This document shows, piece by piece, positions 1 through 64,000 of a stretch of DNA of 64,000 nucleotides. The position numbers and the translations under genes are program-made. The stretch is from a virus. How positions within the stretch are numbered: position 1 is the first letter of the stretch; each line of letters starts with the position of its first letter. The stretch lies in UHGV virus genome UHGV-1380027; one strand, 5' to 3'. The notes below the pieces were generated by a model that had not been told where the DNA came from, ran no database searches, and worked only from the letters and a program-made list of their open reading frames with translations.

Positions 1-16
1 ATTTTTTTTGAAAAGT

Positions 17-45
17 GTTGACAGCGGCCCCGCCAGGTGGCACAA
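17..45 (+). promoter_or_regulatory. sigma70-like promoter candidate (TTGACA-N17-CACAAT)
   Basis: TTGACA at 17-22, 17-nt spacer, CACAAT at 40-45; precedes first copy of a ~90-bp repeated unit. Confidence 0.3.
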
Positions 46-290
46 TATACCTATCGAAAGGACGGCAGGCACCGGTGACGGGGGAGACAACCACAGGGGA
101 TGGGCGCTGCATAAAATGAGAACGGTTATCATTATCATTTAAAAATTTATGCAAAAAATCCTTGCTTTCTTTGTCCTGTGTGATACTATAATAACAAGCC
201 GGGGCAACAGGGGCCGGGAGACAATCACCGGGGGTGCCCGTTATTCTGCAAACGAGAATGATTATCATTCAAAATTCTAAATGAGAACTT
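46..290. repeat. two diverged copies of a ~90-bp unit (46-145 and 193-290), possible small RNA genes or regulatory elements
   Basis: shared ordered blocks GGGAGACAA(C/T)CAC(A/C)GGGG and GAGAA(C/T)G(G/A)TTATCATT in both copies, each downstream of a promoter-like element; no ORF. Confidence 0.4.
162..192 (+). promoter_or_regulatory. sigma70-like promoter candidate (TTGCTT ... TATAAT)
   Basis: perfect TATAAT at 187-192, TTGCTT at 162-167 (19-nt spacer, non-optimal); precedes second copy of the repeated unit. Confidence 0.3.
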
Positions 291-397
291 TTCGCATTTC
301 ATAAATTTAGTTAGCATGCTAATTACCTACCGTGACAATTCTATATAAAATAATACCTCCTTAAGTATTTCCATATACAAATTTTAAAAATCCATTT

Positions 398-566
398 CCG
401 AAAACGAAAAATCGATTTCGTCCCCAAAAATTTCAGGTCGAGCTCCGGAACGATTTCCAGAAAATCTGATTCAGAAAACGAAAAACAGATCGAGTACTAA
501 GAAATTTATCGAGAAAAATTTTCAGAAAATTCAATCTTTGAAACGAAAAACAGATCGAGTACTGAG
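398..566. repeat. AT-rich iteron-like direct repeats
   Basis: identical 23-mer AAACGAAAAACAGATCGAGTACT at 476-498 and 541-563 inside ~47-bp repeat copies (455-501, 520-566); diverged third copy GAAAACGAAAAATCGAT at 400-416. Confidence 0.6.
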
Positions 567-721
567 AGAGATGTATCAAAACCTACTGAGAATAATGGGT
601 TTATTGTTATAAAGGGTCAAAGGTAAGCTGGGAAAGTTCTGGTAGAAGGGTGAGAGTATGTGCGGAAAATCTGGAATAGTAACTTAAAGTACGGTGCGAA
701 CGATAGAATGAGCAGCACATC

Positions 722-829
722 TTATCGCGCCTGTCTTGAAAAATCCATTTTAGTTTTCGATCCATTTTCTGATTTTCTAAGAATTTTAAAATATCCGGCC
801 AGGTAAAATATCAAAAGGAGGAAGTCCAT
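722..829 (-). CDS. possible small ORF, 35 aa, hydrophobic N-terminus (MDFLLLIFYLAGYF...)
   Basis: ATG 8 nt downstream of AAGGAGGA on minus strand; below the 60-aa cutoff of the supplied track; uncertain. Confidence 0.2.
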   Translation of the reverse strand: MDFLLLIFYLAGYFKILRKSENGSKTKMDFSRQAR

Positions 830-845
830 TTTAGAAATCCTCCTT
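815..845 (-). promoter_or_regulatory. perfect 8-bp inverted repeat AAGGAGGA / TCCTCCTT forming a hairpin that covers the SD and start codon of the small ORF; may also act as end-of-operon structure
   Basis: arms at 815-822 and 838-845, 15-nt loop containing the ATG (827-829 complement). Confidence 0.35.
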
Positions 846-874
846 ATACTTGATGTGCCAGGGATTTTCAAGTA

Positions 875-1204
875 TCAACTGTCTTTGTTTTTAGGCTTGT
901 GCATACGTAGAGGTATGGTCTTTATAACATTCCATCTACCCAACCCCTCCCAGTTCCAATTGTGAGCGTGATACCCGGTTATGCATGCACTGCTGGCGTG
1001 ATCATAAGCATAAGAGAACGCTATGCGAACCAGGTGGGGCCAGTCCCTCCACGGCTGTGGACCGTAAGCCTTTCTCCAACACCGACACAAACTAATTGTC
1101 TCAAGAATAGGTAGAATAACAAATCCATATACCGCCACCAAAATGGTCAGAGCAATGATTGTCAGGAATACATACCCTGCAGTTGAAATAATGATCTCTG
1201 TCAT
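875..1204 (-). CDS. hypothetical membrane protein (109 aa, N-terminal TM helix)
   Basis: ORF with SD AAAGGGGA upstream, ATGA overlap with upstream gene; hydrophobic stretch FLTIIALTILVAVYGFVILPIL. Confidence 0.55.
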   Translation of the reverse strand: MTEIIISTAGYVFLTIIALTILVAVYGFVILPILETISLCRCWRKAYGPQPWRDWPHLVRIAFSYAYDHASSACITGYHAHNWNWEGLGRWNVIKTIPLRMHKPKNKDS

Positions 1205-1404
1205 TTGTCATCCCCTTTCTTACGGATATAGATGTGAGAGCCCGCTTGTACATAAATTTCCCGACCATCTTCTGCAAAGATGTGGAATACACGGTCGCCT
1301 TCGTATTCAATACGAGATATCTTCATAACGGTCTTCCCACCAGGGATGCGGATCTCATCACCCACAGCAATGTTCCATGCAGATTTAAGCTTAAACATCT
1401 GCAC
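1201..1404 (-). CDS. hypothetical protein (67 aa)
   Basis: co-oriented ORF in tight minus-strand array, stop overlaps next start. Confidence 0.5.
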   Translation of the reverse strand: MQMFKLKSAWNIAVGDEIRIPGGKTVMKISRIEYEGDRVFHIFAEDGREIYVQAGSHIYIRKKGDDK

Positions 1405-1636
1405 CCTCCTTTGGGAGCTCTAACTCTGGCATAGCCATATACGCCACAACAGGGTTGTAATCAAAGTAGAAATGACCGTTAATTATCCCAGTTTTGTGGG
1501 CATAGTCACCAGATCCTGCAAGAACAATCTCGCAAACTCCGAAATCCACCTTGCCATTCTCATCTGCCATGGCTACAATATACTTTCCTAGAGGCATGTT
1601 TTTAACGCCGTCTACAAATGTCCACCCTTTGTTCAT
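1391..1636 (-). CDS. hypothetical protein (81 aa)
   Basis: co-oriented ORF, overlaps neighbours by a few codons. Confidence 0.5.
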   Translation of the reverse strand: MNKGWTFVDGVKNMPLGKYIVAMADENGKVDFGVCEIVLAGSGDYAHKTGIINGHFYFDYNPVVAYMAMPELELPKEGADV

Positions 1637-1656
1637 ACTTTATCTCCTGCGTTTTA

Positions 1657-1989
1657 TTAAGGTAACCAGTAAACAATCTCACCTTTCAGCTTCATGTCGT
1701 TTCCAACATAAATTTCCCAGCCATCCATCTTAGCAACTGCAGGCCCAAAGTCATCAGCACCCCTTACTTCTTTCCAGGTCCCGTAGTCAGGCTGCCAGAT
1801 ATAGAAACCACCTTCCTTATCCCATGCACCTGCAACTACACCCAGCAGGCTACCCATTGCAACAATGGTGGGCCGTGGGAATAATACATCTACAGATGCG
1901 CCGCAATATCGGGTATCTTTTAAATTGCAATCCCAAAAGATGTCTGCCAGTGTGGCGGCGATAGCTTTACGTCTTTCTAATGTTACCAT
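1657..1989 (-). CDS. hypothetical protein (110 aa)
   Basis: co-oriented ORF in early array. Confidence 0.5.
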   Translation of the reverse strand: MVTLERRKAIAATLADIFWDCNLKDTRYCGASVDVLFPRPTIVAMGSLLGVVAGAWDKEGGFYIWQPDYGTWKEVRGADDFGPAVAKMDGWEIYVGNDMKLKGEIVYWLP

Positions 1990-1999
1990 AGTATAATAC

Positions 2000-2191
2000 T
2001 CACTTGTTGTTAAGAAGTTCTAAGACTTTCTGTTTTACTTTATCAAGATCTGTTGATTCAAAAACTGTGCGATATCCCCAACTTTGCCCATAGGAATGAC
2101 TGCAATCACCGTAACACCATTGCTCAACCTGATAGTATTCAAGGAATGGGTGCTGTCTAACTATGATACCGTCTCGATTAAAAATTACCAT
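2000..2191 (-). CDS. hypothetical protein (63 aa)
   Basis: co-oriented ORF. Confidence 0.45.
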   Translation of the reverse strand: MVIFNRDGIIVRQHPFLEYYQVEQWCYGDCSHSYGQSWGYRTVFESTDLDKVKQKVLELLNNK

Positions 2192-2254
2192 AATTTATCC
2201 CTCTCTGCTAGTTTATGTTTATATTATATACCGCAGTTTTCAGATGTCAACCTT

Positions 2255-2449
2255 TTACAGGTTACTCCAGTATACTCGGCATTTACACTTCGGGCAATGA
2301 GGTTCTTTTATGTAATAACCGTCAGTCTTTGGAACACTTTTTGGTGCAGTTTTAAGATTGTACCGAGTAAAGCAACGGAAGCAGGTTACCTCTCCTACCT
2401 GTTGATCGTTTATCCACTCGCCAGAGTAAAGCTCTTTCTTGTTTCTCAT
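2255..2449 (-). CDS. small Cys-rich protein (CxxC...CxxC zinc-ribbon-like), 64 aa
   Basis: track ORF 2255..2506 trimmed to internal ATG at 2449 which has SD GGGAGA and avoids overlap with upstream gene; motifs CFRC and CPKCKC. Confidence 0.45.
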   Translation of the reverse strand: MRNKKELYSGEWINDQQVGEVTCFRCFTRYNLKTAPKSVPKTDGYYIKEPHCPKCKCRVYWSNL

Positions 2450-2451
2450 AA

Positions 2452-2646
2452 TTATCTCCCCAAGCCTCTGCAATCTTCTACCAGAATCTCCAGCCAGAAA
2501 GCACACGGGAACACTTTGATGATTGAATCTTTACTCGGCTCGGAAGTTCTTTTTCCGTAGGGCAGGTAGAAATACCCTCCTGCAGATTCAAACATGGCTC
2601 CTTCTGTTGTATCTATCACAGCTAGAATTAAGATTTTAGTCTCCAT
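2452..2646 (-). CDS. hypothetical protein (64 aa)
   Basis: co-oriented ORF. Confidence 0.4.
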   Translation of the reverse strand: METKILILAVIDTTEGAMFESAGGYFYLPYGKRTSEPSKDSIIKVFPCAFWLEILVEDCRGLGR

Positions 2647-2700
2647 AGTGCTCCCCTGTCTTAATCGTTGTGGTGACTATACCACCTTAAAATATAGCTG

Positions 2701-3240
2701 TCAACACTCTTTGTACTCCACCACGATAATATCTATATCAAAAGTGGCAAGGTTAATAATGTCCTCTACATGTTCCCACTTCAAACCGCCTATGCCGCAC
2801 CCGATCTTAGGGATGTAGAATGGTAAAATCGACCCCTCAAATACTTCATTGACTCGCTCAAATCCTTTCAGTATTGAGAAATATTCAGCATTAGGCCCTG
2901 GGTAGAACTGAGTATACAGATTTATTCCGTAGACAATACCTCTCGGAGATAAGTGCTCCCAGCGGGAGAACGCGCCCAGTTTACTTAGGCAACCGTGCAT
3001 AGTCATTTTATCAGCTTCCAATGCTTGAGGGAACTCACGGGCAATCTGTTTTGCTACACCCTTACCCATTGTGTGGAAGCAGTTACAACCGTGGATCAGG
3101 TGACCAGCACCGCTCTTAAAAAGGGAGATTAAATCTCCCTCTACAGTATCAATAATCACGATATTCCAGCTCCTCTTCCACAATTTCAAAAAACTCAGTC
3201 CAGCACTGTGGCATATTGGAGTTACCGAAGTGGCTTTCAT
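2701..3240 (-). CDS. macro-domain-like protein (ADP-ribose binding/hydrolase fold)
   Basis: motifs HGCNCFHTMGKGVAKQIAREFP, LYTQFYPGP, FYIPKIGCGIGGL and DIDIIVVEY match the order and spacing of macro-domain loops (NAAN..GGGV..AI / HTVGP / AISTGIYG / RIIFCVF); true start may be GTG at 3159 (SD GAGGAG) rather than ATG 3240. Confidence 0.5.
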   Translation of the reverse strand: MKATSVTPICHSAGLSFLKLWKRSWNIVIIDTVEGDLISLFKSGAGHLIHGCNCFHTMGKGVAKQIAREFPQALEADKMTMHGCLSKLGAFSRWEHLSPRGIVYGINLYTQFYPGPNAEYFSILKGFERVNEVFEGSILPFYIPKIGCGIGGLKWEHVEDIINLATFDIDIIVVEYKEC

Positions 3241-3574
3241 AGTAAAGGTTTTTACCGCTCGGAAGATAGAAATCTGTTACCTCATAAAATCCACAATCGT
3301 CGCACTCTCCCTCTTCAAACTTGGCCTTAATCTTAATACCAAGGAAGGTGAAAAGTTTATGGATATCTTCGGTCTCGAACTCCCAACTAATGTTGTTTTC
3401 CGCATCGGTGTAAAACTGGATCAGTAGGCCATCATCCATTTTTCCAAAATATTCTGTGAAGTAGCTCCCTTCCCAGAAGTCTTTGTGACAAATAATATCC
3501 ATGCGCTTGCCCATAATAAAGGTGTGGGCGTTTCGTGCATCGTCACGAATCAGTTTTGGCATTTCATAAATCAT
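3149..3574 (-). CDS. hypothetical protein (141 aa)
   Basis: co-oriented ORF. Confidence 0.5.
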   Translation of the reverse strand: MIYEMPKLIRDDARNAHTFIMGKRMDIICHKDFWEGSYFTEYFGKMDDGLLIQFYTDAENNISWEFETEDIHKLFTFLGIKIKAKFEEGECDDCGFYEVTDFYLPSGKNLYYESHFGNSNMPQCWTEFFEIVEEELEYRDY

Positions 3575-3639
3575 CGTAGTTCTCCAGGATCAATAGGTGG
3601 TGCTACAGGAAGATCATAAAACATGGCGATCACATTCTC

Positions 3640-3837
3640 TTACGCAGGAATTGCTTCAAACAGGCCGTTATCGATACCATCTTTCAAGTAAAGATTATAC
3701 TCTATGTCGGTATCTGTGTAAAGGGCAGCATCCAGCATTCTATCTGTGAGTCCATCCATTGGGTGGAGAAACCACCACCCACGCCAGTCAAAGTAACAAC
3801 CTGGTGCATCTTCTCTCACACGGATTCGATAAATCAT
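3640..3837 (-). CDS. hypothetical small protein (65 aa), possible distant member of the KDDxG-W small-protein family
   Basis: contains WFLHP also present in ORF 8092..8286. Confidence 0.4.
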   Translation of the reverse strand: MIYRIRVREDAPGCYFDWRGWWFLHPMDGLTDRMLDAALYTDTDIEYNLYLKDGIDNGLFEAIPA

Positions 3838-3933
3838 GGGCAGTGGCCTCCTGTTAGTTACACATCCCAGTTTTCTTCGTTCATCACATCCTCCAGCTCT
3901 ACAAGGTTATAATTGCACACCTTACAACCTGTG

Positions 3934-4350
3934 TCAACAGAAAACTTCAACAAATTCTTCCACAGTTTTAATGTCGTGGGAAAAAGGTTTACGGCTATAA
4001 CGAGCAATAGCACTGTCAACCACCGCCCGGTACTCCAAATCTTCAGAATATTTCATGAAGCATTGCAATGTCTCTGGACAGATAGCCAGATAGCTCCACC
4101 ACCCCTCTTCAGATTGGTAGTCAAATCCCATACTCTCTAGCCACGAAGCGTATACACCTGCACCTTCCAGCCAGTGAGTATTTTCATCAAGGAACTTGTT
4201 CACAGTCATGTGAGCTTCTAAGCATTTATCCAACTCTTTTCCGTTAACCAGCCACGCACTGACAGTGGCGCATCCAAGGTCCACAGATTGGGTTGATAGA
4301 TTGTATTGGTCATAGTTCTCAGGTTTAACAATGATATCTTCTAATGTCAT
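3934..4350 (-). CDS. hypothetical protein (138 aa)
   Basis: co-oriented ORF. Confidence 0.5.
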   Translation of the reverse strand: MTLEDIIVKPENYDQYNLSTQSVDLGCATVSAWLVNGKELDKCLEAHMTVNKFLDENTHWLEGAGVYASWLESMGFDYQSEEGWWSYLAICPETLQCFMKYSEDLEYRAVVDSAIARYSRKPFSHDIKTVEEFVEVFC

Positions 4351-4375
4351 TTTTCAGTCCTCTCTATACAAAAAT

Positions 4376-4397
4376 GCCCCACCCTTTCGGGTAGGGC
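4376..4397 (-). terminator. rho-independent terminator hairpin (GAAA-loop type)
   Basis: minus-strand RNA GCCCUACCC-GAAA-GGGUGGGGC followed by AUUUUUGUAU; fully paired only in minus-strand transcript (G-U pair). Confidence 0.6.
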
Positions 4398-4412
4398 TAT
4401 GTTAACTAGATG

Positions 4413-5639
4413 TTAAAAAGGTATGTCATCATCAAAGGCGTACTGTGCCGGATTCTGATCCATCGGGTCGTCTTCCGCATCATCTACAGGAGGAGCGTCT
4501 ACAGTGTTTTGCTGTGGGGCGGCTTCCTGTTTGGCAGCTTGAGGCTCTTGATGGTCAGTGGCTCCAGCACCGTTCTTGATCCAATCATACAACGGTTCAG
4601 CAAGATTAGTCAAGACATCTTTTGCCTCTGCAGTAATTGCTACTGCAAAATCATCAACTTTCGTTTTCTTGTCAATACGGCGACAAGCGTTCAATACCGC
4701 ATTACCAACACTGGCACCTACTTCATCTTCAGTTCGGTTAGTGGCTTGAGCGTACTCTTTCTTAAGCTCGATGGTGACCACGTGCAGTGTTTTAGCCACA
4801 TCTAAAGGGCTGTCAATCTTAAACCCGCGATCCAAGATGATCTGCAATGCATTGATACTGTGCCCTGTCTCTACACCGATGGGGTCGTAAGAGGATTTAC
4901 GCTTACCACCAGAACCTTGTGTACCGTTCTCTGCTTTAGGCGGGTAGGCCTTGAAGCCGCTGATAATATTCCCGGTGTCTTTGTCAACAATAGCTGCAAC
5001 ACGACCGCCAACCACCAGGTCTTTAAGCTGCTCATCGGAGACAACCATAGCACCTTCGCCAATCTTGTGGTCATTGACAGTAACCACGTTACCAACAATC
5101 TGAGTCACATCACCATAGATGCGTAAAACGTCCTGATTGGCATTCTGCTGAGGTTTCTGCTTCTGGCCTTGTGATTGTGTGCCTTGTTGCTGTTTTTGTT
5201 GCTGTGGAGCTGATGGAGCCTCTCCTGCCCCCAACTTAACCATTTTAGCCAGTGAGCCTTTGTAGTAGGTCTTACCGTTATGCTCATTTGCCTTTAAAGG
5301 GATATTTACGATCCATCCTGGCGTTACTGTTTCCCACTTGTCATCAATTTTAACAGAGACGGAGTCTTGATGACCAGGCTTAAGCAGCTTATCACCCATG
5401 CTGATCCAAACTTCTTCACCACCTTGGAGCAGGTTATCAGAGGAGTCCAGTTCAGAAATCAGTAAAGAGATGGTGTGGCTGGATTCAATTTTCTTACCTT
5501 GCCACACAGTGGTTTTAATACCTGTTGTAGGATCAGCACCTTTAATGGGCTTGATGCTGACACGTTTAATCATACCGTGAGCCAGTAAAACAGTTTCACG
5601 CGGATTCATCGGGTTAGCAAATTGTTGGATAACGCTCAT
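4413..5639 (-). CDS. SSB-like protein with host-SSB-type C-terminal tail (408 aa)
   Basis: C-terminus AFDDDIPF identical to bacterial SSB tip; Gln/Gly-rich linker PQQQKQQQGTQSQGQKQKPQQ; adjacent to replication genes. Confidence 0.5.
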   Translation of the reverse strand: MSVIQQFANPMNPRETVLLAHGMIKRVSIKPIKGADPTTGIKTTVWQGKKIESSHTISLLISELDSSDNLLQGGEEVWISMGDKLLKPGHQDSVSVKIDDKWETVTPGWIVNIPLKANEHNGKTYYKGSLAKMVKLGAGEAPSAPQQQKQQQGTQSQGQKQKPQQNANQDVLRIYGDVTQIVGNVVTVNDHKIGEGAMVVSDEQLKDLVVGGRVAAIVDKDTGNIISGFKAYPPKAENGTQGSGGKRKSSYDPIGVETGHSINALQIILDRGFKIDSPLDVAKTLHVVTIELKKEYAQATNRTEDEVGASVGNAVLNACRRIDKKTKVDDFAVAITAEAKDVLTNLAEPLYDWIKNGAGATDHQEPQAAKQEAAPQQNTVDAPPVDDAEDDPMDQNPAQYAFDDDIPF

Positions 5640-6049
5640 TATTTATCTCCTTGTTCTTCGTTAGTGGTTGATGTATGTGCAAACCCTGCTTGAATTAATT
5701 TGTCCTGGACTTGAGCTAACAGGCCCATTGCAAAACTCGTCGTCCCAGAAAGGGCCATTAGCATATCTCGTTGTTGAGCTACCCAACCTAAGGCATAATC
5801 CAAACGACGATATTTCTCTTCTTCTCGCAGAGCCTGGAATAACTGTTCAGCCTCTGGTTGTTGTGTGAGCTCCTGAAGTCTCCCCATGAAAGAAGAAAGT
5901 ACCAGCAGAAGAGACACTTGATCTTTGCTTAACCCTAAGAAAAATTCTTGAGGTTGTTCTTGCTCGTTCATCGCAACCGACGCTTGATCGTTCATTTGTT
6001 CCATTGTGGAATCTCCGATTTTATTTGAACAACATAAAGGAGACACCAT
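5639..6049 (-). CDS. hypothetical protein (136 aa)
   Basis: strong SD AAGGAGA 7 nt upstream of ATG. Confidence 0.55.
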   Translation of the reverse strand: MVSPLCCSNKIGDSTMEQMNDQASVAMNEQEQPQEFFLGLSKDQVSLLLVLSSFMGRLQELTQQPEAEQLFQALREEEKYRRLDYALGWVAQQRDMLMALSGTTSFAMGLLAQVQDKLIQAGFAHTSTTNEEQGDK

Positions 6050-6086
6050 TTTAGCATCTCCTTCTGTAAATTACAACAGCTATTTG

Positions 6087-6332
6087 TTAGCCAATTACTT
6101 CGAAAGTGCCCCAGCTTCCGTTCAGCAGGCAGGTGATCGGATCGCCATCATCGTCAAATATTTCAAAGTTTTCAGCATCCAGAATATGATCATCGAACAC
6201 AATGCTCTTATCTCCACCACCAGAAATAACAGCGTATTCCTTACCTTGTGTTAGGTTCTGGCAACCTTTGCCGCCGAAACCAACTTCAACACAACGTACT
6301 TTCTGTCCTGCGCGAGCAACTACTCCAGCCAT
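6087..6332 (-). CDS. small protein, KDDxG-W family member (81 aa)
   Basis: SD AGGAGA; motif IFDDDGDPITC. Confidence 0.5.
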   Translation of the reverse strand: MAGVVARAGQKVRCVEVGFGGKGCQNLTQGKEYAVISGGGDKSIVFDDHILDAENFEIFDDDGDPITCLLNGSWGTFEVIG

Positions 6333-6349
6333 CTTAAGGTCTCCTGATA

Positions 6350-6652
6350 TTAATCGTCAAGTTCAAAATAGATTTTAACAGCTTCATCAAAGATTGGAAT
6401 CCCGATGTTGTTGATAAGCTGCCAAACTACCATATCTTTTCCTGGATCTGGGAGAATGTCAACCTTTCTCCATGCGCTGTATATCCAGTTCGGACCGCCT
6501 TCTGCACTAACTGGTAGATTTTCACCAGCTTCTTGTAGATACTTATACAGCAAAAGGTATTCTGGGTACTCTAGAACACTGTCCTCTGTAGTATATAGCA
6601 GTTCACGGTATACTTTCAAGAATCCTGTTGGGTTGATGTTTTCAGTCTTCAT
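6350..6652 (-). CDS. hypothetical protein (100 aa; track ORF extends to 6670)
   Basis: internal ATG at 6652 has SD AGGAGA 8 nt upstream, the ATG at 6670 has none. Confidence 0.45.
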   Translation of the reverse strand: MKTENINPTGFLKVYRELLYTTEDSVLEYPEYLLLYKYLQEAGENLPVSAEGGPNWIYSAWRKVDILPDPGKDMVVWQLINNIGIPIFDEAVKIYFELDD

Positions 6653-7046
6653 TTGCTGCTTCTCCTGCATTCATCAGATCTGCCATAGCGTCACCAACGA
6701 AGAGGACAACCACGTCGTTGACAGCGTCAGCATCATCTTTATTGATGTTGCTGAATTTGGGGCACACTGCAATGACCATATAGACCCCGTTGCCCAACTG
6801 AACAGTGCGTGTAGTGCACATCAGTGTGGTGCTTGTGCCTTCTTTAAAGGCAAATCCTTGCAGACGTTCTTCCAGAGAGTCACCTGTTGATTTCAACAAG
6901 GCAAGATCTCCCAGTGCGTAGGTAGTGTCCTCATAGGTCAGTCCAGAGGTCAATGTTGCCTTTCCATCAGAGACTATAATAACTCCATCGGCACCGTCAA
7001 GCTCAGAGGCTTCAAAGATATTAATATCCCAAATGTTTTTCATCAC
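6642..7046 (-). CDS. hypothetical protein (134 aa)
   Basis: co-oriented ORF. Confidence 0.5.
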   Translation of the reverse strand: MMKNIWDINIFEASELDGADGVIIVSDGKATLTSGLTYEDTTYALGDLALLKSTGDSLEERLQGFAFKEGTSTTLMCTTRTVQLGNGVYMVIAVCPKFSNINKDDADAVNDVVVLFVGDAMADLMNAGEAANED

Positions 7047-7375
7047 GCTTCCTCGTCATCTAAGTAATCATCAAGAGAGGTGAAGATTTCACCGAAGTAT
7101 TCTAATACCTCCAGCTCTCTGGTGGTGCAACAAACATAATCTCCCTGGTCATCCTTGATAGTAGCCTCCTTACCTAGCACATCCACTTCAAATTCATCGT
7201 TTAGCAGGACGGCCCCTGTGTAAACTTTATCTGCCGTGCAGTCCCGAAAAGCAGAGTCCTTCTCCAAGTAGTCTGGCTTAACCTTGGCTTTAATTCGTTG
7301 ATATTGTTTGGTCATTGCTGTGGTCCCCTTTCGTTTTGATAGGGCCATTATATTAGGCCCTATCGCTATTGTCAA
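7043..7375 (-). CDS. small protein, KDDxG-W family (110 aa), paralog of 7379..7633
   Basis: shared motifs AF(R/K)DCT and (I/F)KDD(Q/E)GD.V.CT with neighbour. Confidence 0.55.
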   Translation of the reverse strand: MTIAIGPNIMALSKRKGTTAMTKQYQRIKAKVKPDYLEKDSAFRDCTADKVYTGAVLLNDEFEVDVLGKEATIKDDQGDYVCCTTRELEVLEYFGEIFTSLDDYLDDEEA

Positions 7376-7378
7376 GTA

Positions 7379-7633
7379 TTAATGCTCAGGTTTTACAAAA
7401 ACTACTTCGTTAACAGTGCACCAGACAGAATCTCCTTCATCATCTTTAAAGGTAAGACACTGGGCTGAGTTTTCCAACTCATCGAGCTCTTCTTGTGATA
7501 AATAGGTCCCTTCTTCCAGAAGAGCTTTTACCAGAGGGTTCTCACAAAACTCTGCTTCATAAATTGCACCGAGTGTGCAATCTTTAAAAGCTCGGTCATT
7601 TGCAACGCATTCTGGCTTCAAAGTGATTTGCAT
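7379..7633 (-). CDS. small protein, KDDxG-W family (84 aa), paralog of 7043..7375
   Basis: shared motifs with neighbour. Confidence 0.55.
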   Translation of the reverse strand: MQITLKPECVANDRAFKDCTLGAIYEAEFCENPLVKALLEEGTYLSQEELDELENSAQCLTFKDDEGDSVWCTVNEVVFVKPEH

Positions 7634-7709
7634 CTTAGCAGTCTCCTCAATTATTTAAAAATCAAATCTCTGTTTGTGTGAAGTATCTTATATCCAATCT
7701 TACTTCTTG

Positions 7710-8108
7710 TCAATGGCTATTTTCAATCATCCACACAGGGTCGAGGTAAATTTGTTGGCGTTTTGCCCAATGACAAACTTCATTGTACATCTGAATCTCT
7801 TTGTCTGTCAATTCACGAATAGGCTCATCTATACCCTCATTTTTGTGGTAATCCCAGTCGGCATCGATTTCCCACAACCATGACTTACGATCTTCACGCT
7901 TACGCACACAGAAGTCCCCAGGACGGCCTGCCAGTGCATTTAAGAACTCGTTCTCCGCTCGCTCCTGAAGAATACTAAGGAGCAAAACGTTGGAGCATGA
8001 CCGTAAAATATGCTTCAGCTCACAATCATCGATCTCAACTTCAATACGTTGCTTGACTGTGTGGGTACCTTTTACTAACATTCTACCTCCTCTATACAAA
8101 CTCTGCAA
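7710..8108 (-). CDS. hypothetical protein (132 aa)
   Basis: co-oriented ORF. Confidence 0.5.
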   Translation of the reverse strand: MQSLYRGGRMLVKGTHTVKQRIEVEIDDCELKHILRSCSNVLLLSILQERAENEFLNALAGRPGDFCVRKREDRKSWLWEIDADWDYHKNEGIDEPIRELTDKEIQMYNEVCHWAKRQQIYLDPVWMIENSH

Positions 8109-8286
8109 GGGTTGTGTTGTTCACCGCACCGCAGTAGATGGAATATCCCAACCCATTAGGGTGCAGAAACCACGGCACACCTTGGTCATCCTTCACGTAT
8201 ACATCTCCATTTTCCGTGAAGGGCCAATACTCTTCCCCAAGGGTAAAATACCTACTCATACCTTCAGCCAGATACTTTACTTTCAT
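8092..8286 (-). CDS. small protein, KDDxG-W family (64 aa)
   Basis: motif VYVKDDQGVPWFL; paralogous to next two ORFs. Confidence 0.5.
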   Translation of the reverse strand: MKVKYLAEGMSRYFTLGEEYWPFTENGDVYVKDDQGVPWFLHPNGLGYSIYCGAVNNTTLAEFV

Positions 8287-8510
8287 AGATCCTCTTCAAC
8301 AACTGCAAACTTGGCAAGTAGGGTGGTCCCATAGATATGATACTCACCATTTGACAGATGGGAGATATACCAGGAGATACCGTCCTCGTCTTCGATCATA
8401 TTGTTCCTGCGATCCTTATCGTAATAAACCTTGTAGACCTTACCTTCTTCAAAGAATGACAGGTCTGTCATCTTTTCTTCTACAAACGTAGCTTTAACCA
8501 AAGTTGTCAT
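8283..8510 (-). CDS. small protein, KDDxG-W family (75 aa)
   Basis: FFEEGKVYKV and EDEDGISWYI; ATGA-type overlap with neighbours. Confidence 0.5.
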   Translation of the reverse strand: MTTLVKATFVEEKMTDLSFFEEGKVYKVYYDKDRRNNMIEDEDGISWYISHLSNGEYHIYGTTLLAKFAVVEEDL

Positions 8511-8791
8511 TGATCTGTCTCCTTCTTGTTGAGCCGGAACACTGCAATAATAGCATTTCCAAGATGCAGTGTCAAATCATTCCCCAGATACCATAACATT
8601 CCACGGTCATCTTTAATGAAAGGGTAACAATCCGGTGCCTTCCAGACATTATACACTTTGCCGACCTGAAAGAAATCAGGCCCTGTTGGAATTTTAGTAC
8701 CGGGCCACACTTGGGACACCTGAACGCACTCTACCTGCATAATGACAGGGATAGTCATGGAGGTAAATGTTTTTGTTGGTTCTACTACCAT
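8507..8791 (-). CDS. small protein, KDDxG-W family (94 aa)
   Basis: FFQVGKVYNV and IKDDRGMLWYL. Confidence 0.5.
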   Translation of the reverse strand: MVVEPTKTFTSMTIPVIMQVECVQVSQVWPGTKIPTGPDFFQVGKVYNVWKAPDCYPFIKDDRGMLWYLGNDLTLHLGNAIIAVFRLNKKETDQ

Positions 8792-8842
8792 AAAAGTCTC
8801 CTCTCTTTGTCTAACAACACTTCCGTGTGTTGATAGTTTACA

Positions 8843-11620
8843 TTAGTGACAATCGCCCCAGTTACGACCGCACAAGTATTCACCTGTGATCTGGAACGGA
8901 ACGCCCATCATTTTAGAAGCCTGCCAGAAGCAATGCACCACCATTTCGCCCACAGGGCTCCAGATAAGTTCAAGCTTTCCGTCATCGTTCAAGATAGGAT
9001 CGTATACCGTATTTCCGTCCTTGTCAACCACTTCGTTTCCGTCCTCATCTTTGCGTGCCTTTTTGTACTTATGACCGTCGAACACATGAAGTTTAGCCTC
9101 TTGTTGGGCTTTAAATGTTTCCAGCTCTTCAATTGTGTCGAAGGTGTATACAGTTTTATACTTAGGGGTGTCAGGCACTTGAAGCTGATATTCGTCATGG
9201 TAATAAATAATACGACGAACACCTTCATCATACCATCCACGCTTCACCATTTGGTGGTGCATGAGGATTCCGACCAAGTCGCACAACGATGCACCGCCAT
9301 TTTGCTGATATGCATTAAGCAAAGAGTGTTTAGAGCGGGTCCAAATGGCATGCCCGTCAAAAGAGTAGATAAATTTCTTACCTGTTGCTTCCCAGAATTT
9401 CTCCAGATCCTCTTTGCGCCCCTTAAGACCTGGGTTGGCATCCCAGAGAGCATCAATTACTCTCTGCCCCAGTTCTGGAGAGATATCCAGCATATCTGCA
9501 ACTTTATCTTTTTGTGCCCCATACATAACCCCATACGTGATAGGTTTACCATCGTTACGAGACACCTCTCTACCTGCTACTTTTGTATATGCCTCAGCAT
9601 TGTTTTGGTGCGCGTCCCCGTTACTTACAACATCATAATACAGGCCGTTGTCAAACTCAAATGCACCCCAGGCCCCGATGAGCTGCTCTAAGTTGGACCC
9701 GTCAATACCGATCTCAAAGTATCCAGGAGGAACACCCCACAGACTACGCATCTCTTTACCCATAACCACTTTAGGAGATGGTTTAGGCATGTTTGCACAA
9801 ATACTATGTTTCTGTCTGGAAGTGTTTGTTAATCCAGAACTTTTAGCAGGAAGCTTGTGGTCAATCTTCAAACGTGGATGATTAAGAAGACCAGTATCAA
9901 CCTTATCTTCCTTGATTGGATCAAGGACCGATCTGCGGTTTCGCAATGATAACCACAAAACGATATCTTTAGCCATCTCTCCGTTCAATTTTTCAAGATT
10001 CGGGCACAGGTGTCCAAACGTATCTTTCAGTTGCGGAGAAGTAATAAGCGCTCTGGCTTTTCTACGTATCTTCCCAAACACTTCCTTTTTAATCCTTTCT
10101 GAGTTAGGGAAGCTTCGGAACTTATGCACAGTTGTCTGGAACTTGGCATCAGTTTTGTTCCAGAAGTTGATAATTAGATCACAATACTCTGACTCCAAAA
10201 GCTCGTCCATATATGCATATACTCGTGCATCAACATCTGCATCAGGTAAAGCTTTCTTCTTGCTGTCTTTAGTTACATCTTTAGTTCTCCACATTGTTGG
10301 GAGCCAACCAGCACTGATCAGGTATCGCTTGATGTCGTCCTGATTGCTGATTTTCATAGGTATCTTGCAGTCAGGCATTCGCTTCTGCTGTAGGTCACTT
10401 ATCGCCTGATCCATCAGCTCTTTAGGTAAAGGGTGTGGTGTAGAAGTTCCTTTGATATACCCCCTCAAGAAATCAGCCATCTTATCGGGGTCTTTACAGC
10501 CCATCTCTTCACACCATTTTATCCCCATCTTACTTACATCCCCTGTGGAGGTAAATGCTCGCTTAGGAGGAGCTTTGAACTCTAAAGCACTCATGTCCAC
10601 AGGGTAGCCAAGCTTGTCTTTTAACCATTTCCAACCATTATTGGAGATTGTCCCATCCTGGTTAAACGGCTTTTCAGGGAACTTAGGCCGCTGAGACATT
10701 GATAACTCTTTTAAAGGAAGTTGTGGTTCAACACGATCAGCGATCTCTTTCATCCACGCATCGCAACGGTCACGTAAAGCAATAGCCCCATCTATGTCGA
10801 AATACACCCCCTGTCGAGCCTGCAGCTCCATCAGGAAGTGCTGTAACATGCCTCGGCGTAATGCGTTCTTCCAGGTGATCTTCTTGAAGCCTTTCGGCTT
10901 CTCTTTGGCAGGATCGTACATAAAGTTCTGCATGTCAGATTTGCCGTAGAATACACCTTTTGATTCAGCTACCAACTCCTTCCAGAGCAACTCCTGAATG
11001 ATAACGTCCTCGAACACACGATCCACATACTTCCACAGCGGAAGCTCACGCCAGTCATCGATTTGAACTTTCTGGTTACCAAGGGCATAGCCCCATGCCA
11101 TAAGGCCATGAGGCCCAACAGGCTGCATTTTCTTGGTAACTGGATTGAATACTGCGTCCGGACAACCTTTTGGCAAAGGGCGGTCAGGCCACAAGATTCG
11201 ACTCATCGCTAACGTATCAAACAGATTAACCTGGTGGTCGTTGATAGTTCCCATGCATTTAGGATCACGGAACATATCAAAATGAATACCGGATAATCTT
11301 TCCATCAGCATAAAGTCGTAACTGTAGCAGTTATGGCAGTTCAAAGCCGTAGGTGACCAGTCTGAATTGCCTGTAAGCCAGCCTTCCAACTCTGAAAAAT
11401 CTGCTATGCGAGCCTCAAAATCTGTATAAAGGGTCTTCTTTGCCAGAATGAAGTTCTTAGCTTTCTCCACATCCTCTTCAGAGTAGTGTGTGCGGTCATT
11501 TAGGGGAAGGAACAGCATAAAACGGTTCTTATTCAGCTCTTTAAACAAACCGCAGTGATAATAAAGATCTGGGTCTTCCAGCAAGCCAGAGGCCTCAAAA
11601 TCGAACGACCACATGCTCAT
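8843..11620 (-). CDS. DNA polymerase, family A, with 3'-5' exonuclease domain (925 aa)
   Basis: Exo I FDFEASGL; motif A DGSNLEQLIGAW; motif B SRNDGKPITYGVMYGAQ; motif C IIYYHDEYQLQV; SD AAGGAGA. Confidence 0.85.
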   Translation of the reverse strand: MSMWSFDFEASGLLEDPDLYYHCGLFKELNKNRFMLFLPLNDRTHYSEEDVEKAKNFILAKKTLYTDFEARIADFSELEGWLTGNSDWSPTALNCHNCYSYDFMLMERLSGIHFDMFRDPKCMGTINDHQVNLFDTLAMSRILWPDRPLPKGCPDAVFNPVTKKMQPVGPHGLMAWGYALGNQKVQIDDWRELPLWKYVDRVFEDVIIQELLWKELVAESKGVFYGKSDMQNFMYDPAKEKPKGFKKITWKNALRRGMLQHFLMELQARQGVYFDIDGAIALRDRCDAWMKEIADRVEPQLPLKELSMSQRPKFPEKPFNQDGTISNNGWKWLKDKLGYPVDMSALEFKAPPKRAFTSTGDVSKMGIKWCEEMGCKDPDKMADFLRGYIKGTSTPHPLPKELMDQAISDLQQKRMPDCKIPMKISNQDDIKRYLISAGWLPTMWRTKDVTKDSKKKALPDADVDARVYAYMDELLESEYCDLIINFWNKTDAKFQTTVHKFRSFPNSERIKKEVFGKIRRKARALITSPQLKDTFGHLCPNLEKLNGEMAKDIVLWLSLRNRRSVLDPIKEDKVDTGLLNHPRLKIDHKLPAKSSGLTNTSRQKHSICANMPKPSPKVVMGKEMRSLWGVPPGYFEIGIDGSNLEQLIGAWGAFEFDNGLYYDVVSNGDAHQNNAEAYTKVAGREVSRNDGKPITYGVMYGAQKDKVADMLDISPELGQRVIDALWDANPGLKGRKEDLEKFWEATGKKFIYSFDGHAIWTRSKHSLLNAYQQNGGASLCDLVGILMHHQMVKRGWYDEGVRRIIYYHDEYQLQVPDTPKYKTVYTFDTIEELETFKAQQEAKLHVFDGHKYKKARKDEDGNEVVDKDGNTVYDPILNDDGKLELIWSPVGEMVVHCFWQASKMMGVPFQITGEYLCGRNWGDCH

Positions 11621-11678
11621 ATACAGTTCTCCTTAAAGGGGAGGCGGTTGTACTACCCCTCCCACTCTTGGTTAAACA

Positions 11679-13757
11679 TTAAAAAGGTGTTTCGTCGTCT
11701 TCAAAACCAGGAACGTGGTTAGAGGACGGATCATCATACTGAAGATCTTCCTGTGTGTCAACAGGGTTAACAGCAGGAGTTATAACCTTATCAGCCACAA
11801 CCTTGCCCACAGGTGTTTCTACAACTGCATGCTCCTGATCCTCAAACATAGCTTGAGGTCTCCAAACAACCTCTCCACCTTCCCCGTCTGTAAACATCTG
11901 CATCTCTTTATCCCAATACCAATTGCTGGCATCGTGGAACTTGCCTGTGTGGGGATCCATAACTAGAGTGTCCGCAATACCTAAGGTTTTTGCTGGGCGG
12001 TTTTTAAGACCTACCAGCCGGACACGCCCACGGGAACGATCCACCATCTCCTCTGCCTCTACCCCGACAACCACCCAGCTAAGTTGCTCCAATCCGGCAC
12101 TACCGCGAAGGTTCTCTTTTCGTACAGGGTACCAGAAAGGTAACGGATTTCCATCCTTATCCTTCGGAGGTACAATCTCTGTGCGCTTCAGGTGAGCAAT
12201 CACCAAGATAAACACATTAAACTGCTTACAGAACGCGGCTAGTTGAGTCATAGCCATGTCAAGCTCTTTACGCTCATCCTTAACATTAAGCCCTGAAATC
12301 ACCATAGACAAGTGATCCAGCACAATGTAACGGCAGTGATACAGGCACACCATTTGTTTAAGCTTAGTGATCAGCTCATCTACAGGGATGGAGCCGAAAT
12401 GCTTGAACACTTTGATTTTTCCGGCCTTGGCCCAAGATTGATGAATCTCAGCGTGCTCCTGATCGGTCAGGAACTGACTGGGGTCTTCAACAAACTCTTT
12501 AACATCAACCCCCAGCTGGTTAGCGTACAGAGAGTTGATTGCTTCCTCAGGATCCTCTTCAAGGTGAATCAGGCACAGGCGATCATCCTCTTCATAATCA
12601 TCAGCTTTAGGGCATGTTGGGTCCATCAAGTATCTTGCAATGCAATGTTCCAGCTTCTTGGCTACAGTTGTTTTACCACCGCCAGACGGGCCTGTCAGCA
12701 TCATCAAGGTGCCTTTGTGGAGTCCTTTCAGCATCTTCTGCAGTTTAGGGAACTCTGCACTAATATCCACGCCATTGGAAGTCTTCTTACGAAGAGATTC
12801 AATGGAGAAGTCTTCTAAATCAGATACAGCATCAGGCACATATTTGACTGGGTGACGGAACATGTTGACAATATCTTCCAGCTTTTTAGCCTTCAGCATG
12901 TCACGAATATCTTTTACACCATCAGGGTCGTTTACCTCACCTGGGTATTCCACGTGGTAAACGTTGTCAGCCATCAAAAATGCTGCGATATTATGCGTAG
13001 CTTCAACACCTTTGATAACGTGTTTTTGCTTCTCTACCTCGTTAGCTGCATCGTTGTCCATTGCAAGGACTACTGTTCCGTAGCTACGGATAAATTTCTC
13101 ATTGTTCGCAAAAGTGTCTACGGCGTTTGCACACCCGCAGTTAATTCCGACAAAAGGCAGGCATGGTTTTCCTGCCAGATCACCGCCGTTGATAACTGCA
13201 TCAATCCCATCCTGGACTTCTTTAGCCCACTGCTTCACCTTCGCCGGGGCTTTAGTATTGGTGAGAATTCCTTTTACTTGTACCTGATATGCAGCCTGCC
13301 ACGCTGCAATAACATCTCCTTCCCCCTCACAAACGTTAATCTGCTTGCGGTTGTTGGAGGATGCACACAGCTTTTGACCAAACATCTGGGAGTTGGCCTT
13401 TACTATGCCAACAACCGAGAAATGGCCCCTTTGCTCTTTAGGGATTGTCCAGTCCCGCTTTTTAAAGCCAGATAGATTACCGTAGCGGTCATAATACGGA
13501 AAGTAGGTGGCAGTAACAGTTACACCATCCTCTTGGGATAGCGATGATCGTACACCAAAATATTGTGCAGCCATCAGTCCAATATTTTGTTGTGGAACAG
13601 GGACAATTTTAGTATTTTCTAAAACAGTCTCTACAGTTTCAACTTCTTTTTCATCACGATAGTCTCGTTTCACACTTCCCCCACTTTTATACTTAGTTGC
13701 TTTCGGGTTTTGCTCACCGAAACGGTTGTATGCAGATGCCATGAATTTACTGCCCAT
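11679..13757 (-). CDS. primase-helicase fusion (TOPRIM domain + DnaB-like helicase), T7 gp4-like organisation (692 aa)
   Basis: TOPRIM motifs NVCEGEGD and LAMDNDAANE; Walker A LTGPSGGGKTT; Walker B IVLDHL; acidic C-terminus FEDDETPF; SD AAGGAGA. Confidence 0.8.
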   Translation of the reverse strand: MGSKFMASAYNRFGEQNPKATKYKSGGSVKRDYRDEKEVETVETVLENTKIVPVPQQNIGLMAAQYFGVRSSLSQEDGVTVTATYFPYYDRYGNLSGFKKRDWTIPKEQRGHFSVVGIVKANSQMFGQKLCASSNNRKQINVCEGEGDVIAAWQAAYQVQVKGILTNTKAPAKVKQWAKEVQDGIDAVINGGDLAGKPCLPFVGINCGCANAVDTFANNEKFIRSYGTVVLAMDNDAANEVEKQKHVIKGVEATHNIAAFLMADNVYHVEYPGEVNDPDGVKDIRDMLKAKKLEDIVNMFRHPVKYVPDAVSDLEDFSIESLRKKTSNGVDISAEFPKLQKMLKGLHKGTLMMLTGPSGGGKTTVAKKLEHCIARYLMDPTCPKADDYEEDDRLCLIHLEEDPEEAINSLYANQLGVDVKEFVEDPSQFLTDQEHAEIHQSWAKAGKIKVFKHFGSIPVDELITKLKQMVCLYHCRYIVLDHLSMVISGLNVKDERKELDMAMTQLAAFCKQFNVFILVIAHLKRTEIVPPKDKDGNPLPFWYPVRKENLRGSAGLEQLSWVVVGVEAEEMVDRSRGRVRLVGLKNRPAKTLGIADTLVMDPHTGKFHDASNWYWDKEMQMFTDGEGGEVVWRPQAMFEDQEHAVVETPVGKVVADKVITPAVNPVDTQEDLQYDDPSSNHVPGFEDDETPF

Positions 13758-14511
13758 TAATTCTTCTCCTTACTGCAGGCTCGTTTGCTAAGAATACAGC
13801 TCTTGCCCAGCCACGTGGTGTAAGGCTTCGAATCATCTTCGTCCTTGCACTCTTTCCACCTAGCTTAGCGTGTTGCATGGAATAACCACTAACCACATCA
13901 ACTATTTGCGGGACAGGTTTTGTGGCGGGGATTATAAATCCATTGCCTATCCAACCGCAAGTTATTTTTGGGTAGGCATCACGTGGAGCTATAAATTCAG
14001 GAAACCATGGGTTTACATCGTCCTCTGGTAGATACCCACCATAATCCGAAGGATGAAAACGGTAATCAGGTTTTCGCCACAGTGTTGACATAACTCCTAC
14101 AGGGTTCTCTACATGCCACGGGCAATCATAAATCTCTCCCAACTCTTCTGCAACCCGAGCATCTTTCACAGCATTAATTTGGATCAGTGGGTCCTTAGCC
14201 AGCTTTTTCTTAAAGTGTGCAGCTCCGGATACTGCTAAATGCGTGCACGGAGGAAATGCAAGAATAAAGTCTGGAGCTGGATACATGCAAAAAGTTTCTT
14301 GAGGGAACCATGGATCAATCCAATAATCCACATAGTGAATGTTAGGATGATCGGTTATCACCTCTGCATAACTACCGTGGTCAGCACCTTCTGCATTAAA
14401 GCACAGGCACAGGTACCCAGCTTTTGCCCAGTCAATAACTGCACCACCAGACCCGTCAAATAGACTCCACACGACACCTTTGTGGTAGTGTTCTTTGTAG
14501 ATAAATTTCAA
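13747..14511 (-). CDS. DNA (cytosine-5)-methyltransferase-like protein, short (~254 aa)
   Basis: motif I FDGSGG, motif IV PPCT, motif VI ENPVG; start moved from track GTG (14541, inside terminator hairpin) to TTG at 14511 with SD AGGAGA; 3' end overlaps primase-helicase start by 11 nt. Confidence 0.5.
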   Translation of the reverse strand: MKFIYKEHYHKGVVWSLFDGSGGAVIDWAKAGYLCLCFNAEGADHGSYAEVITDHPNIHYVDYWIDPWFPQETFCMYPAPDFILAFPPCTHLAVSGAAHFKKKLAKDPLIQINAVKDARVAEELGEIYDCPWHVENPVGVMSTLWRKPDYRFHPSDYGGYLPEDDVNPWFPEFIAPRDAYPKITCGWIGNGFIIPATKPVPQIVDVVSGYSMQHAKLGGKSARTKMIRSLTPRGWARAVFLANEPAVRRRINGQ

Positions 14512-14534
14512 TTTGCTGTCTCCTAATGCAAAAA

Positions 14535-14556
14535 GCCCCACCCTTTCGGGCAGGGC
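14535..14556 (-). terminator. rho-independent terminator hairpin (GAAA-loop type)
   Basis: minus-strand RNA GCCCUGCCC-GAAA-GGGUGGGGC then CUUUUUGCAUU; paired with two G-U wobbles only on minus strand. Confidence 0.6.
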
Positions 14557-14562
14557 ATAGTG

Positions 14563-15045
14563 TTAAACCCGGATACCTATTGTATACTCGGTGGATACCA
14601 ATGTCAAATCTAAATTTAAAATTTCTTGCATCTCATAGTATGCGTCCAGGGTGAGATACATTTCACCATCCTTTTCTACATACTTGTCAAGGTGTTTGAG
14701 GCACTTTGGATAGCTATCAAGGGCAGCCTTTAGGCACTCAAACTCCGTGCTGTTGATGAATCCTTCCATCTTGGCTACCCGTTCCGGAGTAACGATAGCA
14801 CTGTAGTGAGATTTAGCTTCCTGAATGCAATGGGTCCAAGCATCAACTTTCTCTTCGAAAAGTCCGAAGAACTTCTTCTTGGTGAGCTTCAGATTCTTTA
14901 AGTGCTTAAGAACTCGGTTGCCGATTACAGACACATCACGAAACTTAAGGATCACTTTGTCAATATCCTCGCGGCCTATTTTCACAAAACAAGCCTCACA
15001 CATTTCAGGAGAGGCATAACCTACCTTCCACATAAAATCTGACAT
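14563..15045 (-). CDS. hypothetical protein (160 aa)
   Basis: co-oriented ORF followed by terminator. Confidence 0.5.
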   Translation of the reverse strand: MSDFMWKVGYASPEMCEACFVKIGREDIDKVILKFRDVSVIGNRVLKHLKNLKLTKKKFFGLFEEKVDAWTHCIQEAKSHYSAIVTPERVAKMEGFINSTEFECLKAALDSYPKCLKHLDKYVEKDGEMYLTLDAYYEMQEILNLDLTLVSTEYTIGIRV

Positions 15046-15057
15046 AACACTCTCTCC

Positions 15058-15456
15058 TTATTCCTGAAAAGCAACAATATCATATGCACTTGCAGATGAT
15101 CCTGGTGAAGAGTGACTCCAGTCTAGGTCATCAGAGTAGTCAGCATACTGTGCACCGCTACGTAGTTTGTATTTTACCCACTTACCTGGTGCAGGGTTTT
15201 CACCACCTTCCCACACTTCCCAACCTTCTGGCAAGCCGTTATCTTGGGAGTAGCCATCAACTTCACTAGCGATCTCTGGGTTTGGCACCAAGATCCATGC
15301 AGGCTCTTCCTTCTTAGCAAGTGTCCACACAATGTATGTGTCTGAGCAGGAGCATGTCAGTAAAGTATACCCACTGTTCAGAACTTCTGCAAGCTCTTTT
15401 TCAGCATCTTCTAATTTGGTTAGGTGGTATTGGATAATCTTCACATCTGTAATCAT
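15058..15456 (-). CDS. hypothetical protein (132 aa)
   Basis: co-oriented ORF. Confidence 0.5.
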   Translation of the reverse strand: MITDVKIIQYHLTKLEDAEKELAEVLNSGYTLLTCSCSDTYIVWTLAKKEEPAWILVPNPEIASEVDGYSQDNGLPEGWEVWEGGENPAPGKWVKYKLRSGAQYADYSDDLDWSHSSPGSSASAYDIVAFQE

Positions 15457-15758
15457 TAGAAGCCTCCTACTTCTTCAGCAAATGCTGCCGCTGTCGTCGC
15501 TGCATCCAGATAGGACTCTAGTTCACGTGCTGCACGTTTGTAAATCGAGTGGCGCAGATCGTTTGGTAACTGGTGAAAATCCACCTCTTCTCCGTTGTGG
15601 TAAACATGCACATCAGTAATCTGTCTAAATCCATAATAATCAACATCAGAATCACGGCACTCCGGATCTGGCAACTGGACAACTGCCTGAGCTTCTACAG
15701 TGAGCATATCGTCAAGTTCGAAATCGATTTCAAAAGTGTATGGTTTATAACGCTTCAT
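15456..15758 (-). CDS. hypothetical protein (100 aa)
   Basis: SD TAAGGAGAA; translation initiation region nearly identical to that of the methyltransferase gene at 17161. Confidence 0.5.
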   Translation of the reverse strand: MKRYKPYTFEIDFELDDMLTVEAQAVVQLPDPECRDSDVDYYGFRQITDVHVYHNGEEVDFHQLPNDLRHSIYKRAARELESYLDAATTAAAFAEEVGGF

Positions 15759-15817
15759 CGTTTGGTGTTCTCCTTATCTTGTGTGAAGAGTAGACCTACC
15801 CTTAGATATTTTAAATA

Positions 15818-17161
15818 TTACTCTAAATCTTCTTCTGAGTCAAGCTTATCTTTCATAACTAAGTTCGGGGCAAGTTTGTAATAGCGAAAGCCCCCGCCAC
15901 CTTGCCAGTTTACAGATTTAGAAATACCACTTTGATCTTTGCCATCGATCACTTTTTGCAAGCGCGGGATGATATGGGTATGACAATGATCACCTAACTC
16001 GACAGAGATCCAACGTCTTTTCATCTTGTGAGCTACGGCAGCAGTAGTTCCTGAACCGCCGAATGAATCCAAGACTAAATCTCCTTCTCGCGTACACATT
16101 TCGAAAATTCGCTTCAAAAGCGCTTCGGGCTTTTTTCCATTTTTGAAACTAACGCCGCCTTCATTTGCTATTCCATTCCAACTAATGTCAGTCCAAACAT
16201 CAGTTATTAGTTCAGCAGGCTGCATCTTGCCGTCAATTTCCAAAAGCCTATTGGAATAAAAGACCATTTGCCTACCATTTGCGATATAAAAGCCTTCGAC
16301 ATCCTCATTTGGATGTACATAAACCTTATCCCTATCTTTCTTTGACTTCTCGATAGTTTCTTTTCTCTTTATTTTGGCACCACCGCCAATTGCAACGGAT
16401 TGAAATACACGTTCTGCATTATCAATTGCAAATTGTGCTAATTCATCATCAAATGTATCAGGCAGTTTTTTCTTGGCTTCTTTTGTATCTTTATAGCCAT
16501 TGGCCTTTGCAAACGCATCGGCAATACCGCACCACGTCCAACTTTTATAATGGTCATCTGGGTTTAATAGATATTTGTTATATCCCGTATCATACTCTTT
16601 AGGTATATAGATTTTGTTAAGTGGTTTCTTGGTACGATCTTTTGCATATACAAGCAAAAAGTTTGCTGTGGAGAAAACTGTAGTTCCTGTTGCCTTAAAG
16701 CCTGAAGGGCAATTTGTAGTCATCGATATGGTATTTAACTGATTTGCACGACCAAAAATCTCGTCCATCAAGACTTTTAAATAAGCCATTTCGCAGTCAT
16801 CTAAGTGAACGAATATCACTCCATCATCGCTTAGCAGATTACGAATTATTTCTAATCTGTCCCGCATTAAGCCCAGCCAAATGGAGTGCTCCAGGCTATC
16901 ATCGTAGTGCTCAAAATCCCTTCCGGTATTGAATGGCGGGTCTATGTAAACACACTTCACTTTGCCTGCATACTCTTGCTCTAGTGCCTTCAATGCCAGT
17001 AAGTTATCTCCAAAAATCAGTTTATTATCAAAAATATCGTTTTCGGTCACCTTTTTACTGGCGTGATAAGACTTGCTCGAATCTTCTAACAAAATGTGAG
17101 GCTCTAGCTTTTTGCGCTCGTTCTTACCTATCCAGGTAAGTTCTAATTTGGTTTTACTCAT
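15818..17161 (-). CDS. DNA methyltransferase, beta-class amino-MTase (N6-adenine or N4-cytosine), 447 aa
   Basis: motif IV IDPPFNTG precedes motif I LDSFGGSGTT (beta-class order). Confidence 0.75.
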   Translation of the reverse strand: MSKTKLELTWIGKNERKKLEPHILLEDSSKSYHASKKVTENDIFDNKLIFGDNLLALKALEQEYAGKVKCVYIDPPFNTGRDFEHYDDSLEHSIWLGLMRDRLEIIRNLLSDDGVIFVHLDDCEMAYLKVLMDEIFGRANQLNTISMTTNCPSGFKATGTTVFSTANFLLVYAKDRTKKPLNKIYIPKEYDTGYNKYLLNPDDHYKSWTWCGIADAFAKANGYKDTKEAKKKLPDTFDDELAQFAIDNAERVFQSVAIGGGAKIKRKETIEKSKKDRDKVYVHPNEDVEGFYIANGRQMVFYSNRLLEIDGKMQPAELITDVWTDISWNGIANEGGVSFKNGKKPEALLKRIFEMCTREGDLVLDSFGGSGTTAAVAHKMKRRWISVELGDHCHTHIIPRLQKVIDGKDQSGISKSVNWQGGGGFRYYKLAPNLVMKDKLDSEEDLE

Positions 17162-17222
17162 CGTTTGGTGCTCTCCTTAGTTTTTGTGGGGAGGAGTGCC
17201 TCCCCTTTATACTCACATCTTA

Positions 17223-17564
17223 CTACTCAAGGTCTTCAGAGTCAAGCTCAAAAAGAATCAAACTGTGCATGCCTGCAGAGAGATCAACACACCCTGCAAC
17301 AATAAGGGTTTGATAGTAAGGTTCAGCACCCTCAATATCTTCGTTAAAATCCACAACAAGGTAGTCACCTTTGTTAAAGGTGTATTTGTCCGATGTAAAC
17401 GCAAAACCTGCCCAGTCCCCTACTGCAGGATCTTTATCAGTCACCTTTGTTAGCAGTAGATCTTTTTCACGAGATCTTTTAGTAAAATCGTGAATCACAA
17501 CATCCTTCTCTTCAGGAGTCGGATTGCCACACACGTAGTTAACGATATTTCTCCACAAACTCAT
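17223..17564 (-). CDS. hypothetical protein (113 aa)
   Basis: co-oriented ORF, 4-nt overlap with helicase gene. Confidence 0.5.
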   Translation of the reverse strand: MSLWRNIVNYVCGNPTPEEKDVVIHDFTKRSREKDLLLTKVTDKDPAVGDWAGFAFTSDKYTFNKGDYLVVDFNEDIEGAEPYYQTLIVAGCVDLSAGMHSLILFELDSEDLE

Positions 17565-18931
17565 ACGTCCCCCTTTTCTGCTCTAGTTTCAAAATCTTTC
17601 CTGACTTTCTCGTCTAAGCCAGGGAAAGTTGTATTATAAAACTCTACGACTCTCGGGTCAACAATAATATCCACCTCTCTTAATGGACGCAACAAGTTTA
17701 TTCCTTGTATCGTCTTAACCCGACTCAAGGCAACATACGTCATTCCGGGAGAGAAAGCTCCGTTCTTTCCGAGGTCTAGGTTGTAACAATCTAACGTAAG
17801 TCCTTGACTTTTATGCGATGTTACTGCGTACCCAGATTTCAAAGGAAGTTGCTCATAAGACCCGATCACAACCCTCTCTATGAACTTCTCCATCTTCCTT
17901 TCGGCAATATTGTACCTCTGGGAAGGTTTGTACTCGTTATTCTCCCACAATCTTGGCTCAATTTCAACCTGTGTTCCGTCTTCTAGCTCAACTACTACGG
18001 ATTTGGTCTTGAATTTTACCACTGTGGCACGTGTCCCGTTAACATAATACGGGACTTTGTGAGTAGGGTCAACATCGTTTGAGGTTATCATAACCTTCAT
18101 CCCTATCTTCAGCCTCATTTCCTGCTCCACAGGTAGTGTGGAAGGGAACTTACCTTTCATTTTACCAATGTAGGTCTTCTCTGGGGCCTTGATGGCATCA
18201 TAGAAACGTCTGTTCACCTCCTCTGCTTGCTTATTGGTGGCACAGATGGTCAAGGCATCTGTTGGGACACCACCATGATAGCAACGAGTGTTAAGCTCTG
18301 CTACAACCTCTTTTATGCGACGACCTTCACGAACACAGTTCAACATTGTGGCGAAGCGAACAGATTCCTGACGGAACTGGTCTACCAAGGCTATGTTGTG
18401 AAGATTAAGATCCTCCCAAGATTCTGTATAGCAACACAGATCTGTGTGGTAGAAGTTGAAGTAGGCTTCTTTCTCCATAGAAGAGACAACTGGAGGTGCT
18501 TGGTAGAAATCTCCAAACAATAACACCTGAATGCCTCCGAAAGGTTTGTCATTTTTCCGAAGAAAGCGGAGTTTTCTATCCATCTCTATGAACTTGTCAG
18601 CACGGATCATAGAGATTTCATCGATAATCAGGATGGTAAATGCCTTGCTTTTCAGAGGCTTTGCTGTTTTTGCCCTTATTGCTGTCCAGTCTGACTCCAT
18701 GCTCACACCTGCGGCAAGATCGAAAGTTCGGTGCGCTGTTGCTCCATTAACGTTTAAAGCGGCTACCCCTGTCGGGGCAACCGTTATGCAAGAGTCTCCA
18801 TACATGGACTGGATCATGTTGATAAGATATGTCTTCCCGGTTCCACCAGGTCCACTTACGAAGACATTCTCACCGCTCATGATTGCAACAAGGGCAGCAT
18901 CTGTGCCTACATCGTACTGCCCTTTTTCCAT
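17561..18931 (-). CDS. SF1 DNA helicase, Dda/RecD/Pif1-like (456 aa)
   Basis: Walker A VSGPGGTGKTY near N-terminus, Walker B IIDEISM, helicase-like C-terminal region. Confidence 0.75.
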   Translation of the reverse strand: MEKGQYDVGTDAALVAIMSGENVFVSGPGGTGKTYLINMIQSMYGDSCITVAPTGVAALNVNGATAHRTFDLAAGVSMESDWTAIRAKTAKPLKSKAFTILIIDEISMIRADKFIEMDRKLRFLRKNDKPFGGIQVLLFGDFYQAPPVVSSMEKEAYFNFYHTDLCCYTESWEDLNLHNIALVDQFRQESVRFATMLNCVREGRRIKEVVAELNTRCYHGGVPTDALTICATNKQAEEVNRRFYDAIKAPEKTYIGKMKGKFPSTLPVEQEMRLKIGMKVMITSNDVDPTHKVPYYVNGTRATVVKFKTKSVVVELEDGTQVEIEPRLWENNEYKPSQRYNIAERKMEKFIERVVIGSYEQLPLKSGYAVTSHKSQGLTLDCYNLDLGKNGAFSPGMTYVALSRVKTIQGINLLRPLREVDIIVDPRVVEFYNTTFPGLDEKVRKDFETRAEKGDV

Positions 18932-20136
18932 TACGCCTCCTCGTAGATAATGTCGATAGTATTACCGTCGCGGTCAACCACGTACTCAATTGGGTCGCCA
19001 TCTTTGCGCGATTCTGGAGCTACTACGATTTCGTAGCGGCATGCACGGCACTTGGCGCTGTTGTGTTGGTAAGGTACACTAACTACATCAGCAGGGTCAA
19101 CCATAACCGTCATCACAGTTCCGTAGCTCTTTGCATACTCTTTGCTGGCACAGTGCAGGCCATAAGAGCATGCAGCTTCCGGATCATCCTCTACAAAGTT
19201 ACGAGGCATGGATACAAAAGCCCCCTGGTATTGTGGGACTTTACCACTGTGCCAATCCACCCACTTGTCGCCGTTAAACTGAACCCCTTTGTAGCAAATG
19301 ATTCGACCATCTTCTGCAATCTGAATGTCGTTTGCCTGCATAAAATCGTAGAGCATGTTTACAGATTTTGCAGAAGGATTGCGTAGCAGGCGAACGAGGA
19401 ATTTCACATAGCGGTCATCCAGTGTTCCGTCTGCATAATCTTTCTCAATTTTCTTTGCAATGGTGGATCGCATCTCTACACCGTAGTAGTAGAGCTTACC
19501 ATCTTTCATGATCAGGTTGTCTGCAAGTGTGGTGAACTCATTCTTGCGTTCCAGCCAGACAAGGATTTCACCAATTGCCTCGTCATATTCCTGAACAGAG
19601 ATATGGTCGAAGACTTTCTGGTAAACTTCCTCACTTTCACTGCGGCGAATTTCAAAAATACCTTCGTTGCAGGTGATCTGGAGGAGTTCCCCGCAAATAA
19701 CCACCAAAGGCTCGATGCTTCGGGTCTGTTGCTGAGACACACTGCTCACCACCTCCAGCACCGGGTCTTTGACTTCTACTAAAGGTTCTTCTGACTTGAT
19801 TGCTACCCCAGTGAACCCTACACCGTGAACAACACACAGCGGATATACCACGCCCCAACGTTTAACGGAACCTTCGCCTAAGTCTAAGATCATGGCGTAC
19901 TTACCGTTATCTTCCAGCCCATATCGAAATAAACGGGCCTCTTCACGGGTTTCAAAATCCTCACGGGTGTAGCAGACGCTGTCACGGTCAGGATCGAACA
20001 ACTCTGGGGCACCTACTGCCAGTGTCCAGGTTGTGTTACCTTTCTCAATAGCGCATGTGAAACCCTTCTTCTCAAGCTCTGCACGGCGGTCACGTGCTTC
20101 TTTACGAGTTTTGAAATGTTCGTAGATGAAAATCAT
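18931..20136 (-). CDS. hypothetical protein downstream of rIIA-like gene (rIIB-like position), ~401 aa
   Basis: start set to ATG at 20136 with SD AGGAGA (track TTG at 20172 overlaps upstream gene); two N-terminal ~35-aa repeats (KTRKEARDRRAELEKKGF / ETREEARLFRYGLEDNGKY). Confidence 0.45.
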   Translation of the reverse strand: MIFIYEHFKTRKEARDRRAELEKKGFTCAIEKGNTTWTLAVGAPELFDPDRDSVCYTREDFETREEARLFRYGLEDNGKYAMILDLGEGSVKRWGVVYPLCVVHGVGFTGVAIKSEEPLVEVKDPVLEVVSSVSQQQTRSIEPLVVICGELLQITCNEGIFEIRRSESEEVYQKVFDHISVQEYDEAIGEILVWLERKNEFTTLADNLIMKDGKLYYYGVEMRSTIAKKIEKDYADGTLDDRYVKFLVRLLRNPSAKSVNMLYDFMQANDIQIAEDGRIICYKGVQFNGDKWVDWHSGKVPQYQGAFVSMPRNFVEDDPEAACSYGLHCASKEYAKSYGTVMTVMVDPADVVSVPYQHNSAKCRACRYEIVVAPESRKDGDPIEYVVDRDGNTIDIIYEEA

Positions 20137-20146
20137 CTTGGTCTCC

Positions 20147-22129
20147 TTATTTGATGTTATTCTTTGTATCAATCAGTTCACGGTATTCAATCATAGCAGG
20201 AGTGTCCCAATATTTCAAGCCTACATGCTTCAAAAGTGGATATTTCTTTTCCAATCTTGCAATATAGGCCTTCCCGCACTTAACCCGGTTGGCGATTAAG
20301 ATTTTGGCACGATGATTTAGCTCACCGTACTTCCACGTGGTGCTACCTTCCCACTTGTGGAAATGTGGCCGATAACTTCCAAAATCCTGCATGGGGATAA
20401 TTTTACCTAACTGTCTGCACAGGCTGTCATATGAAGTTTCATTTGCTGCGCGAGTTAGTAAGAATTTCCAAGCATCCTCTTTCAACAAATGTTCCACATT
20501 CTTCTCTGTAACATATTGGCAATCAGGATCAGTCCAAAGCAGACGAGATTCCGACACCAGGTACAGATCTTCCCCTTCAGGAATCTGGAGTGCCGCACGC
20601 ACACGGTCATAATCTTGCTGGTAGATGTTGCTCATCTGCCCTAGCCAACAACTTCCGCGTTGGATATCCCCCTCATACGGTATGCAGTGCTTAATCTTCC
20701 TGAACTCTGCCTTAGTAATACGCTCACGCCGGAAGTAACCATCCTTCTCAAGTTTTTTAACCCAATAGCCTGGTTCGTAACGGGTTTTGGTTTCACCTTT
20801 CTTCGTAGGTCGGCGTGGAAGCTCCGATAACAATTTGACCGTATCTGCAAAAAACGGATGGTGTGCCGCCTCTTTAAACTCTTTCACCAGATCCGTGTTA
20901 CGGCAATAGAAAACGTTGCGTCCGGTAATCTCGCTTAAGTAGTTACACTTATTCCGGTTATATTTGCCGTCTCCGTCGTTAAATACTAAATAAACTCCCC
21001 GTAAGAATTCTACCTTTCCGTAGCAGGCGTAACCTATGCGGCCTTTATTTAAGCCGCCAGCGAAGATCTCGCAGTCCCCCAAATTTCCTAGCCCTGTTTC
21101 TTCCCAGCGGTCATACATAAAATTCTTACCGAAGATGTGCCCGAACACTCCACTGTTCTTCATCATCTCGCGTGCTTCTGAGGATGTTTTTGCTGTCTCC
21201 AGTTCTGCAACAACTTCTGCTCCACGAAGGCGAATGCCTTCTTTGACAAAAGCTTCCAAACGCTCTTGGAATCCACCATCGTCGTGACCTTCTATGGTCC
21301 ATTCACGCCCTGGGTTAATATTGCAATCTCCGATAGGGATCTCTACACAAATTGCAGGATAATCTATTAGTGTCTCCAGGAACTTAGAACGGTAAGGTTG
21401 GTGACCCATTACCACACGACTCTCGTCAGAGCTGGTATAACCCTTCAGGATGGTCATCTTCCAACCATCTTTTTCATAATAATACTGCGCCTCTACTTTG
21501 TCTCCCTCCAGCATCTTGCTCGTCATCGGGTCGGTGACAGTGAACGGAAATTTTGCATAGCGCAGGCATGATGCAATAGCGGTGCGATATTTCAGAACAT
21601 GCTCTTTCTTAACATGAAACTGAACTTTTACCCCGTTGTGCTCTTCAGTCTTCCGCTCACGGATCTTGGTGACATTTGGGATACCCTGGTCCAAGAACAA
21701 TAGGTATGTGCTTTCCACACCGTTGTGCACACTGATTACATCGAAAGTGTCCACCATGCTGAACGGGGCCTTTGAACCAACACCTTTATTGCCTACCAGA
21801 GCGTTGCTGTTGCGCTTGGTCGACTCACCGAGGTTCATGAAAGTGTTACGGACCATCTCTTCTGACATGCCTAATCCAACGTCCTGCACAAAGAAGTATG
21901 GTTCAAGGTCTGTAGGAGAGTGAATGATGATCGGAACATCACCCCGTCCAGACTCAACATGGGAGTCCACAGCATTGAAGATCGGTTCACGGCAGCTTGC
22001 CAGTACCTTATCTTCATAAATCCCTTTGATGATTAGCCCAAAAGTCTCTTTGTTCAGAGAAATTGATCCCCTGGTTACCTCCATATTCCCAGTTAGCACC
22101 GCTTTAGTTTCATTGCTGTTTACAATCAT
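20147..22129 (-). CDS. GHKL/Bergerat-fold ATPase domain protein, rIIA-like (660 aa)
   Basis: N-box REPIFNAVDS, G1 DVGLGM, G2 GNKGVGSK in N-terminal third; SD AAGGAG. Confidence 0.5.
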   Translation of the reverse strand: MIVNSNETKAVLTGNMEVTRGSISLNKETFGLIIKGIYEDKVLASCREPIFNAVDSHVESGRGDVPIIIHSPTDLEPYFFVQDVGLGMSEEMVRNTFMNLGESTKRNSNALVGNKGVGSKAPFSMVDTFDVISVHNGVESTYLLFLDQGIPNVTKIRERKTEEHNGVKVQFHVKKEHVLKYRTAIASCLRYAKFPFTVTDPMTSKMLEGDKVEAQYYYEKDGWKMTILKGYTSSDESRVVMGHQPYRSKFLETLIDYPAICVEIPIGDCNINPGREWTIEGHDDGGFQERLEAFVKEGIRLRGAEVVAELETAKTSSEAREMMKNSGVFGHIFGKNFMYDRWEETGLGNLGDCEIFAGGLNKGRIGYACYGKVEFLRGVYLVFNDGDGKYNRNKCNYLSEITGRNVFYCRNTDLVKEFKEAAHHPFFADTVKLLSELPRRPTKKGETKTRYEPGYWVKKLEKDGYFRRERITKAEFRKIKHCIPYEGDIQRGSCWLGQMSNIYQQDYDRVRAALQIPEGEDLYLVSESRLLWTDPDCQYVTEKNVEHLLKEDAWKFLLTRAANETSYDSLCRQLGKIIPMQDFGSYRPHFHKWEGSTTWKYGELNHRAKILIANRVKCGKAYIARLEKKYPLLKHVGLKYWDTPAMIEYRELIDTKNNIK

Positions 22130-22626
22130 TTATTGCGCTCCTTGTAGTAGATATGACTCCCGAATTGAGCTGTCCTCTGCATCTTTTTTGCCCATTTCGG
22201 TCGTACTTTTGTTGTATGGTAGTGTGTTGCTCCACCTGTTATATCCATAGCCATGTATGCAACATGGTTGTTATTATAGACCTTTAGAAGCATCTTTGCA
22301 AGACTTTTAGCGTGATCCCATGAATCTTTTTCTGTCACCTTAAAAGTTTTGCCGTGGTTTGTCCACGAAAACTGGTTAGGTTGGTAGACAATCTTTCTTA
22401 TAGTGTCTGGGTATTTGGGGTGAGATTTCCTGTTTAGTGTGGCAAATCCGGATGCCAGCATCCCCATCGTGCCATCCCCTCTAGCCTCCCTGTAGATATT
22501 GCATGCTAGAATGTTTTCCTTAGTATCCGACGGCTTGCAAGTGTGATATACTTTTTGTTTTGGTGCTGCAACAACAGGCAGCGATAAAAATGCGCTCAAA
22601 ATAATAGCAAAGATTTTAATTTTCAC
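22126..22626 (-). CDS. secreted cell-wall hydrolase, SleB/CwlJ-like (166 aa) with signal peptide
   Basis: N-terminal signal peptide MKIKIFAIILSAFLSLPVVAAP; motifs CNIYREARGD and YQPNQFSW. Confidence 0.6.
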   Translation of the reverse strand: MKIKIFAIILSAFLSLPVVAAPKQKVYHTCKPSDTKENILACNIYREARGDGTMGMLASGFATLNRKSHPKYPDTIRKIVYQPNQFSWTNHGKTFKVTEKDSWDHAKSLAKMLLKVYNNNHVAYMAMDITGGATHYHTTKVRPKWAKKMQRTAQFGSHIYYKERNK

Positions 22627-22646
22627 AATAGCTCCAAATAGAAAAT

Positions 22647-22662
22647 CCCCGCCGAAGCGGGG
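22647..22662 (-). terminator. rho-independent terminator hairpin (UUCG-loop type)
   Basis: minus-strand RNA CCCCGC-UUCG-GCGGGG followed by AUUUUCUAUUU; the U-tract overlaps the SD of the hydrolase gene. Confidence 0.6.
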
Positions 22663-22675
22663 TGTGTCTTAGAAA

Positions 22676-23056
22676 TTAATCGTAGTGTGCCAAAATCTCT
22701 CCATCGTTGCAAGTCCCCTCTACGAAGTTGTGAAGATTCATGCATTCATCTTGATAGAAGAATTTACCGCTTTTCAGCCGTAGACCAAACAACTCCGCAT
22801 CTCCACGATGGCAAGCCTCTACAAGTTCATAGATTTCATACGGTAATTCCCCATCGTCATGGAAGAACCCCGCTTTATCGTTGACATAGATGAAGAAATA
22901 GTCACTGCTGTCGCAAGCGTCCAGTATTTTAAACCAGATTTCATCCACATCTTTTTCTCGGATATCGATCACACAAGTGGAGCTGCATTCGTACTCCTTC
23001 TCCGGCTCCTCGGTCAATACCACTAGGTAGTTTCCCCGCTTACCTACTTTAGCCAT
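22676..23056 (-). CDS. hypothetical protein (126 aa)
   Basis: co-oriented ORF. Confidence 0.5.
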   Translation of the reverse strand: MAKVGKRGNYLVVLTEEPEKEYECSSTCVIDIREKDVDEIWFKILDACDSSDYFFIYVNDKAGFFHDDGELPYEIYELVEACHRGDAELFGLRLKSGKFFYQDECMNLHNFVEGTCNDGEILAHYD

Positions 23057-23065
23057 ACAACCTCC

Positions 23066-24250
23066 TCAAGCTTTAGCTAAAATGGCGCTAAACTCTTCAC
23101 CAAACTCTTTTACAATCTTCATCAGGTTTGGGTATGCTTTGATCAGCTGAGCAACGATCTTGTCCCTGCCTTTACCAATAAGTAAGGCATTTCCTAAGGC
23201 GTTAGGTTTCATCATCGCCATAAAGACTGAGAATACAAAGTCTCGGTTCTCATCCTTGAAATTTTCCCAAAGGAAATCAAGGAAGTTTGCCACACAGCTG
23301 ACGAGATCTTCGTCGGAGATACTTGCATTTTCCATCATATTACGAATAGCGATACAACCTTCAGACCCCAGAATCCACAAGATGTCTGGCTGCTTAGGAC
23401 CTACATATTCTTTGCAGCCTCCTGCCATAATCCGACCGATTTCTGGCAAGTTTCGTTTCTTGGTGTGGTAGGTCCAAATTTCTACCGCTGCAGTGTGACC
23501 AATTGCACCTTGTAGAAGGACACGGGCCATAGCGTCAGAAATAATACCGCTGTCAAAATCGTGCAGGATGTCAGATGCAGCAACCCAAGATCGCGGTGTA
23601 GCAAAAGATGGACAATTAATCTCAGCCATGGCCTCATAATTATCGATGGCTGATGGGACTCTTTTCAGATATCCAATTACCGAGGAGTGCACCCCATTAA
23701 GGAATGCATAGTCCTCAATAAACACCTCTGCACTGCTTGTAACTTCTACAATGATAAAGCGGTTAGCTAGAGGAGCTTCGAGCGCCGAAAGAACAGCACC
23801 GTCTGTAGCACGGTTACCTGCAGCTACAAAAACAGAGCCCTTAGGAAATGCATAGGTGCCGCACTTGTGGTCGAGCATAATTTGCATTGCAACCTTCTGC
23901 AGGTAGTTATCTGCATGAGTAAGCTCATCTAGAAAGATAATTCCGCTCCAGTCCGGATCTGCAGGCCAAAATTCTGGAATTGCAAACACTGTGCGTGTAG
24001 TCCCATCCGACTCTACAGGGATAGGTAGCCCAGATAAGTCAGCAGGATCTTTATCTGACAACCGCACGTCAACCAGGTTGTCATCTCGCTCACCGAACAT
24101 GTTATCAGCAATCTGCTTCATCACCTGGCTCTTCCCCACGCCCATCGGTCCTAAAATCAGGACAGATCGGTTATGACGCTGGGCAAATTGAATAATAGCT
24201 GGCAACTCGCGGACAGTGATTTGACCACTTTCGAATACGTTTCTTGACAT
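23066..24250 (-). CDS. AAA+ ATPase, MoxR/AAA_5-like (394 aa)
   Basis: Walker A LGPMGVGKSQ, Walker B IIFLDELTHA, sensor-region AAGNRATDG. Confidence 0.65.
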   Translation of the reverse strand: MSRNVFESGQITVRELPAIIQFAQRHNRSVLILGPMGVGKSQVMKQIADNMFGERDDNLVDVRLSDKDPADLSGLPIPVESDGTTRTVFAIPEFWPADPDWSGIIFLDELTHADNYLQKVAMQIMLDHKCGTYAFPKGSVFVAAGNRATDGAVLSALEAPLANRFIIVEVTSSAEVFIEDYAFLNGVHSSVIGYLKRVPSAIDNYEAMAEINCPSFATPRSWVAASDILHDFDSGIISDAMARVLLQGAIGHTAAVEIWTYHTKKRNLPEIGRIMAGGCKEYVGPKQPDILWILGSEGCIAIRNMMENASISDEDLVSCVANFLDFLWENFKDENRDFVFSVFMAMMKPNALGNALLIGKGRDKIVAQLIKAYPNLMKIVKEFGEEFSAILAKA

Positions 24251-24519
24251 TAGTAAAAGTCCTCTACTTGTGTGTAAGTGTTTTCAAAGTTTTCCAAAAC
24301 AGACATCACATCGGATCTGTCAATATCATACGCAACTCTCCAGCCATATGCAACCCTTTCTGCTGTTGCCTCTTCTGGCGCTAGTCGTCTGCTGGCATAA
24401 AAGAGTGTTGGAGTACACTTTCTTGCTTGCCCTCTAACTTTCCCATAATAATATCTGTGAATATCTTTGTCAAAATTTAATTCTTTTTCTGCACGAAGTT
24501 CGTACTGCTGGTATAACAT
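24250..24519 (-). CDS. hypothetical protein (89 aa)
   Basis: co-oriented ORF, start overlaps stop of upstream gene. Confidence 0.45.
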   Translation of the reverse strand: MLYQQYELRAEKELNFDKDIHRYYYGKVRGQARKCTPTLFYASRRLAPEEATAERVAYGWRVAYDIDRSDVMSVLENFENTYTQVEDFY

Positions 24520-24563
24520 CTCTACTGCTCCTTAAGCAGCATCCTTGCCGCCATCCCTGCCCA

Positions 24564-24944
24564 CTAAAATGCAGTCCGAATCCAGACAAGGTTCTTATCT
24601 GCCCAATCATAGAGGCAAGTCATTGCACTATTGAATTGCTCACACGGAGGATAATCTTCTTCCATCTTGCGCATAGCAGAGCCTTGTGGGTAAAGCTCCC
24701 GTGCTGCAAACCACGCGTCGTAGTCATCAACGGTATCGAAGTAGTATACAACATCCTCCAACTCAGGATCGAACTTTGAACTATCAGGATCCAGCCGTTC
24801 AGGGAACTTGGAGCGTAACTTGCCAGCCACAATACTTGCCAACTCGCTAACATGTTTGTTGTCCCACTCTACCAGTTTCCCGTCTTCAGTTATGCGTCCT
24901 AACCACTGATCATGAAGGTCAACTGTTGTCTTCCACTGGGCCAT
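24564..24944 (-). CDS. hypothetical protein (126 aa)
   Basis: co-oriented ORF. Confidence 0.5.
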   Translation of the reverse strand: MAQWKTTVDLHDQWLGRITEDGKLVEWDNKHVSELASIVAGKLRSKFPERLDPDSSKFDPELEDVVYYFDTVDDYDAWFAARELYPQGSAMRKMEEDYPPCEQFNSAMTCLYDWADKNLVWIRTAF

Positions 24945-24946
24945 TA

Positions 24947-25204
24947 TCAGTCTACCTCTTCTTCTCGTTGCAGTTCAAGATACCCATAGGTCTGGATATC
25001 TTCAAAGGTGTGGAACTCTCCATCTGCCGCTAAGGCACGGACAACCTGGCATAGAGTTTTATAAGGTACTTTCTCCAAACCCAGATTCAGCGCAGGAAAA
25101 ACCTTATCTAAGTCAACAAAATATACAAACTGTAGCTCACCAGTTTCAAAAGGCGTATCTTCGATAAACATCTTCTCGGCATTAGTTAAGATTTGCACTT
25201 TCAT
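24947..25204 (-). CDS. hypothetical protein (85 aa)
   Basis: co-oriented ORF. Confidence 0.45.
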   Translation of the reverse strand: MKVQILTNAEKMFIEDTPFETGELQFVYFVDLDKVFPALNLGLEKVPYKTLCQVVRALAADGEFHTFEDIQTYGYLELQREEEVD

Positions 25205-25560
25205 TATTCTGACTCCTCTTCTTTTTCTTCAGCATTAGTTTCAGTACCACCCCACTCTGGAGTTTCCACCTCGACAGTAAACTCACGCACTACACGGTAA
25301 TTGCCCATGAAGCGCTCCACTTCTTCAAGGCTTATGGAGAGGCCATTGGCAACCAAGTCTGCAGCACCCTTCTCTACCAGGTAGTCCAGATTGGCTTCCA
25401 AGGCTTCAGGCTCAAACCCTGTCAATGCAATCATATAACCTTCCCCTTCATCAGGGAGGGCAATACAGCCCAACTGATTTTCTTTAAAAAAGCAGTGACC
25501 ATCACTATTGATTGGTTGCTCATTGCAGTAAATAGCTGCACGATAAGTAACTTTAGACAT
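25204..25560 (-). CDS. hypothetical protein (118 aa), acidic C-terminus
   Basis: co-oriented ORF. Confidence 0.5.
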   Translation of the reverse strand: MSKVTYRAAIYCNEQPINSDGHCFFKENQLGCIALPDEGEGYMIALTGFEPEALEANLDYLVEKGAADLVANGLSISLEEVERFMGNYRVVREFTVEVETPEWGGTETNAEEKEEESE

Positions 25561-25572
25561 TGATAGGCCTCC

Positions 25573-25851
25573 TTAGGCAACTGTCATTTTACATTCTTGA
25601 AATTTTAGCACAAGACGGTGATTGTGTCTAGTGTCTAAAAAGATTTTTTCAACCATCAGGCACACGGTATAACCGTCTGTCTTGTTGACAACAAAATCCC
25701 CAGGGTGAGGGAGAATGTCCCCAGGATTGGGGAAACATAACCCGCTCAAGAAGGCATCATCGGTGGTGGACTTAATGGATTTCCACACACTATCTGCCTG
25801 AACATTCTCACCAACATAATATACACTACCACATGACTTCATCATAGTCAA
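25573..25851 (-). CDS. hypothetical protein (92 aa)
   Basis: co-oriented ORF. Confidence 0.45.
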   Translation of the reverse strand: MTMMKSCGSVYYVGENVQADSVWKSIKSTTDDAFLSGLCFPNPGDILPHPGDFVVNKTDGYTVCLMVEKIFLDTRHNHRLVLKFQECKMTVA

Positions 25852-26747
25852 ATCTCCGCGTAAATTAAACTGGAATCAGTATACTTCTTTAGTGGGTAAA
25901 TATCCTGTCCATAGATGCCGTCATTAAACACCTCATCTACCCAAAGGCTACACTTATATCCCATCATCTCTAAAACACCCATCTCTTCTTCGGTAAACTT
26001 ATCACCGCTCTTGCAAGATGTCAACACCTCATTCTGTACTCTTGCTACCTCGAAGCGATTATTGGCAATATCGCTATTGGCGATCAAATACTCACCTAAA
26101 GGGTGTGCGGCATTAAAGATGCACAGTGGGCGGTTGACGTAATAGTCTCCAGGTGTATAAAAATTATTGAGGTCTTTCACTAGGACATTCTTATCAGTCA
26201 CTTCATTTATAACATCATGCATATCGCACATCTTTATATGTTTGAGGATTCCATCCCCCATCACAAAATAAAAACTTGCTGAGACACTCTCGGCATAGAT
26301 CTTACTAGATCCGTTGTAGTTGTATTTTACTCGGATGCTAACGGGGGTTTTTCCTGTCGCGTTAGCCATCATCCAAAGAAATGGCAGCTCATACTTCTCC
26401 TCTGAGGAAACAAAAGGTGAAGTTGCCAGAGATCGGAAACCTCCAGAGAAGTTGAAAGTTACAGAACCGCTCCGGCGGTATGATACTGCGTATTCCACTT
26501 TTATATCAACATATCCGTTGGAGTAAGTATGCCCTCCATTATCAAGGTATGTCCACTTATCTGACCCAGATACCAACCTCCGCTCAATTACCTTCATCAC
26601 TACAGGGATTAGCGGATTAGTACAAACCGATTTTGAAGTAGCTTTATCATCCAAAGCCTCGTAAATTGCAGAAAGGATATCACCTGCTGAGAGATTGGTT
26701 GTGATATCTTGTTTCCACCTGGTGCTAAAACTGTTAAGATTTGCCAT
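25848..26747 (-). CDS. hypothetical protein (299 aa), first gene of the minus-strand early block
   Basis: preceded by consensus-like promoter and SD TAGGAG. Confidence 0.55.
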   Translation of the reverse strand: MANLNSFSTRWKQDITTNLSAGDILSAIYEALDDKATSKSVCTNPLIPVVMKVIERRLVSGSDKWTYLDNGGHTYSNGYVDIKVEYAVSYRRSGSVTFNFSGGFRSLATSPFVSSEEKYELPFLWMMANATGKTPVSIRVKYNYNGSSKIYAESVSASFYFVMGDGILKHIKMCDMHDVINEVTDKNVLVKDLNNFYTPGDYYVNRPLCIFNAAHPLGEYLIANSDIANNRFEVARVQNEVLTSCKSGDKFTEEEMGVLEMMGYKCSLWVDEVFNDGIYGQDIYPLKKYTDSSLIYAEI

Positions 26748-26787
26748 GAGTAAGTGCTCCTATGTTAGTTTTCTTTTGAATGGGTGC

Positions 26788-26816
26788 ACTATATCGTGGA
26801 TTTAGAGTAAAGTCAA
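26788..26816 (-). promoter_or_regulatory. sigma70-type promoter (TTGACT-N17-TATAGT) for leftward early block
   Basis: on minus strand TTGACT (26816-26811), 17-nt spacer, TATAGT (26793-26788). Confidence 0.55.
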
Positions 26817-26829
26817 TACGTTTTTCAGG

Positions 26830-26858
26830 TTGACATCTTCTCAGGCACTTGGTAAGAT
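26830..26858 (+). promoter_or_regulatory. sigma70-type promoter (TTGACA-N17-TAAGAT) for rightward cassette
   Basis: TTGACA 26830-26835, 17-nt spacer, TAAGAT 26853-26858; divergent to the minus promoter. Confidence 0.5.
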
Positions 26859-26889
26859 TTCTCCACCCACAGAGAACAAGAGACAACTC

Positions 26890-27879
26890 ATGAATCTTGA
26901 AAAATATTATACACCAGAAGAGTTAGAGCGCTTGCTCAAAAAATACAGACGCAAACAGAATAACGCACGGAAACGGGATATAGAGTTCAACCTGTCATGG
27001 GAAGAATATCTCCTATTTGGTAAAAAACTTTTAGGAGAGGGAGTATGCGACTATACCCTTATACCTTTCGACATGCACACAGATGAAAACGGACTGGGAA
27101 ATCCTTTCTACCCATCTCTAGAGCGGATAGATGATGAAGGTCCTTATGCGGTTGATAACTGTTGTGTGGTAGGATTGAGATGCAACTCTCTAAAGGACTG
27201 TCTGGTAGATAAAAAGACCGCAGTCTTGATTAAAGACAAAACTGATCGAAAAATTGTCCAGCAGATGATGCTCCACCTGAGCGAAGAGCGTATGGAGAAA
27301 TTGAAAGGTGATTACACTTTTGAAGATTTCATCTTGCAATATGGAACGGAAGAGGATAAACTAGCACTCTTTGACGAAGAATGGGAGGAAGATATGTCAC
27401 CAATGCAGGATTTTAAAAACTTCATGGCTAATCGTGGAGCCAACAAGCACATTTCTGACATTGTAAACGAGCCTGTAGTAGAGGAGATTGAAGAGATGAC
27501 GCAACAGGCTTACGAAGAGGAAAAAGAGCCTCAAGGGGTCGAAGAAGAGCTTACAGAAGAGGTTCCTGCACTGCCTGACGATGTTGAGATTGCCAAAGCT
27601 TACACTTTCTATTGCCAGACGTTCTACGATGCAGGTATGAAAGTTGATCTGTCATTCAGCCAGTTTAAGAGCACATACATTCGAAAATGTTGTGCTTTAA
27701 CTGGTGAACGTCTCGGTGCCGGACTTAAACCCCTATTAGTTACCGACTGGAACAAAGGTTTCACCAAAGGTAACTTCATGGTAGTATCTCCAATCATGGA
27801 GAAGGCTATGACAGACCTTATGAAGACCACTCGCATGACAATGACCGAGTTGGCTGGTATTTTCAAGCACGTTAAATAA
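26890..27879 (+). CDS. protein with two tandem HNH-like (zinc-ribbon/HNHc-type) modules (~329 aa)
   Basis: FNLSWEEY...CDYT...PSLERIDDEGPYAVDNCCVVGLRCNSLKD and a second degenerate copy CCALTGERL...KGFTKGNFMVVSP; start set to ATG 26890 because track TTG 26830 lies inside the promoter. Confidence 0.35.
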   Translation: MNLEKYYTPEELERLLKKYRRKQNNARKRDIEFNLSWEEYLLFGKKLLGEGVCDYTLIPFDMHTDENGLGNPFYPSLERIDDEGPYAVDNCCVVGLRCNSLKDCLVDKKTAVLIKDKTDRKIVQQMMLHLSEERMEKLKGDYTFEDFILQYGTEEDKLALFDEEWEEDMSPMQDFKNFMANRGANKHISDIVNEPVVEEIEEMTQQAYEEEKEPQGVEEELTEEVPALPDDVEIAKAYTFYCQTFYDAGMKVDLSFSQFKSTYIRKCCALTGERLGAGLKPLLVTDWNKGFTKGNFMVVSPIMEKAMTDLMKTTRMTMTELAGIFKHVK

Positions 27880-27891
27880 TGACAGGGGCCA

Positions 27892-29373
27892 ATGGCCCCT
27901 TCTGGAGTTTTAATGGATAGCAGAAGTTCAGAAATCATTACCGCACAAAAAGATGATGCCTTGCGAATGCTGCAGGCCGCTCGCATGTACCTTCTTGAAA
28001 AGCTGCCGTTTTATGGCACACTGTTGTCAGGGTTGCAGTTCGTAGAAAACCACACATGGTGCTCCACTATGGCAACAGACCATAAACGCATCTACTACAG
28101 TCCTGAGTTCATTATGGGGTTGGCAGATGAGCGTAAAACCATTCTTAAAGCATCTCTGACTGACAAGCAGTTTGAGATGGCTGAAGTTTTCTATTCCCCA
28201 AAATCTGTGAAAGAGGTGGCCTTTCTTCTGTCACATGAGGTGGGGCATATTATCTGTGATCATCTGGTCCGTGGTAAAAGCTTTGAGCCGGAACTGTTCA
28301 ATATTGCTTGTGATCACGTTATCAACACAGGTCTTGTGGTTGACTTTAGCAAGCCTCCTTGTGTTTTCTTCCCGAAGGGGAAAAGCACTGAGTTCGTAAA
28401 AGGTAAGCCTTTTGGCTTCTTAGCCAGTTGCTACTGCGACATGGAGTTTCATGGATGGATTGCTGAGAACGTCTATGCAGTTCTTGATAAACAAAGAGAT
28501 CAGAATAGCGGTAAAAGTAAGAACGGTAAAGGTGAGAACTCCCAAGGAGATAAACGACAAACCGATGATCACATGAGTGGGAACGGTGGCACCAGTGATG
28601 ATCTTGGAAAGGCTATGGGGTATGATCAGCCGCAACCAGTAATCAGTCAATCTGATAAAGATCAGGCCATGCAGGACTCTGGTGACATGTTGGAAGCAGC
28701 AATGCAAGCTTCAGGAGGTCGTTGCCCCGAGGCGGTGCGCGAGTTTGTCAAAAACAGAGGCAAGCCTGTAATCAATTATATAGATATTATTAAGCAACGT
28801 ATGTTATCTAAAAGAAAGGCTGAGTTAACCTACAGAAAACCTGGTCGCCGATCTGGGTCTTTGACCACCACAATGCGAAAAGTTGGAGCTATAAACAAGA
28901 ATCAACACGTTATTGTTCCTGGTCGTAATCCGGAAAACACTATAGATATTGTAGTGGCTTTAGACGTTTCTGGATCGATCTCACAAAGAACTTTAAAGAA
29001 AATGTTCAATGAGATCACCGGGTTGTGCAATTTGTATAAAGAGTTTAAGGTTACGATGTTCTGTTGGTCAACCGAGGTTGGAGAGGTTAAAGTATACACT
29101 CGCGGTAACATCGATGAGATGATCAACTATGAGGTCCACTCAACATGGGGCACAACAGCCGCCTGCGTGTTCGAGTATCTGGATGCTAACATACCGAATG
29201 CAAAAGATGTCATCGTCCTTACCGATCTCTACTTTGAGCATAACTTTGAACAAAAGGCTGTTGACAACAAGTGGAAAAAGTACGATACTTTATGGGTTCT
29301 CACTGAAGGGTATAATAAAAATTATATCCCGAGCTTTGGGAAAACTGTGGAATTAATCGAGTACGTTAAATAA
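27892..29373 (+). CDS. putative metallopeptidase (HExxH) + von Willebrand factor A domain protein (493 aa)
   Basis: SHEVGHIICDH zinc-binding motif in N-terminal half; MIDAS motif VVALDVSGSIS in C-terminal half. Confidence 0.6.
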   Translation: MAPSGVLMDSRSSEIITAQKDDALRMLQAARMYLLEKLPFYGTLLSGLQFVENHTWCSTMATDHKRIYYSPEFIMGLADERKTILKASLTDKQFEMAEVFYSPKSVKEVAFLLSHEVGHIICDHLVRGKSFEPELFNIACDHVINTGLVVDFSKPPCVFFPKGKSTEFVKGKPFGFLASCYCDMEFHGWIAENVYAVLDKQRDQNSGKSKNGKGENSQGDKRQTDDHMSGNGGTSDDLGKAMGYDQPQPVISQSDKDQAMQDSGDMLEAAMQASGGRCPEAVREFVKNRGKPVINYIDIIKQRMLSKRKAELTYRKPGRRSGSLTTTMRKVGAINKNQHVIVPGRNPENTIDIVVALDVSGSISQRTLKKMFNEITGLCNLYKEFKVTMFCWSTEVGEVKVYTRGNIDEMINYEVHSTWGTTAACVFEYLDANIPNAKDVIVLTDLYFEHNFEQKAVDNKWKKYDTLWVLTEGYNKNYIPSFGKTVELIEYVK

Positions 29374-29388
29374 AGGAGGAGATTATTT

Positions 29389-29652
29389 ATGGCAACAGAG
29401 TTAAAATTTGCATCCAACCGTAAAACTAAGAAGTATCTGTCTTCAGTAGCTCCAGGTACTGTGGTGATGTTTGTTGATGAACTTGGAGATGTGAATACAG
29501 CACTTGTTGTGAGATCACATCCTGCAAACATATATGTTGGGGTATTTGACCTGTTCAGAAAGGTGTTTGCAGAACTACCTCACACCTTGGTTGTTACAGA
29601 AATGGATGCCTGCATAGAAATTCTTGGCGAAGTTATGGTGGAGGAACAATAA
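29389..29652 (+). CDS. small protein, tandem paralog 1 of 4 (87 aa)
   Basis: SD AAGGAGGAG; shares GTVV...FDL...LP...VTE.D..I.ILGE pattern with next ORF. Confidence 0.6.
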   Translation: MATELKFASNRKTKKYLSSVAPGTVVMFVDELGDVNTALVVRSHPANIYVGVFDLFRKVFAELPHTLVVTEMDACIEILGEVMVEEQ

Positions 29653-29915
29653 TGGCTACTAGCATTGTATTCAATTCTAAAGTGAAGAACAAAAAGCGTG
29701 CAGACAGTTTTCCATGTGGGACCGTGGTAAGTTGTGACGGAGACGGCATTCAAAACATAGTTATGATTGTCAAAACAGGGGAACATTGTGTATGGGGGTT
29801 CGATTTAGAAAATAATGAGTTGTACGATCTGCCACCAAACATGAAAGTTACAGAGCTTGACACCAAAATTACCATCCTTGGAGAGACAAGCTATTCAAAA
29901 GAAGGAGGAGAATAA
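29652..29915 (+). CDS. small protein, tandem paralog 2 of 4 (87 aa)
   Basis: TAATG overlap with upstream gene, SD GGAGGAA. Confidence 0.6.
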   Translation: MATSIVFNSKVKNKKRADSFPCGTVVSCDGDGIQNIVMIVKTGEHCVWGFDLENNELYDLPPNMKVTELDTKITILGETSYSKEGGE

Positions 29916-30178
29916 TGACCACGAAAATCACCATTGCAGAACCAAAAGCTAACACGCAACCTATCGAAAAGTTTAAATGCGGTGAGGTGGTAACATTTAC
30001 ACCAGATAATGAAGATGCTAAGATTTTTGCCATGGTAACAGCCGAGTGGATGTGTGACAATACCACACAGGTGCTGCGTTTTGACACCTATCTTACAGAT
30101 GAAATCAGGAACGACAAGATCGTGACTGGTGTGGATACTGAGATTATTTTCTACAAGAGCTTTTTAGAGGGTTTCTGA
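29915..30178 (+). CDS. small protein, tandem paralog 3 of 4 (87 aa, more diverged)
   Basis: TAATG overlap, SD AAGGAGGAG; same length, FKCGEVV and VTGVDTEIIF motifs. Confidence 0.55.
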   Translation: MTTKITIAEPKANTQPIEKFKCGEVVTFTPDNEDAKIFAMVTAEWMCDNTTQVLRFDTYLTDEIRNDKIVTGVDTEIIFYKSFLEGF

Positions 30179-30179
30179 T

Positions 30180-30413
30180 ATGGCAAAAATTCGTAAATTA
30201 TCCAGCAATCAGGTTGTGAAAGACTTTGAATCTGGAGAGATCTTGTATGTCCGTGATGCAGATGATGAATGTGAAGATCTTGTTATGCTGGTAGGGCACG
30301 CTGAAGACGGATGCATCCAGGCTGTTTTTCTTGAAACAGCGATGGTGCACTGGATAGAGCTGGACCTGAAAGCACGAAAACCTAAAGCAGAAATCATTAT
30401 TTACGAAGATTAA
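30180..30413 (+). CDS. small protein, tandem paralog 4 of 4 (77 aa, most diverged)
   Basis: immediately follows paralog 3; FESGEIL motif at conserved position. Confidence 0.5.
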   Translation: MAKIRKLSSNQVVKDFESGEILYVRDADDECEDLVMLVGHAEDGCIQAVFLETAMVHWIELDLKARKPKAEIIIYED

Positions 30414-30429
30414 CAAGAAGGAGAGAGCC

Positions 30430-30879
30430 GTGTTGAGCAAACGTGAATGCGACAGCATTAGCCTGAATTCTTATAAGAAACAATGGTTTGGGGTAGAAGT
30501 TTGCCGACTACGGCTGGGCTCCTACTTGAACTTCGTCTATTATGAGAGTGACAGTCGTATCGTTTCTTATGAAGTGTTCTACACTAAGAATACATTCGAG
30601 CTGAGACGTAAGGTGGATGGCGGGAGATCTACCGCCCAGAATAATTGGGAAACTATTCTGCCTCCAGATGTTATAGGAAGTCCCCTGAATGTATCTGAAG
30701 ATGAAAATCTTATGGTTCATGCTATGATGGGACTTGACAGCTTAGAGCTGGCGATCTATGATATGTCTATCGAAGCAGTTAAGCTGGACTACATCGAAAA
30801 CACTTTAGAGGAAGGTATCAAGAAGTTTCTCGGTGAGAAATTGAAAGCCCACTTTCATAAGAAGCTATATCTGTTATGA
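30430..30879 (+). CDS. hypothetical protein (149 aa), GTG start
   Basis: SD AAGAAGGAGAGAG directly upstream of GTG. Confidence 0.5.
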   Translation: MLSKRECDSISLNSYKKQWFGVEVCRLRLGSYLNFVYYESDSRIVSYEVFYTKNTFELRRKVDGGRSTAQNNWETILPPDVIGSPLNVSEDENLMVHAMMGLDSLELAIYDMSIEAVKLDYIENTLEEGIKKFLGEKLKAHFHKKLYLL

Positions 30880-31121
30880 AGACCCGTAAAGAACGTAACA
30901 AGATTTTACCTGGCGCTCTCGAACACATGATGAAGTGCAGATCTATCTGGCACTCTGCCAAGGAGGGGCAGCATGTGGTCGTGGTTAGTGATAATGCCAA
31001 CCCGTTCGGTGATTATGTCACCATGATGACTCCATACATCCGCGACGGTGTTGTGGAAGTGGTTCCTTATAGTGGTCTGCATGAGAGGCATTTTGAGAGC
31101 ACTTTGCTAGTGGAGCTATAA
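30876..31121 (+). CDS. hypothetical protein (81 aa)
   Basis: ATGA overlap with upstream gene. Confidence 0.5.
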   Translation: MKTRKERNKILPGALEHMMKCRSIWHSAKEGQHVVVVSDNANPFGDYVTMMTPYIRDGVVEVVPYSGLHERHFESTLLVEL

Positions 31122-31123
31122 TT

Positions 31124-31690
31124 ATGGCGGTCAATGTGGCTTACAACACAGGAAAGCTTGACAGAGACATTGGGTGTCTTGTCCTTTCAGATACAGAGGA
31201 GTATTGGGGTTATGGGTTGCTGTCAGACCCACACCCGAGCAACCTTGTATCAACAGTGCTATATCGCTACGACCCTGTACCAACGGTGCACGACAAAGAT
31301 ATTCACGACCTTCGGGTCAAGTGTCTGGAAGATCTTCTGAACAATGGCTGCAACGATCTGCAGGTAGCCAAGGAGAAGCTTACAAACATCCACAAAGAGG
31401 AAGTGATGAGCACCCTCAGTAAGAGGTCAGTGCACAAAAAGATGATGCTGAACTTTGCAATGGGTATCTACATGGATGGGTATAAGGGAGGGGATCCGAT
31501 CCTCAAGCTTCGCTGCCCAACACTGTGGGAAAGAGTGGTTGACAGTAAGGACGGTACTGCCCTGCTAGAACTCCACACTGCAGGTTGGATTTGGCGGTAT
31601 GTAGACGGATACCCTCTGTGGGCATGTGGACCCGGTGAGTTTGTTGACAGACCTAGCGCGGTGGTGGATTTGCTATTGCAGTTTGAATAA
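31124..31690 (+). CDS. hypothetical protein (188 aa)
   Basis: co-oriented ORF. Confidence 0.5.
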   Translation: MAVNVAYNTGKLDRDIGCLVLSDTEEYWGYGLLSDPHPSNLVSTVLYRYDPVPTVHDKDIHDLRVKCLEDLLNNGCNDLQVAKEKLTNIHKEEVMSTLSKRSVHKKMMLNFAMGIYMDGYKGGDPILKLRCPTLWERVVDSKDGTALLELHTAGWIWRYVDGYPLWACGPGEFVDRPSAVVDLLLQFE

Positions 31691-31746
31691 AAGGTGAGTT
31701 ATAAAGCATTCATACACCTATCAACAATACAACAAGAGAGACTGAG

Positions 31747-32022
31747 ATGACGAAAGAAGAAGCTGACGTATTAGACTTTGCACTAGAGGCTACGCAAGAG
31801 GCTCTAGTGTTAGCTTGGAAAATGAACCAACGTGCTGCAGAATGCAACCGCCGAATCAATGAGATCCTGGGTATGTCTATGTATGATTTCACCATGCATG
31901 CTGGAGAGATTCCTGAATTAACTGCTGAGATGAATGATCTTGACAATAAAATTAATATCATTCTGAAGACAGCAGAAACAACTCACCAAACCGCCCGTAA
32001 ATTTATCAACGAGAAGGTGTGA
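31747..32022 (+). CDS. hypothetical protein, predicted helical/coiled-coil (91 aa)
   Basis: co-oriented ORF. Confidence 0.5.
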   Translation: MTKEEADVLDFALEATQEALVLAWKMNQRAAECNRRINEILGMSMYDFTMHAGEIPELTAEMNDLDNKINIILKTAETTHQTARKFINEKV

Positions 32023-32024
32023 AT

Positions 32025-32498
32025 ATGGACTACAGCTACTGCGGAGAAGAAGTACCTTTTAACTACAGCAATCTCACCACGAGCAATCCATATGAGACTC
32101 GTCACGGCACGCATATCATTGCTATTGACTTTGATGGAACGTTTAATGCGAGCCCTTTCATCTTCTCCCGCCTTATTAAGGACCTGAAGAAGGAGGGGTG
32201 GACAGTCTATCTTGTGACTTTCCGATTCATCACTCAAGACAACGTGGACATCGAATACTGGCGCAAGGAGCTCGATGTTGGAGTGTTTTATACTGGAGGC
32301 GTTCAGAAGGCCGCTTATCTGGCGCAGTTTGATATCTACCCAGACATCTGGGTTGATGATTCTCCAGCTTGCATTCCGGCTAAGAATCAGTTAGAGTTTG
32401 CAATGAAGGAGATTGAGTATAAGTCTGACGCTAAGCGTAACGGATGGCCCTTTATTATTGAAGATTACCCAGATCCTGAACCGGAGAAAGAACCATGA
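32025..32498 (+). CDS. HAD-superfamily phosphatase, 5'(3')-nucleotidase-like (~157 aa)
   Basis: motif I IAIDFDGTF, motif IV DIWVDDSP; start set to ATG 32025 (SD GAGAAGG), track begins at GTG 32019. Confidence 0.5.
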   Translation: MDYSYCGEEVPFNYSNLTTSNPYETRHGTHIIAIDFDGTFNASPFIFSRLIKDLKKEGWTVYLVTFRFITQDNVDIEYWRKELDVGVFYTGGVQKAAYLAQFDIYPDIWVDDSPACIPAKNQLEFAMKEIEYKSDAKRNGWPFIIEDYPDPEPEKEP

Positions 32499-32665
32499 AA
32501 CGAAGATACCATTACGTGATGTGGAAGTTATATCATGGTGCTGCTAAGGCTTATCGAGCCGTGTTTGGTAATGACAATCACTGCATTATGTTACACCTTA
32601 CATCCATTGAGCATCACAATGAGTGGATTCGTGAAATCGTAATAGGTGACAAAGACTTTAAGTAA
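32495..32665 (+). CDS. possible small ORF (56 aa)
   Basis: ATGA overlap with upstream stop, SD GGAGAAAG; below track cutoff. Confidence 0.3.
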   Translation: MKRRYHYVMWKLYHGAAKAYRAVFGNDNHCIMLHLTSIEHHNEWIREIVIGDKDFK

Positions 32666-32695
32666 AGTATGGCTTTCTAGATGGAGACTGACTAA

Positions 32696-33076
32696 ATGTG
32701 CAAGTGTAAATCTTATAATTGGAAAGTGAAAGGTGCCAAGCATCCAAATGTTATCGTTGATGTGCCTAAAAAGCTCCGTGACGGCAAAAAACGTGTGTGC
32801 CTTGATAAGTGCATGGCTAAACCTATCATGAGTCTATGGGCGGCAGGATTGAAAACTCTAAACTGCTGCTGTGGTCATAACAAAGATGTTCCAAGCATCA
32901 TTATCCCAGAGGATGCAGACCCTAAAGCTTATGCCAAAATACTGACTCGCTACCCCAGCACCTTTCTGATCGGAAAATGGTGTCACGATGAACTTCAATG
33001 GTGGATAGCGTACGGTAGTGTAGGTGCTGCTTTTGGCTTCCCAGCTTTGTCAGAGCGCTACGTCAAATCGTCATAA
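32696..33076 (+). CDS. Cys-rich hypothetical protein (126 aa)
   Basis: SD GGAGA; motifs CKCK, CLDKC, NCCCGHN. Confidence 0.5.
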   Translation: MCKCKSYNWKVKGAKHPNVIVDVPKKLRDGKKRVCLDKCMAKPIMSLWAAGLKTLNCCCGHNKDVPSIIIPEDADPKAYAKILTRYPSTFLIGKWCHDELQWWIAYGSVGAAFGFPALSERYVKSS

Positions 33077-33180
33077 TCTGTTTTAAGGCCTCAAACGAGG
33101 CCTGTGCCTTCATAAACTGCCTACCTCTGTGTGATTACCTCTCTAAATAAAATACCCTCTCAAATTGCTTAAAATTAAGC

Positions 33181-33209
33181 TTGACATCAACACCAGATTT
33201 ATATATATG
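33181..33209 (+). promoter_or_regulatory. sigma70-type promoter candidate (TTGACA-N17-TATATG)
   Basis: TTGACA 33181-33186 with AT-rich -10 region 33202-33209; in the 165-nt gap before 33242 gene. Confidence 0.4.
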
Positions 33210-33241
33210 ATTATCTCATCAACCAAGCAGAGGAGATTGTC

Positions 33242-33649
33242 ATGGATAATCTTGCAAGTGTGAACGTCGAAATTGTTAAACTAAAGTTCTTGGGCTTTCG
33301 AGACCCTAATTCTCTAACAGCTATACTGATGGATACCCACTTCACACCTGGGAAAGAGTACACTGCCTTCCGTTATATTTGTGGAGATCACGAATCGGCC
33401 TATAGTGTGAATACAAACCTCGGCGAGGGGTATTTCATCAAAGATATCACAGATCACTTGTGGGGTATGTGGGAATTGGTGGAAGAAGAGAATAAATCCC
33501 TTCCCAAAGAGATTTGGGTGCACACCTTCCACACAGGTAAGTTCGGAGGTACGGAACATAAGTCTATCCACTATGAAGAAGAAAGTGCCATCAAACAACA
33601 AGCTGTGCTTGGTGGATCTGTAGAAAAATTTGTTAAATGCGAGGACTGA
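33242..33649 (+). CDS. hypothetical protein (135 aa)
   Basis: SD GAGGAG 6 nt upstream of ATG. Confidence 0.55.
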   Translation: MDNLASVNVEIVKLKFLGFRDPNSLTAILMDTHFTPGKEYTAFRYICGDHESAYSVNTNLGEGYFIKDITDHLWGMWELVEEENKSLPKEIWVHTFHTGKFGGTEHKSIHYEEESAIKQQAVLGGSVEKFVKCED

Positions 33650-33652
33650 GAA

Positions 33653-33853
33653 ATGGCTGATTTTTGTAAAGATTGCTCTGAAGAGTTGTTTGGCTTTGAC
33701 TGCAAAGATTTGGAAGGTCTGATCACTGAGGATCAGTGGAAGGAAGGCTATGCAGCACCTGTTATTTGTGAAGGTTGTGGCTATACCTATGTTGACCATA
33801 AAGGTAAGCGCGTCAAGCCGTCTGAAGATGGGGCATGTTGGGAGTATTACTAA
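33653..33853 (+). CDS. small zinc-ribbon-like protein (66 aa)
   Basis: CKDC ... CEGCG cysteine pairs; SD GAGGA. Confidence 0.5.
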   Translation: MADFCKDCSEELFGFDCKDLEGLITEDQWKEGYAAPVICEGCGYTYVDHKGKRVKPSEDGACWEYY

Positions 33854-33866
33854 CTATAAAAAGAAA

Positions 33867-33891
33867 GGGGCCATTTGGCCCCCCTTTTTTT
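33867..33891. terminator. bidirectional rho-independent terminator between convergent blocks
   Basis: GGGGCC-ATTT-GGCCCC stem-loop flanked by AAAAGAAA upstream and TTTTTTT downstream. Confidence 0.7.
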
Positions 33892-33903
33892 ATCTACTAC
33901 TTG

Positions 33904-36900
33904 TTAAAGAGAGAAAGTCGCGTAGGCTCCCAGACGATACTGCTGGTCACCAGGGAACATAACACCTATAGAGGCTGTCCCTAGAATCCTGCCTTCCTTT
34001 CCAGACTCCATTCTGAACCCTACCCATCCTGAACTCCTTGCAGCCTCGATGTTGTCGCTATACCCGAAAGTGGCAAGATCGTCAACACCAGCCCCAAACA
34101 GCAACTGAAGCTGACTTCTCGGAAGCCCTATAATTTCAGGAATATATGCACCAAAGTACACCATCTGCCCTACCTTAGGACCGCTGCCGTACTCCATCGG
34201 CTTGCTTGTAGCAAAAGTCTTCATACCAGAAGTCCCTGCCGGATTAGGGTATGCCCCGTTTGTTGCTGTACCTATCCACATTCTCCACTGTGGTGTCATC
34301 TGTTTGACAGTAAAAGATGTTGAAGACGTTTTGCGACCTGCATCATCAGTAGCTACAAACTTTATAGTGACATTACCAGGAGCTTTAAATGTTACCAGCC
34401 CTGTGGTAGCATCCACTGTTGCAATGTTGGTATTACTGCTTTCCCAAGTCTTTCTAATCCCAGACACATTGGAAGGGGTAATAGAAGGTTCCTGCATCTG
34501 CAGTTTACCACCCACAATCCCTATGCCGTTACCTGGGTTATACAACGCACCAACTTCATCTATAATGTTACCTGCCTTGAGACTGTACTTCCTTGAGAAG
34601 TTGTAAGTTCCGTTATAAGCGTGTGTCCCTGAGAAGGTGACATCTGCTTTTCCGTAAGAGATGCAAACCAAAGCATACTTCCTGTCAGGCAACGTTTCTC
34701 CAGTCTCTGGGTGAGTTTTACCTACCTGGAACACACTCGGGTCAGTGGAGTCGTGGCTATCACTAACGGAGCTTGGACCACCCATCAGTTGTGACAAGCA
34801 ATTCCTTACCCATGTCCAGTTATTGTCACTGGAGAAGTCTACGGTCAAATCAAACACAACCCACTCATTTGGCTTCCACACAGGTGTTGTGATCAACTTA
34901 CCAACACCCCCACCCTGAAGAGTAGGAGATTGTTCAGTGATCAGGGCAGAGTATGCCAGAGTGCCCAACTGCATAGTCTGGCTTGCTGTCCTCACTACCT
35001 TAGAATCAGCATCTGTGAAGTTGTTGATGATCTGGAATGTGCCATAAGTGTTTTTACAGGTAATTCTGGCGTTCAGTGTGTCAATCTTCCTCACATCTGC
35101 CATAGCAGTGTTAGACACAGAGAAGTCAGAAGCTTTAGCTGAGTTTGCCGCAACAGCAGGATCAACGTTAAGAGTTGCGTTGAACTGACAAGCAGGGGTA
35201 ACCAGCAGCTTGTTATCACCTATTTGCTTCCATGAAACACTTTGAACAGGGAGATTCCATTTAATACCTGAGAAAACTTTAGCAACCCTTGGTCCCAGGG
35301 CTCCAGTCCTGTTGTCTTTACAGCACATGGACATGGTGATCGTTGACGGAGTTGCCTGACCAAACAATTGCTGTGCTTTTACAGAGGACATAGTGTAGAA
35401 ATTGTCCTTAACAAACTCATCAGCCGCTAACGATCCGTCAGATCTCCACCATTGTACCTGGTAGCCTGTCTTATCCCAGCCACCAACCTGCTTCAAGTCC
35501 TCCCAAGAGATTTCCAGATCCCCAGTGGTAGGGTTGATTGCCGCAGTTCCTGGTGTTCCAGATGACCATATTGGGATATCGAACCACGCTGGTTTAACAG
35601 ACTGCACTGCGTTAGGTCCTATTGCAGCAGCAAGTTGTTGACCCATCAATACGCGAGCATCTTTCACCAGGCCCCGCTCAATCATAGATCCAGAGTAACC
35701 CTCTTTCTTATATGCAGAGGACCCGTTCAAATGGATGAGCCTGCTGCAGTCGAAGCCATACGCTCCACCACCATTAGGGTCTGCGAAGTTAGTTATGATT
35801 CTATCCCTAATATTTTTCCATGCCCTACCCCCAATCTCGTAGTCATGGTCATAACATCTTTGCAGCGTTGTCCAGCAAATGATTGCCATTCTTCTGCCAC
35901 CTGTAAACCCGAAAGCGCCGTCATTCAACTCTTTCCACAGGTAGCAGTTAGTTGTCCACATAGCTCTGTGAATGTTGAACCAGTTTATGGACTTGGCTGA
36001 GTTATCCCACTGAGTCCCAGGTAATTCAGGCCACACTGCATTAACCAGCATGTCTTCTGTTCCTGCATCAACCAAGAACCCTCTTACCTTTTTACCCATG
36101 CCTACCCTGTCTTTTGCAATCCAACTGCCAAACAATCTCAGTTTTGGACCGTAAACAACATCTTCCGGATGCTCAAAAGAGACATACTTTAAGTAGATTG
36201 TTGGGTCACCGTAGGTGCCATCACAAACACTTTTGTGCATGTTTTCGCCAAGATCTAGACGAAGCCCTGTCACCACTTTAGACGTGTCAGTGAATTTGTC
36301 TGTTAAATCAAATTCATACCACCACCATCCACCACCAAGCATAAATTTCTTGCATCGAGTATTGTCTGTATCAGATATTCTCTTATCCCCTGCAAAAGGT
36401 GAATCAGCAAACTGATAATGCAGAGCAGTCTCGAATAGATGTGTTGAGGTTCCGTTTTCTGCAAGAACTTGCTTACCTATTAAGTCGCACTTAATGATCA
36501 TCACAACACGTTTGTACCCGTTTGTTACTGGAACTTGCATAGATATGGATGTTCCGTCCATGTTCGATCTTAGTGCTGTCATGATGATATATGGGTCAAC
36601 AGCGTTGCCTAAAGTTTCAGGCCCTGGGATTATCTTGTACTTCTTAACCTGCCCCATGAACCTGTCACTGGCGTAAGTTGCAGCCTCAAAGCAAGATCCT
36701 CCATTAGGCAGTTCGCCAGGACCCCAGAAAAATGCGCCATAACAGTTATAAAACCACTTGTTAGGGTCGTATTTGTTCTTGAAGGTCTGAACCTCGTTAG
36801 CCTGTTTTGTCAAGAAAACCTGCGTATCTGTAAAGATTGCAGGATTTACTCTCGCCTGACGTGGAGGGTACCCTGTCGATTGGTTAAACCACTGATTACA

Positions 36901-39540
36901 AGAGTAATCTCTCATATAGTCATAATCAGAGTATTTGTTTGCATCTTCGTTCCAACACATATTTAGGTTGGTACCGCCCATGCACACAATGTATTCTGCG
37001 ATATACTTATCGCTTCTGGTAGGAATACCTATGAACCATCTATTAACAGGCTCATCCCAAGCTGTGCGCTCATCTTTAACGCAGATAGCAATCCAGTCAT
37101 GTGTTCCTGTTTTCTTGCATACATCTCGCTTCATACCGTAGTAGAACTCTTTAGTATTCGGCTCAGGTGCATTTATCAGGTAACTCCATGCCTGATTTGC
37201 ATAAGTTCCATTGGTTCGCGGGTCATGATCAAAGGCATACATGATGATCCTTTCCCCACCAAGATGTTCGCCAAGAGTAACTTTGACATTCACATCGCCG
37301 TAACCATTGCGAACAACATCCATATTATCAATAGAGATGCCCCTAGGGGTGTAGGCAATTTTCAGAGAGCTATCTTCACTGGTGCCTCCAAGTGTAATCC
37401 CTATGTTGTTTGTTGTCCCGTCGGCATATCTTACTGTGGCTTCCCAGCGTATTCCGAAATATCCTGCATCATGGCTGACAATTTTCAGTGTACGAGCACC
37501 TGGGTGAGGTTTTCCAGGATCAGGCCAAGGGTCTGGGTGTTCGTGGACAGTCAACGACGTTCCGTTTTGCTCGTTAACCTGCAACATTTTACCGCCTCTG
37601 CCGTTAGGGTTGAACTCCCATACGGCCTGTGTCTGCACTAAGTTGTTGTAGGTATTTCGTCTCTGATCATAAATCTCTTGGGTAACATCATAGGTGACTG
37701 ATCCAGCATCCATTCTGTGGAGTCGGACCATATACGATGTATCTCCTTCTACCGCAGGCTGAGTCCCATTCAGCCCGAAGTATACAGTATCGTTAACATG
37801 GAACTGCTTGTTTCTACCAACGGTATGCCACTTACCGTCAGAAGGATACGCAGGAACTATGGTGTTCCAGTTCAAAGTCCTTGTCGTGTGAGTTCTTCCT
37901 GTGCCATGTTTGTCATGATAGGTTATTTTTACAGAGTACAGGCCACGTCTGTTAACATTCCTGTTATACTGAGTAACAACAACTTCGTTGGCCCCGCCGT
38001 GGTTCCAGTTGGTGGAGAATTGGTAATTTGCATCTGTAACAACCGTACCCGCAGCATTTACCAGTTCAATCTTGTCAATAATGAACGTAGCCCCCTCTGG
38101 CTGAGGCTTCAATTTCATCTTGACCGTGTCACCAATGTAAATATTGCTAACACTGCTAACACCGTTAACGTCAAAAATATCATCAACACCCCAACTGTCT
38201 ACTGGGACATTTTTATACCAATTCTCAGGAACCTCTGTGAACCCCTGACTATTAAGTCTGCCGCCAAACAGGTTGTTAGAGCCTGCAAAACTTCCCCTTG
38301 GGATGCCTGACCACCAAAGTTTACCATTAACAACAGTAAAGGTACCTAAAAAACCTTCTCTGTGAATGCCCTGGAAATAAACACTCTCTGTCCAGCTAAC
38401 TGGGAGGCGTTGCTCAACGTATTTGGCTGTGGCAAGAGCTTGATAGTGGATAAAATTGGCCCTAGGGTTATTGTTTGCAGATTGTGCGCCAATATCATTA
38501 CATAAGTTGCGAGAGAATCCGCGATACTGCTTAGTGCCATTATTGAAGAAAATGCCACTTGTTCCGTACCCACGAGCCATTATTACTTCATGGGTGTAGG
38601 TAATATTTAAGGAACGCCATGTATCATCTCCCCAGACATCTTGCCCGTAGAATACGTTAACAAGCTGCTGATCATTAGGCTTGTGCATCCTCTGCGTTGC
38701 AATTATCGCCCCGTTCGGACCACACATGAATCCTTTCCACTCCTCCTCTGCAGGAATGCCTTTCAAATCGTTGCGAGTAATCTGAGCAGGGGGCCAAACA
38801 AGGTCGTTTCTACTGTTGTTTCTCAGAAAGTCGTATCCAGCAATCCAAAAACCTCTGGGCCCACCGAAAATAACAGAGTTGTCATGCACCTCGCAGTTGA
38901 TACTTGGGTTTTTCCAAGGGCCTGTTTCAGGATTTTCCGATGTTTCACCAATCTTTACAGGGGTTGCATGCTGGTTCTTATCTACATGTAAAGATCCGTA
39001 GGTGTTGTTACCAGACCCGTACAGGTGTAAAATGCCGTCACCCTCAGCCTCTGCCATAACCCAAACAGTGTTGTTAATACCGCCCATTACCTCGATAAGG
39101 CGCTCTGGGTGGGTGTCAAGGTGCAATCCTTGAACAATCTGTTCCGGAAGAGGTGTCCACTCGTTTACGCAAACATCGTTACCACCTGCCGCAGTGGATC
39201 CGATAAGACCTGCAGTGCAGCCGATGTAGAAAAACTGGTTATCAAAAGTCCGGATCACAAACGCACGGTCTGCTCTCCACACATGATCAACATTCCAGGC
39301 CGTCTCGCTCGGGTAGTTTATAGGGTTACGATCCCCAGTGCGACACTCCCCGAACTTGTTATAGCCAGTAATATTAAGCTGACCATCGTCAAAAAGTATA
39401 GCTAAGCTATTTACATAAGCTACTGTAGTGCTTGTACCGTCACTGTTGTCTATTGGGTATGACAGAACAGCAAGTTCCTTAACTCCACCCCTCTTATCGA
39501 GGAAATGACGACCAAGTTTTAGCAAAGGGATTGGAAGCAT
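33904..39540 (-). CDS. giant tail fibre-like / host-recognition protein (1878 aa) with N-terminal RCC1-like repeats and C-terminal Ig-like (Big_2-type) domain
   Basis: repeats GYNKFGECRTGD, YGSGNNTYGSLH; segment VTFKAPGNVTIKFVATDDAGRKTSSTSFTVK; position at distal end of tail module. Confidence 0.45.
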   Translation of the reverse strand: MLPIPLLKLGRHFLDKRGGVKELAVLSYPIDNSDGTSTTVAYVNSLAILFDDGQLNITGYNKFGECRTGDRNPINYPSETAWNVDHVWRADRAFVIRTFDNQFFYIGCTAGLIGSTAAGGNDVCVNEWTPLPEQIVQGLHLDTHPERLIEVMGGINNTVWVMAEAEGDGILHLYGSGNNTYGSLHVDKNQHATPVKIGETSENPETGPWKNPSINCEVHDNSVIFGGPRGFWIAGYDFLRNNSRNDLVWPPAQITRNDLKGIPAEEEWKGFMCGPNGAIIATQRMHKPNDQQLVNVFYGQDVWGDDTWRSLNITYTHEVIMARGYGTSGIFFNNGTKQYRGFSRNLCNDIGAQSANNNPRANFIHYQALATAKYVEQRLPVSWTESVYFQGIHREGFLGTFTVVNGKLWWSGIPRGSFAGSNNLFGGRLNSQGFTEVPENWYKNVPVDSWGVDDIFDVNGVSSVSNIYIGDTVKMKLKPQPEGATFIIDKIELVNAAGTVVTDANYQFSTNWNHGGANEVVVTQYNRNVNRRGLYSVKITYHDKHGTGRTHTTRTLNWNTIVPAYPSDGKWHTVGRNKQFHVNDTVYFGLNGTQPAVEGDTSYMVRLHRMDAGSVTYDVTQEIYDQRRNTYNNLVQTQAVWEFNPNGRGGKMLQVNEQNGTSLTVHEHPDPWPDPGKPHPGARTLKIVSHDAGYFGIRWEATVRYADGTTNNIGITLGGTSEDSSLKIAYTPRGISIDNMDVVRNGYGDVNVKVTLGEHLGGERIIMYAFDHDPRTNGTYANQAWSYLINAPEPNTKEFYYGMKRDVCKKTGTHDWIAICVKDERTAWDEPVNRWFIGIPTRSDKYIAEYIVCMGGTNLNMCWNEDANKYSDYDYMRDYSCNQWFNQSTGYPPRQARVNPAIFTDTQVFLTKQANEVQTFKNKYDPNKWFYNCYGAFFWGPGELPNGGSCFEAATYASDRFMGQVKKYKIIPGPETLGNAVDPYIIMTALRSNMDGTSISMQVPVTNGYKRVVMIIKCDLIGKQVLAENGTSTHLFETALHYQFADSPFAGDKRISDTDNTRCKKFMLGGGWWWYEFDLTDKFTDTSKVVTGLRLDLGENMHKSVCDGTYGDPTIYLKYVSFEHPEDVVYGPKLRLFGSWIAKDRVGMGKKVRGFLVDAGTEDMLVNAVWPELPGTQWDNSAKSINWFNIHRAMWTTNCYLWKELNDGAFGFTGGRRMAIICWTTLQRCYDHDYEIGGRAWKNIRDRIITNFADPNGGGAYGFDCSRLIHLNGSSAYKKEGYSGSMIERGLVKDARVLMGQQLAAAIGPNAVQSVKPAWFDIPIWSSGTPGTAAINPTTGDLEISWEDLKQVGGWDKTGYQVQWWRSDGSLAADEFVKDNFYTMSSVKAQQLFGQATPSTITMSMCCKDNRTGALGPRVAKVFSGIKWNLPVQSVSWKQIGDNKLLVTPACQFNATLNVDPAVAANSAKASDFSVSNTAMADVRKIDTLNARITCKNTYGTFQIINNFTDADSKVVRTASQTMQLGTLAYSALITEQSPTLQGGGVGKLITTPVWKPNEWVVFDLTVDFSSDNNWTWVRNCLSQLMGGPSSVSDSHDSTDPSVFQVGKTHPETGETLPDRKYALVCISYGKADVTFSGTHAYNGTYNFSRKYSLKAGNIIDEVGALYNPGNGIGIVGGKLQMQEPSITPSNVSGIRKTWESSNTNIATVDATTGLVTFKAPGNVTIKFVATDDAGRKTSSTSFTVKQMTPQWRMWIGTATNGAYPNPAGTSGMKTFATSKPMEYGSGPKVGQMVYFGAYIPEIIGLPRSQLQLLFGAGVDDLATFGYSDNIEAARSSGWVGFRMESGKEGRILGTASIGVMFPGDQQYRLGAYATFSL

Positions 39541-39588
39541 TGTGTTCTCCAGATAAGAAAACCGCCCCGTCAGGAGCGGTCAGATATA

Positions 39589-41334
39589 TTAACGTTGTGC
39601 AATAACCACATCCACAATATCACCAACACCACAATATGTCAATTGTAGCAAGGTGACACTGTTGGCTTTGTTGTTAATAACAGGAGTAGCCGACAGTATG
39701 GCATATTTATCGTGTAAAGTCACGTTGTGGCCTACAGCATCCTGAATGACATAGATGATTGCAGTGAACGGGTAAGGTTTATCTTCAGCCGATGTTCCAG
39801 GCCATTGCCCTATTGTAAAATCCCCTTTCGCGTGGACAACATACATATTGGCCTGCCCGTTAGGTGTCCATGTCCCACTAGATGCGTCAGCCTCCTCTAA
39901 GTCAAACTCCACCTTCCCTGCATGGAAAGCAGGGGCAGTAATAGTTTTACCAGCTTCAATTTCTTGAGAGGTGGTTATCTTGCCACTAGAGTTAATGCCA
40001 TTACAGACAAAGTTGACATTAGAGAAGTCTGGCAGCCACCCAGTCACTGTACCTGATATTTCAAGGTTGTGAAGGTGGGTGGTGCCAGTCCCTGCTGCGT
40101 TTAAACTAACATCTCCATTTACCTGCAAGTTTCTGGTAACGTTGCAGTTTTCAGAGTTTGCAGTTGTTGCAGTTAAAGTGGTGGTTGTCAGCTCGGTAAT
40201 TACACCTTTGTTGGCTGTAAGTCCTTCTCCTTCAAAAGTGGCACGCTCATTCACCCTCAGAGTATTTAAAGATATGTTCTGGACAGATGCTGTGCCACGA
40301 ATGACTATAGATCCTCCAACCTCTAAATCTCCATTGATCAGTGCATCTCCCGTGCTTTCAATATAGCTAGGGTAGATCATGGTGCCATCTACAGAGTAGG
40401 TTATCCCTGTAACGGTGCCTGTCACCTCAAGGTTCTTAACCCTAGTGGTCCCATCAACCTGCAATGTCGGTTCGGTGGCTGCCTTCATGGCATTACCGCG
40501 AATGTACACGTAGTCAAAAAAGTTATTACCTAGACCATCAAAATGCACATCGTTGTTATTAGCCACTGGTTTCCCAGAAGTTATAGTGTCAGCTATAACT
40601 CTGTGAGTTGATACTTCATGAGGTTGCAGCTCTGTGCTCCTCCAGTCTGCATGCTTAGGATCGCTCCACGCAAAAGTCAGTGTAGAAGTATTTGCCGTAA
40701 GGATTAGGTTCCTGAAGCGTGCAGTAGAATCTGCTCCATTAACAGGTCCGTGTAAGGTAAGGGTACCCCCAACTATAGTGTTAGCAAGTTCTGTAAGACC
40801 TTTTACCACCAAAGATCCTACAGTAACTTTCATCCCCTCCATGGCTTTAAATATGCTATCCACATAGTCAACAACAAACTCTGTGTTTGCTATAGACTCG
40901 GACTTATCATCCATTGGAGGTGTAGGTACTCTCGGGTCACCTTCGAACCTTGGGCTGTTAAGTTTTGCGTAGTATTTTGCCATTACTGCAGAGTCGGTGT
41001 ATAATCTCCAGTTCGGAGATTGTGAAGGATCTGCTGGCATCCTAACCGGGTTAGATTTTGACGCTGCTGGAGCGTACCACCACTGAGGGCCTGTATCTCC
41101 TTTAAACTCATACAGCTGGTTAAAAACTGTTGTGGATGCACCATACGCCCAAGGGATCGGTGGCGTTTTAAAATAAAGGTTGTCAAGCATGGCTTTTCGT
41201 ACCGTAGGGATAGTGGTCCCATCCTCTACGACAACTTCATCCACAGCGTTACCGTTGACAACCAAGTGCAAACGTTCAGAATCAACAATTACTTGATCTA
41301 CCGCCTGCTCGAAGCTTGTCATGTCTTGCGCCAT
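39589..41334 (-). CDS. tail fibre / tailspike-like protein (581 aa)
   Basis: Thr/Gly/Asn-rich beta-strand repeats (TGTVTGITYSVDGT, NLEISGTVTG); location in fibre module. Confidence 0.45.
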   Translation of the reverse strand: MAQDMTSFEQAVDQVIVDSERLHLVVNGNAVDEVVVEDGTTIPTVRKAMLDNLYFKTPPIPWAYGASTTVFNQLYEFKGDTGPQWWYAPAASKSNPVRMPADPSQSPNWRLYTDSAVMAKYYAKLNSPRFEGDPRVPTPPMDDKSESIANTEFVVDYVDSIFKAMEGMKVTVGSLVVKGLTELANTIVGGTLTLHGPVNGADSTARFRNLILTANTSTLTFAWSDPKHADWRSTELQPHEVSTHRVIADTITSGKPVANNNDVHFDGLGNNFFDYVYIRGNAMKAATEPTLQVDGTTRVKNLEVTGTVTGITYSVDGTMIYPSYIESTGDALINGDLEVGGSIVIRGTASVQNISLNTLRVNERATFEGEGLTANKGVITELTTTTLTATTANSENCNVTRNLQVNGDVSLNAAGTGTTHLHNLEISGTVTGWLPDFSNVNFVCNGINSSGKITTSQEIEAGKTITAPAFHAGKVEFDLEEADASSGTWTPNGQANMYVVHAKGDFTIGQWPGTSAEDKPYPFTAIIYVIQDAVGHNVTLHDKYAILSATPVINNKANSVTLLQLTYCGVGDIVDVVIAQR

Positions 41335-41343
41335 GATTTCTCC

Positions 41344-41610
41344 TTAAGCTTTTTGCTCTTCGTTTTTAACGTGGTCAGGGTGCTGGCAACCCCACCGGAG
41401 CGAGATGAATTTGCTAATAAGCTGGGGGCAGGCTACTGAAGGTGCGTATATCCACGCATACCATTCAGGAAGCGTATCATTGTACCCCATATGAATAAAC
41501 ACCCCAGTCATCACTGCCATGCCTATGTTTGACCATAGCTTAGATTGGGACACTTTCGTAGGGTCATCCGATGCCGCAACCAACCCCCATAAAAACTGAG
41601 TTAATTTCAT
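41344..41610 (-). CDS. small membrane protein (88 aa), function unknown
   Basis: hydrophobic segments IGMAVMTGVFIHMGY and WYAWIYAPSVA. Confidence 0.4.
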   Translation of the reverse strand: MKLTQFLWGLVAASDDPTKVSQSKLWSNIGMAVMTGVFIHMGYNDTLPEWYAWIYAPSVACPQLISKFISLRWGCQHPDHVKNEEQKA

Positions 41611-41619
41611 TTACCCTCT

Positions 41620-42666
41620 TTAAGCATAAGATATAGTGATCCATTGACCGTTTACAAATTTTTGAATGGCACCAGTCCAATAGTCGCCTTGATACGGGTG
41701 TTTATAGGCGTAATTGCCGGAGCACATTACATGCCCAGGGTATACTCTTGATTCTCTGTAGGTGGTTCTGAAACGGTTTGCTATCCTTACATCTTCAACA
41801 CCCCTACTAGGCATAGGAATAGTAAGGTTACCACTGCTATCTGCGCTGCTACCATTTACCCTGCGGACCACGTTTCTCCCACCAACTGTTGCATATTGAC
41901 CCCTGGCGGTGTTATCGTTACAATCCACTCTTCCACCTATTTGAGCGCTGCCGCAGGATTGTTGTCCATTAACAGTGGCTCTTGGTATCGTTACCGCATT
42001 AGCATTTGCAGAGGAGCTTTTTGCATCATTGCATTCAAGATTCCCTTGGATAGCCAGTCTTGCACGGTTGGCAGTTATAGCATTAAGCTTCATAGCCGAA
42101 AACACAGGCTGCCCACCAGAAGGTTGAAATCTCCAACGGAAACCGTCTATTTGGTGAGAAGGATCATCAAGGTCTGTGCCGTCAGCGCCGCCGATGTTGT
42201 CCATAATCCAGAAATCCATCATCGTTTTGTCTGGAGTTATGGTGGTGTATATCGCTGCATTGTCTGTTGACGCGGATGCAAACTCGATTCTTTGAAGACC
42301 CAAAGTTTGAGTCTGGGTCATTGTGTCCCCAGTCTTGTCAACATACAGGTCATCCATTTCTTCAGGCGAGTATACATTGAGGACTTTACGTGCAGCAGCT
42401 TTGTCTGGAACGTCTGCCAGATTATTAGTGACCCTTAAGAATCTATTATCCCATCCAGGGACAACATCTTCTGTTAAATGCTTTAGCCACGCAGAGAGCA
42501 TGTGGAGTTCAAAGTTAACAACTTCACATGCTATCCTTTGTGTCATATCCCAACCTTTCAATCTCTCTTCTTTGTTCGGTTGAGACTTGTTCAACTCTCC
42601 TGTATTTTCAAGCACAACATCCTGATTGGCCCAAATATCGAGAGGGATAACTGGTTTAGTCATCAC
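41620..42666 (-). CDS. tail fibre protein, paralog 2 (348 aa)
   Basis: GDTMT motif; N- and C-termini homologous to 43679..44719 (C-terminal VNGQWITISYA). Confidence 0.6.
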   Translation of the reverse strand: MMTKPVIPLDIWANQDVVLENTGELNKSQPNKEERLKGWDMTQRIACEVVNFELHMLSAWLKHLTEDVVPGWDNRFLRVTNNLADVPDKAAARKVLNVYSPEEMDDLYVDKTGDTMTQTQTLGLQRIEFASASTDNAAIYTTITPDKTMMDFWIMDNIGGADGTDLDDPSHQIDGFRWRFQPSGGQPVFSAMKLNAITANRARLAIQGNLECNDAKSSSANANAVTIPRATVNGQQSCGSAQIGGRVDCNDNTARGQYATVGGRNVVRRVNGSSADSSGNLTIPMPSRGVEDVRIANRFRTTYRESRVYPGHVMCSGNYAYKHPYQGDYWTGAIQKFVNGQWITISYA

Positions 42667-42721
42667 ATTCTCCTGAGAAAATTCCTTAAGGACTATTTTA
42701 ACACTTTAGAGAACAAAATGC

Positions 42722-42745
42722 AAGAACGGCATCCTTACCGTTCTT
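42722..42745 (-). terminator. possible terminator hairpin
   Basis: 8-bp stem AAGAACGG / CCGTTCTT with 8-nt loop, followed on minus strand by GCAUUUUGUUCU. Confidence 0.35.
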
Positions 42746-42753
42746 ACCTTTGT

Positions 42754-43068
42754 TTACCTTTTACTATGCTCTACAAGCATGTGCAAAATCTTTTGTACAT
42801 CAGCTCGGATACCGGAGACATCTGTCCTGACATCTTGCTTAAGGTCGTTAATATCGGCCTCTAGCTTACTTAACCGGGTCTCGATAATGGAATCAAGTCT
42901 ATCTTTTGTAACCATGCTATTTTTCACTAAAATGAGGTCTTTCTCCAGCTCATCCAACCTCTTGGAAATGCCTTTCCATTTGGTGTGCCACTGGTTGAAA
43001 GCCCATACACAGATCGGGACAACGGTACCCATGCAGATACCGTACAATGCCGCCAAATCCAACTCCAC
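42754..43068 (-). CDS. membrane-anchored coiled-coil protein (104 aa)
   Basis: N-terminal TM LAALYGICMGTVVPICVWAF followed by heptad-like region. Confidence 0.4.
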   Translation of the reverse strand: MELDLAALYGICMGTVVPICVWAFNQWHTKWKGISKRLDELEKDLILVKNSMVTKDRLDSIIETRLSKLEADINDLKQDVRTDVSGIRADVQKILHMLVEHSKR

Positions 43069-43079
43069 AACACCTCCTC

Positions 43080-43664
43080 TTAGAGGGTAGGTCGTTCCGG
43101 GAAGAAAATGTCAGGGGCTTTAGATGTATCTATTTCAAGAAGTTTTACCCTGTACATTTTCAAATCTCTGATGTTGCGTTTTTGGTCATCAGTAAGATCG
43201 TATTCAAGGTCAATCATGTCTTGATAGGCACCAATTCTAGCAGTAGCCCAAGCAAGTTCTGTCTCTATGACACCCTCTGCCTGTTGAACAAAGAATTCAT
43301 TGTCTGTGACAAATTCATCACCAACTAAACGCAAAGCGTCGTGGTGGAGCATAATGTTTTCTGGTACCTCTTCTTTTTTGGCGATAACCACACGAAGACC
43401 TGGAGCAGGCCACAAGGCATCAGGTTCTTCTGTAGATGTCTTAAGAATACCCTTCTCGTCAACAAGTAAGAAGATACAGCCGGGATTTTCTTGTCGCAGT
43501 GTTCGTGATTGCACATACCAATCGCCATCATCATTACGTAAAAAATATCCAGTGTATGCTGTGTAATCCTCAACCTCCTGAGGAGTCAGCTCCTTGGTCT
43601 CCTTGTTGGTGTAGTATTCGCCAGATCCCGGTTGGTAAAGTTTAAACTCTTGAAGTATTTTCAT
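43080..43664 (-). CDS. tail fibre assembly protein (Tfa / P2 gpG-like), 194 aa
   Basis: C-terminal signature DLKMYRVKLLEIDTSKAPDIFFPERP resembles Tfa consensus (WKxYRVxLxRVDTSxAPDIxWPxxP); directly downstream of fibre gene. Confidence 0.7.
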   Translation of the reverse strand: MKILQEFKLYQPGSGEYYTNKETKELTPQEVEDYTAYTGYFLRNDDGDWYVQSRTLRQENPGCIFLLVDEKGILKTSTEEPDALWPAPGLRVVIAKKEEVPENIMLHHDALRLVGDEFVTDNEFFVQQAEGVIETELAWATARIGAYQDMIDLEYDLTDDQKRNIRDLKMYRVKLLEIDTSKAPDIFFPERPTL

Positions 43665-43678
43665 GCTAGTCCTCCGAT

Positions 43679-44719
43679 CTACGCATAATTAACAGTGATC
43701 CATTGACCATTTACAAGTTTTTGTAAAGGTCCTGCCCAGTAGGTTGAACCACGCATCTCTTTTTTATCACCAAAATGCCAACCTGTGACAACGTAGCCGT
43801 TGCGAACTGGAGATTCAGAAACACCATCAACAAGTCTTGCACCGATTCTGATATCCTGTACCCCTGTCTGCGGGATGGTGATCGTTACATCTCCGTTACC
43901 GTTAGCCGTCACTCCATTCACAGAGCGCACCACATTTCTGTTACCGACAACACAATGCTGGCTTCTTACAACCATACTGTCACAACTTGCACCGCCATCA
44001 ACATATACGGACCCAGCTGTCAACTGACTAGCCACATTACAGTTGGTGAATGTTGCTGTGCTGCTGATGGTAAGGTTGTTACACCGCATGTTATCGACAA
44101 CTTCAACATTACCTACCACTTTCAACAGCGCACGGTTAGCCGTGATCGCGTTCAGGTACATCAAAGTGAACTCTGGATTAATGTCTGGCTGAGTTGGCTG
44201 GAATCTCCAACGAAACGCATCTACTGTAGATGTGCCACCATCATCAAACGCCCCAGTGTTATCACTTAACCCAAAGTCGAGAGTTGTCTTATCTGGACCA
44301 ATAGTTGTCTCTATCCAAGCCTTATCTGTCTCGGCAGCTTTAAAGTTGATACGCTGCAAACCTAAGGGGCCTGTCATTGTATCGCCTGTAACTTTTACAT
44401 ACCTGGCGTCTGCCTCTTCCTTAGTGATAATCCCAAGGTTTCTACGGGCAACAGGAATGTTCAAAAGATCGCTCAGGTTATTATCACGTACCAGATAACG
44501 GCCCTCTTGGGCAGGGATCTGCTCGTCAGCAATATATTTTGCCCAAGTCCCGAGCATATTGAAAATATAGTTAAGTTCTTCACATGACGGCTTTTGACCA
44601 AGATCCCAACCTTTTCTCCACAAATCATCAATCGGGCGTAGCCTGTTCTGTCTGTGGGTGTTAGGCAGAACCTGATCCTCCTCTGCCCAAATCTCTAATG
44701 GAAAACTAGGTTTTGACAT
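43679..44719 (-). CDS. tail fibre protein, paralog 1 (346 aa)
   Basis: GDTMTGPLGLQRINF motif; homologous to 41620..42666. Confidence 0.6.
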   Translation of the reverse strand: MSKPSFPLEIWAEEDQVLPNTHRQNRLRPIDDLWRKGWDLGQKPSCEELNYIFNMLGTWAKYIADEQIPAQEGRYLVRDNNLSDLLNIPVARRNLGIITKEEADARYVKVTGDTMTGPLGLQRINFKAAETDKAWIETTIGPDKTTLDFGLSDNTGAFDDGGTSTVDAFRWRFQPTQPDINPEFTLMYLNAITANRALLKVVGNVEVVDNMRCNNLTISSTATFTNCNVASQLTAGSVYVDGGASCDSMVVRSQHCVVGNRNVVRSVNGVTANGNGDVTITIPQTGVQDIRIGARLVDGVSESPVRNGYVVTGWHFGDKKEMRGSTYWAGPLQKLVNGQWITVNYA

Positions 44720-44731
44720 TTTATCTCCTGA

Positions 44732-46804
44732 TTATGAGAAGTCTGGCGGAACAACATCTTCTACATACCCTTTCAGAGCAACCTGCCCCATATGCAGAAC
44801 AGTAGAATCTCTGGCGGTAACAGTGATGCTGTCAGACATTACTTGCGGGTATGCCCACACATACTGTTTTACCTCAGGGTATCTATACTCTATGGTTGCC
44901 ATGTTTCCGCAAATACATCTCCATAAAAATTCTTGGTAATTCCTGGTTGGGTCGTAGCCATATACCGGAGCAAGCTCTTTGCTAGGAACGAACCCTGCAA
45001 GGTATTGTATTTCAGACGGTTTCCAACCTAACTTAACGATAGGTATGTTTACAGACTCTTTTGCCTTTTCAATACCTCCCTGCATCACCCAATCGTAGCA
45101 CTCAGTGCAGAAGAAATCAAGAGCACCTGCTTCCTTTTTATATTGGTCAGCAAGGTTCAGTTTTTGCGTAAGCTCGGTTTCCATAATAGTGGGGAAAAAC
45201 AGTAAAGCTGTCATCTGAGCCGATGCAGCGTGTGCTTTTATTGCCTTTGAAATGGCTGCAATACGAGCGCCAAGCTTACCACGACAAAATGCTACATACT
45301 TGTCATAAACACCGCCAGTTTTAGGATCGTCAATAGTCCCAATGTCTAGTGCATATTCACCAGTCTCATCATAAAACGCCTGCTTTGTAGGGTAGTCATA
45401 AATACAAGGCTTACGAGTATCGGTATTGAACCACCACCACGGTTCACCAATCTGCATAATCACTGGTAGGTTGTTTCTCATAGCGGCTGATGCAAAATTC
45501 TTAAATACTGCAGTAAGGAAATTCATGCCCTCTTCAATGGTTGGAGACAGGAGGTAACTACAAGGCGTATAGCCTGTTTTAGCATAGTTATCGTTCCAGT
45601 CTCTCTGGGTCCATTCCAACGGACAGGCATCGCTATAAAGCTCAAAGCTTACAGACTGCATAACGTCGAAGTCATGTCGTTTGGCATTGTACATAAAATC
45701 ATCATGCCATTTATAAGCTGCAGCGTTTAGAGCTCCTGTTTTGTTTATAGACCATTGGGTTCCTGACCATGTGTAGTCATAATAATGGCTCATACCAACA
45801 TAATGGTTTATGGTTCCTGTATAGCCCAGACGCTTGATATTGCTCAACACCCTTAAAGGGGATACGTTCCACATATCGTCATATGCTGTGCAGATCCCAA
45901 CATCGTGTTCTTTCACCTGAATATTGTTAAGTTGCATCATTTTCCAGCCTGTGTCCGGCTGAAGAAGATCTAGACGCAACTCACACTCTACATTTTCCGT
46001 TCTCGGGTCTGTGCTATTACCTACCCAATCTTTAGGCATAAGTGGTATTAGAATCCTTCTCACCTGCCGAGGATCAACACCCATCATGTTGTTGTTCTGG
46101 TCCATCCCGACGCAGTCCTCGAAATCAATATGAATTTCTGCAACATTCTTATCCTCTGAGATGCTGACAGCATATTGAGCTAAAGGAACATAGATGATTG
46201 TACCATCAACAAGGTCTACAGGCATAATCATCTTTTCAGGGGTGGAGAAGTTGCTGGCATTGGTTATTGACATTCTGAACCAAAGCTTGGTGTTTCTCAT
46301 CTCGTAGTGATCATCAAATCCAATGCCGAAATGGTCATACTTGTCAACTGTTTCCCAAATGCACCCAGCCATGCCCCCATATGTTCTTGACACTAAACGG
46401 TTAATACAGCAGTTATTATCCGCAACAATACAGGTGCTTTCAGTCTGCTGTGTGGTTGTAACCCAGTATCTTGGGTGAAACATTCTCTCCTCAACTGTAT
46501 CCCAAGATATTCTGTCAAGATTCTCATCTGAAACTATTGTACATTTCGCTCTTTGTGTTCCAATCATAACCCCTTGGGAGTTTGATGAAAACTCCATAAA
46601 GAAGCTCCTTGGCAACCTGTTTGGCAATTTGTCAACAATTTCTACAGGGATCTCGATACTGGTTGCCCCAACCGGGATAGTTACATCGCCCTCAACATGA
46701 TCATAATCCCTACCCGGAACTGCAGTATCTTGAACTGTGCGGTAATGAAACCGTGCAGCCATTGTAGAGTAATCACGGTAAGGTTTAAAAACAGCTGTTG
46801 CCAT
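44732..46804 (-). CDS. structural protein with N-terminal Calx-beta-like domain (690 aa)
   Basis: HYRTVQDTAVPGRDYDHVEGDVTIPVGATSIEIPVEIVD resembles Calx-beta consensus. Confidence 0.4.
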   Translation of the reverse strand: MATAVFKPYRDYSTMAARFHYRTVQDTAVPGRDYDHVEGDVTIPVGATSIEIPVEIVDKLPNRLPRSFFMEFSSNSQGVMIGTQRAKCTIVSDENLDRISWDTVEERMFHPRYWVTTTQQTESTCIVADNNCCINRLVSRTYGGMAGCIWETVDKYDHFGIGFDDHYEMRNTKLWFRMSITNASNFSTPEKMIMPVDLVDGTIIYVPLAQYAVSISEDKNVAEIHIDFEDCVGMDQNNNMMGVDPRQVRRILIPLMPKDWVGNSTDPRTENVECELRLDLLQPDTGWKMMQLNNIQVKEHDVGICTAYDDMWNVSPLRVLSNIKRLGYTGTINHYVGMSHYYDYTWSGTQWSINKTGALNAAAYKWHDDFMYNAKRHDFDVMQSVSFELYSDACPLEWTQRDWNDNYAKTGYTPCSYLLSPTIEEGMNFLTAVFKNFASAAMRNNLPVIMQIGEPWWWFNTDTRKPCIYDYPTKQAFYDETGEYALDIGTIDDPKTGGVYDKYVAFCRGKLGARIAAISKAIKAHAASAQMTALLFFPTIMETELTQKLNLADQYKKEAGALDFFCTECYDWVMQGGIEKAKESVNIPIVKLGWKPSEIQYLAGFVPSKELAPVYGYDPTRNYQEFLWRCICGNMATIEYRYPEVKQYVWAYPQVMSDSITVTARDSTVLHMGQVALKGYVEDVVPPDFS

Positions 46805-47490
46805 TAACCCTCCTGTCTAGTTGCGTTTACTGTAATACTTTCACAATAAATGGTTGTAGTGTCCCAATCAGGTCTTACGTCAGGAACATATAACAAAGTA
46901 GCCAGCCCACCAACCCCGAACTGATTTTCTTCCCACACTGATCCAAAGCCGAGAGCTGTAGAGTCCCCTTCAAAACCAAAAGCTTGTCCTTGCGACTCCG
47001 TAAGACGCAAATGACAAGGCAATGGCAGCATATCTAAGATTTGGTCGATAGACTGCAATATGTCAAAGCAAGTTTTTCTAATGTTTATGTCAAACCTGAA
47101 ATTGTCACCTTTCCACGTATCGAAATTATCTCTTCCGAACAACTGTCGTAAGGTGGAGATGACATCTTCGCGAGTACCACCTCTTGATGATGCTGCCTGC
47201 TGAATAATCAGCGTAGCACGAAAATCCGCGTCTGAAAGACCATTCCTAAGAATACCAAGTTGATTACCAACTTCGTCAAGGTATCTCCCGCTGGCATTGT
47301 TAAGCAATCTTCCTTCAGCCAAGCCTACCAGCATTTTATCAACATTCTTCAACCTTTTAAGGTACACGGTTAAGAATGTGACTAAATTAACCTTCTCAGC
47401 CAGAAAATCCCCAGGGAGGTAATCAAGACCTCCCTGAACAAAATCTGGCAGAGTGTGGATGTGGTTGACATCCGACTTAATCTCTGCCAT
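46804..47490 (-). CDS. putative baseplate protein (228 aa)
   Basis: follows baseplate-J-like gene with ATG/stop overlap, as in P2-type J-I arrangement; no motif recognised. Confidence 0.3.
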   Translation of the reverse strand: MAEIKSDVNHIHTLPDFVQGGLDYLPGDFLAEKVNLVTFLTVYLKRLKNVDKMLVGLAEGRLLNNASGRYLDEVGNQLGILRNGLSDADFRATLIIQQAASSRGGTREDVISTLRQLFGRDNFDTWKGDNFRFDINIRKTCFDILQSIDQILDMLPLPCHLRLTESQGQAFGFEGDSTALGFGSVWEENQFGVGGLATLLYVPDVRPDWDTTTIYCESITVNATRQEG

Positions 47491-47501
47491 ATCTCACCGC
47501 C

Positions 47502-48992
47502 TTAAATAGTTTGTTGGAAAGTTATATTACTTTCGTCTAGATCAAACACCTCAGTCATGTTTGCAACAATATCGTTTGTGGTGTAAGCTTCATCAGAGGC
47601 CCCCACAGGTTTGACTTGAATTACAAGTCTGTTAAATCTGCCTATTGACACAGCAGCCGATGCAGCACCAACCAATTGGATATTGTACAACGTATCTGCA
47701 ACATCCAGTCCGTTAACAACCTGCAAAAGAGCCTCTACAATGGCATCTTTTTCTGTTGTGGAAAGCGCAGCACCTGAGTAGGTAATTCTTACATCTAGGC
47801 GGTAGGTATTTGCCTTGGAGTAATAAATCCTTTCAGTCTGACCGTCTGATGTGGTAATATCGTAGAAGATATTCCCATAAGTTCTATTTGTGCAAGCTAT
47901 GGTTTGATACAGCGCCTGACAGATATCCTCTGTTGCACCACCAAACACCACCACTTGAAACTTATAAGGTGGTATACCTTTCGCATCCGTTTTATCGGTG
48001 TTGTTAGAGAACACTCTTACTTTCTCAACACCTTTCACCTCGCTTACAGCGCTAAGGATTGCAGGACGGGTAGCTTTAGATGTCAGCTGTTTAGTGCTGG
48101 AAGCTCTTAAGCGATACTCAGAGTCTTTCTCAACATCCCTGCCCTCATTGAATCTTTCTCGGTTGGTAAGCTTGATAAATCCACTGGGAGTAGGTGACAT
48201 TGTTGTCACGGTTTCTGCCCCTCTTGACAGCTCACCAGCCTCGTTAGCGATAACATCTAGGGTGATAGTTCTTTCCCCTACAATCGGGGATACTCTGAAA
48301 TCTACCCTGCTATTAAGTCCAACTTGATAAAGATTCGAATTGTACCCTATCCACAACGTCCCTGTCAACATATCTATCTGAATTAAATCATCATTCAGCA
48401 GGGTTGTATTATCGACAATGAATTGCTTAATCTCGCCGTAAAAGCTTGGCAAATCAGAAGAGTCCAGAGCCTTATCTGTTAAAACCAGACTTTTTGTTTT
48501 GATACTTCCGTCTGTCTGGTTGGTAATTTGAAAGTTGTATTTCCCAATTCTTAGGTCTGGAGCGTTTATTCTGTGAGCAATAAGATTTCCCGCCACCTGC
48601 ACATCGTTGCTAAGAACAAAGTTGCCACTGTCCAGCGTATAAGTTTTGGAATCATAAATCATATTGTACGGCACAGTTGTGTTGATTGTCAACTGGCAGG
48701 TACCTGATGATTTAGAACGGCCTCTTCGGTAAATACCCTGTCTTCCAAGAAGCTCATCTAGGTAAATACCTTCTGCCCCGTACAGCGTCTGCGATGCGTA
48801 TACAGATGCTGCCATAAGAATAAGTTGATACTCTCGCTCGTTGAAGATAGTGGTCAGCTTATCTGCAACGGAGTTACTCTGTACGTTGAAGTTTTCGCCA
48901 AAAGCACGGATCAGGCTTTGCTTAGTTTCAACGATTAGGTCATTTAGGGTTGGTATAACGAAACCAGCCTCTGTCAATCCATACTTAGCCAC
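47502..48992 (-). CDS. baseplate J-like protein (496 aa)
   Basis: N-terminus YGLTEAGFVIPTLNDLIVETKQSLIRAFGENFNVQSNSV matches the characteristic N-terminus of baseplate J family proteins. Confidence 0.55.
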   Translation of the reverse strand: MAKYGLTEAGFVIPTLNDLIVETKQSLIRAFGENFNVQSNSVADKLTTIFNEREYQLILMAASVYASQTLYGAEGIYLDELLGRQGIYRRGRSKSSGTCQLTINTTVPYNMIYDSKTYTLDSGNFVLSNDVQVAGNLIAHRINAPDLRIGKYNFQITNQTDGSIKTKSLVLTDKALDSSDLPSFYGEIKQFIVDNTTLLNDDLIQIDMLTGTLWIGYNSNLYQVGLNSRVDFRVSPIVGERTITLDVIANEAGELSRGAETVTTMSPTPSGFIKLTNRERFNEGRDVEKDSEYRLRASSTKQLTSKATRPAILSAVSEVKGVEKVRVFSNNTDKTDAKGIPPYKFQVVVFGGATEDICQALYQTIACTNRTYGNIFYDITTSDGQTERIYYSKANTYRLDVRITYSGAALSTTEKDAIVEALLQVVNGLDVADTLYNIQLVGAASAAVSIGRFNRLVIQVKPVGASDEAYTTNDIVANMTEVFDLDESNITFQQTI

Positions 48993-49072
48993 GTCACTCC
49001 TCCGGTATGAAAATCTCTACAAGGTATTTTACCAAATTTTGTAACAATAGTCAATCTGAGCATAAAAATAAA

Positions 49073-49088
49073 CCCCGCCGAAGCGGGG
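49073..49088 (-). terminator. rho-independent terminator hairpin (UUCG-loop type)
   Basis: minus-strand RNA CCCCGC-UUCG-GCGGGG followed by UUUAUUUUUAU. Confidence 0.65.
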
Positions 49089-49096
49089 CTTTACTG

Positions 49097-52000
49097 TTAG
49101 CCATGAGACTCGTTCCAAGGTCCCTGGAAGCTAGAGTTTGAACGACTAACTATTACGGTTGGACAAGATATTGTAACTCCTGTCACGCTTGACCTTGGTG
49201 TGTATATCTCGACGATAATGTCTATGGTTTGTTCACCGAGACCAGTTATCCCTACCGCACACATGCCGTTGTTGTCGTTTCCGTACTTCTTGCCTGCAAG
49301 GATTTGATGTCCGGCTATCCAAACGTTGAGCTGGGAGCCAGACAAGGTTCCGTTTAGTTTAAAGAAGAATGTTACGTTCTTACCTTGCCCTGAAACGTTG
49401 TCCACATATCTCCACCTCCAACGGCAAACCCCCTGCTGCGAGTTATATACCGGAGGACAGTCACCATAGGTCCTATGTGCAACGATTGCACCTTCGAACT
49501 GGTCAGCACGGATAACGGAAGCTTCTACACGTCCACGGAATGTACCTCCTGTTGCATCTATGGTGCCTCTAAAGCTACCATTATTGGCATAAACATCCCC
49601 ACGGAAAGTGCCACTGGTAGCGTTAACTGCCCCTGTGAAGTTACCTGCACTAGCGTTGATGTTACCTTTCACCCACACATCCATAAACTGGGCGTGTCCG
49701 TTCTTGTTAATATACCAACCGTATTTATGGTACCCGTTGCCATCGTAGTTGTTAGACGAAATTTCTTGTGCAATCTTGGCAGAAGAGATCGTCCCGTTCT
49801 CTATAAAAGCATCTTTCAAGAACGCTTGGTTGTTCTTGATTGCGAAAGCAAGGGTTGCTGTTCCATTTCCGGGGTTGTATACCGCAAAGTTGTTTGCACT
49901 AACCATGAAGTATGATTGAACTTGGCCTCCAGAGCCTTCCATGCCCAATTGGATACCTGCCACATACTTATTCCCTGCGGAGTCTACCTGTATTTTTGTG
50001 CCCCATTGAGCATTTACTTTGCCCTCTAAGTCTGTCACAGCCTTAGATGTTGTAGCTACTGCAGCTCTAAGCTCTGACACATCACCGACATCATCAATGA
50101 TCTCCTGCTTAGCAACAGCAAGTTCTTGACGAATAGCTGACGCTGTGCCGTTAATAAGATCCACGGTTGCTTTGTTGGTATCGGAGATTGTAGCGTCCAG
50201 TGCTGTTTTTGTGGAGGTCAGCTTACCATCCAAATCCTTAATCGCCTGTTTGTTGGTAGAAATTTCTCCACGTGCAGAAGTTATCTGCTCCGACAGTGCA
50301 GAGGTTTTCTGATTCAACAAATCTGTGGTGGCCTTGTTGGTATTGGCAATCAAGGTATTGAGATCAGTTTTTGCGGTAGTTATCTTACCATCAAGGGTGG
50401 TATAGTTCTTAGATACCGTCGCGTTTGTCTGACTGATCTTTTGATCCAGAGTTTCAGATGTCCTGTTGAGAAGATCCACTGTCGCCTGGTTGGTGCTTAA
50501 GATGCTTGCATCAAGTTCCGTTCTCTGAGTATTGATCTTGCCATCTAGAGTTTTATCTCCGGCAAGGTATCCGCTCTCCACACCACTTATTTGTTCTACC
50601 AACTCCCCTTTGGCTGCAACCAATTTCTCGTCTAAAGCCTCTGTCTTTTTGTTCAGAAGATCAGTGGTTGCTTTGTTGGTTGTCTCGATCAGGGATGCCA
50701 GTCTTCCACTTTCAGTGTTCAGATCGTTGGTGAACTTGTTCTGTGCAGCAACAAGTTTCCTATCCAGAGCTGTGATATTACCATTGACATCCTCAAACTT
50801 CTGAGTTGTCTCTGCAACTACTGCACCTATCCTATCTCCAAGTTGTTGGAATGCCTCATCTACCCTTCCGTCCATGTACTTGTTAAGCTCTGTGACACGA
50901 TTTTCAACCTCCTCGATAGAGGAATCTAAAGTGCTCATCAACTCTTTATAAGTTTCTGTCTTTTTAAATTCAGCATCTATCTGAGGCATCAAATCTTCAA
51001 TAGAGGTGTAGCAGCGTGCAGCGCATTCTACAAACTGAGAACTACCAAAAGCGTTTGTGGTTCGAATATACCAATAATAAATCTTATCGTTCTGCAGACC
51101 TTCAGATGTCCAAGTTGAACCAACACCCATACGGGTAGCTTTTGAAGTAACGGTTGCATCACTTGTGTCCGGCAACCTTGTCATACCAGATGTCCAAAAA
51201 TCATACTGGGTGCTTACACTTGCTAAGTCCCTGCTGTGCGGAATCAAGGTGATAGCAAAGTATCCCTGCTTAACTTCTACAGAAACAGGAGCTTCAGGTG
51301 CTTGAATGTTGAACTCGCAGTAGGCTTCTGGAGATACACCACCCTTATAAGATGTTGCAACCACGGTTGCTGTGTATGACCCTTTGGTCAATCCTTCTAC
51401 GCGGACAAACTGCTCGACTGTTTGTGCTGTCCAAATAATCTCTCCGTTCTTTCTTACCTGCACAATATTTTGAGCATAAGTTCCAACGTTGTCCCAAGCC
51501 AAAACACCATGAGTTACTTCCCCAGCTTGAAGAACAGAGTATCTGAAGTTTTGCGGTTGAGCTACACCGGACGGGGATATCGGAATATCCACATCTCCAG
51601 AATCCGGAAGTTGCCCTGTGGCATCATTCCACTCTTTAGCATCTTGACGGAGTTTTACCTTGACACCGCCCTTTTTGGTGAACTCCCATTCAAGAACCCT
51701 CATTTCTTGGCCCACTATACCAATACTTGGGAGGTCCATCGTAACGTAACGCCCAGGCTTAAATTTAAAACCCCGCATATTGCAGGTTACTTCAATAATC
51801 CTGCCAGCTCTGGCACGTCTTAAGAATATTGCGGAAACACGCTGAGCCTGATAAGGACTGGTAACAAAACGATAATCTATATCAATTATCTTTCTTTCTC
51901 CGTCCTTCTCTACCCATTCAGGTACGAACACCGATGGGAAGTCTGTTTCAGAATACCCTTTGGTTGGACTGGTGAATCTCCCAGTTATTGTGTTTGATCT

Positions 52001-52930
52001 TTTGTCGAAGGAGGCTTCAGGATAGATCTTAACCTCACCGCAAACACAGTCCTCACTCAGTGTCATTGTTGCCGGGCCATAGTATGCACCTACCAGCAGA
52101 CCGTATTTGCCAGCTACATAGCTAAGGTCTGCACCACAAGCCTTCAGCATTTCTGCCATAATACTTGCTGGTGCTTCGTCCATGTCGAACTCACCATTAA
52201 TAGTGTAACGGCGCTCACTGGTTCCGTCCGCGTTTTTTACAGCCTCGTCGCATATGTTGGCAGCTTCCTTGAAGGACTCCCAGTTGATGGTTTCGTCAGG
52301 ACATTTAAGGTACGTTCTTAGATAGTCCAGAATCACCAAGGCAGCGTTGTTGGTATACACCTCTTTACTGATACGAGGATCATAACATTTTTTACCAACC
52401 TTGACAAGTGTAACGTTTGGCAACCCAAAAGGAAACTTGTTAGGGTCAAACTTAAAGCTGGCACGTAGCCAACTGATCCCTCTACCTATCATGTCTGGTG
52501 ACCACGAAGGGCAGTGTGTGCCCATGAAAGGATCAGAGGTTTTCCTGTCGTTATGCAACTCCCACGATACCAAATCCCCATACGAGGAAATAGGATTACC
52601 GTCGATAAGTATATCTTCTATACCTTCCAAGGGATGATTGGCAAGAACAATAGCACAATGAAGGGTTCTGTCCCTGTCCTGCTCCAAAAACGCAAGCAAT
52701 CCAGATGTGCGTGTCTTCCCATACACTACAGAGCAAGGTGCAGCAGAAGATCTGAGAAGCTTTTGTCTATCTTGTGGACTTCTGTAAGATTTGTTGCCTT
52801 CGAAAATCTTATCAAGGGTTCTGGTGGTAACAGTGTTCAGGCTGTCAGCCAGAGCTGCCTTGGATGCGTTCCAGTCATAGCTCGAAGATCTTGCAGAAGC
52901 AACGATGTTATCAATCATTGCAATTGGCAT
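49097..52930 (-). CDS. large tail/host-specificity-like structural protein (1277 aa) with internal ~53-aa repeats and C-terminal GTFRG repeats
   Basis: fibronectin-III-like segment (SYTATVVATSYKGGVSPEAY), four to five coiled-coil repeat units (TNKATTDLLNKKTEALDEKL etc.), GNFTG/GTFRG/GSFRG beta repeats. Confidence 0.5.
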   Translation of the reverse strand: MPIAMIDNIVASARSSSYDWNASKAALADSLNTVTTRTLDKIFEGNKSYRSPQDRQKLLRSSAAPCSVVYGKTRTSGLLAFLEQDRDRTLHCAIVLANHPLEGIEDILIDGNPISSYGDLVSWELHNDRKTSDPFMGTHCPSWSPDMIGRGISWLRASFKFDPNKFPFGLPNVTLVKVGKKCYDPRISKEVYTNNAALVILDYLRTYLKCPDETINWESFKEAANICDEAVKNADGTSERRYTINGEFDMDEAPASIMAEMLKACGADLSYVAGKYGLLVGAYYGPATMTLSEDCVCGEVKIYPEASFDKRSNTITGRFTSPTKGYSETDFPSVFVPEWVEKDGERKIIDIDYRFVTSPYQAQRVSAIFLRRARAGRIIEVTCNMRGFKFKPGRYVTMDLPSIGIVGQEMRVLEWEFTKKGGVKVKLRQDAKEWNDATGQLPDSGDVDIPISPSGVAQPQNFRYSVLQAGEVTHGVLAWDNVGTYAQNIVQVRKNGEIIWTAQTVEQFVRVEGLTKGSYTATVVATSYKGGVSPEAYCEFNIQAPEAPVSVEVKQGYFAITLIPHSRDLASVSTQYDFWTSGMTRLPDTSDATVTSKATRMGVGSTWTSEGLQNDKIYYWYIRTTNAFGSSQFVECAARCYTSIEDLMPQIDAEFKKTETYKELMSTLDSSIEEVENRVTELNKYMDGRVDEAFQQLGDRIGAVVAETTQKFEDVNGNITALDRKLVAAQNKFTNDLNTESGRLASLIETTNKATTDLLNKKTEALDEKLVAAKGELVEQISGVESGYLAGDKTLDGKINTQRTELDASILSTNQATVDLLNRTSETLDQKISQTNATVSKNYTTLDGKITTAKTDLNTLIANTNKATTDLLNQKTSALSEQITSARGEISTNKQAIKDLDGKLTSTKTALDATISDTNKATVDLINGTASAIRQELAVAKQEIIDDVGDVSELRAAVATTSKAVTDLEGKVNAQWGTKIQVDSAGNKYVAGIQLGMEGSGGQVQSYFMVSANNFAVYNPGNGTATLAFAIKNNQAFLKDAFIENGTISSAKIAQEISSNNYDGNGYHKYGWYINKNGHAQFMDVWVKGNINASAGNFTGAVNATSGTFRGDVYANNGSFRGTIDATGGTFRGRVEASVIRADQFEGAIVAHRTYGDCPPVYNSQQGVCRWRWRYVDNVSGQGKNVTFFFKLNGTLSGSQLNVWIAGHQILAGKKYGNDNNGMCAVGITGLGEQTIDIIVEIYTPRSSVTGVTISCPTVIVSRSNSSFQGPWNESHG

Positions 52931-53367
52931 TAATACCTCCAGACATCAACAACGATAGAATCTTTCATGTCGAACATAAAGATCCCTTTATCACCTTTCG
53001 CCCAAATCTGGTTGTTCCAGAACACACCAGCGGTGAGCCCGTTCAGACCTTCGAAAATAACAATATCACCACGCTGAACCTGTTTAGGAGTATCCAGTCG
53101 AGTCAAAAAGAGATCAAAAATAGTAGGCAGATGTGTGGTTTTGAAACGAAGCATGCACCATCTCTTGCTTTCCAACTCTGTTTTATACGTTCCTTCAAAG
53201 TTAGAAAGAAAATCTGTTCCGTATTGGGCATCAACACACTTAGCCGCAAAAGTGCAGCAATCGTGGAATCCCCATTCAAACGGGACGGTGACTTCTTCGT
53301 CAAACACTTTCCACAATCTTTCTTGCCAGTCCACTAAACGAGGGTGTGTGCTCATTAAACCTCCCAA
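52930..53367 (-). CDS. tail-associated protein, possibly NlpC/P60-like (145 aa)
   Basis: FHDCCTFAAKC and RGDIVIF motifs; weak. Confidence 0.3.
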   Translation of the reverse strand: MGGLMSTHPRLVDWQERLWKVFDEEVTVPFEWGFHDCCTFAAKCVDAQYGTDFLSNFEGTYKTELESKRWCMLRFKTTHLPTIFDLFLTRLDTPKQVQRGDIVIFEGLNGLTAGVFWNNQIWAKGDKGIFMFDMKDSIVVDVWRY

Positions 53368-53921
53368 ATGATCGGGCGGCTTGCCACCTGATCCACATAT
53401 TTAAAAAATCTGTCATTATCGTTTCTTGAGCTATGGCTCTCCTCTGTGTATCGATAAGGAAAACCTCTTAACCAGCTGTTGAAGATGGAAGATATGGATA
53501 TGGACAAAGCACTATTCTCCCCTGTCTGAATAGCCATGTCTGTTATAAGGCCGTCAAACAAGCCATTGGTTGTAACAGGTAAACCATTCTCCATAGCTGT
53601 GATATACAACGTGGCACGACAACCCGAATACTCCGTCTTCAGCAGATCACCTACATACTTGGGATCAAACCCGTTCAATGTTGCTACCACAGACCCAAAG
53701 TTGGTGGCATCTTTCTCAGATACAGCAGTCAATGTTGCTGATCCACCTATCCCTATAAAATGCTGCCCCTCAATCACCACAACACCAGTGCCTGAGCACA
53801 CCCTGACAGTTCCTGTTGGCAGCTCTAGCTTTGCGGCAATTAAGATCTCAACACTATCAAGCTCTAGCTTTTCAAGAAATAAATTATCTAATGGCGCTCT
53901 TATCATCTTAGAAATCCTCAA
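53355..53921 (-). CDS. hypothetical tail protein (188 aa)
   Basis: co-oriented ORF within tail module. Confidence 0.4.
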   Translation of the reverse strand: MRISKMIRAPLDNLFLEKLELDSVEILIAAKLELPTGTVRVCSGTGVVVIEGQHFIGIGGSATLTAVSEKDATNFGSVVATLNGFDPKYVGDLLKTEYSGCRATLYITAMENGLPVTTNGLFDGLITDMAIQTGENSALSISISSIFNSWLRGFPYRYTEESHSSRNDNDRFFKYVDQVASRPIIWEV

Positions 53922-54501
53922 AAAAGTTGATAACTATATTATCACCTTTCTGCATAGCATCAACCTTTTGCTTAATCTTATAGAGATCCCTGATATGAAA
54001 TCTACCCTTCGGAGATTGAGTTATTATCTTCATAGTATCCCCTGCGGCAATAGGTTTTCTAAGTCTTGGTGATATGTTTATAACAGCTGCCCCCACACCA
54101 TCACTTCGCACTGAGGATGTCACAACTTTCAACTCATCATTGACAGATATTTTATCCCCAGCCCTGACTATATCTCTGTTCGGTTCCCAACCAACCGTCT
54201 TCAAAAAATCGTCATTACCAGTTGGTCCTAGAGCGATTGGTTCATTGGAAGTAACTGAATGACCATAAGCCTTGATAAGAAAAATGTTTCCATCTTTGTA
54301 AACCTGATCAACAAAACTTTTAAGCTCCAATAGCTGGGACTCACTTATATTGGAAACCGTCAAAGTTCCTTTCCAGTTGGGCGTGGCATAGGTTACTTTT
54401 TGCGTCTTACCTGTAAACGGGCTTTTAAACGTAACAATATCTGCCAGCAACTCCAATCTAATATCTGGAAGATATCTAGGTCTTTCCCATAAAAACATCA
54501 T
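53908..54501 (-). CDS. hypothetical tail protein (197 aa)
   Basis: co-oriented ORF within tail module. Confidence 0.4.
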   Translation of the reverse strand: MMFLWERPRYLPDIRLELLADIVTFKSPFTGKTQKVTYATPNWKGTLTVSNISESQLLELKSFVDQVYKDGNIFLIKAYGHSVTSNEPIALGPTGNDDFLKTVGWEPNRDIVRAGDKISVNDELKVVTSSVRSDGVGAAVINISPRLRKPIAAGDTMKIITQSPKGRFHIRDLYKIKQKVDAMQKGDNIVINFFEDF

Positions 54502-54570
54502 GCCTCCAGGTTAAACAATTATGATAGTTATTTTACCAGATTTTAAGTTAATACGCAATACAAACAAAAA

Positions 54571-54590
54571 GCCCTCGCCGAAGCGAGGGC
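54571..54590 (-). terminator. rho-independent terminator hairpin (UUCG-loop type)
   Basis: minus-strand RNA GCCCUCGC-UUCG-GCGAGGGC followed by UUUUUGUUUGUAUU. Confidence 0.65.
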
Positions 54591-54596
54591 AATACT

Positions 54597-54929
54597 TTAA
54601 AGTGCTTCCAAGGTAGATACTGATGGGTCGAACATGTTCAACCTTATCGGATCTACAATTTTTCCGCTTTTAGAGATGATATTTTCTGCATCTTCGTCTA
54701 GAGCCAGAACGTTGACATAAAACAATTCACTTTTCTCGCAAACCGGGTAGACAACCATGTTGCCAAACTCATCCTCGGCCTCATAAGTGTCTTCAGTTTC
54801 TGTGTAAATGAACCCGACAACCTCTACAAGAAGGGTGTTTTGCAACACCTCATTCTCGTAAAAGCCGATTTCGTCCATGAAACCGTTAAAATCCTCCCTA
54901 CCAGTAAACCCAAGGGTAAAAGTATTCAT
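54597..54929 (-). CDS. hypothetical acidic protein (110 aa), possible fibre/spike chaperone
   Basis: ORF coupled to end of tailspike-like gene (stop/start overlap). Confidence 0.4.
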   Translation of the reverse strand: MNTFTLGFTGREDFNGFMDEIGFYENEVLQNTLLVEVVGFIYTETEDTYEAEDEFGNMVVYPVCEKSELFYVNVLALDEDAENIISKSGKIVDPIRLNMFDPSVSTLEAL

Positions 54930-57900
54930 TATTCAACACTCTCCATCATAAGCTGGGTGTCGGTCAATGCAGAGTTCCAAACTCTTACATCTTTAATATG
55001 ACCAAACAAATGTCTTTCACCTGTCGCCGTTTGACCTCCGAGACGGATGAGAGCGCCTCCTGCCAGGAATTCCCAAGAAGATTGCGTTTCCGTACTCACC
55101 AATCCGTTAGCAAAAGAGCAGGTTTTACCGTCATCTTTTATCCTGAACCCAATTTTCAATTTACGTGTTTTAGCCATCTCATAGACACGTCTGTTTGAAC
55201 CGCCAATATCACAATATGGATAACCATCTTCTGCAATATTTGCTGCAGAGCCAAATCCCATGATAAATGCAGCACCTGATTGGTGGCCCTCTGTATCAAT
55301 AACCCTAGGAGCTGCGTTAGGAGCTTTTCCCCAACCTCTCCAGTTGGCATCCACCGTAGCGGCGATGGTGAACGGTCTAGGTGCTAAATTATCAGTCATT
55401 GGGAATTTACAAAGGTCTGCTGCCCTAGTCACTGGTGAAGACCCTGTAGGGATAAACGAGGACTCACAAGATCCTAACTCGAACTGAGGTATTGCGACGT
55501 CAACCCAATCCCCTACGGCATGTTGAGAACCATCCGGTGGGGCAATCTGGAACTGGCACCCAATATTCATGTCAGAGTCCACTGCCTCAAACGTAGCAAC
55601 AACTCTTATCCAAGCAGGTCCGGCTGTTTGCCATCTCTCAGCTTTTACTTTAATTCTCCCAGCTGCACCACCTGTTGTTTTAACTTCAAGTGTTGACAGG
55701 TTAACATAGGCATCACCCTGGAATACTGTGGTAGATCCGTTATACATGTCGAATCTTACACGCAGTCTCTGGTGAGCTTTACCACCTCTTGCAATAATAG
55801 ACCCAGTACAAAATTTCTCAGCGCCTGTTACATCTGCACCACGGGTGGCTGGAACTGTAGCCAGGTTTAACGCTGTTGTTTCTACACCGGATACGTTGCT
55901 TACTGTAAATCTTGCACCTTTTGTTCCGTTAGTGTTTGTTACAGTGTTACCGACCGTAATCTGTGACTGGGCTCCCCATTTGCTCGGGTCTTCACTGTTA
56001 AGCATCAGATTTGTCCTTTGACCTTCAATGAGCAGCCCATCTCTTTCGAAACGTGGTTGGTTTGCTTGTGCAACAGCCATAACACCGCGCTTAGTGAAAT
56101 AGGTTGCGGTAGAAGGTCTGGAGAAGATCATCTCCCCCTCACCTAACACAGGTTTCAGGTTAGAGGTTAAAGGTAGCCACAGGTCTGGCATAACTGGGGC
56201 AGTTGTACTTTCTGGGAAGCTAGTTCTCTTCCAAGGGCTCCAGTTCATTCCACTTCCAGTGTTATTATAATACCTTTCCCACGTCCCACCAAGATACATT
56301 TTATATATCTGGACACACCCAGTACCCTCGTTGGCAGAGTTTCTAAGCACGATCAGCGTACCAGCCATCTGCTGTCCTGGTGGATAGTGTCTTTCCGCTG
56401 TGGCGTTGGCATTTGCCTCTTGATGGTAAATACCTTCGCGATCAGCTTTGTAATCGTTAAGGTCACTAGTACCCAACCCTTGACCACGGTGCTGAATAAC
56501 TTTGTTCCACGCTCTGTGGTTACCCTGCTCTATGGAACGGGTGTACAGCTGATCTAAACGGCCTGCCATCTGGAAAGCATAGTTTCCAGAAAATGCCACA
56601 GACAACCCGCCAACAACCATTGAACCTTCAGGTCCGTTGACATTGCCAGCCAGTATTTTGGACGGATTATTATTCCCGAACTGATTGTTCCAATCTGCAC
56701 CAGTATGACATACAAAACCACCCGGTGCTGAGAAAGTACCATCTTTGTTGAAATTGTAGAATCTGTGAGCAGAACCTACAACATCACGAACAATAACTTG
56801 ACCAGCTTCTGGAGTAGATCTGAACTCTGCCTGGCCTTTGAGGCCAGCACCATTGCCGCATTTAGAGGTAAATGTACCGTTAGTCAGATCCTCTGTCCCA
56901 TCTGATGCACACTGGAATCCTGCATTAGAGAATAACGCCTTTCTAGGACTGCTGTAGCACAAATAGTCAATACCGTCTGCCCATAGCTCGACTTTCGGCA
57001 TGTTCATTTTGCTCATCACTGCATAGCGTTCAGCAGTGCCTATATAGTGCCACTGTGTGCCGCCGCCAGTGTAGAACCCAGAGGTGCCTTTGAAGTCAAC
57101 AATAGGTCTGGTGTTAGTAATGTTATCTCCAAGAACAGCAAGATTCAAGTCAGCTGACTGGAGAGGTGAAACGAACTTAACACCGTCCTGATTGTTTGTT
57201 ACAGAGCCGACCTGATAATCTTGCTCTCTGGTAAACACTTCGACAACATTTCTACTCGCGTATATGCTGACAGGGAAAGCACGAGCCTCCACATAGAAAG
57301 CAACATACTCTTGTTTACCCCTTGTTGGAGCAACCATCCCAAGAATTGCTTTTTCATTCTGGTAGAAATTTACTACCCCGTAGAAAGAGTCTCCTCTGTC
57401 TGTCCATCCTCCAGTTCTATAGTGACACTGTAAGGTAGCGCAGTTCATAGGGTCATTTCCAGATGACGATCTGGTAACTATGGTAATATCAGTGCCAGTT
57501 GCTGGAGCATAGTACGGATCTGTTCTAACGATGATAGGGTAGTATTTCCCATCTTCCATTCCTGCGGTTCTTGGCAGTGTTAAGAAGTCTTTTACACCTG
57601 CTGCTATAGGAACTTTGAACAGATTCTGAGCATCTGCTAAAGTTGTAGCCCCTGTGCCGCCTTGCTCTATAGCAAGAGGTTGCCACGAAGCTGTTTGTTG
57701 GTTCCACATACCCCAACGGCCTGTTGCATCAAGCTGCAAGTACCCTGCTGTGTTTAAATCATCTCCGGCACGGATAACTGTTCTTGTTGGGTTGTTTGCC
57801 TCCAGGTGTTTAAATTCGTCACGAAGTGCTATTCTTTTTGTTGTTGCTACACCGTTGGTTACTGCAATGGTATACATGGCTCCGGAGGTAGCGCCACGGA

Positions 57901-58525
57901 AAATGCCATCAACAGTTGTAGTATCACGACGAGATACCACACCGTTCAGAAATTTTTCACCCGCCGCTTCAGAAGGGTAGTTAGTAGTTCTTCCCTCTTC
58001 AATAACTGCAGGACCAACAAAGTTGACAAGGTGAATAACATCGCCTACAGTATGCACTGTGCCAAAATCTACCCGCTGTGCAAGTGCTTTAGCATCGTTG
58101 GCTGTCTGAACAGTAACATCCATTACATCCTGGACAGACTGCCCTTCGGCTGTCATGATCATAGATGCGCCAATGGTAGACTCCAGCTCCTCCCTTAAGG
58201 ACGGATCTGTATATACCATCCACGCAGCGTCAGTAATCCCACCGTCAGAATATGGTGAAGACAGTGCAGGGACAGTGTGTGGAAATTCGCCTTTCCAACG
58301 CAGGTATAGATCTTCCTCTTCGAAGTAGGCAAAATCCATTGGGCCGTTTAACTTACCACCTTCCTTAAAGGAGATTACATGAGAAACAGTCCCATCCACA
58401 TGGACAACATCGCCAATTTTTACACGACGGGTCAGGTCTGGTTGTTGAACAACCAGGTAATCATCCTCTGTCACTGCGGTAGTGGCAGGAAGAGATTCAA
58501 TTCTGACAACTTTAATATCAGCCAT
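54929..58525 (-). CDS. tailspike-like protein (1198 aa) with N-terminal anchor domain
   Basis: N-terminus (LPATTAVTEDDYLVVQQPDLTRRVKIGDVV ... FKEGGKLNGPMDFAYFEEEDLYLRWKGEFP) homologous to ORF 61160..61828; long Gly/Thr/Asn-rich region. Confidence 0.5.
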   Translation of the reverse strand: MADIKVVRIESLPATTAVTEDDYLVVQQPDLTRRVKIGDVVHVDGTVSHVISFKEGGKLNGPMDFAYFEEEDLYLRWKGEFPHTVPALSSPYSDGGITDAAWMVYTDPSLREELESTIGASMIMTAEGQSVQDVMDVTVQTANDAKALAQRVDFGTVHTVGDVIHLVNFVGPAVIEEGRTTNYPSEAAGEKFLNGVVSRRDTTTVDGIFRGATSGAMYTIAVTNGVATTKRIALRDEFKHLEANNPTRTVIRAGDDLNTAGYLQLDATGRWGMWNQQTASWQPLAIEQGGTGATTLADAQNLFKVPIAAGVKDFLTLPRTAGMEDGKYYPIIVRTDPYYAPATGTDITIVTRSSSGNDPMNCATLQCHYRTGGWTDRGDSFYGVVNFYQNEKAILGMVAPTRGKQEYVAFYVEARAFPVSIYASRNVVEVFTREQDYQVGSVTNNQDGVKFVSPLQSADLNLAVLGDNITNTRPIVDFKGTSGFYTGGGTQWHYIGTAERYAVMSKMNMPKVELWADGIDYLCYSSPRKALFSNAGFQCASDGTEDLTNGTFTSKCGNGAGLKGQAEFRSTPEAGQVIVRDVVGSAHRFYNFNKDGTFSAPGGFVCHTGADWNNQFGNNNPSKILAGNVNGPEGSMVVGGLSVAFSGNYAFQMAGRLDQLYTRSIEQGNHRAWNKVIQHRGQGLGTSDLNDYKADREGIYHQEANANATAERHYPPGQQMAGTLIVLRNSANEGTGCVQIYKMYLGGTWERYYNNTGSGMNWSPWKRTSFPESTTAPVMPDLWLPLTSNLKPVLGEGEMIFSRPSTATYFTKRGVMAVAQANQPRFERDGLLIEGQRTNLMLNSEDPSKWGAQSQITVGNTVTNTNGTKGARFTVSNVSGVETTALNLATVPATRGADVTGAEKFCTGSIIARGGKAHQRLRVRFDMYNGSTTVFQGDAYVNLSTLEVKTTGGAAGRIKVKAERWQTAGPAWIRVVATFEAVDSDMNIGCQFQIAPPDGSQHAVGDWVDVAIPQFELGSCESSFIPTGSSPVTRAADLCKFPMTDNLAPRPFTIAATVDANWRGWGKAPNAAPRVIDTEGHQSGAAFIMGFGSAANIAEDGYPYCDIGGSNRRVYEMAKTRKLKIGFRIKDDGKTCSFANGLVSTETQSSWEFLAGGALIRLGGQTATGERHLFGHIKDVRVWNSALTDTQLMMESVE

Positions 58526-58560
58526 TCTTTCTCCTGAAAGGGGGCAAACAGCCCCCTATG

Positions 58561-61158
58561 TTAAAGGTACAATCCACGGTATTGAGCATAAAGTCCCAGA
58601 CCGCGAAGGATTTCGCCAGAGTGATAGCCTACCGGATCAGAAACTGCCCAGCAGCCGTTTAAAACATTATCCCCGTTAATGAAGTGGTGCTTTTGCAGTA
58701 ACTTCACACAGGCTTCTACAACAATATCTATTTGAGGTATTGTCTCTGAATACCCGCAAAGACCTAGCCAGCAGCAACCTGCAAGCCATTCACCTACCAC
58801 CCACATCCTGTCTCCTCTGTCCTGATAAGAGTATCCTCCAGAGGTGTTAAAGTCTGTAGGTAGATTTCCTGAATGAGATGACCGGAATCTGTTGAGGAAC
58901 CATGCCCATTTCTGGCAGAACAGGAACAGTCTTTCATCAACAGGTTCTTTATGTTTCTTGAGCTCATATATTGTGCGGCACGCAGCAACAAAAGATCTTG
59001 ACTGGAGCTTAGAGTTATCTACCATCTCCCACCAACCAGTCAACCCTTCATTACCTCTCTGCCATACATAACGTGAGGCAACTGGACCCTCTGTCTTAAA
59101 TGTATTGTTATACCAGACTTGAGAGTCATACAGAAAGCCTATTGTATTTGACAATCTATGGCGGTCTATGTTTTCTGCCCCCATGCAGTAGACTGCTGGG
59201 TATTGCATACCAGGATAGGGCCAACTTGGCCTTTCCTCTAAGAGATAATTTTCCTTATCTATCACCTTTCCAGCAGGGAACACACCCGGCGTGTGCCTGT
59301 ATGCACCTTGCTTGTAGTTTCTGACATAACAATCGCCAACCTTAGCGGTTGATTCTGTCTTGCTTGCCATCCATACACTAAACCAAATTAGGTAAGCATC
59401 TCTATCTGCAACATAAAATTGCGGTAGCGTGTTGACGCAATACAGATCAAACAAGCCATTACCTATCTGCCTGTCGCTCAGACTGAAATCTACAGAGGTG
59501 ATCCCTTTGGTGTTAGCAAAGAAAGGTTTAATCTCCTCTTCGGTGTGATGAGGTTGTGTAGGGTCTAGTTTAAAATCTCCCAGAGTAAGAGTTTCTGTTA
59601 TCCATTGTCCATTAGTGGCATATAGATCAGCATACCATAACCAACGGTCTTTGTCAAGAAATTTGACCCTTACCATCTCATCATCTGATCGATAAGTTAC
59701 TGAGTTTAAAGAAATCTCTCTTCCAAAATTGAAAGTTACCTTGCCTCTTACTATGTTGCAACGGGTGAAGTTGTCAGAGTGGTTGTAAATGTCGGTATCA
59801 TACTGCATACTAACACTAGCGCCACCGCTTACGGCAATGTTTTCCTCTTTTGGCAAGAGATACGGGTTACCGTCTTTACCAACCACCTCTACAAAATCAG
59901 TAACCTTGGCAACTGTTTCTGTTACCTCTGCCCCTCCAAAAGGTACACCTATTCTGTACTGTTTTTTGTTATTGTTGCCATCATTAAGGATGAAATGTGG
60001 CTGGAACAGAACCCCTTCTCCTCCGAAATTCATAACAATTTCAGCATCTCTGCCTATTTTGTATGTAGTCCCTTTTTGGATTATTTCGCAAGGCTGGCGT
60101 GCGTTCATTCTAAAATTGATATATCCGTCACTATCCCTACTCATGACAGGTACTGTTCCTGCAACTAGACAAGTACCATCTGTGAACGGGGCCTTAATCA
60201 ACGTGGTCTTTCTGAACAGCTTGTCGTAGGCATTTATATCACTAAAATTAAGCAACTTATTGTAAGACTGCTTAAACGCGGTGTAATACTTTTCCTCACC
60301 TGTCAGGGTGTAGAGTTGATAACAAGCGTCACACCACATCTCTTCCCCATCTAACTCTGGGGCTTGATTGTCTGCAACCACGTTTATAGGATTTACAATT
60401 ACAGGGGATCCAGCAGGTATCACCGATCCGCCCTGCTCTTGAGGCAATCTCACACAATAGGTAACCTTGTGGTTGCCTGTAACACCCTTATCTTGCAGTT
60501 GGATTGTGCCGAACTCTGCAGACGTATGACCACTGTCGGCTATGCTACCGTTGGCCCAATAGCGGTTACCATCCCATGCTATATACCACTCAACCAACCA
60601 ACTTAATCCGGAAGTTGTCCAATTAGGATTAGCATCTGTGCCGCCGTAAACATCAGAGTCTACAGTGTTTCTTCCTAAAACACCGTTATACGCCTGAAAA
60701 GCCTTGTCCAAGTATTCTCCCCATGTCGGGGATCCTGCTGGGATTTTTCCTCTACCTTTGTTAAAAGACACAACCACATCTTTAAACCCACCATGTGATG
60801 GAACTCCATCTGTGGATAACGGGTAGTGGGACAATCTTTGCATTTTACTTTCTACTGCATATACTCCCAGAAGATGACTGTTGTAGGCTTCCCAAGCCTC
60901 TTTGGCCCTGTCCAGATAAAAATCGCTTTTTGATGCCCTGTATGCCTCAATGTATCCCAGAATCAACACAGCTTGGGACTCATGCATTGCCCAATCATTG
61001 TTTATCTTACTCCCTGACCAACCTGACGCTATAAGTCCATCCTGGTTTACCAGTTTGTTCTGTGTAGGGAGATTGGTAATACCTGTGTTGTTATCGAGGC
61101 ACTTCCTGTGCCCCTCGATCATCTGAAATACGTTATCAATGTTGTGTTGAATACGCAT
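58561..61158 (-). CDS. large tail-associated protein, possible carbohydrate-active enzyme (865 aa)
   Basis: own SD AGGAG; follows the stand-alone anchor-domain ORF with only 1 nt between stop and start; no motif confidently recognised. Confidence 0.4.
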   Translation of the reverse strand: MRIQHNIDNVFQMIEGHRKCLDNNTGITNLPTQNKLVNQDGLIASGWSGSKINNDWAMHESQAVLILGYIEAYRASKSDFYLDRAKEAWEAYNSHLLGVYAVESKMQRLSHYPLSTDGVPSHGGFKDVVVSFNKGRGKIPAGSPTWGEYLDKAFQAYNGVLGRNTVDSDVYGGTDANPNWTTSGLSWLVEWYIAWDGNRYWANGSIADSGHTSAEFGTIQLQDKGVTGNHKVTYCVRLPQEQGGSVIPAGSPVIVNPINVVADNQAPELDGEEMWCDACYQLYTLTGEEKYYTAFKQSYNKLLNFSDINAYDKLFRKTTLIKAPFTDGTCLVAGTVPVMSRDSDGYINFRMNARQPCEIIQKGTTYKIGRDAEIVMNFGGEGVLFQPHFILNDGNNNKKQYRIGVPFGGAEVTETVAKVTDFVEVVGKDGNPYLLPKEENIAVSGGASVSMQYDTDIYNHSDNFTRCNIVRGKVTFNFGREISLNSVTYRSDDEMVRVKFLDKDRWLWYADLYATNGQWITETLTLGDFKLDPTQPHHTEEEIKPFFANTKGITSVDFSLSDRQIGNGLFDLYCVNTLPQFYVADRDAYLIWFSVWMASKTESTAKVGDCYVRNYKQGAYRHTPGVFPAGKVIDKENYLLEERPSWPYPGMQYPAVYCMGAENIDRHRLSNTIGFLYDSQVWYNNTFKTEGPVASRYVWQRGNEGLTGWWEMVDNSKLQSRSFVAACRTIYELKKHKEPVDERLFLFCQKWAWFLNRFRSSHSGNLPTDFNTSGGYSYQDRGDRMWVVGEWLAGCCWLGLCGYSETIPQIDIVVEACVKLLQKHHFINGDNVLNGCWAVSDPVGYHSGEILRGLGLYAQYRGLYL

Positions 61159-61159
61159 C

Positions 61160-61828
61160 TTAGATAGCTCCTGCGATGATCAATGCCCCGTACCAAGTTA
61201 GTCCATTATCATATGTTTCCAACTTGAAAATGTCTGTTGCACCAGCTGTAAATGTTAGGATAGGATCTCTTCCGTAGGCCCATTTAACATTGTCAGGCCA
61301 ATAAACTTTGTTACCACCAGAGGTCTGCGTTATGCATACAGTTATAGTTCTTGCCACTCCGTCGAGCCCTTCTGTTTGATTTTCAAAAGAGATTGTGGTA
61401 TTTGAAGTGAGCCGAACTTTAAACGTGTCTGCAACGTCAAGATCCATGTCAAGTTGACCACCAATAGAGCCGTAATCAACTATCCTACCTGAAGAAGTTG
61501 CAGCAAGCTCTCCAAAAACAGACCATGCTTTTGCAGACACACCTCCGGCACCCTCTACAGTGGAATCTGGGAGGATTATTTTAGGATAATCTCCATTCCA
61601 TGTGTAGTAGCGCTTAGTTTCCGGATCATAAGCAAAATCCTTCTTGCTCTTAAGATAACCGCCTTCTGTGAAATAAACTATTTTAGTAATGCTAAGATCA
61701 TTGACAACATCATCAATCTTAGCCTTTCTTGTCCCGTCAGTCTGGTTGACAACCAAGAAGTCATCACTCAAGACTGTTTCTGCATCTTCAAGATCTGGGA
61801 TTGGTATTGTAGGATAAGCTACAGCCAT
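61160..61828 (-). CDS. stand-alone tailspike N-terminal (anchor) domain protein (222 aa)
   Basis: homologous to N-terminus of 54929..58525 (IPDLEDAETVLSDDFLVVNQTDGTRKAKIDDVV ... FTEGGYLKSKKDFAYDPETKRYYTWNGDYP). Confidence 0.5.
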   Translation of the reverse strand: MAVAYPTIPIPDLEDAETVLSDDFLVVNQTDGTRKAKIDDVVNDLSITKIVYFTEGGYLKSKKDFAYDPETKRYYTWNGDYPKIILPDSTVEGAGGVSAKAWSVFGELAATSSGRIVDYGSIGGQLDMDLDVADTFKVRLTSNTTISFENQTEGLDGVARTITVCITQTSGGNKVYWPDNVKWAYGRDPILTFTAGATDIFKLETYDNGLTWYGALIIAGAI

Positions 61829-61837
61829 GATTTCTCC

Positions 61838-62554
61838 TTAGTTAACATCAATAGCACGACCAGACTGGTTGGCAATAGCCTCATCATTAGAGGTAGCAAT
61901 AACACCAGAATATTCGCGATCATCTGGAGCAAGCGTCCAGGTATTGCGGTTAATGGTTTGTTCTGCATCAGTCATCAGCAGATCTTTATCCTGAGTCAAC
62001 AGAGAACCTACAGGGATCGGGTTTTCCATCTCAGGACCAGCATACTGGTTCCACCACGTAGCATCTCCAGTTCTAGGCAATCTGAAATTGATCAGGTAGT
62101 ACAGTTTATTAGCCCACTTAATCCAACCTTCATCATCACAAAGAGAGGTTGCCCCGTCATCAGGCTGTGGGTAGGTAAACTGATCAAGACCTACGAAAGC
62201 CAGCCTTACAATCTCGTTCTCCTTGGTAACAACCTCAAAGAACGCTTGGTATGTTCTCGATCTTCGATCCATAGTAGACTGGAAGTTTATGATGTTTAGC
62301 ACATCTGGCTCTTGTCTTGCCACTTCCATAATCTTGTTATCAAGAACAGTCTTCATGACCTTCTTACTGAGAAAGTCCATATAAGGGAAGCCAAACAACT
62401 CATCAAAGTACCAGCTCCCCTTCCATGTATTAAACCTCATCCACAGGCGCTGGCGCAGACTTACTTGGTTTGAATCTATCAACTCAAGACCTTTGTCTAT
62501 CGCCAAATCACCTGTCTGTGGGTCCATCAATATATCACTATAAAGCGTAGCCAT
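61838..62554 (-). CDS. hypothetical structural protein (238 aa)
   Basis: co-oriented ORF within tail/baseplate module. Confidence 0.4.
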   Translation of the reverse strand: MATLYSDILMDPQTGDLAIDKGLELIDSNQVSLRQRLWMRFNTWKGSWYFDELFGFPYMDFLSKKVMKTVLDNKIMEVARQEPDVLNIINFQSTMDRRSRTYQAFFEVVTKENEIVRLAFVGLDQFTYPQPDDGATSLCDDEGWIKWANKLYYLINFRLPRTGDATWWNQYAGPEMENPIPVGSLLTQDKDLLMTDAEQTINRNTWTLAPDDREYSGVIATSNDEAIANQSGRAIDVN

Positions 62555-62566
62555 TCAAGCCCTCTA

Positions 62567-63244
62567 TTAGTGCGGTCCACTTGTCTCGCCATCAGGGCAA
62601 GAGTGGGTATGACCTTTATATTCTGCATAGAATGAGTCCAAATCCACACCAGCAGCCGTTATAATTCTACCTGATGGGTCTATTGTGGCACCATTCATTC
62701 TGATATTTCCATCCACAGCAGCTCGTAAATTGGCAGCCCCGTTGGTGAAAGAAAACTCCCCGCTACTGTCGCACCGTAATGTCCCACCAGGTGTTTGAAG
62801 CTCAAAATCACCAGAAGGTGTCAGCTTAAAATAAACCCTATCATTCCATAACTCCACATTATCAGGATCGATCTGTAAAGCGTTAGAGTCTGAATGAACA
62901 GAGGTTATTGCCCACCCTGGAAACAGGCCGTGAGTTTGTTGATCATCATTATTGTTTTCATTTCTCTCTGAAAACTGCAATCCTACAACATCACCAGCCT
63001 TAATAGGAAGTGTTAACCTTGCCTTCCCGCTGTTTGCAGACATCACCTGGATTGGCACATCATAGATAAGAGGGTATCTCTCAACATCCCCGTCATCAAA
63101 CGTGGTTTCAGCTATTGGCTGCACTGCTGCGGAGGGGATACTGTAATCTACACTGACAACTCTGGCCCTGATACTGGTGTGGTAGTCCCTCATTATTTTT
63201 TCTATAAAGGATCTTACAGCAGCATCTTTCCTATTAATTGCCAT
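62567..63244 (-). CDS. possible baseplate spike/hub protein (225 aa)
   Basis: C-terminal His/Cys cluster KGHTHSCPDG; position in baseplate module; weak. Confidence 0.3.
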   Translation of the reverse strand: MAINRKDAAVRSFIEKIMRDYHTSIRARVVSVDYSIPSAAVQPIAETTFDDGDVERYPLIYDVPIQVMSANSGKARLTLPIKAGDVVGLQFSERNENNNDDQQTHGLFPGWAITSVHSDSNALQIDPDNVELWNDRVYFKLTPSGDFELQTPGGTLRCDSSGEFSFTNGAANLRAAVDGNIRMNGATIDPSGRIITAAGVDLDSFYAEYKGHTHSCPDGETSGPH

Positions 63245-63993
63245 TATACCTCCTCAGTTTTGTCAACAACTCCACCCACTGTTTCCCCAAGGCCAAGCTC
63301 TGTAGTGTAATCACCACCTTCTATGGTGCCCTTATGATGGACTGTGATCACCTTATAGAAGCCTGTGTATTGCCTACTTTTAAGATAAATGGTGGACTCT
63401 GGGAGGATAGCCCCGTTAAGACATGTGGTTACAGTAAGACCAACATCCTCTCTCGGGTTTTTCTTTTTCTTCTTACTTGTGCCACCTTTCGCAGCAGCTT
63501 TAGCTTTTCGTTTTTTAGCAGGTTCTGGGTTTTTAGGTGTGGGTGAACCGTGCATCCCAGACTCTGCACTTATTTCAAACACAGAGTCCTTGAACCTTTT
63601 TCCAACCTTGGTCCAATATAAAGCCCCGTCCTGAACGCTAAATGTTGAGTTTGTCAGCCTTGCAAACCTGCGCAGGTTCTCTGCGGTGTTTCCGGAGAAA
63701 GCCATAGAGTATTGCAAAGTTTGGTTTCCAAAACCAACAACCCTCCCTTTTGGCAAGTTCATATCCTTCAGCAGGTCATTAAGCACAGAGTTCAGAGGTG
63801 TACCTTTCTGATAAGATCTTGTGCTTTGGCACTTAATGATGTTCTCAGTGCCATCCCCAAAGATGAACTTAGTTTTTCTGGTCGGGCCTTCCCATCTGTC
63901 CTCAACAAACTCTACAGTTCCAGAGAATATCAACTGGTTCTCATTATCATAGCCAGCCTCAAACATAACTGCAAGAGCATCAGCTTGATGCAT
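63244..63993 (-). CDS. hypothetical tail/baseplate protein (249 aa) with internal Lys-rich segment
   Basis: ORF complete within window; basic stretch KKRKAKAAAKGGTSKKKKK. Confidence 0.4.
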   Translation of the reverse strand: MHQADALAVMFEAGYDNENQLIFSGTVEFVEDRWEGPTRKTKFIFGDGTENIIKCQSTRSYQKGTPLNSVLNDLLKDMNLPKGRVVGFGNQTLQYSMAFSGNTAENLRRFARLTNSTFSVQDGALYWTKVGKRFKDSVFEISAESGMHGSPTPKNPEPAKKRKAKAAAKGGTSKKKKKNPREDVGLTVTTCLNGAILPESTIYLKSRQYTGFYKVITVHHKGTIEGGDYTTELGLGETVGGVVDKTEEV

Positions 63994-64000
63994 ATCTAGA

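Follow-up and report, generated by a model that had tools for sequence, protein, structure and literature searches.

A 1878-residue gp27-type protein of rV5-like phages: a divergent RCC1-like N-terminus, a Big_2 domain, and a tentative role as accessory adhesin

Fraser and colleagues are said to have proposed in 2006 (J Mol Biol 359:496) that Ig-like domains carried by phage structural proteins act as weak accessory binders of carbohydrates, and T4 Hoc serves as an analogue of this Ig-like accessory carbohydrate binding. The protein described here carries domains of this type and belongs to the rV5-like phages, which are in wide use against pathogenic E. coli. In this phage group, the NGR/ECA and LPS-core receptors are credited to other fibres, glycan-hydrolysing or deacetylase domains are borne by other fibres as well (PMC8594841), and the Vequintavirinae own separate head decoration proteins, e.g., rV5 gp61. 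Protein 27 of rV5 (1878 aa, 208334 Da) was detected in virions by MudPIT from 3 peptides and 9 spectra, at a low coverage of 3.1% (PMC3606486, supplement). Its syntenic counterpart PVP-SE1 gp40 is in the list of PVP-SE1 virion proteins (PMC11370258, Table S6), and the RCC1-type proteins W70_237-239 of Septuagintavirus W70, from the same subfamily, are virion components confirmed by MS (PMC11370258). We found no functional or experimental study of a gp27-type protein in the literature; the cryo-EM studies of phiTE and phi92 place no gp27 homologue in their structures, and the phi92 paper mentions neither gp152 nor gp153.

The window, i.e., the whole stretch of 64,000 nucleotides from the virus genome UHGV-1380027 that was analysed, is 99.9% identical at the nucleotide level to vB_EcoM-ECP26, and it is a Vequintavirus (rV5-like E. 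coli phage). Its largest ORF, which runs from ATG to stop and encodes 1878 aa (the runners-up have 1277 and 1198 aa), ends a minus-strand tail/baseplate/fibre block defined by PHROG assignments, so that the preliminary description of it as the largest ORF of the window, closing the tail module, is borne out by the ORF listing and by these assignments. The protein shares 95% amino acid identity with rV5 ORF27, the match to phrog_15684 spans its full length, and 121 phage records keep the gene at 80-99.9% nucleotide identity, among them ECP26 at 99.9% and many Vequintavirus genomes at 92-97%, a conservation that, together with the length, excludes a chance ORF. A GC-rich, terminator-like hairpin with T-tracts on both strands lies beyond the gene, the genes past it run convergent toward the 1878-aa gene, and the rV5 and PVP-SE1 records have Rho-independent terminators annotated at the equivalent place. 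Table 1 collects the coordinates of these features and of the protein regions discussed below.

Table 1. Features of the gp27-type locus, in window coordinates
Feature	Coordinates	Strand	Basis or remark
Complete CDS, rV5 gp27 (ORF 27) orthologue	33904..39540	-	ORF listing; nucleotide and aa identity; phrog_15684
N-terminal peptide MLPIPLLKL, candidate virion-docking peptide	39514..39540	-	invariant M1, P3, I4, P5
Divergent RCC1-like repeat domain, probable beta-propeller, aa ~20-445	38206..39483	-	Pfam, homologues, PDB profile
Most canonical RCC1 blade, aa 148-197, LIEVMGGINNTVWV...LYGSGNNTYGSLHVDKNQHATPVKI	38950..39099	-	profile and hhalign
Ig-like beta-sandwich module, aa ~450-565	37846..38193	-	all-beta AF2 model, pLDDT 58-76
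Family-specific beta-rich region, aa 566-845	37006..37845	-	AF2; no homologue outside family
Alpha-rich conserved segment 1, aa 846-943	36712..37005	-	invariant columns
Beta-sandwich/jelly-roll, probably carbohydrate-binding-module-like, aa ~944-1129	36154..36711	-	
Alpha-rich conserved segment 2, aa 1130-1330	35551..36153	-	dense invariant columns
FN3/Ig-type beta-sandwich string, aa ~1339-1670	34531..35526	-	all-beta AF2 model, pLDDT 57-87
Big_2 domain, Pfam match aa 1682-1733	34342..34497	-	PF02368
C-terminal beta-sandwich tip, aa ~1774-1878, candidate ligand-binding end	33907..34221	-	
Upstream rV5 gp28-type tail fibre, 581 aa	39589..41334	-	phrog_4549 and phrog_15437
Bidirectional intrinsic terminator, end of tail operon and of convergent plus-strand operon	33864..33885	both	hairpins with T-tracts

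The gp27-type gene is already catalogued, in more than 100 deposited genomes. The existing labels read "Ig-like domain protein", "lateral tail fiber protein with intimin domain" (BASEL bas49_0041), or, in the rV5 record for ORF27 (ABI79098), "cell wall surface anchor", and the RCC1-like N-terminus is absent from the existing Vequintavirus annotations, which give only Ig/Big_2. In the deposited ECP26 genome, codon 617 of the gene reads TAG in place of TAT, possibly through a sequencing error, and the gene is split in two in the annotation of several other records; these observations give a hint of dispensability. With its gene in the fibre module and its rV5 orthologue present in virions by MS, as known from the literature, the protein has two of the marks of a tail fibre, and absence from virions, which the preliminary description had named as grounds for refutation, is contradicted by the rV5 data.

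That description had also pointed to RCC1-like repeats in the N-terminus, quoting the motifs GYNKFGECRTGD (aa 59-70), GGINNTVWVMAEAEGDG (aa 153-169), and YGSGNNTYGSLH (aa 174-185). Pfam returns no RCC1 match at E<=1 with the full-length protein and, with the N-terminal 470 aa alone, finds PF25390 (E=8.2e-5; 22.5 bits, where 150 are required) and RCC1_2 (E=0.085); the protein's own RCC1/RLD match does not reach a curated Pfam threshold (PF00415, PF13540, PF25390). The resemblance, weak when direct, becomes significant via the homologues. The weak PF25390 match recurs in 12 of the 16 family members, the syntenic homologues match PF00415 at 23.9 and 36.1 bits (gathering score 21.7) and PF25390 at E~1e-10, and a profile search retrieves tail proteins annotated RCC1/RLD, with P0021 spanning 98% of the RCC1-like domain. 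The family profile A6, which is dominated by the shorter homologues, matches UVR8 (9.5e-16), HERC1 (4.8e-12), HERC2 (2.2e-10), RCC2 (3e-7), and RPGR (3.5e-6) in the PDB, and through this profile the protein is homologous to recognised RCC1 propellers.

The most canonical blade is that of the second and third quoted motifs, which aligns to blades of UVR8, HERC, and RCC2, and to this extent the RCC1-like N-terminus had been read correctly; positions 133-187 of the A6 profile align to each UVR8 blade. Seven candidate blades can be laid over aa 20-445, a domain size (~425 aa) compatible with this number, and 3-5 of them are recognisable by sequence. Blade-versus-blade comparison with hhalign gives E=1e-3 for B1-B3, 5e-4 for B3-B6, and 0.012 for B2-B7, with no detectable blade similarity for B4 and B5, while self-BLAST finds no internal repeats and hhalign among the quarters of the N-terminal domain is marginal at best. 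AF2 predicts aa 1-445 as all-beta, with pLDDT mostly below 50. We assign the N-terminal ~445 aa to a divergent RCC1-like repeat domain, which probably forms a beta-propeller; the fold call comes from sequence profiles only, as does that of the alpha-rich core described below, because AF2 pLDDT is below 50 in both. The RCC1-like N-terminus is the best-conserved part of the protein, both inside the genus and in the family at large, and the four invariant residues of Table 1 do not change across the 13 sequences of alignment A6, of which the distant ones are only 24-32% identical to the protein; the phiTE_242 N-terminus reads MIPFAI.

AF2 was run on aa 1-1000 (mean pLDDT 42.7) and aa 800-1878 (53.9) with 16-17-sequence alignments. 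The Ig-like module that follows the propeller is matched weakly by PF16403 (Bact_surface_Ig-like) in 12 of the 16 family members, and within the beta-rich region behind it a beta-sandwich at aa ~735-845 is better predicted (pLDDT 60-80), the values elsewhere in that region being low. Then comes the core, in which two alpha-rich segments flank a module that, in its predicted structure, probably resembles a carbohydrate-binding module. The first segment has many invariant Trp, Tyr, Asp, and Glu residues, helices predicted by AF2 at low confidence, and no Pfam or PDB match; the second, with AF2 pLDDT below 35, contains the motifs GTEDMLVNAVWP, NWFNxHRAMW, ICWTxLxRCY, EIGGRxW, and EGYxGSMIEWG, and E1162, D1163, H1191, E1235, E1280, and E1288 are among its invariant residues. 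Searched as a profile against the PDB, aa 840-1340 give no match at E<=10, and neither does Pfam when run by segment over aa 451-1430; NCBIfam adds only intimin-type Ig noise, and an exhaustive phmmer run with aa 451-1430 on 1.84 billion representatives returns the protein's own family only. The central ~1000 residues are without detectable relatives beyond this narrow family, for which a word-indexed search gives 15 relatives with the full protein and 2 with the N-terminal 470 aa.

For the C-terminal third, a series of Ig-like beta-sandwich modules is predicted. The Ig-like segment that had been taken for Big_2 is a genuine Big_2 domain, since PF02368 matches at E=1.6e-8 and 34.8 bits, above its gathering score of 22.8. 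PF26918, which is listed for an orthologue, was considered as an extra domain and rejected, being the same Ig domain under a weak "Ig_Eae" match only. Foldseek relates aa ~1339-1670 to Ig strings of cadherin, NUP210, and S-layer proteins with E down to 7e-12, and the cadherin and NUP210 matches, with TM-scores of ~0.1-0.2, are generic evidence for an Ig string only; BFVD matches, to Hoc-type outer capsid proteins and to tail proteins bearing Ig, are as Ig-string matches equally generic. This part of the protein is the variable one: aa ~1339-1670 are swapped for unrelated sequence in most of the distant family members, 13 of 15 family members carry an exchanged C-terminal end, and variability among Vequintavirus alleles peaks at aa 1751-1800. 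Pfam searches of the full length and of segments give no matches to coiled coils, collagen, fibritin, or the S74 chaperone, and the AF2 models are separate globular beta-sandwich modules in place of a trimeric fibrous architecture; features of this kind do occur in the neighbouring fibres of relatives.

Related phages have the same last gene slot, filled by differing proteins. PVP-SE1 gp40 (604 aa, Salmonella) and tuntematon gp128 (890 aa, Phapecoctavirus) belong to phrog_11922, the N-terminal family of the 1878-aa protein, and share with it the M-x-P-I-P start and a homologous N-terminal domain (24-33% identity over ~400-450 aa), followed by Big_2. They are 2-3 times shorter, lack the ~1000-aa centre and the C-terminal tip, and have RCC1 repeats that are more canonical than those of the 1878-aa protein. 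BLASTP of the C-terminus against the short slot proteins aligns only the Big_2 segment, and with Phapecoctavirus, Seunavirus, and Cronobacter phage GAP31 the shared part of the slot protein is confined to the first ~200-450 aa. Since RCC1-like plus Big_2 is the usual slot architecture in Seunavirus and Phapecoctavirus, and RCC1-type virion proteins had already been reported in the subfamily (PMC11370258), the judgement that a fibre would not usually have this architecture holds only in part. In phi92 (Justusliebigvirus), gp152 occupies the same slot after gp151, with the start MYPIPLF and two Big_2 domains; unlike the 1878-aa protein it is missing the propeller, and tblastn of the 1878-aa protein against the phi92 fibre region gives no match. 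The phi92 slot is split or continued by gp153, which has N4 gp65-type similarity and a weak SASA-type esterase signature (E=0.0079, below cut-off).

In all the genomes inspected, the slot is preceded by a phiTE_241-type fibre or by one with the same C-terminal domain. Upstream of the 1878-aa gene this is the gp28-type fibre, whose orthologues carry Pfam Phage_phiTE_241_N/C; over aa 452-581 the fibre retains 49-50% identity with the C-terminal ends of tuntematon gp129 and phi92 gp151, from which it otherwise differs.

We tentatively favour, while holding it somewhat short of probable, the reading that the protein, as the rV5 gp27 orthologue, is a low-copy component of the tail-fibre apparatus and a long, modular accessory adhesin. 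The M-x-P-I-P peptide and the conserved propeller would form an anchoring module, which probably docks on the conserved C-terminal domain of the upstream gp28-type fibre, a docking suggested by the co-conservation of the two. Placing the anchor at the N-terminus is supported by the top conservation of this part, by its sharing across genera, and by the MYPIPLF start kept in phi92 gp152. The other ~1400 residues, i.e., the Ig-like, CBM-like jelly-roll, FN3-like, Big_2, and terminal beta-sandwich modules, may project outward flexibly and hold surface polysaccharides weakly and reversibly. The phage could thereby be concentrated on cells, or on surfaces rich in glycans, until its dedicated fibres make contact with NGR/ECA and the LPS core, and the variable C-terminal tip would tune the glycan specificity. 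A "multi-domain adhesin", as had been suggested at the outset, is in keeping with the predicted string of beta-sandwich modules. In such a role the gp27-type protein is likely accessory and not essential for plaque formation. As a counterpoint, propellers of the RCC1 type and strings of Ig modules are as a rule monomers, and classical fibre anchors are trimers.

The polarity of this arrangement might be reversed, with the propeller as the receptor-binding head and the C-terminal Ig/Big_2 part or tip attached to the virion in the manner of Hoc-type proteins, in which one end domain binds the particle and the Ig domains make up a stalk. Propellers are often ligand-binding platforms, and the receptor-binding protein of S. 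aureus phage phi11 employs a propeller domain; the strong conservation of the propeller would suit a conserved receptor, and the last 285 aa have their match in phrog_215, a "structural protein with Ig domain" filed by PHROGs under head and packaging. We nevertheless regard the reversal as unlikely, because the N-terminus stays while the C-terminal third is replaced in most family members, the MxPIP start is kept by phi92 gp152 despite the deletion of the propeller, and within the genus variability is highest at the tip, the usual mark of a host-facing end. Gene order and the co-conserved C-terminus of the upstream fibre likewise suit docking through the N-terminus.

A second possibility concerns the core, whose highly conserved aa 846-1330 are left without explanation by an adhesin-only model. 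The two alpha-rich segments, with the jelly roll inserted between them, might be a new carbohydrate-active enzyme, namely a glycosidase, lyase, or esterase acting on capsule, O-antigen, or ECA, so that the protein would be a depolymerase and not a passive adhesin. The core is the second most conserved region of the protein, with many invariant Asp, Glu, His, and Trp residues, a CBM-like neighbour module is typical of glycoside hydrolases, and the catalytic domains on other fibres of the group and the esterase signature of phi92 gp153, both mentioned above, point the same way. Against this, Pfam (by segment, E<=10), NCBIfam, PDB phmmer, and PDB profile searches find no catalytic family, the "enzyme-bearing" part of the preliminary description finding no support in them; phmmer finds no homologue outside the family, the AF2 model of the core, at the pLDDT given above, is unusable, and catalysis does not follow from conservation alone. 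We consider such an enzyme improbable, and slightly more so the composite in which the M-x-P-I-P peptide and propeller are a hitherto unrecognised fibre-on-fibre adaptor, seating the giant protein as a monomer on the conserved C-terminal knob of the trimeric gp28/phiTE_241-type fibre, and the core, with its inserted CBM-like module, founds a new family of carbohydrate-active enzymes. That composite, if true, would make rV5 gp27 a branched distal fibre armed with an enzyme, which might match one of the fibre densities of the phage group that are still unassigned.

It is very doubtful that the protein decorates the head or neck, or forms a whisker, its gene merely standing last in the tail operon, as the head category of phrog_215, the BFVD matches to Hoc-type proteins, and the rV5 label, which does not name a fibre, might suggest, because the slot is embedded among and co-transcribed with fibre genes in all the related genera examined, the PHROG category of the N-terminal phrog_11922 is tail, the Vequintavirinae have the head decoration proteins noted above, and the Ig-string matches are generic. 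A role in "chromosome condensation / DNA packaging", as given for RCC1-type phage proteins, was rejected as an artefact of the family name, given that the gene sits in a tail module and the RCC1-like domain is fused to Big_2.

Returning to the favoured reading of an accessory adhesin, the 208-kDa protein is the largest product of its locus, ~1000 of its residues are without relatives beyond its own family, and it offers several experimental handles, i.e., an RCC1-like N-terminus found across genera, the pairing with a conserved fibre C-terminus, and a variable tip. The database labels "chromosome condensation" and "intimin" are misleading and are now corrected.

The gp27-type protein is not a new kind of system. 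From rV5 gp27 and the Vequintavirus orthologues there is no substantive difference: the gene is the same, of 1878 aa, in the same position and before the same terminator. With the RCC1 propellers (UVR8, the RLD of HERC1/2, RCC2, RPGR) it shares the repeat signature h-h-x-x-G-x-N-x-x-G-x-L-G, and no Ran-GEF or chromatin function of the RCC1 family is expected for it. The likeness to intimin/invasin is local and concerns one Big_2-type domain (PDB 1e5u/1f00, E~1e-3, with Pfam Ig_Eae weak); the NCBIfam intimin model, with a cut-off of 1400 bits, scores 21.4 over just 39 residues, and the 1878-aa protein has neither LysM, nor beta-barrel anchor, nor C-type lectin domain. On both architecture and cut-off, membership in the intimin family was rejected, and the "intimin domain" label denotes an Ig fold only. 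Finally, T4 Hoc, the C-terminal domain of lambda gpV, and T5 pb10 present one to four Ig domains on a capsid or tube protein, whereas here the Ig-like modules belong to a stand-alone protein, encoded in a fibre module, that combines them with a probable propeller and a large orphan core.

The open reading frame at 33904–39540 on the minus strand comprises 1878 codons with an ATG start, and the ORF listing bears out that it is the largest in the window, the next two encoding 1277 and 1198 amino acids. Its orthologue in rV5 is ORF27 (1878 aa; 95% of amino acids identical), and it will be called gp27 here. PHROG assignments and GC skew outline an unbroken block of tail, baseplate and fibre genes on the minus strand, from ~34 kb to 64 kb, of which gp27 is the terminal gene; past it lie a terminator and genes convergent with it, in agreement with the preliminary description, which had placed it at the end of the tail module. 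At the nucleotide level, gp27 is 99.9% identical to its counterpart in vB_EcoM-ECP26 and 92–97% identical to those of many Vequintavirus (rV5-like) genomes, and 108 of the 121 phage records that match it cover at least 80% of its length. Elsewhere in the window, two paralogous short tail fibre genes (41620–42666 and 43679–44719, both phrog_4465) flank a chaperone-like gene (43080–43664), an arrangement known from the literature for rV5 gp30 and gp33.

Neither the gene nor its Ig-like domain is new: both have been deposited many times, under labels such as “hypothetical protein; cell wall surface anchor” (rV5), “Ig-like domain protein” (several records), “structural protein with Ig domain”, and “lateral tail fiber protein with intimin domain” (BASEL phages). 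Its virion association is also published, since rV5 protein 27 (1878 aa, 208334 Da) was detected in purified virions by 3 peptides and 9 spectra, with 3.1% coverage (PMC3606486, supplement); absence from virions, named in the preliminary description as grounds for refuting its reading, thus does not apply. A literature search for functional work on the protein found none, and which genes build which fibre in this phage group is described as unclear (PMC8594841). Two sets of database entries deserve mention. The gene occurs at full length, with ~93% nucleotide identity, in 15–16 “Campylobacter phage” records (MG0656xx; host C. jejuni) of 128–143 kb, a size typical of Vequintavirus coliphages, and probably either the host label is wrong or the preparations were contaminated. 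Likewise, a “hypothetical protein, partial [Eggerthella lenta]” (NCBI; 318 aa, on a 955-bp contig), 99–100% identical to part of the gp27 N-terminus, is probably phage contamination of a bacterial assembly.

Features of the gp27 neighbourhood and of the central region of its product
Feature	Position	Remarks
Predicted intrinsic terminator, both strands	33864–33885	GC-rich hairpin beyond gp27
gp28-type fibre	window 39589–41334	conserved C-terminal part, aa 452–581
Predicted Ig-like sandwich 1	aa ~450–565	AlphaFold2; weak Bact_surface_Ig-like matches in 12/16 family members
Predicted Ig-like sandwich 2	aa ~735–845	AlphaFold2 model
Predicted alpha-rich core of very high conservation, split in two	aa 846–943 and 1130–1330	AlphaFold2 models
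Predicted jelly-roll module	inserted between the two core pieces	AlphaFold2 models

Regarding the N-terminus, the three motifs from which RCC1-like propeller repeats had been proposed are present at aa 59–70, 153–169 and 174–185. Direct Pfam evidence is weak: the full-length protein has no RCC1 match at E ≤ 1, and the first 470 aa alone match RCC1_2 at E = 0.085 and PF25390 (“RCC1-like domain”) at E = 8.2e-5, with 22.5 bits where 150 are required; the weak PF25390 match recurs in 12 of 16 family members. It is through homologues and profiles that the RCC1-like assignment holds. With the gp27 N-terminus as query, tblastn retrieved 95 more phage records at less than 60% identity, Cronobacter phage GAP31 among them, and in the Phapecoctavirus and Seunavirus records inspected the match sits in the last slot of the fibre module, the position that gp27 itself occupies. 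Two of these slot proteins, tuntematon gp128 (890 aa) and PVP-SE1 gp40 (604 aa), align with gp27 across the entire ~450-aa domain, score 23.9 and 36.1 bits against RCC1 in Pfam (gathering score 21.7), match PF25390 at E ~ 1e-10, and carry Big_2 thereafter. A profile search added further tail proteins of 570–609 aa annotated RCC1, RLD and Big_2, one of them spanning 98% of the domain with 29% identity.

Against the PDB, a 13-sequence profile of the domain, in which shorter homologues dominate, matched UVR8 (9.5e-16), the HERC1 RLD (4.8e-12), HERC2 (2.2e-10), RCC2 (3e-7) and RPGR (3.5e-6), and the blade matching these propellers corresponds to gp27 aa ~148–197, which holds two of the three motifs. 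When seven candidate blades, B1–B7, were laid out over aa 20–445 and compared by hhalign (B1–B3 1e-3, B3–B6 5e-4, B2–B7 0.012), only three to five of the seven were mutually similar, and AlphaFold2 modelled aa 1–445 as all-beta with pLDDT below 50. Judged from sequence, we accept the domain as a divergent RCC1-like repeat domain, which is probably a propeller.

Proteins of this type are known from virions: W70_237–239, from another genus of the subfamily, are RCC1-type components confirmed by mass spectrometry in a study that proposes a role in DNA condensation or packaging (PMC11370258). Similarly, tuntematon gp128 and PVP-SE1 gp40 match PHROG families labelled “regulator of chromosome condensation”, and the phage RCC1-like families 4219, 7220 and 16766 bear this label within the category DNA/RNA metabolism. 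We rejected such a role because the homologues carry Big_2 fusions and their genes lie in tail-fibre modules, for which reason the label appears to be an artefact carried over from the family name.

The gene preceding the slot encodes a phiTE_241-type fibre or one with the same C-terminal domain. In the gp28-type fibre upstream of gp27, the C-terminal ~130 aa are 49–50% identical to the C-termini of tuntematon (Phapecoctavirus) gp129 and phi92 gp151, the remainder of both being unrelated and made of Tail_spike_N and collagen repeats. Receptor-binding tips do not usually have a distal domain as conserved as this one, which is accompanied by a downstream gene starting MxPIP. All members of the 13-sequence N-terminal alignment share M1, P3, I4 and P5, and the distant ones among them are only 24–32% identical to gp27. 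This co-conservation of N-terminus and fibre C-terminus points to possible docking of the N-terminal peptide and propeller on the upstream fibre, at its distal domain, in which case gp27 would be the outermost element. The cryo-EM papers on phiTE and phi92 place none of these proteins.

Tentatively, we favour a virion-anchored, modular accessory adhesin, held through its N-terminus and pointing outward as a chain of beta-sandwich modules that would be long and flexible. Conservation is highest in the N-terminal domain, both family-wide and within the genus, and 13 of 15 family members have other sequence in place of the C-terminal ~450 aa; Vequintavirus alleles differ most at aa 1751–1800, where column identity is 65% versus 92–98% in the N-terminal domain. 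The reverse polarity of the protein is, against this pattern, unlikely.

The centre of the protein is an orphan. When 1.84 billion representative proteins were searched exhaustively with phmmer, no relative of this region turned up beyond the family, which itself forms only 15 clusters in a 5.8-billion-protein database. In the alpha-rich core, many acidic, His and Trp residues are invariant, and an enzymatic role is possible for it; the enzyme-bearing character suggested in the preliminary description is without supporting evidence, as aa ~450–1430 gave no Pfam match even at E ≤ 10 and the family profile of the region none in the PDB, and we regard an enzyme-bearing fibre as improbable.

The predicted C-terminal Ig-like segment was confirmed by a Pfam Big_2 match at aa 1682–1733 (E = 1.6e-8, 34.8 bits, gathering score 22.8). 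A PDB sequence search returned intimin Ig domains at E ~ 1e-3, but the NCBIfam “intimin” score is only 21 bits against a cut-off of 1400, and therefore gp27 is not an intimin. The AlphaFold2 model of aa 800–1878 is poor overall (mean pLDDT 53.9), with well-predicted all-beta modules at ~944–1129 (pLDDT 70–85), ~1339–1424 and ~1589–1759 (up to 92, at Big_2), and a terminal module at ~1774–1878. Foldseek matched the model to Ig/cadherin-like strings in the PDB (NUP210, protocadherins, Sap/SbsB S-layer proteins) with E-values down to 7e-12, yet TM-scores of only 0.1–0.2, so that these matches count just as generic evidence for a beads-on-a-string architecture. From structural matches, whose underlying query residues were not reported, we infer that the 944–1129 module may be CBM-like, as possibly is the C-terminal tip. 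BFVD matches were Ig-bearing phage proteins, including PVP-SE1 gp40 and Hoc-type proteins; for a gene that closes a tail block, a head or neck decoration protein is the least probable reading.

As an accessory adhesin, gp27 would use its variable Big_2 and tip for weak, reversible binding to surface polysaccharides, an idea that appears for Ig-like domains on phage particles in Fraser et al. (2006). An accessory role fits because other fibres are credited with the infection receptors of this phage group (NGR/ECA, LPS outer core). The ECP26 record (MK883717, 8001–13637) and the window disagree at 8 of 5637 positions; through one of these, codon 617, TAT in the window (37690–37692), is TAG in ECP26, which splits the gene there into two annotated CDSs. 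The gene is also annotated in pieces in V18, APECc02, YP-6, ime and JES2013. These may be real truncations, hinting that the gene is dispensable, or may be sequencing errors in a long gene.

This analysis adds the placement of the N-terminal 445 aa in the RCC1-like class, the homology of that domain to the shorter proteins that fill the slot in sister genera, a conserved start, MxPIP, paired with a conserved fibre C-terminus, and a domain map with an orphan ~1000-aa core: a useful annotation with testable hypotheses, and no new kind of system. Among known occupants of the slot, phi92 gp152 shares with gp27 its position, an MxPIP start (MYPIPLF in gp152) and Big_2, here in two copies, but lacks the propeller, the start peptide leading directly into the two Big_2 domains. 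It and gp153 (21321–22983) jointly match a single 655-aa family, phrog_32204, and may be one gene, split or mis-called; in gp153 there is also a match to an N4 gp65-type family (“tail sheath and receptor binding protein”) and, weakly, a SASA carbohydrate-esterase signature (E = 0.0079). PhiTE_242 (413 aa, unannotated; phiTE 23109–24350, at the genome end), with the motifs LYVTGSAACTGLG and KWWGSGSLSMLG, has no match in a Pfam scan and aligns with the N-terminal domain profile at E = 9.6e-5 and a probability of 58% (hhalign); remote homology to the first two blades is probable. Like gp27, it is the last gene and follows a fibre (phiTE_241); it starts MIPFAI and looks like a stand-alone RCC1-like propeller.

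Follow-up and report, generated by a model that had tools for sequence, protein, structure and literature searches.

Two small proteins encoded in the short-tail-fibre module of this Vequintavirus, p88 and p104, may act in lysis. We propose, with a probability of about one half, that p88 is a holin or holin-class protein and p104 its releasin-like partner, both of them late lysis proteins embedded in fibre operons. p88 in particular is a good holin candidate in a phage group, the Vequintavirus type, for which no holin has yet been identified.

The window, by which we mean the whole stretch of 64,000 nucleotides analysed, represents an rV5/FV3-like Vequintavirus and is 99.8% identical to ECP26. 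All five open reading frames that a first-pass annotation had reported between 41344 and 44719 are present on the minus strand (Table 1). Gene set and order are identical to those of gp33-gp32-gp31-gp30-gp29 of rV5, with ~95 to 100% protein identity and no structural difference (PMC3606486; PMC8594841). We take the locus for the short-tail-fibre module of a myovirus of the rV5 type, and the two fibres with their single Tfa protein, correctly described in the annotation, are an ordinary part of it that is already in print for rV5-like coliphages as rV5 gp33/gp32/gp30. The new point is the lysis reading of p88 and p104: in the rV5 and BASEL papers, gp29 was left unannotated, gp31 was termed a "membrane protein, 1 TMD," and no lysis role was proposed for either (PMC3606486; PMC8594841).

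Table 1. Features of the short-tail-fibre locus in the window
Feature	Position	Strand	Remarks
STF1, short tail fibre, rV5 gp33 orthologue	43679..44719	-	346 aa; phrog_4465 (1.4e-170)
Tfa-type tail-fibre assembly chaperone, rV5 gp32	43080..43664	-	Caudo_TAP; phrog_136 (1e-36)
p104, rV5 gp31	42754..43068	-	last gene of P036 late operon; phrog_5345 (1e-48)
Stable hairpin	42720..42747	-	12-bp stem, then ATTTTGTTCT; directly after p104 stop codon
Predicted late promoter P030	42679..42716	-	core TGTTAAAATA at 42694-42703; upstream of STF2, p88, gp28
STF2, second short tail fibre, rV5 gp30	41620..42666	-	348 aa; phrog_4465 (1.8e-163)
p88, rV5 gp29	41344..41610	-	88 aa; phrog_1322 (2.7e-32 over full length)
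gp28-type lateral tail fibre	39589..41334	-	co-transcribed, downstream of p88; phrog_4549 (4e-251)
Terminator	39560-39581		ends STF2-p88-gp28 unit; terminator scan; equals rV5 t028

p88 and its relatives in lysis cassettes

The Vequintavirus endolysin has neither a SAR nor a TM segment (maximum Kyte-Doolittle hydropathy [KD], 0.42) and is soluble; therefore, a holin is needed, yet it is missing. No holin was confidently identified in this subfamily in three papers, the KPP-1 authors likewise found none, and the holins suggested in the rV5 and CB7 papers were guessed from topology alone (PMC3606486; PMC7344957). The real i-/o-spanin pair of the subfamily is located next to the terminase genes (PMC6658697; PMC7344957). 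In this genome, p88 adjoins neither the endolysin nor the spanins, so that the linkage to other lysis genes expected of a holin is lacking here; by the rV5 and FV3 maps, the endolysin is ~50 kb away. A holin behind fibre genes has precedents, in that T7 holin gene 17.5 directly follows tail-fibre gene 17 and T4 holin gene t comes after gene 38.

That p88 could be a lysis component, as the annotation had tentatively suggested, is supported by distant phrog_1322 members that occupy the holin slot of Mu-like lysis cassettes. The p88 family, collected by an exhaustive profile search of 1.84 billion (1.84e9) proteins, comprises 126 clusters, all of which fall into phrog_1322 and seven into DUF2644 (best match, 6e-7); the window p88 itself has no match to this Pfam family. 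A profile made from rV5/phi92-type proteins only, run against the same 1.84e9 proteins, finds the metagenomic proteins P0157 (6.5e-8), P0169 (3e-6), and P0181 (1.7e-5), and it also finds the cassette proteins of Bise (5e-9) and RS138 (5e-5). Furthermore, a plain tblastn search connects Bise with Vequintavirinae of Klebsiella and Erwinia (3e-4). Judged by these comparisons, the homology of the p88 family to the cassette proteins is statistically sound.

In 7 of the 11 independent distant contexts, and there mostly in Mu-like phages, the gene for a family member is an immediate neighbour of endolysin and/or spanin genes; the other four are not lysis cassettes. In Ralstonia phage RS138 and Pseudomonas phage Bise, the gene sits between endolysin and spanin with overlapping stop and start codons, and the same arrangement is found in the metagenomic Mu-like contigs encoding P0181, P0157, and P0169, whereas in two further contexts (L103 and L105) it is directly upstream of an i-/o-spanin pair. 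The endolysins of these cassettes are soluble and without export signal, and the embedded or adjacent o-spanins carry lipoboxes. Given endolysins of this kind, the p88-type gene fills the holin slot; indeed, the cassettes of RS138 and Bise contain no other holin-like gene.

p88 itself had been described as a small multi-TM protein, which is not clearly the case: its hydropathy peaks at ~1.05, and the TMHMM/Phobius scan by the rV5 authors called no TMD in gp29 (PMC3606486). A low-confidence AlphaFold2 (AF2) model (pLDDT 60) gives a helical hairpin (residues 22-44/49-72) with a 4-residue loop. In the family, the median maximum KD is 1.57, and 58% of members reach at least 1.5. Since the modelled hairpin goes together with many clearly hydrophobic relatives, a two-helix membrane hairpin, weakly hydrophobic in this phage, is plausible for p88. 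The protein has the hydrophilic, highly charged C-terminal tail typical of holins (HPDHVKNEEQKA); its relatives have longer D/E/R/Y-rich tails ending in RR (family median, 5 charged residues in the last 15). The loop is acidic, the termini are basic, and the highly charged tail is variable. With class II holins (phage 21 S68 and T7 gp17.5), p88 shares a small size and, by prediction, two helices, an N-in/C-in orientation deduced from charge, the charged tail, and late expression. However, its helices are much less hydrophobic than those of class II holins, and no sequence relationship is detectable: HH comparison with T7 gp17.5 gave 0.8%, and no similarity to Pfam holin families was found.

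Late expression is suggested by the promoter sequence. P030 is near-identical to the P030 entry of rV5 Table S4, with one extra T, and its core AGTGyTAAAATA shows no change, even in the divergent lineage L004/L006. The motif TGGTAAAATA occurs 15 times in the window with at most one mismatch, compared to 5.5 occurrences expected, and perfect copies lie upstream of late genes at 49025 and 54529. P030 would therefore drive STF2, p88, and gp28 as a late unit, in which p88 is translationally coupled to both neighbours, and p88 would be made late, as expected of a holin. Upstream of P030, the hairpin coincides with a terminator-like site in the terminator scan. It folds with -23.7 to -28.4 kcal/mol (z, -4.4 to -5.7; none of 200 shuffles as stable), its stem is maintained in close relatives through T.G / C-G / A-T changes, and it is weak in the L004/L006 lineage. 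It is probably a (partial) intrinsic terminator or an RNA-stabilising element that closes the P036 unit.

In our model, p88 forms a hairpin of two helices that ends in a charged tail; it would accumulate in the inner membrane during virion assembly and, once triggered, let the soluble endolysin reach the cell wall.

p104 and its likeness to releasins

The description of p104 as a membrane-anchored coiled-coil protein is fair. It has a single strong hydrophobic segment near its N terminus (residues ~5-21; KD ~1.9-2.1), and the AF2 model shows two long helices (5-50 and 55-103; pLDDT 88). The flank before the TM segment is acidic and without any positive charge, and three positive residues follow the segment; in all seven homologues, the N flank likewise has no positive charge (net -1 to -3) and the C flank has 2 to 4 positive residues. 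The predicted topology is N-out/C-in, and therefore the helical domain would be cytoplasmic. A p104-type gene follows STF-Tfa in every related genus, the trio STF-Tfa-p104 being conserved.

A spanin-like role, also considered in the annotation, is not borne out. Like the Rz-type i-spanins of lambda, p104 has an N-terminal TMD followed by coiled-coil helices, but it is shorter (104 aa, versus 124-198 aa in the i-spanin-like proteins examined), its predicted topology is opposite, and hhalign against i-spanin controls gave 0.4 to 2%. Neither within p104 nor beside it did inspection of the window ORFs reveal an o-spanin lipoprotein gene: the only overlapping ORF on the same strand (42927-43073, 48 aa) has no lipobox, and hairpin, promoter, and then STF2 follow downstream. 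The same inspection does find the o-spanin partners in genuine lysis cassettes. We therefore do not regard p104 as an i-spanin, on the grounds of the lacking o-spanin, the predicted N-out/C-in topology, and the spanin pair located elsewhere. In PHROG searches, p104-type proteins gave weak matches to families of Rz-like proteins (E, 5e-4 to 9e-3).

The design of p104 is instead reminiscent of the Mu gp25 releasin family, DUF2730. According to Chamblee et al. (2022, PMC9239132), all phage DUF2730 proteins carry a TMD at the N terminus and are oriented N-out/C-in, and Mu-like phages whose endolysins are cytoplasmic encode members as well. The target of the characterised releasin is an endolysin of the SAR type. 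p104 shares with Mu gp25/DUF2730 the length of ~100 aa, the MDL/MEL start, and, by prediction, the N-out/C-in TMD, a cytoplasmic helical domain of ~100 aa, and late expression. In hhalign, p104 aligned to DUF2730 with 62% probability over 68 columns (E, 7.6e-5) at near-zero residue identity; the probability was 27% with thin profiles and rose to 62% with profiles of 27 and 30 sequences. Short proteins made of a TM segment and a coiled coil are prone to spurious similarity, which also concerns this match. The PHROG chain phrog_5345 - phrog_15210 - phrog_462 links the p104 family onward to proteins that sit immediately after the spanins in Bise and in one more context (L014), and TM plus coiled-coil proteins adjoin p88-like genes in two others (L019 and L106). 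Unlike releasins, p104 and its homologues do not match DUF2730 (PF10805) at E <= 0.1, the gene is more than the usual five genes from the endolysin, which is soluble and not of the SAR type, and Mu gp25 belongs to another PHROG (phrog_736). The profile match to DUF2730 is suggestive only. We propose p104 as a candidate releasin-like or holin-regulating lysis accessory protein, a membrane-tethered helical hairpin exposed to the cytoplasm that may be a partner or timing regulator of the p88 step.

Other roles for p88 and p104

p88 and p104 would be late-expressed inner-membrane proteins of the lysis pathway and not fibre parts. A structural role in the virion, which the annotation named as a refutation of its lysis and exclusion readings, is not borne out: homologues of both were absent from CB7 virions in mass spectrometry although both flanking fibres were detected, gp29 and gp31 are absent from the rV5 mass spectrometry list, and homologues are not among the phi92 virion components seen by cryo-EM. 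An unlikely competitor for the holin is gp129, encoded outside the window, which would reduce p88 and p104 to accessory antiholins or timing factors or make one of them redundant. With two TMDs, both strongly hydrophobic, and a tail rich in K, R, and E, rV5 gp129 offers more classical class II features than p88, and the rV5 authors proposed it as the holin (PMC3606486); the weak hydrophobicity of p88, as in some antiholin or SAR-type segments, would fit an accessory role beside it. Homologues of gp129 are restricted to Vequintavirus sensu stricto, the genus without the polytopic membrane protein "mid" (phrog_7451); "mid" could thus be the holin of the other genera, its loss in Vequintavirus being compensated by gp129. 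However, gp129 lies in an early/middle region with sigma70-type promoters, and the CPT annotators of LL12 accepted no holin candidate (PMC6658697). Moreover, in RS138 and Bise the p88-type protein is the sole small multi-helix membrane protein encoded beside a soluble endolysin and therefore not merely an antiholin there.

It is distinctly improbable that p104 and p88 are instead nonvirion assembly factors, acting as a membrane tether for short-fibre or baseplate assembly or in fibre maturation together with Tfa. Such a function would explain why their position inside the fibre/baseplate module is strictly kept in >220 (p104) and >370 (p88) deposited phage genomes, why they share transcripts and translational coupling with fibre genes, why the p104-type gene always comes after Tfa, and why three of the distant p88 contexts also adjoin fibre-like or baseplate-like genes. 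It does not explain the homologues in Mu-like lysis cassettes far from fibre genes, nor the neighbours of p88 that change with the genus (in phi92-like phages, p88 follows the endosialidase fibre; in this phage, it precedes gp28), and we know of no membrane-bound fibre chaperone. Superinfection exclusion, the other role named in the annotation, found no positive support in our analysis and, like receptor masking, is very improbable. Small membrane proteins beside receptor-binding genes have precedents in T5 Llp and T1/phi80 Cor, and the category given to phrog_1322 in PHROGs is "moron, auxiliary metabolic gene and host takeover." But Llp/Cor-type proteins have a lipoprotein or signal sequence and act on the outer-membrane protein receptor of the phage, whereas p88 and p104 have neither lipobox nor signal peptide, and the receptors of Vequintavirinae are glycans, namely ECA and the LPS core, that could not be masked by a protein of the inner membrane. 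Late operons instead of early ones, near-universal and strong conservation across genera with different receptors, and the family members in lysis cassettes also speak against exclusion.

The paired short tail fibres and their chaperone

STF1 and STF2 are paralogues (43% identity; E, 1e-94), and each aligns with phrog_4465 ("tail fiber protein") over its whole length. They had been described as homologous at both ends and divergent centrally. The ends are indeed homologous, but homology extends over the full length (27 to 63% identity per 30-aa window), and the best conserved block is central, at residues ~105-150 (GDTM...LGLQRI...PDKT); divergence is highest at ~45-75, ~205-245, and ~290-330. 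STF2 most likely starts at ATG 42663, giving 347 aa as in rV5 gp30, because the AGGAG box is 6 nt from this codon and only 3 nt from GTG 42666.

The N-terminal part of STF1 (residues 1-108) is similar to the solved "short tail fiber" 9cuy (E, 1.5e-19), and its C-terminal part (286-343) is similar to the Mu tail fibre protein S (5yvq; E, 1.5e-6). An N-terminal baseplate-attachment domain and a C-terminal Mu-S-like tip are found directly in STF1 and, via full-length homology, in STF2. The single fibre of Klebsiella phage KpS8 is closer to STF1 (47%/248 bits) than to STF2 (38%/169 bits), and identity between lineages is 74% for STF1 versus 48% for STF2. By these comparisons, STF1 represents the ancestral copy and STF2 a derived, faster-evolving paralogue; the single short fibre found in related genera and phi92 gp147, "fiber III," are orthologues of STF1. 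In KpS8, PcCB7V, and KP12, the STF2 slot is filled by "mid." In cryo-EM, phi92 gp147 is attached to the underside of the wedge protein, and a role in irreversible adsorption was proposed. STF1 would dock on the baseplate wedge in the same manner, and STF2, as a diverged duplicate with its own late promoter, probably uses the same site.

The assembly protein reported after the first fibre is genuine: its residues 121-192 match PF02413 (Caudo_TAP) at 1e-11 and 45.5 bits (cut-off, 22.1). Its gene lies 14 nt downstream of STF1, a fibre-Tfa arrangement kept in all related genera, and the CB7 homologue was absent from virions in mass spectrometry. Tfa would be a chaperone of the Mu U/lambda Tfa type for STF1; since the C-terminal tip of STF2 is related to that of STF1, STF2 is probably served by the same protein. 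The Mu-S-like tip and the Caudo_TAP-type chaperone recall S and U of phage Mu. The N-terminal domain, in contrast, is of the 9cuy short-fibre type, unlike that of Mu S, and instead of an invertible S/S' segment, two tandemly expressed paralogues are present, the second with its own late promoter.

Holin candidacy of p88 and its relatives in lysis cassettes

On one reading, to which we give a probability of about 0.35, phrog_1322/DUF2644 is an unrecognised, widespread holin family. In the rV5/phi92 supergroup (Vequintavirinae, Stephanstirmvirinae, Plateaulakevirus) it would be the holin that has been missing, as it would in many Mu-like phages whose endolysins are soluble, and it would act with a releasin-related, membrane-tethered cytoplasmic partner (p104 and phrog_5345-15210-462); in the large myoviruses the pair would have moved from a lysis cassette into the operons of the short tail fibres, so that the timing of lysis would be linked to when the last-assembled virion parts are expressed. 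The functions given here to p88 and p104, two small proteins encoded among the fibre genes, are inferred from homology and synteny, together with the predicted topology and the promoter motifs.

The first-pass annotation had described p88 as a small multi-TM protein, which is not clearly borne out: p88 is only weakly hydrophobic by hydropathy, and its rV5 counterpart was not called a membrane protein by the predictors of the rV5 authors (PMC3606486), whereas its AF2 model is a helical hairpin (pLDDT 60) and most family members are clearly hydrophobic. Both termini of p88 are predicted to be cytoplasmic. By tblastn, 374 deposited phages have a homologue; among them are all Vequintavirinae genera, the phi92-like and phAPEC8-like phages, and Aeromonas Plateaulakevirus. 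A profile search yielded ~200 clusters (90% identity), which come almost entirely from contigs of 130-155 kb. When 1.84 billion representatives were searched exhaustively by HMM, 126 family clusters emerged, all of small proteins. Every member scanned (125/125) falls in phrog_1322, and seven, all distant, match Pfam DUF2644, a lead that came from a source name. DUF2644 is rejected as the family of p88 itself, since p88 and its close relatives have no Pfam match even at E <= 10; a literature search found no paper that mentions the name. The family signature is SHTK(L/F)W(S/A)N(I/V)(G/A)..T..F, followed by a second helix and SK(F/L)LSLKYG with a charged tail. In a divergent two-fibre lineage (metagenomic contigs L004 and L006), the homologue reaches 113-126 aa by a Tyr/Asp/Arg/Ser-rich C-terminal extension ending in RR, which makes the length of the tail the feature in which p88 mainly varies. 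No family member is called a holin among the deposited records listed. A resemblance to the T7 holin gp17.5 (LNEWFY versus LPEWYAW) was dismissed at <=9 bits and an HH value of 0.8%.

Eleven independent contexts of distant p88-family members were looked at. In Ralstonia phage RS138, the p88-like gene follows a late activator and the endolysin and precedes Rz/Rz1; in Pseudomonas phage Bise, the order is Mor, M15 endolysin, p88-like gene, Rz with embedded Rz1, and then a 92-aa TM plus coiled-coil protein. Context P0181 reads Mor, M15 endolysin, p88-like gene, Rz/Rz1, DksA, a 114-aa TM plus coiled-coil protein, and Mu gp27. An M15 endolysin also precedes the p88-like gene in P0157 and in P0169, where i-spanin and o-spanin follow, as they do directly after the p88-like gene of P0172. 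In P0238, a small TM protein stands between the p88-like gene and the i-spanin and o-spanin, and four genes upstream lies a DUF5675 protein, the family named in Table S1 of Chamblee et al. (PMC9239132) for the protein taken as the Martha endolysin. Three of the 11 contexts are of the tail-module type, one of them with the full triad of p104, the membrane protein mid, and p88, and one context is T4-like. The endolysins of the distant cassettes are without export signals, and therefore in RS138 and Bise no gene of the cassette other than the p88-type one is holin-like. The homology of p88 to the cassette proteins is independent of any chain of intermediates, as a profile from rV5/phi92-type sequences alone finds the Bise and RS138 proteins and the Bise protein matches Klebsiella and Erwinia Vequintavirinae by plain tblastn. 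An 87-aa gene between endolysin and spanin in Vibrio 1.028.O was rejected as a family member (no family match, soluble product).

The p104 protein and the releasin comparison

The first-pass description of p104 as a membrane-anchored coiled-coil protein is fair: it has a single strong N-terminal hydrophobic segment and two long predicted helices in the remainder, and its C-terminus is predicted to be cytoplasmic. In every related genus, the gene after STF-Tfa encodes a protein of ~92-113 aa that combines a TM segment at the N-terminus with helices. The phi92-like version belongs to phrog_15210, annotated "lipoprotein," which is linked by HMM to the p104 family (phrog_5345) and to phrog_462, the family of the 92-aa Bise protein and a 114-aa protein of contig L014, both encoded just after spanins. 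A bona fide DUF2730 protein takes the position of these phrog_462 proteins in the Vibrio 1.028.O cassette. The DUF2730 protein Mu gp25 was shown to be a membrane-tethered cytoplasmic "releasin"; all phage DUF2730 proteins are reported to be N-out/C-in and encoded <=5 genes from the endolysin, and they also accompany cytoplasmic endolysins (Chamblee et al., PMC9239132). In charge asymmetry and overall build, p104 and all its homologues are like DUF2730 proteins, and profile-profile comparison gave 27% when the profiles were thin and 62% when they were deeper; i-spanin controls reached 0.4-2%. Since p104 has no Pfam DUF2730 match and Mu gp25 falls in another PHROG, we liken p104 to the releasin family rather than file it there; it may work like, or be built like, a member.

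The two small proteins had been annotated as possibly holin- or spanin-like. The holin part has become a specific, testable hypothesis for p88 through its lysis-cassette relatives; the spanin part fails for p104, which has no o-spanin partner, the opposite predicted topology, and an HH value of 2% to i-spanins, with the real spanins encoded elsewhere. Pfam matches of p104 and the gp28-type fibre to Bactofilin, XhlA, Apolipoprotein, and similar families lie far below cut-offs and stem from coiled-coil or beta-helix composition. In a Mu-like cassette (p88-like gene, i-spanin, o-spanin) on contig L103, the gene that follows specifies a coiled-coil protein of 73 aa anchored by a TM segment at its C-terminus, a mirror image of the p104 design that is reminiscent of XhlA-type proteins.

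Fibre duplication and late transcription units

All five ORFs of the first-pass annotation are present. Escherichia phage vB_EcoM-ECP26 shares 99.8% identity with region 41000-45000, and ~110 further rV5/FV3-like genomes (genus Vequintavirus) share 95-98%; curated records give the five genes in the same order. Among the matching records, 15-21 are named "Campylobacter phage" (MG0656xx, host C. jejuni) and are ~95% identical to E. coli Vequintavirus across the locus; they are probably mislabelled or from contaminating coliphages.

Features of the fibre locus and of genes discussed with it (window coordinates unless a contig is named)
Feature	Coordinates	Strand	rV5 counterpart	Remark
gp34 homologue	44732-46804	-	gp34
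STF1	43679-44719	-	gp33	short tail fibre
Tfa	43080-43664	-	gp32	assembly protein
p104	42754-43068	-	gp31
Hairpin	42720-42747	-		directly after p104 stop codon; very stable, z about -5
P030	42679-42716	-		putative late promoter; 3' of hairpin
STF2	41620-42666	-	gp30	short tail fibre
p88	41344-41610	-	gp29
gp28-type fibre	39589-41334	-	gp28	next after p88
SleB/Hydrolase_2-type hydrolase	22126-22626	-
rIIA	20147-22129	-
mid	L007:4505-4978			phrog_7451, very hydrophobic
mid	L008:4519-4977			phrog_7451, very hydrophobic
mid	L106:3047-3514			phrog_7451, very hydrophobic
mid	L108:1954-2427			phrog_7451, very hydrophobic
73-aa coiled-coil protein	L103:4428-4649
FV3_00084	L040:1603-1809			phrog_4641; outside window

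The sole sizeable intergenic gap of the locus (42667-42753) holds the hairpin and the late-promoter sequence. The hairpin stem is kept in close relatives through T.G, C-G, and A-T substitutions that preserve pairing; it is not among the terminators of the rV5 authors, who list the P030 sequence as a putative late promoter (PMC3606486). The P030 core motif is enriched in the window, perfect 5' of other late genes, and invariant in the divergent lineage. From these two elements, two late units would follow, one running from promoter P036 through baseplate genes, STF1, Tfa, and p104 to the hairpin and the other from P030 through STF2, p88, and gp28 to terminator t028. All gene junctions in them have Shine-Dalgarno boxes and 9-14-nt gaps.

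STF1 and STF2 are paralogues along their full length (43% identity, E 1e-94). The earlier view of them as homologous at both ends and divergent centrally is right about homology, but identity ranges from 27% to 63% and the best conserved block is central, not terminal. STF2 likely starts at ATG 42663 (347 aa, as in rV5 and Bas51), not at the GTG 42666 of the ORF finder and the first-pass annotation, because the ATG is the better spaced from AGGAG. The Pfam score of Tfa exceeds the gathering threshold, in agreement with its annotation as an assembly protein. The rV5 pair gp30 and gp33 was described as 42.3% identical, T4-gp12-like fibres (PMC3606486), and the phi92 homologue gp147 was placed under the wedge protein as "fiber III" in a 2026 cryo-EM study, consistent with the match of the STF1 N-terminus to a solved short tail fibre and of its tip to Mu S. 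Therefore, the fibre and chaperone part of the annotation is correct but ordinary and already published.

STF1 is the ancestral copy: where Klebsiella, Pectobacterium, Aeromonas, and phi92-like relatives have a single short fibre, that fibre is closer to STF1 than to STF2. Divergence between lineages has been much faster in STF2, with 48% identity versus 74% for STF1. In Mydovirus, Certrevirus, KP12, and metagenomic contig L106, the STF2 slot holds mid, a polytopic protein of ~155 aa whose gene begins within the stop region of the p104 homologue, the two overlapping. The ancestral order was therefore likely STF-Tfa-p104-mid-p88, and in Vequintavirus mid would have been replaced by a duplicated fibre with its own late promoter. 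Apart from the ancestry of STF1 and the faster evolution of STF2 with its displacement of a membrane-protein gene, the duplication offers nothing new. The absence of mid from Vequintavirus coincides with the presence there of the genus-specific gp129. The gp34 homologue matches the Pfam "non-contractile tail sheath protein" TIM-barrel and N-terminal domains (E 7e-80 and 8e-12) and also has a Calx-beta domain; the Bas51 annotation makes it a lateral fibre that carries glycosidase and deacetylase domains (PMC8594841).

Other holin candidates and alternative roles

The Vequintavirus endolysin is soluble, and therefore a holin is required. The spanin pair adjoins the terminase genes (PMC6658697, PMC7344957), and no holin was found by the authors of LL12 (PMC6658697) or of KPP-1. 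A serious candidate is gp129, encoded outside the window and proposed as the holin by the rV5 authors from topology alone (PMC3606486); the protein combines two strong TMDs with a charged tail, but it is restricted to the genus and encoded in the early/middle region. The CB7 authors proposed another small protein, beside a SleB-like gene (PMC7344957), but it has no counterpart in the window, where no overlapping ORF of the CB7_82 class II type adjoins the SleB-like hydrolase gene.

It is also imaginable that p88 and p104 serve in assembly or, as the first-pass annotation had proposed, in superinfection exclusion, but either role leaves the lysis-cassette relatives unexplained. The contrary case named in the annotation, that the small proteins are structural components of the virion, found no support: in CB7 virions, mass spectrometry picked up the short fibre (CB7_31) and the fibre after it (CB7_36), while the products of the four intervening genes went undetected, rV5 gp29 and gp31 carry no MS flag in the rV5 gene list (PMC3606486), and phi92 gp144, gp148, and gp149 are never listed as virion components in the phi92 structure paper. 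This is supportive but not conclusive evidence that p88 and p104 are not virion parts, because MS easily misses small membrane proteins. In the CRISPRi-ART paper, the knock-downs of Vequintavirus EdH4 are of capsid and rII only.

The rV5-like and phi92-like phages are among the most often isolated coliphages and find wide use in cocktails for therapy and biocontrol; for phages with topology-based holin guesses at most, p88 is a concrete candidate drawn from homology and synteny. If p88 is indeed a holin, a function would be given to a large "membrane protein"/DUF family (phrog_1322, DUF2644), a holin would be assigned to many Mu-like prophages, and a testable partner would be at hand for DUF2730-like proteins not associated with SAR endolysins, whose role Chamblee et al. 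(PMC9239132) left open.

Besides the soluble endolysin, the phage has another muralytic enzyme, this one exported: a cell-wall hydrolase of the SleB/Hydrolase_2 type that carries a signal peptide at its N-terminus. Its gene, upstream of rIIA, shares 4 nt with it, stop codon over start codon. FV3_00084, annotated as a "membrane protein" (68 aa) and encoded two genes downstream of the endolysin with an HNH endonuclease insertion between, was rejected as a holin, as it is not holin-like and has only a signal-peptide-like N-terminus; it could be a putative periplasmic, RI-like lysis regulator.

Follow-up and report, generated by a model that had tools for sequence, protein, structure and literature searches.

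Modular anchors on phage fibres are a well-established idea. In the systems of CBA120 (TSP1-4), G7C (gp66/gp63.1) and K1E/K1-5/SP6, a virion-anchored protein carries a separately encoded enzyme; in the CBA120/G7C/K1-5 type, the docking domain is by definition T4 gp10-like or XD and the cargo is a beta-helix trimer. The rV5-like/phi92-like group, which takes in the Vequintavirinae and Stephanstirmvirinae and for which three sets of lateral fibres have been described, co-expresses several fibres as a 'Swiss army knife' (PMC8594841). Within this group, a 2026 cryo-EM paper on phage phi92 goes no further than listing gp140 among the fibre candidates, and gp141 does not appear in it (PMC13450770). 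Here we analyse the counterparts of these two proteins, of 222 and 865 aa, together with a neighbouring 1198-aa fibre.

The window, a 64,000-nucleotide stretch of virus genome UHGV-1380027, represents the region for baseplate and tail fibres in an rV5-like Vequintavirus, a phage of E. coli (Table 1). Over 8.1 kb around these fibre genes, nucleotide identity is 98.3% to phage S127 BCL3 and 93-98% to the Vequintavirus genomes among the matches, and the order hub, spike, sheath initiator, 222-aa, 865-aa and large fibre gene is kept in both Vequintavirus relatives whose annotation was read; identity and gene order together mark a Vequintavirus tail-fibre locus. The genes phi92 gp140, gp141 and gp143 and Bas49_0024 to 0026 are direct orthologues, again lined up in this order behind the genes for hub, spike and sheath initiator, with ~35-41% protein identity of gp140 and gp141 to the 222-aa and 865-aa proteins. 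The genes themselves are already known: near-identical copies, annotated as tail-fibre proteins, occur in >100 rV5-like genomes, and the 222-aa protein is encoded at 95-100% identity in 119 phage records. An earlier note on this DNA had described the locus as a dual tailspike, which is too simple for a group with three lateral-fibre sets (PMC8594841). The locus also has genes for a 1878-aa Ig-domain protein and for fibres of several kinds (one lambda-J-like, one N4 gp65-like, two short ones and one of 581 aa), and the host-range effect that the note attached to the fibre pair is best worded as something the pair may have.

Table 1 Features of the baseplate and tail-fibre region discussed in the text
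Feature	Position	Strand	Basis
Caudo_TAP protein (fibre chaperone), 3' of its own fibre gene	43080-43664		
Baseplate_J gene (wedge)	47502-48992		
1198-aa lateral tail fibre, short allele (Vequintavirus fibre usually 1478 aa)	54929..58525	-	ORF; phrog_6578, phrog_1419
GTA head-spike-fibre-type domain of 1198-aa fibre, residues 832-1036	55418..56032	-	NCBIfam NF048003, E=5.8e-21, 75.8 bits vs cut-off 36
Docking peptide + Tail_spike_N module of 1198-aa fibre, residues 1 to ~105	58211..58525	-	PF18668; BLASTP; profile match E=2.4e-24
865-aa protein, predicted (alpha/alpha)6 barrel; orthologue of phi92 gp141, GAP31_222, Bas49_0025	58561..61158	-	
222-aa small fibre/adaptor protein; orthologue of phi92 gp140, GAP31_221, BASEL Bas49_0024	61160..61828	-	ORF; phrog_7760 'tail fiber protein', E=2.6e-118
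C-terminal beta-sandwich of 222-aa protein, ~residues 113-222, PF26209-related (profile-based)	61163..61492	-	AlphaFold2; conserved columns; profile
AGGAG Shine-Dalgarno for 865-aa ORF, inside 3' end of 222-aa ORF	61168..61172	-	Read from sequence; 9 nt upstream of ATG at 61158
Tail_spike_N domain of 222-aa protein, ~residues 46-108	61505..61693	-	PF18668
N-terminal docking peptide of 222-aa protein, ~residues 1-45, MAVAYPTIPIPDLEDAETVLSDDFLVVNQTDGTRKAKIDDVV	61694..61828	-	Alignment + profile

The 222-aa and 1198-aa proteins begin alike, which bears out the claim that one anchor is present twice. Their N-termini are 38% identical over 99 aa (BLASTP, E=2e-18), and both match PF18668, Tail_spike_N, above its gathering threshold of 25 bits (residues 51-104, E=3.1e-10, 40.4 bits in the 222-aa protein; residues 46-103, E=2.7e-10, 40.6 bits in the 1198-aa protein). 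The same family occurs at the N-termini of CBA120 tailspikes and in G7C gp63.1, and in a sequence search this region of the 222-aa protein matched the corresponding region of the solved tailspikes 9occ, 8x8m, 6nw9, 4qnl and 4oj5. Ahead of it, a docking peptide of ~45 aa can be aligned among the 222-aa protein, the 1198-aa protein, GAP31_221, phi92 gp140 and the phi92 endosialidase gp143; a profile of these five sequences retrieves GAP31_223, which was outside the profile, at E=1e-16. Each fibre locus has two carriers of the peptide in all three phages checked, the second being the endosialidase gp143 in phi92 and the 1198-aa fibre in the window. Whereas phi92 gp140 has the docking peptide without Tail_spike_N, the 222-aa protein has both and with them the N-terminal virion-attachment module of an adaptor. 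Two fibre genes with the same attachment module are a normal, conserved trait of rV5-like phages. The two-part module presumably plugs both fibres into equivalent sites of the baseplate or fibre scaffold, which would be where its bearers attach to the virion.

Beyond the module the two proteins part. The 1198-aa fibre is 91-95% identical to Bas49_0026 apart from a 280-aa gap, and casting it as a depolymerase or beta-helix spike finds no footing in its C-terminal matches, which comprise the GTA head-spike-fibre-type domain and a weak, sub-threshold concanavalin-A-like hit (Laminin_G_3). No beta-helix family in Pfam or NCBIfam matched it at the sequence level, and a PDB sequence search gave N-terminal matches only.

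Anchoring accounts for only part of the 222-aa protein: behind the docking peptide and Tail_spike_N comes a third part, a confidently predicted C-terminal beta-sandwich. AlphaFold2 block-mean pLDDT exceeds 90 across most of residues 121-222, with a single dip to 67 at 151-160, and the model resembles the N-terminal region of CBA120 TSP4 and, over its whole length, the Pa223 capsid spike. In an alignment of 11 phages, the columns Q..G.N..W.....W / D..D.G..W.G of this domain are invariant. A profile of this C-terminal domain, made from the 222-aa sequence together with ten homologues in phages, retrieved many proteins with precomputed PF26209 annotation at E=1e-13 to 1e-20, the same W/P/D/G columns being kept, which indirectly supports a relationship to Pfam PF26209 (Phage_phiTE_241_C). 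Because P0007, 99% identical to the 222-aa protein, carries precomputed PF18668 and not PF26209, this link comes from the profile search, apart from Pfam's own model, and the domain would be a divergent PF26209 relative. The profile search found the PF26209-type domain in 38,953 cluster representatives, mostly at the C-terminus and sometimes repeated within one protein. Its frequent position at the extreme C-terminus of longer fibres, with repeats in some, also fits a distal receptor-binding knob. A PDB sequence search with the profile gave no match. We found no mention of PF26209 in the literature and no function recorded for the family; phiTE_241, the protein after which the family is named, goes unmentioned in the phiTE cryo-EM paper. 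The domain also bears an Asp-box-like T-Y-D-N-G-L-T-W motif, and the 'sialidase domain' label in the annotation of Bas49_0024 apparently stems from this sub-threshold Asp-box/BNR-like signal (E ~0.12 in homologues); we discarded the label, which does not point to a sialidase.

The stand-alone anchor of the earlier note thus keeps its N-terminal, attachment-type module, but its C-terminal half forms a separate domain, one that goes together with the gene downstream. At the junction the sequence reads TAA-g-ATG, with 1 nt between the stop of the 222-aa ORF and the start of the 865-aa ORF, and an AGGAG serves the latter, as first noted; the 865-aa ORF also lies in another frame. The pair is annotated alike (669 bp + 2598 bp) in both Vequintavirus relatives read, and both proteins are 95-100% identical in ~120 phage records. 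The two co-occur more widely: tblastn found the 222-aa protein in 515 phage records and the 865-aa protein in 525, with matching genus counts (Escherichia 241/243, Salmonella 99/101, Vibrio 58/62, Erwinia 33/33). Across ten diverse phage loci, covering myoviruses, jumbo phages and one T7-like podovirus, an 865-aa homologue lies directly 3' of the small gene every time, at junctions from an 8-nt overlap to a 3-nt gap. Gene order and co-occurrence thus support a conserved two-gene unit. The N-termini of the small proteins vary (Tail_spike_N, Mtd_N, a T7 tail-fibre N domain, or nothing beyond a short peptide), and as far as gene neighbourhoods tell, pairing with the 865-aa homologue tracks the C-terminal domain, whatever the N-terminal anchor. 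Seven metagenome loci have a small homologue followed, at a gap of 0-10 nt, by some other protein (one GDSL esterase, two Laminin_G_3 proteins, one SPRY protein, the rest of no known family), and the downstream partner therefore appears to be swappable. Among the few long homologues retrieved, none was a 'Rosetta stone' fusion of the small domain to the 865-aa family. We also considered the pair, for its position after a gp25-like gene, as core baseplate wedge proteins; the wedge genes lie elsewhere (Baseplate_J; phi92 gp145/gp146, PMC13450770), and the pair occupies the tail-fibre position in the T7-like podovirus, so this reading was rejected.

The strict adjacency in ten of ten loci and the swappable downstream genes lead us to infer that the 865-aa protein binds the 222-aa protein. 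We favour, as the probable though far from certain explanation, two fibres with a common module, in which the 1198-aa protein bears its own distal domains and the 222-aa protein is an adaptor that carries the 865-aa protein. The 222-aa protein ends instead in the small PF26209-related beta-sandwich, which we propose as the docking platform. The cargo, made from the tightly coupled next gene and with no anchor of its own, would contribute a glycoside-hydrolase-type (alpha/alpha)6 barrel, and the two together would form a two-component fibre of adaptor plus enzyme-like or glycan-binding head. In phage S144, mass spectrometry of virions found both gp16 (21 kDa) and gp17 (111 kDa, a predicted hydrolase), and ORF17 was equated with the 'tail fiber' gene of SE4/SE13 (PMC7432712). 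Since the SE13 'tail fibers protein' is a tblastn match of the 865-aa protein, we infer that S144 gp16 and gp17 are homologues of the pair. Counting against the model, gp140 could not be fitted into the unassigned density of fibre II of phi92 in the 2026 study (PMC13450770). A 'proteomics' paper on O177 contains no virion mass spectrometry. Of the split adaptor-plus-enzyme format first suggested for the two genes, the conserved two-gene unit and the anchorless, enzyme-type barrel stand, and the complex and its activity are best put as predictions.

For the 865-aa protein, the beta-helix or alpha/alpha barrel alternative posed in the earlier note falls to the latter: in place of a beta-helix catalytic domain, the predicted structure is an (alpha/alpha)6 barrel, broken up by large beta-sandwich insertions at residues ~100-240 and 330-613. 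The model is of moderate quality (mean pLDDT 71), from an alignment of 7 sequences that is shallow because single-sequence homologue searches gave 4-6 matches. The protein has no recognisable N-terminal anchor, and all its homologues begin directly with the barrel; some database records label them 'tail protein I' or 'tail formation protein GpI'. It may be only a structural or glycan-binding protein with a barrel fold, the pair adding binding specificity and not a depolymerase, a reading we hold to be doubtful yet the strongest competitor. In its favour, no Pfam, NCBIfam or PDB sequence match and no CAZy-type family was found, and by sequence the protein falls into no defined glycoside hydrolase (GH) family; compared with the (alpha/alpha)6 barrels of GH8, GH48, GH76, GH88 and GH105, the protein has 8-13% identity and a barrel split by insertions. 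The fold also occurs in epimerases, terpene cyclases and the viral tail protein SSV19 VP4, and 95-99% conservation among Vequintavirus genomes suits a conserved target better than variable capsules. Opposing this, the acidic residues E60, D270, D678, E732, D783 and E849 do not vary among homologues, even at 24% identity, and each sits within a barrel helix or where one begins; the podovirus homologue gives weak, sub-threshold GH76 and GH127 matches, and HHpred gave a hydrolase prediction for the presumed homologue in S144 (PMC7432712).

A rather unlikely alternative is that each protein enters the virion on its own, the 222-aa protein being a complete short fibre with a beta-sandwich receptor-binding tip, the 865-aa protein attaching to the baseplate or another fibre by its own surface, and adjacency reflecting only co-regulation. 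The PF26209-type domain is typically the last, and repeatable, domain in fibre-like proteins of many lengths, the likeness to the Pa223 spike (on the capsid by its PDB title) suits a self-contained spike, and the 'tail protein I'/GpI labels of the 865-aa homologues point the same way. The family nevertheless starts at the barrel with no recognisable anchor; adjacency is kept in podoviruses, myoviruses and jumbo phages of differing virions, whereas the small protein has a different N-terminus to match each type; and the metagenome downstream genes are often too small for a free-standing fibre (235-259 aa, lectin-like). Far less probable still, the 222-aa protein would help to assemble the 865-aa protein as a chaperone and stay out of the virion: a small, translationally coupled gene directly upstream of a large fibre-type gene invites that reading, but the 222-aa protein has the attachment module common to bona fide fibres, its presumed S144 counterpart gp16 was detected in virions (PMC7432712), and the known fibre chaperones in the window sit 3' of their fibres (Caudo_TAP). 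An artefactual split, whether from a sequencing error or from the decay of one fused tailspike gene into a pseudogene, as the one-base spacing of stop and start might hint, is effectively refuted by the separate frame with its own AGGAG, the same ORF lengths in both relatives, the near-identity of both proteins across phage records, and separate genes of differing junction geometry in all ten distant phages.

Similar to CBA120, G7C and K1E/K1-5/SP6, the adaptor-cargo model would have a virion-anchored protein carry a separately encoded one. The window's proposed adaptor differs from the CBA120/G7C/K1-5 type in being tiny and in lacking any enzymatic part; the domain that would dock the cargo is recognisable as a PF26209-type beta-sandwich, not demonstrably as a T4 gp10-like domain, and the cargo would be an (alpha/alpha)6 barrel as opposed to a beta-helix trimer. 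More speculatively, PF26209-type proteins, with ~39,000 cluster representatives, could be widespread plug-and-play adaptors, whose N-termini fit any virion and whose C-terminal domain docks a downstream-encoded payload, be it an SGNH esterase, a glycosidase-like (alpha/alpha)6 protein or a lectin-type domain; in rV5-like and phi92-like phages the gp140/gp141-type pair would then be the as yet unassigned lateral fibre, the 'fibre II' of phi92. We regard this extension as tentative.

The new element is an assignment open to testing, in a group of phages that serve in typing and therapy. If the small protein does dock the (alpha/alpha)6 protein, the pair would name a candidate for a lateral fibre, and the compact adaptor domain could serve to swap receptor-binding or glycan-degrading heads in host-range engineering.

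The attachment-type module with which both the 222-aa and the 1198-aa protein begin, present twice in the window, is an ordinary conserved trait of a well-known phage group and no artefact: the genes are already known, being deposited in >100 genomes, and both modular anchors and fibres joined through adaptors have precedents (CBA120, G7C, K1-5/SP6). The three ORFs described in an earlier note are all present, on the minus strand, and the N-terminal similarity that it reported holds at 38% identity over 99 residues (BLASTP, E=2e-18), with both proteins above the Pfam gathering score for Tail_spike_N (PF18668). BLASTP and a profile scan of all six-frame ORFs of the window found these two copies only. 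As also described there, the 222-aa and 865-aa ORFs meet at a stop codon, one base and a start codon (gcAGGAGctatcTAAgATG), and the 865-aa ORF has its own SD (AGGAG, 9 nt 5' of the ATG).

Features of the fibre region and its surroundings, in window positions
Feature	Position	Strand	Content
222-aa ORF	61160-61828	-	
865-aa ORF	58561-61158	-	
1198-aa ORF	54929-58525	-	
Deletion junction in 1198-aa ORF	near 57646		repeated W-G-x-W-N...W-x-P-L...G-G-T-G-A motif
110-aa ORF	54597-54929	-	phrog_1361 (function not recorded); ATG overlaps 1198-aa stop codon
Siphovirus-like set	49097-54501	-	phrog_1302 distal-tail-protein homologue; phrog_2048 tail protein; 145-aa putative cell-wall hydrolase; 1277-aa lambda-J-like protein (Phage_Tail_Tip and Ig_J domains)
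690-aa protein	44732-46804	-	N4 gp65-type non-contractile tail sheath N-terminal (PF23844) and TIM-barrel (PF23845) domains
Paralogous short tail-fibre genes	41620-44719	-	346 and 348 aa (both phrog_4465), either side of the assembly gene
Tail-fibre assembly gene	43080-43664	-	lambda-type, Caudo_TAP
Positive GC skew	26000-34000		
Plus-strand ORFs	26830-32498	+	set between minus-strand structural genes

Aligned with its orthologues, the small protein reveals a module of two pieces. The first, a docking peptide of ~45 residues (x-I-x-x-L-P-x-x-x-x-V-x-x-x-D-[YF]-x-V-x-x-Q-x-D-x-T-[RK]-K), is common to the 222-aa and 1198-aa proteins, GAP31_221 and two phi92 proteins, gp140 and the endosialidase gp143; searching with a profile from these five independently recovered GAP31_223 (E=1e-16). 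The second, at residues ~46-108, is the Tail_spike_N domain. Each piece also occurs singly, phi92 gp140 having the peptide and no Tail_spike_N, and phi92 gp151 the reverse. Exactly two peptide carriers were found in the fibre region of each of the three phage lineages checked, namely a small protein and, one or two genes further on, a large fibre or spike. We infer that the docking peptide plugs its carriers into a common scaffold; the shared module would give both proteins equivalent attachment sites, on the baseplate or on the fibre scaffold.

The 222-aa protein had been read as a stand-alone anchor. The attachment module is indeed present, but residues ~113-222 form a separate further domain, predicted by AlphaFold2 to be a beta-sandwich (block-mean pLDDT >90 across most of residues 121-222, with a single dip to 67 at 151-160); the N-terminal half of the model is a low-quality prediction. 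This domain is kept in 11 very different phages, with invariant columns Q, G, N, W, W, L, D, D, G, W and G, and its profile matches proteins annotated PF26209 (Phage_phiTE_241_C). Because precomputed annotation of near-identical copies of the window protein lacks the PF26209 flag, we describe the domain as a putative divergent relative of that family. An exhaustive search with the profile matched 38,953 cluster representatives (E≤0.001); among the 150 representatives listed, most are proteins of ~130-600 aa with the domain as their very C-terminal end, and some large proteins carry it in repeats. An Asp-box-like motif inside the domain probably lies behind the BASEL label 'sialidase domain protein'; homologues match BNR only at scores far under threshold. 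Over its whole length the 222-aa model aligned in Foldseek with the capsid spike of Pa223 (E=1e-4), the N-terminal portion of the Solidus tailspike gp83 (E=1.4e-4) and residues 1-335 of CBA120 TSP4 (E=8e-4), the attachment region for other tailspikes.

The 222-aa and 865-aa proteins matched 515 and 525 phage records, respectively, by tblastn, with almost identical genus counts; beyond Vequintavirinae, matches to the small protein are confined to its C-terminal domain. At 10 of 10 loci inspected (phi92, GAP31, the T7-like podovirus Kaonashi, jumbo phages SPN3US and PBECO4, SE131, PKM.Hi.22.6, Vibrio phage K493, Rosemountvirus IntR and Kolesnikvirus Pistou), the domain forms the end of a small protein (156-269 aa), and a homologue of the 865-aa protein, 916-1157 aa long, comes next; the two genes overlap by up to 8 nt or lie up to 3 nt apart. 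The N-termini of the small proteins change with the type of virion: rV5-like phages and GAP31 have Tail_spike_N, Kaonashi the N-terminal domain of the T7 tail fibre, one metagenomic relative Mtd_N, and phi92 the short peptide alone. None of the large proteins has an anchor, all opening straight with the conserved barrel sequence. Seven metagenomic loci have a homologous small protein followed by a different tightly coupled gene, encoding a GDSL/SGNH esterase (one), Laminin_G_3 (two), SPRY (one) or no assigned family (three); wherever a family is assignable, the adjacent partner is mostly of enzyme or lectin type. This combination of constant C-terminal domain, variable anchor and variable adjacent partner is the pattern expected of an adaptor with a separately encoded head. 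We therefore moderately favour an adaptor-plus-head model, in which the 222-aa beta-sandwich would bind the 865-aa protein to give a two-component fibre. The main rival, in which the small protein would be a complete short fibre by itself and the 865-aa protein would have another attachment site, we consider unlikely. Four unrelated metagenomic payloads directly after PF26209-type small proteins (L013:6526, L015:6483, L017:5011 and L020:5422) have, by eye, similar N-termini, MLGxxRxxL, which could be a short docking peptide.

Searches of Pfam, NCBIfam and PDB gave no sequence match for the 865-aa protein. Its AlphaFold2 model, built from an alignment of 7 sequences and moderate in quality (mean pLDDT 71), has helical hairpins (residues 59-95, 269-319 and 654-860) with beta-rich insertions between, and the protein is a predicted (alpha/alpha)6 barrel without an anchor. 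The barrel may bind or cleave a surface glycan, the catalytic and binding-only alternatives being nearly balanced. Any such glycan would probably be conserved, given that conservation of the pair across the genus is 95-99% and that most of the locus is invariant, as the BASEL authors report (PMC8594841). Virions of phage S144 contain gp17 (111 kDa), for which HHpred suggested a hydrolase, and gp16 (21 kDa), which precedes it (PMC7432712). Because ORF17 of S144 has been equated with the SE4/SE13 'tail fiber' gene (PMC7432712) and the SE13 'tail fibers protein' matches the 865-aa protein by tblastn, we take S144 gp16/gp17 as presumed homologues of the pair.

For the 1198-aa fibre, the proposed depolymerase-type spike found no backing: nothing in family matches or a PDB search points to a beta-helix depolymerase, and the PDB search gave no solved relatives past the shared module. 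Residues 832-1036 match the NCBIfam GTA head-spike-fibre domain, and the C-terminus has a sub-threshold concanavalin-A-like match. Relative to Bas49_0026, the usual allele of 1478 aa, the fibre lacks a 280-residue module through an in-frame deletion, whose junction lies at a repeated motif bounding the missing module. Of the 115 phage records that match, S127 BCL3 (host O157:H7) is the single one to span this junction, so the window carries a rare short allele of a Vequintavirus fibre. The position of the neighbouring 110-aa ORF suggests a fibre chaperone or accessory protein.

Over 8.1 kb around the three ORFs, identity is 98.3% to Escherichia phage S127 BCL3 and 93-98% to the listed Vequintavirus (rV5-like) genomes. 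Both relatives whose annotation was inspected keep the gene order. On the minus strand of the window it runs: hub, central spike (PF18352), gp25-like sheath initiator, the 222-aa, 865-aa, 1198-aa and 110-aa ORFs, a siphovirus-like set (distal-tail-protein homologue, another tail protein, putative cell-wall hydrolase by Bas49 annotation, lambda-J-like protein), Baseplate_J wedge protein, second baseplate protein, N4 gp65-like fibre, two short fibres flanking a fibre-assembly protein, a 581-aa fibre and a 1878-aa Ig-domain protein. The siphovirus-like set thus sits between the sheath-initiator and wedge genes, though this is a myovirus. The N4 gp65-type fibre in Vequintavirus has been tied to the ECA/N4-glycan receptor. 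Between 18 and 23 GenBank records titled 'Campylobacter phage' (MG0656xx) are ~93% identical over the whole 8.1-kb region, and given this likeness to an E. coli rV5-like phage their host labels look doubtful. GC skew, negative in the remainder of the window, turns positive in a block that matches the plus-strand ORFs.

The idea of a dual tailspike undercounts the receptor-binding repertoire, because the locus encodes further fibres and the rV5-like group has three lateral-fibre sets, a 'nanosized Swiss army knife' (PMC8594841). Which fibre comes from which genes is stated there as unclear. We found no paper describing the consistent presence, suggested by gene order and homology, of a payload gene after a PF26209-type domain in very different phages, and none proposing what we suggest here, that the unassigned fibre of phi92-like and rV5-like phages may be a gp140/gp141-type pair.
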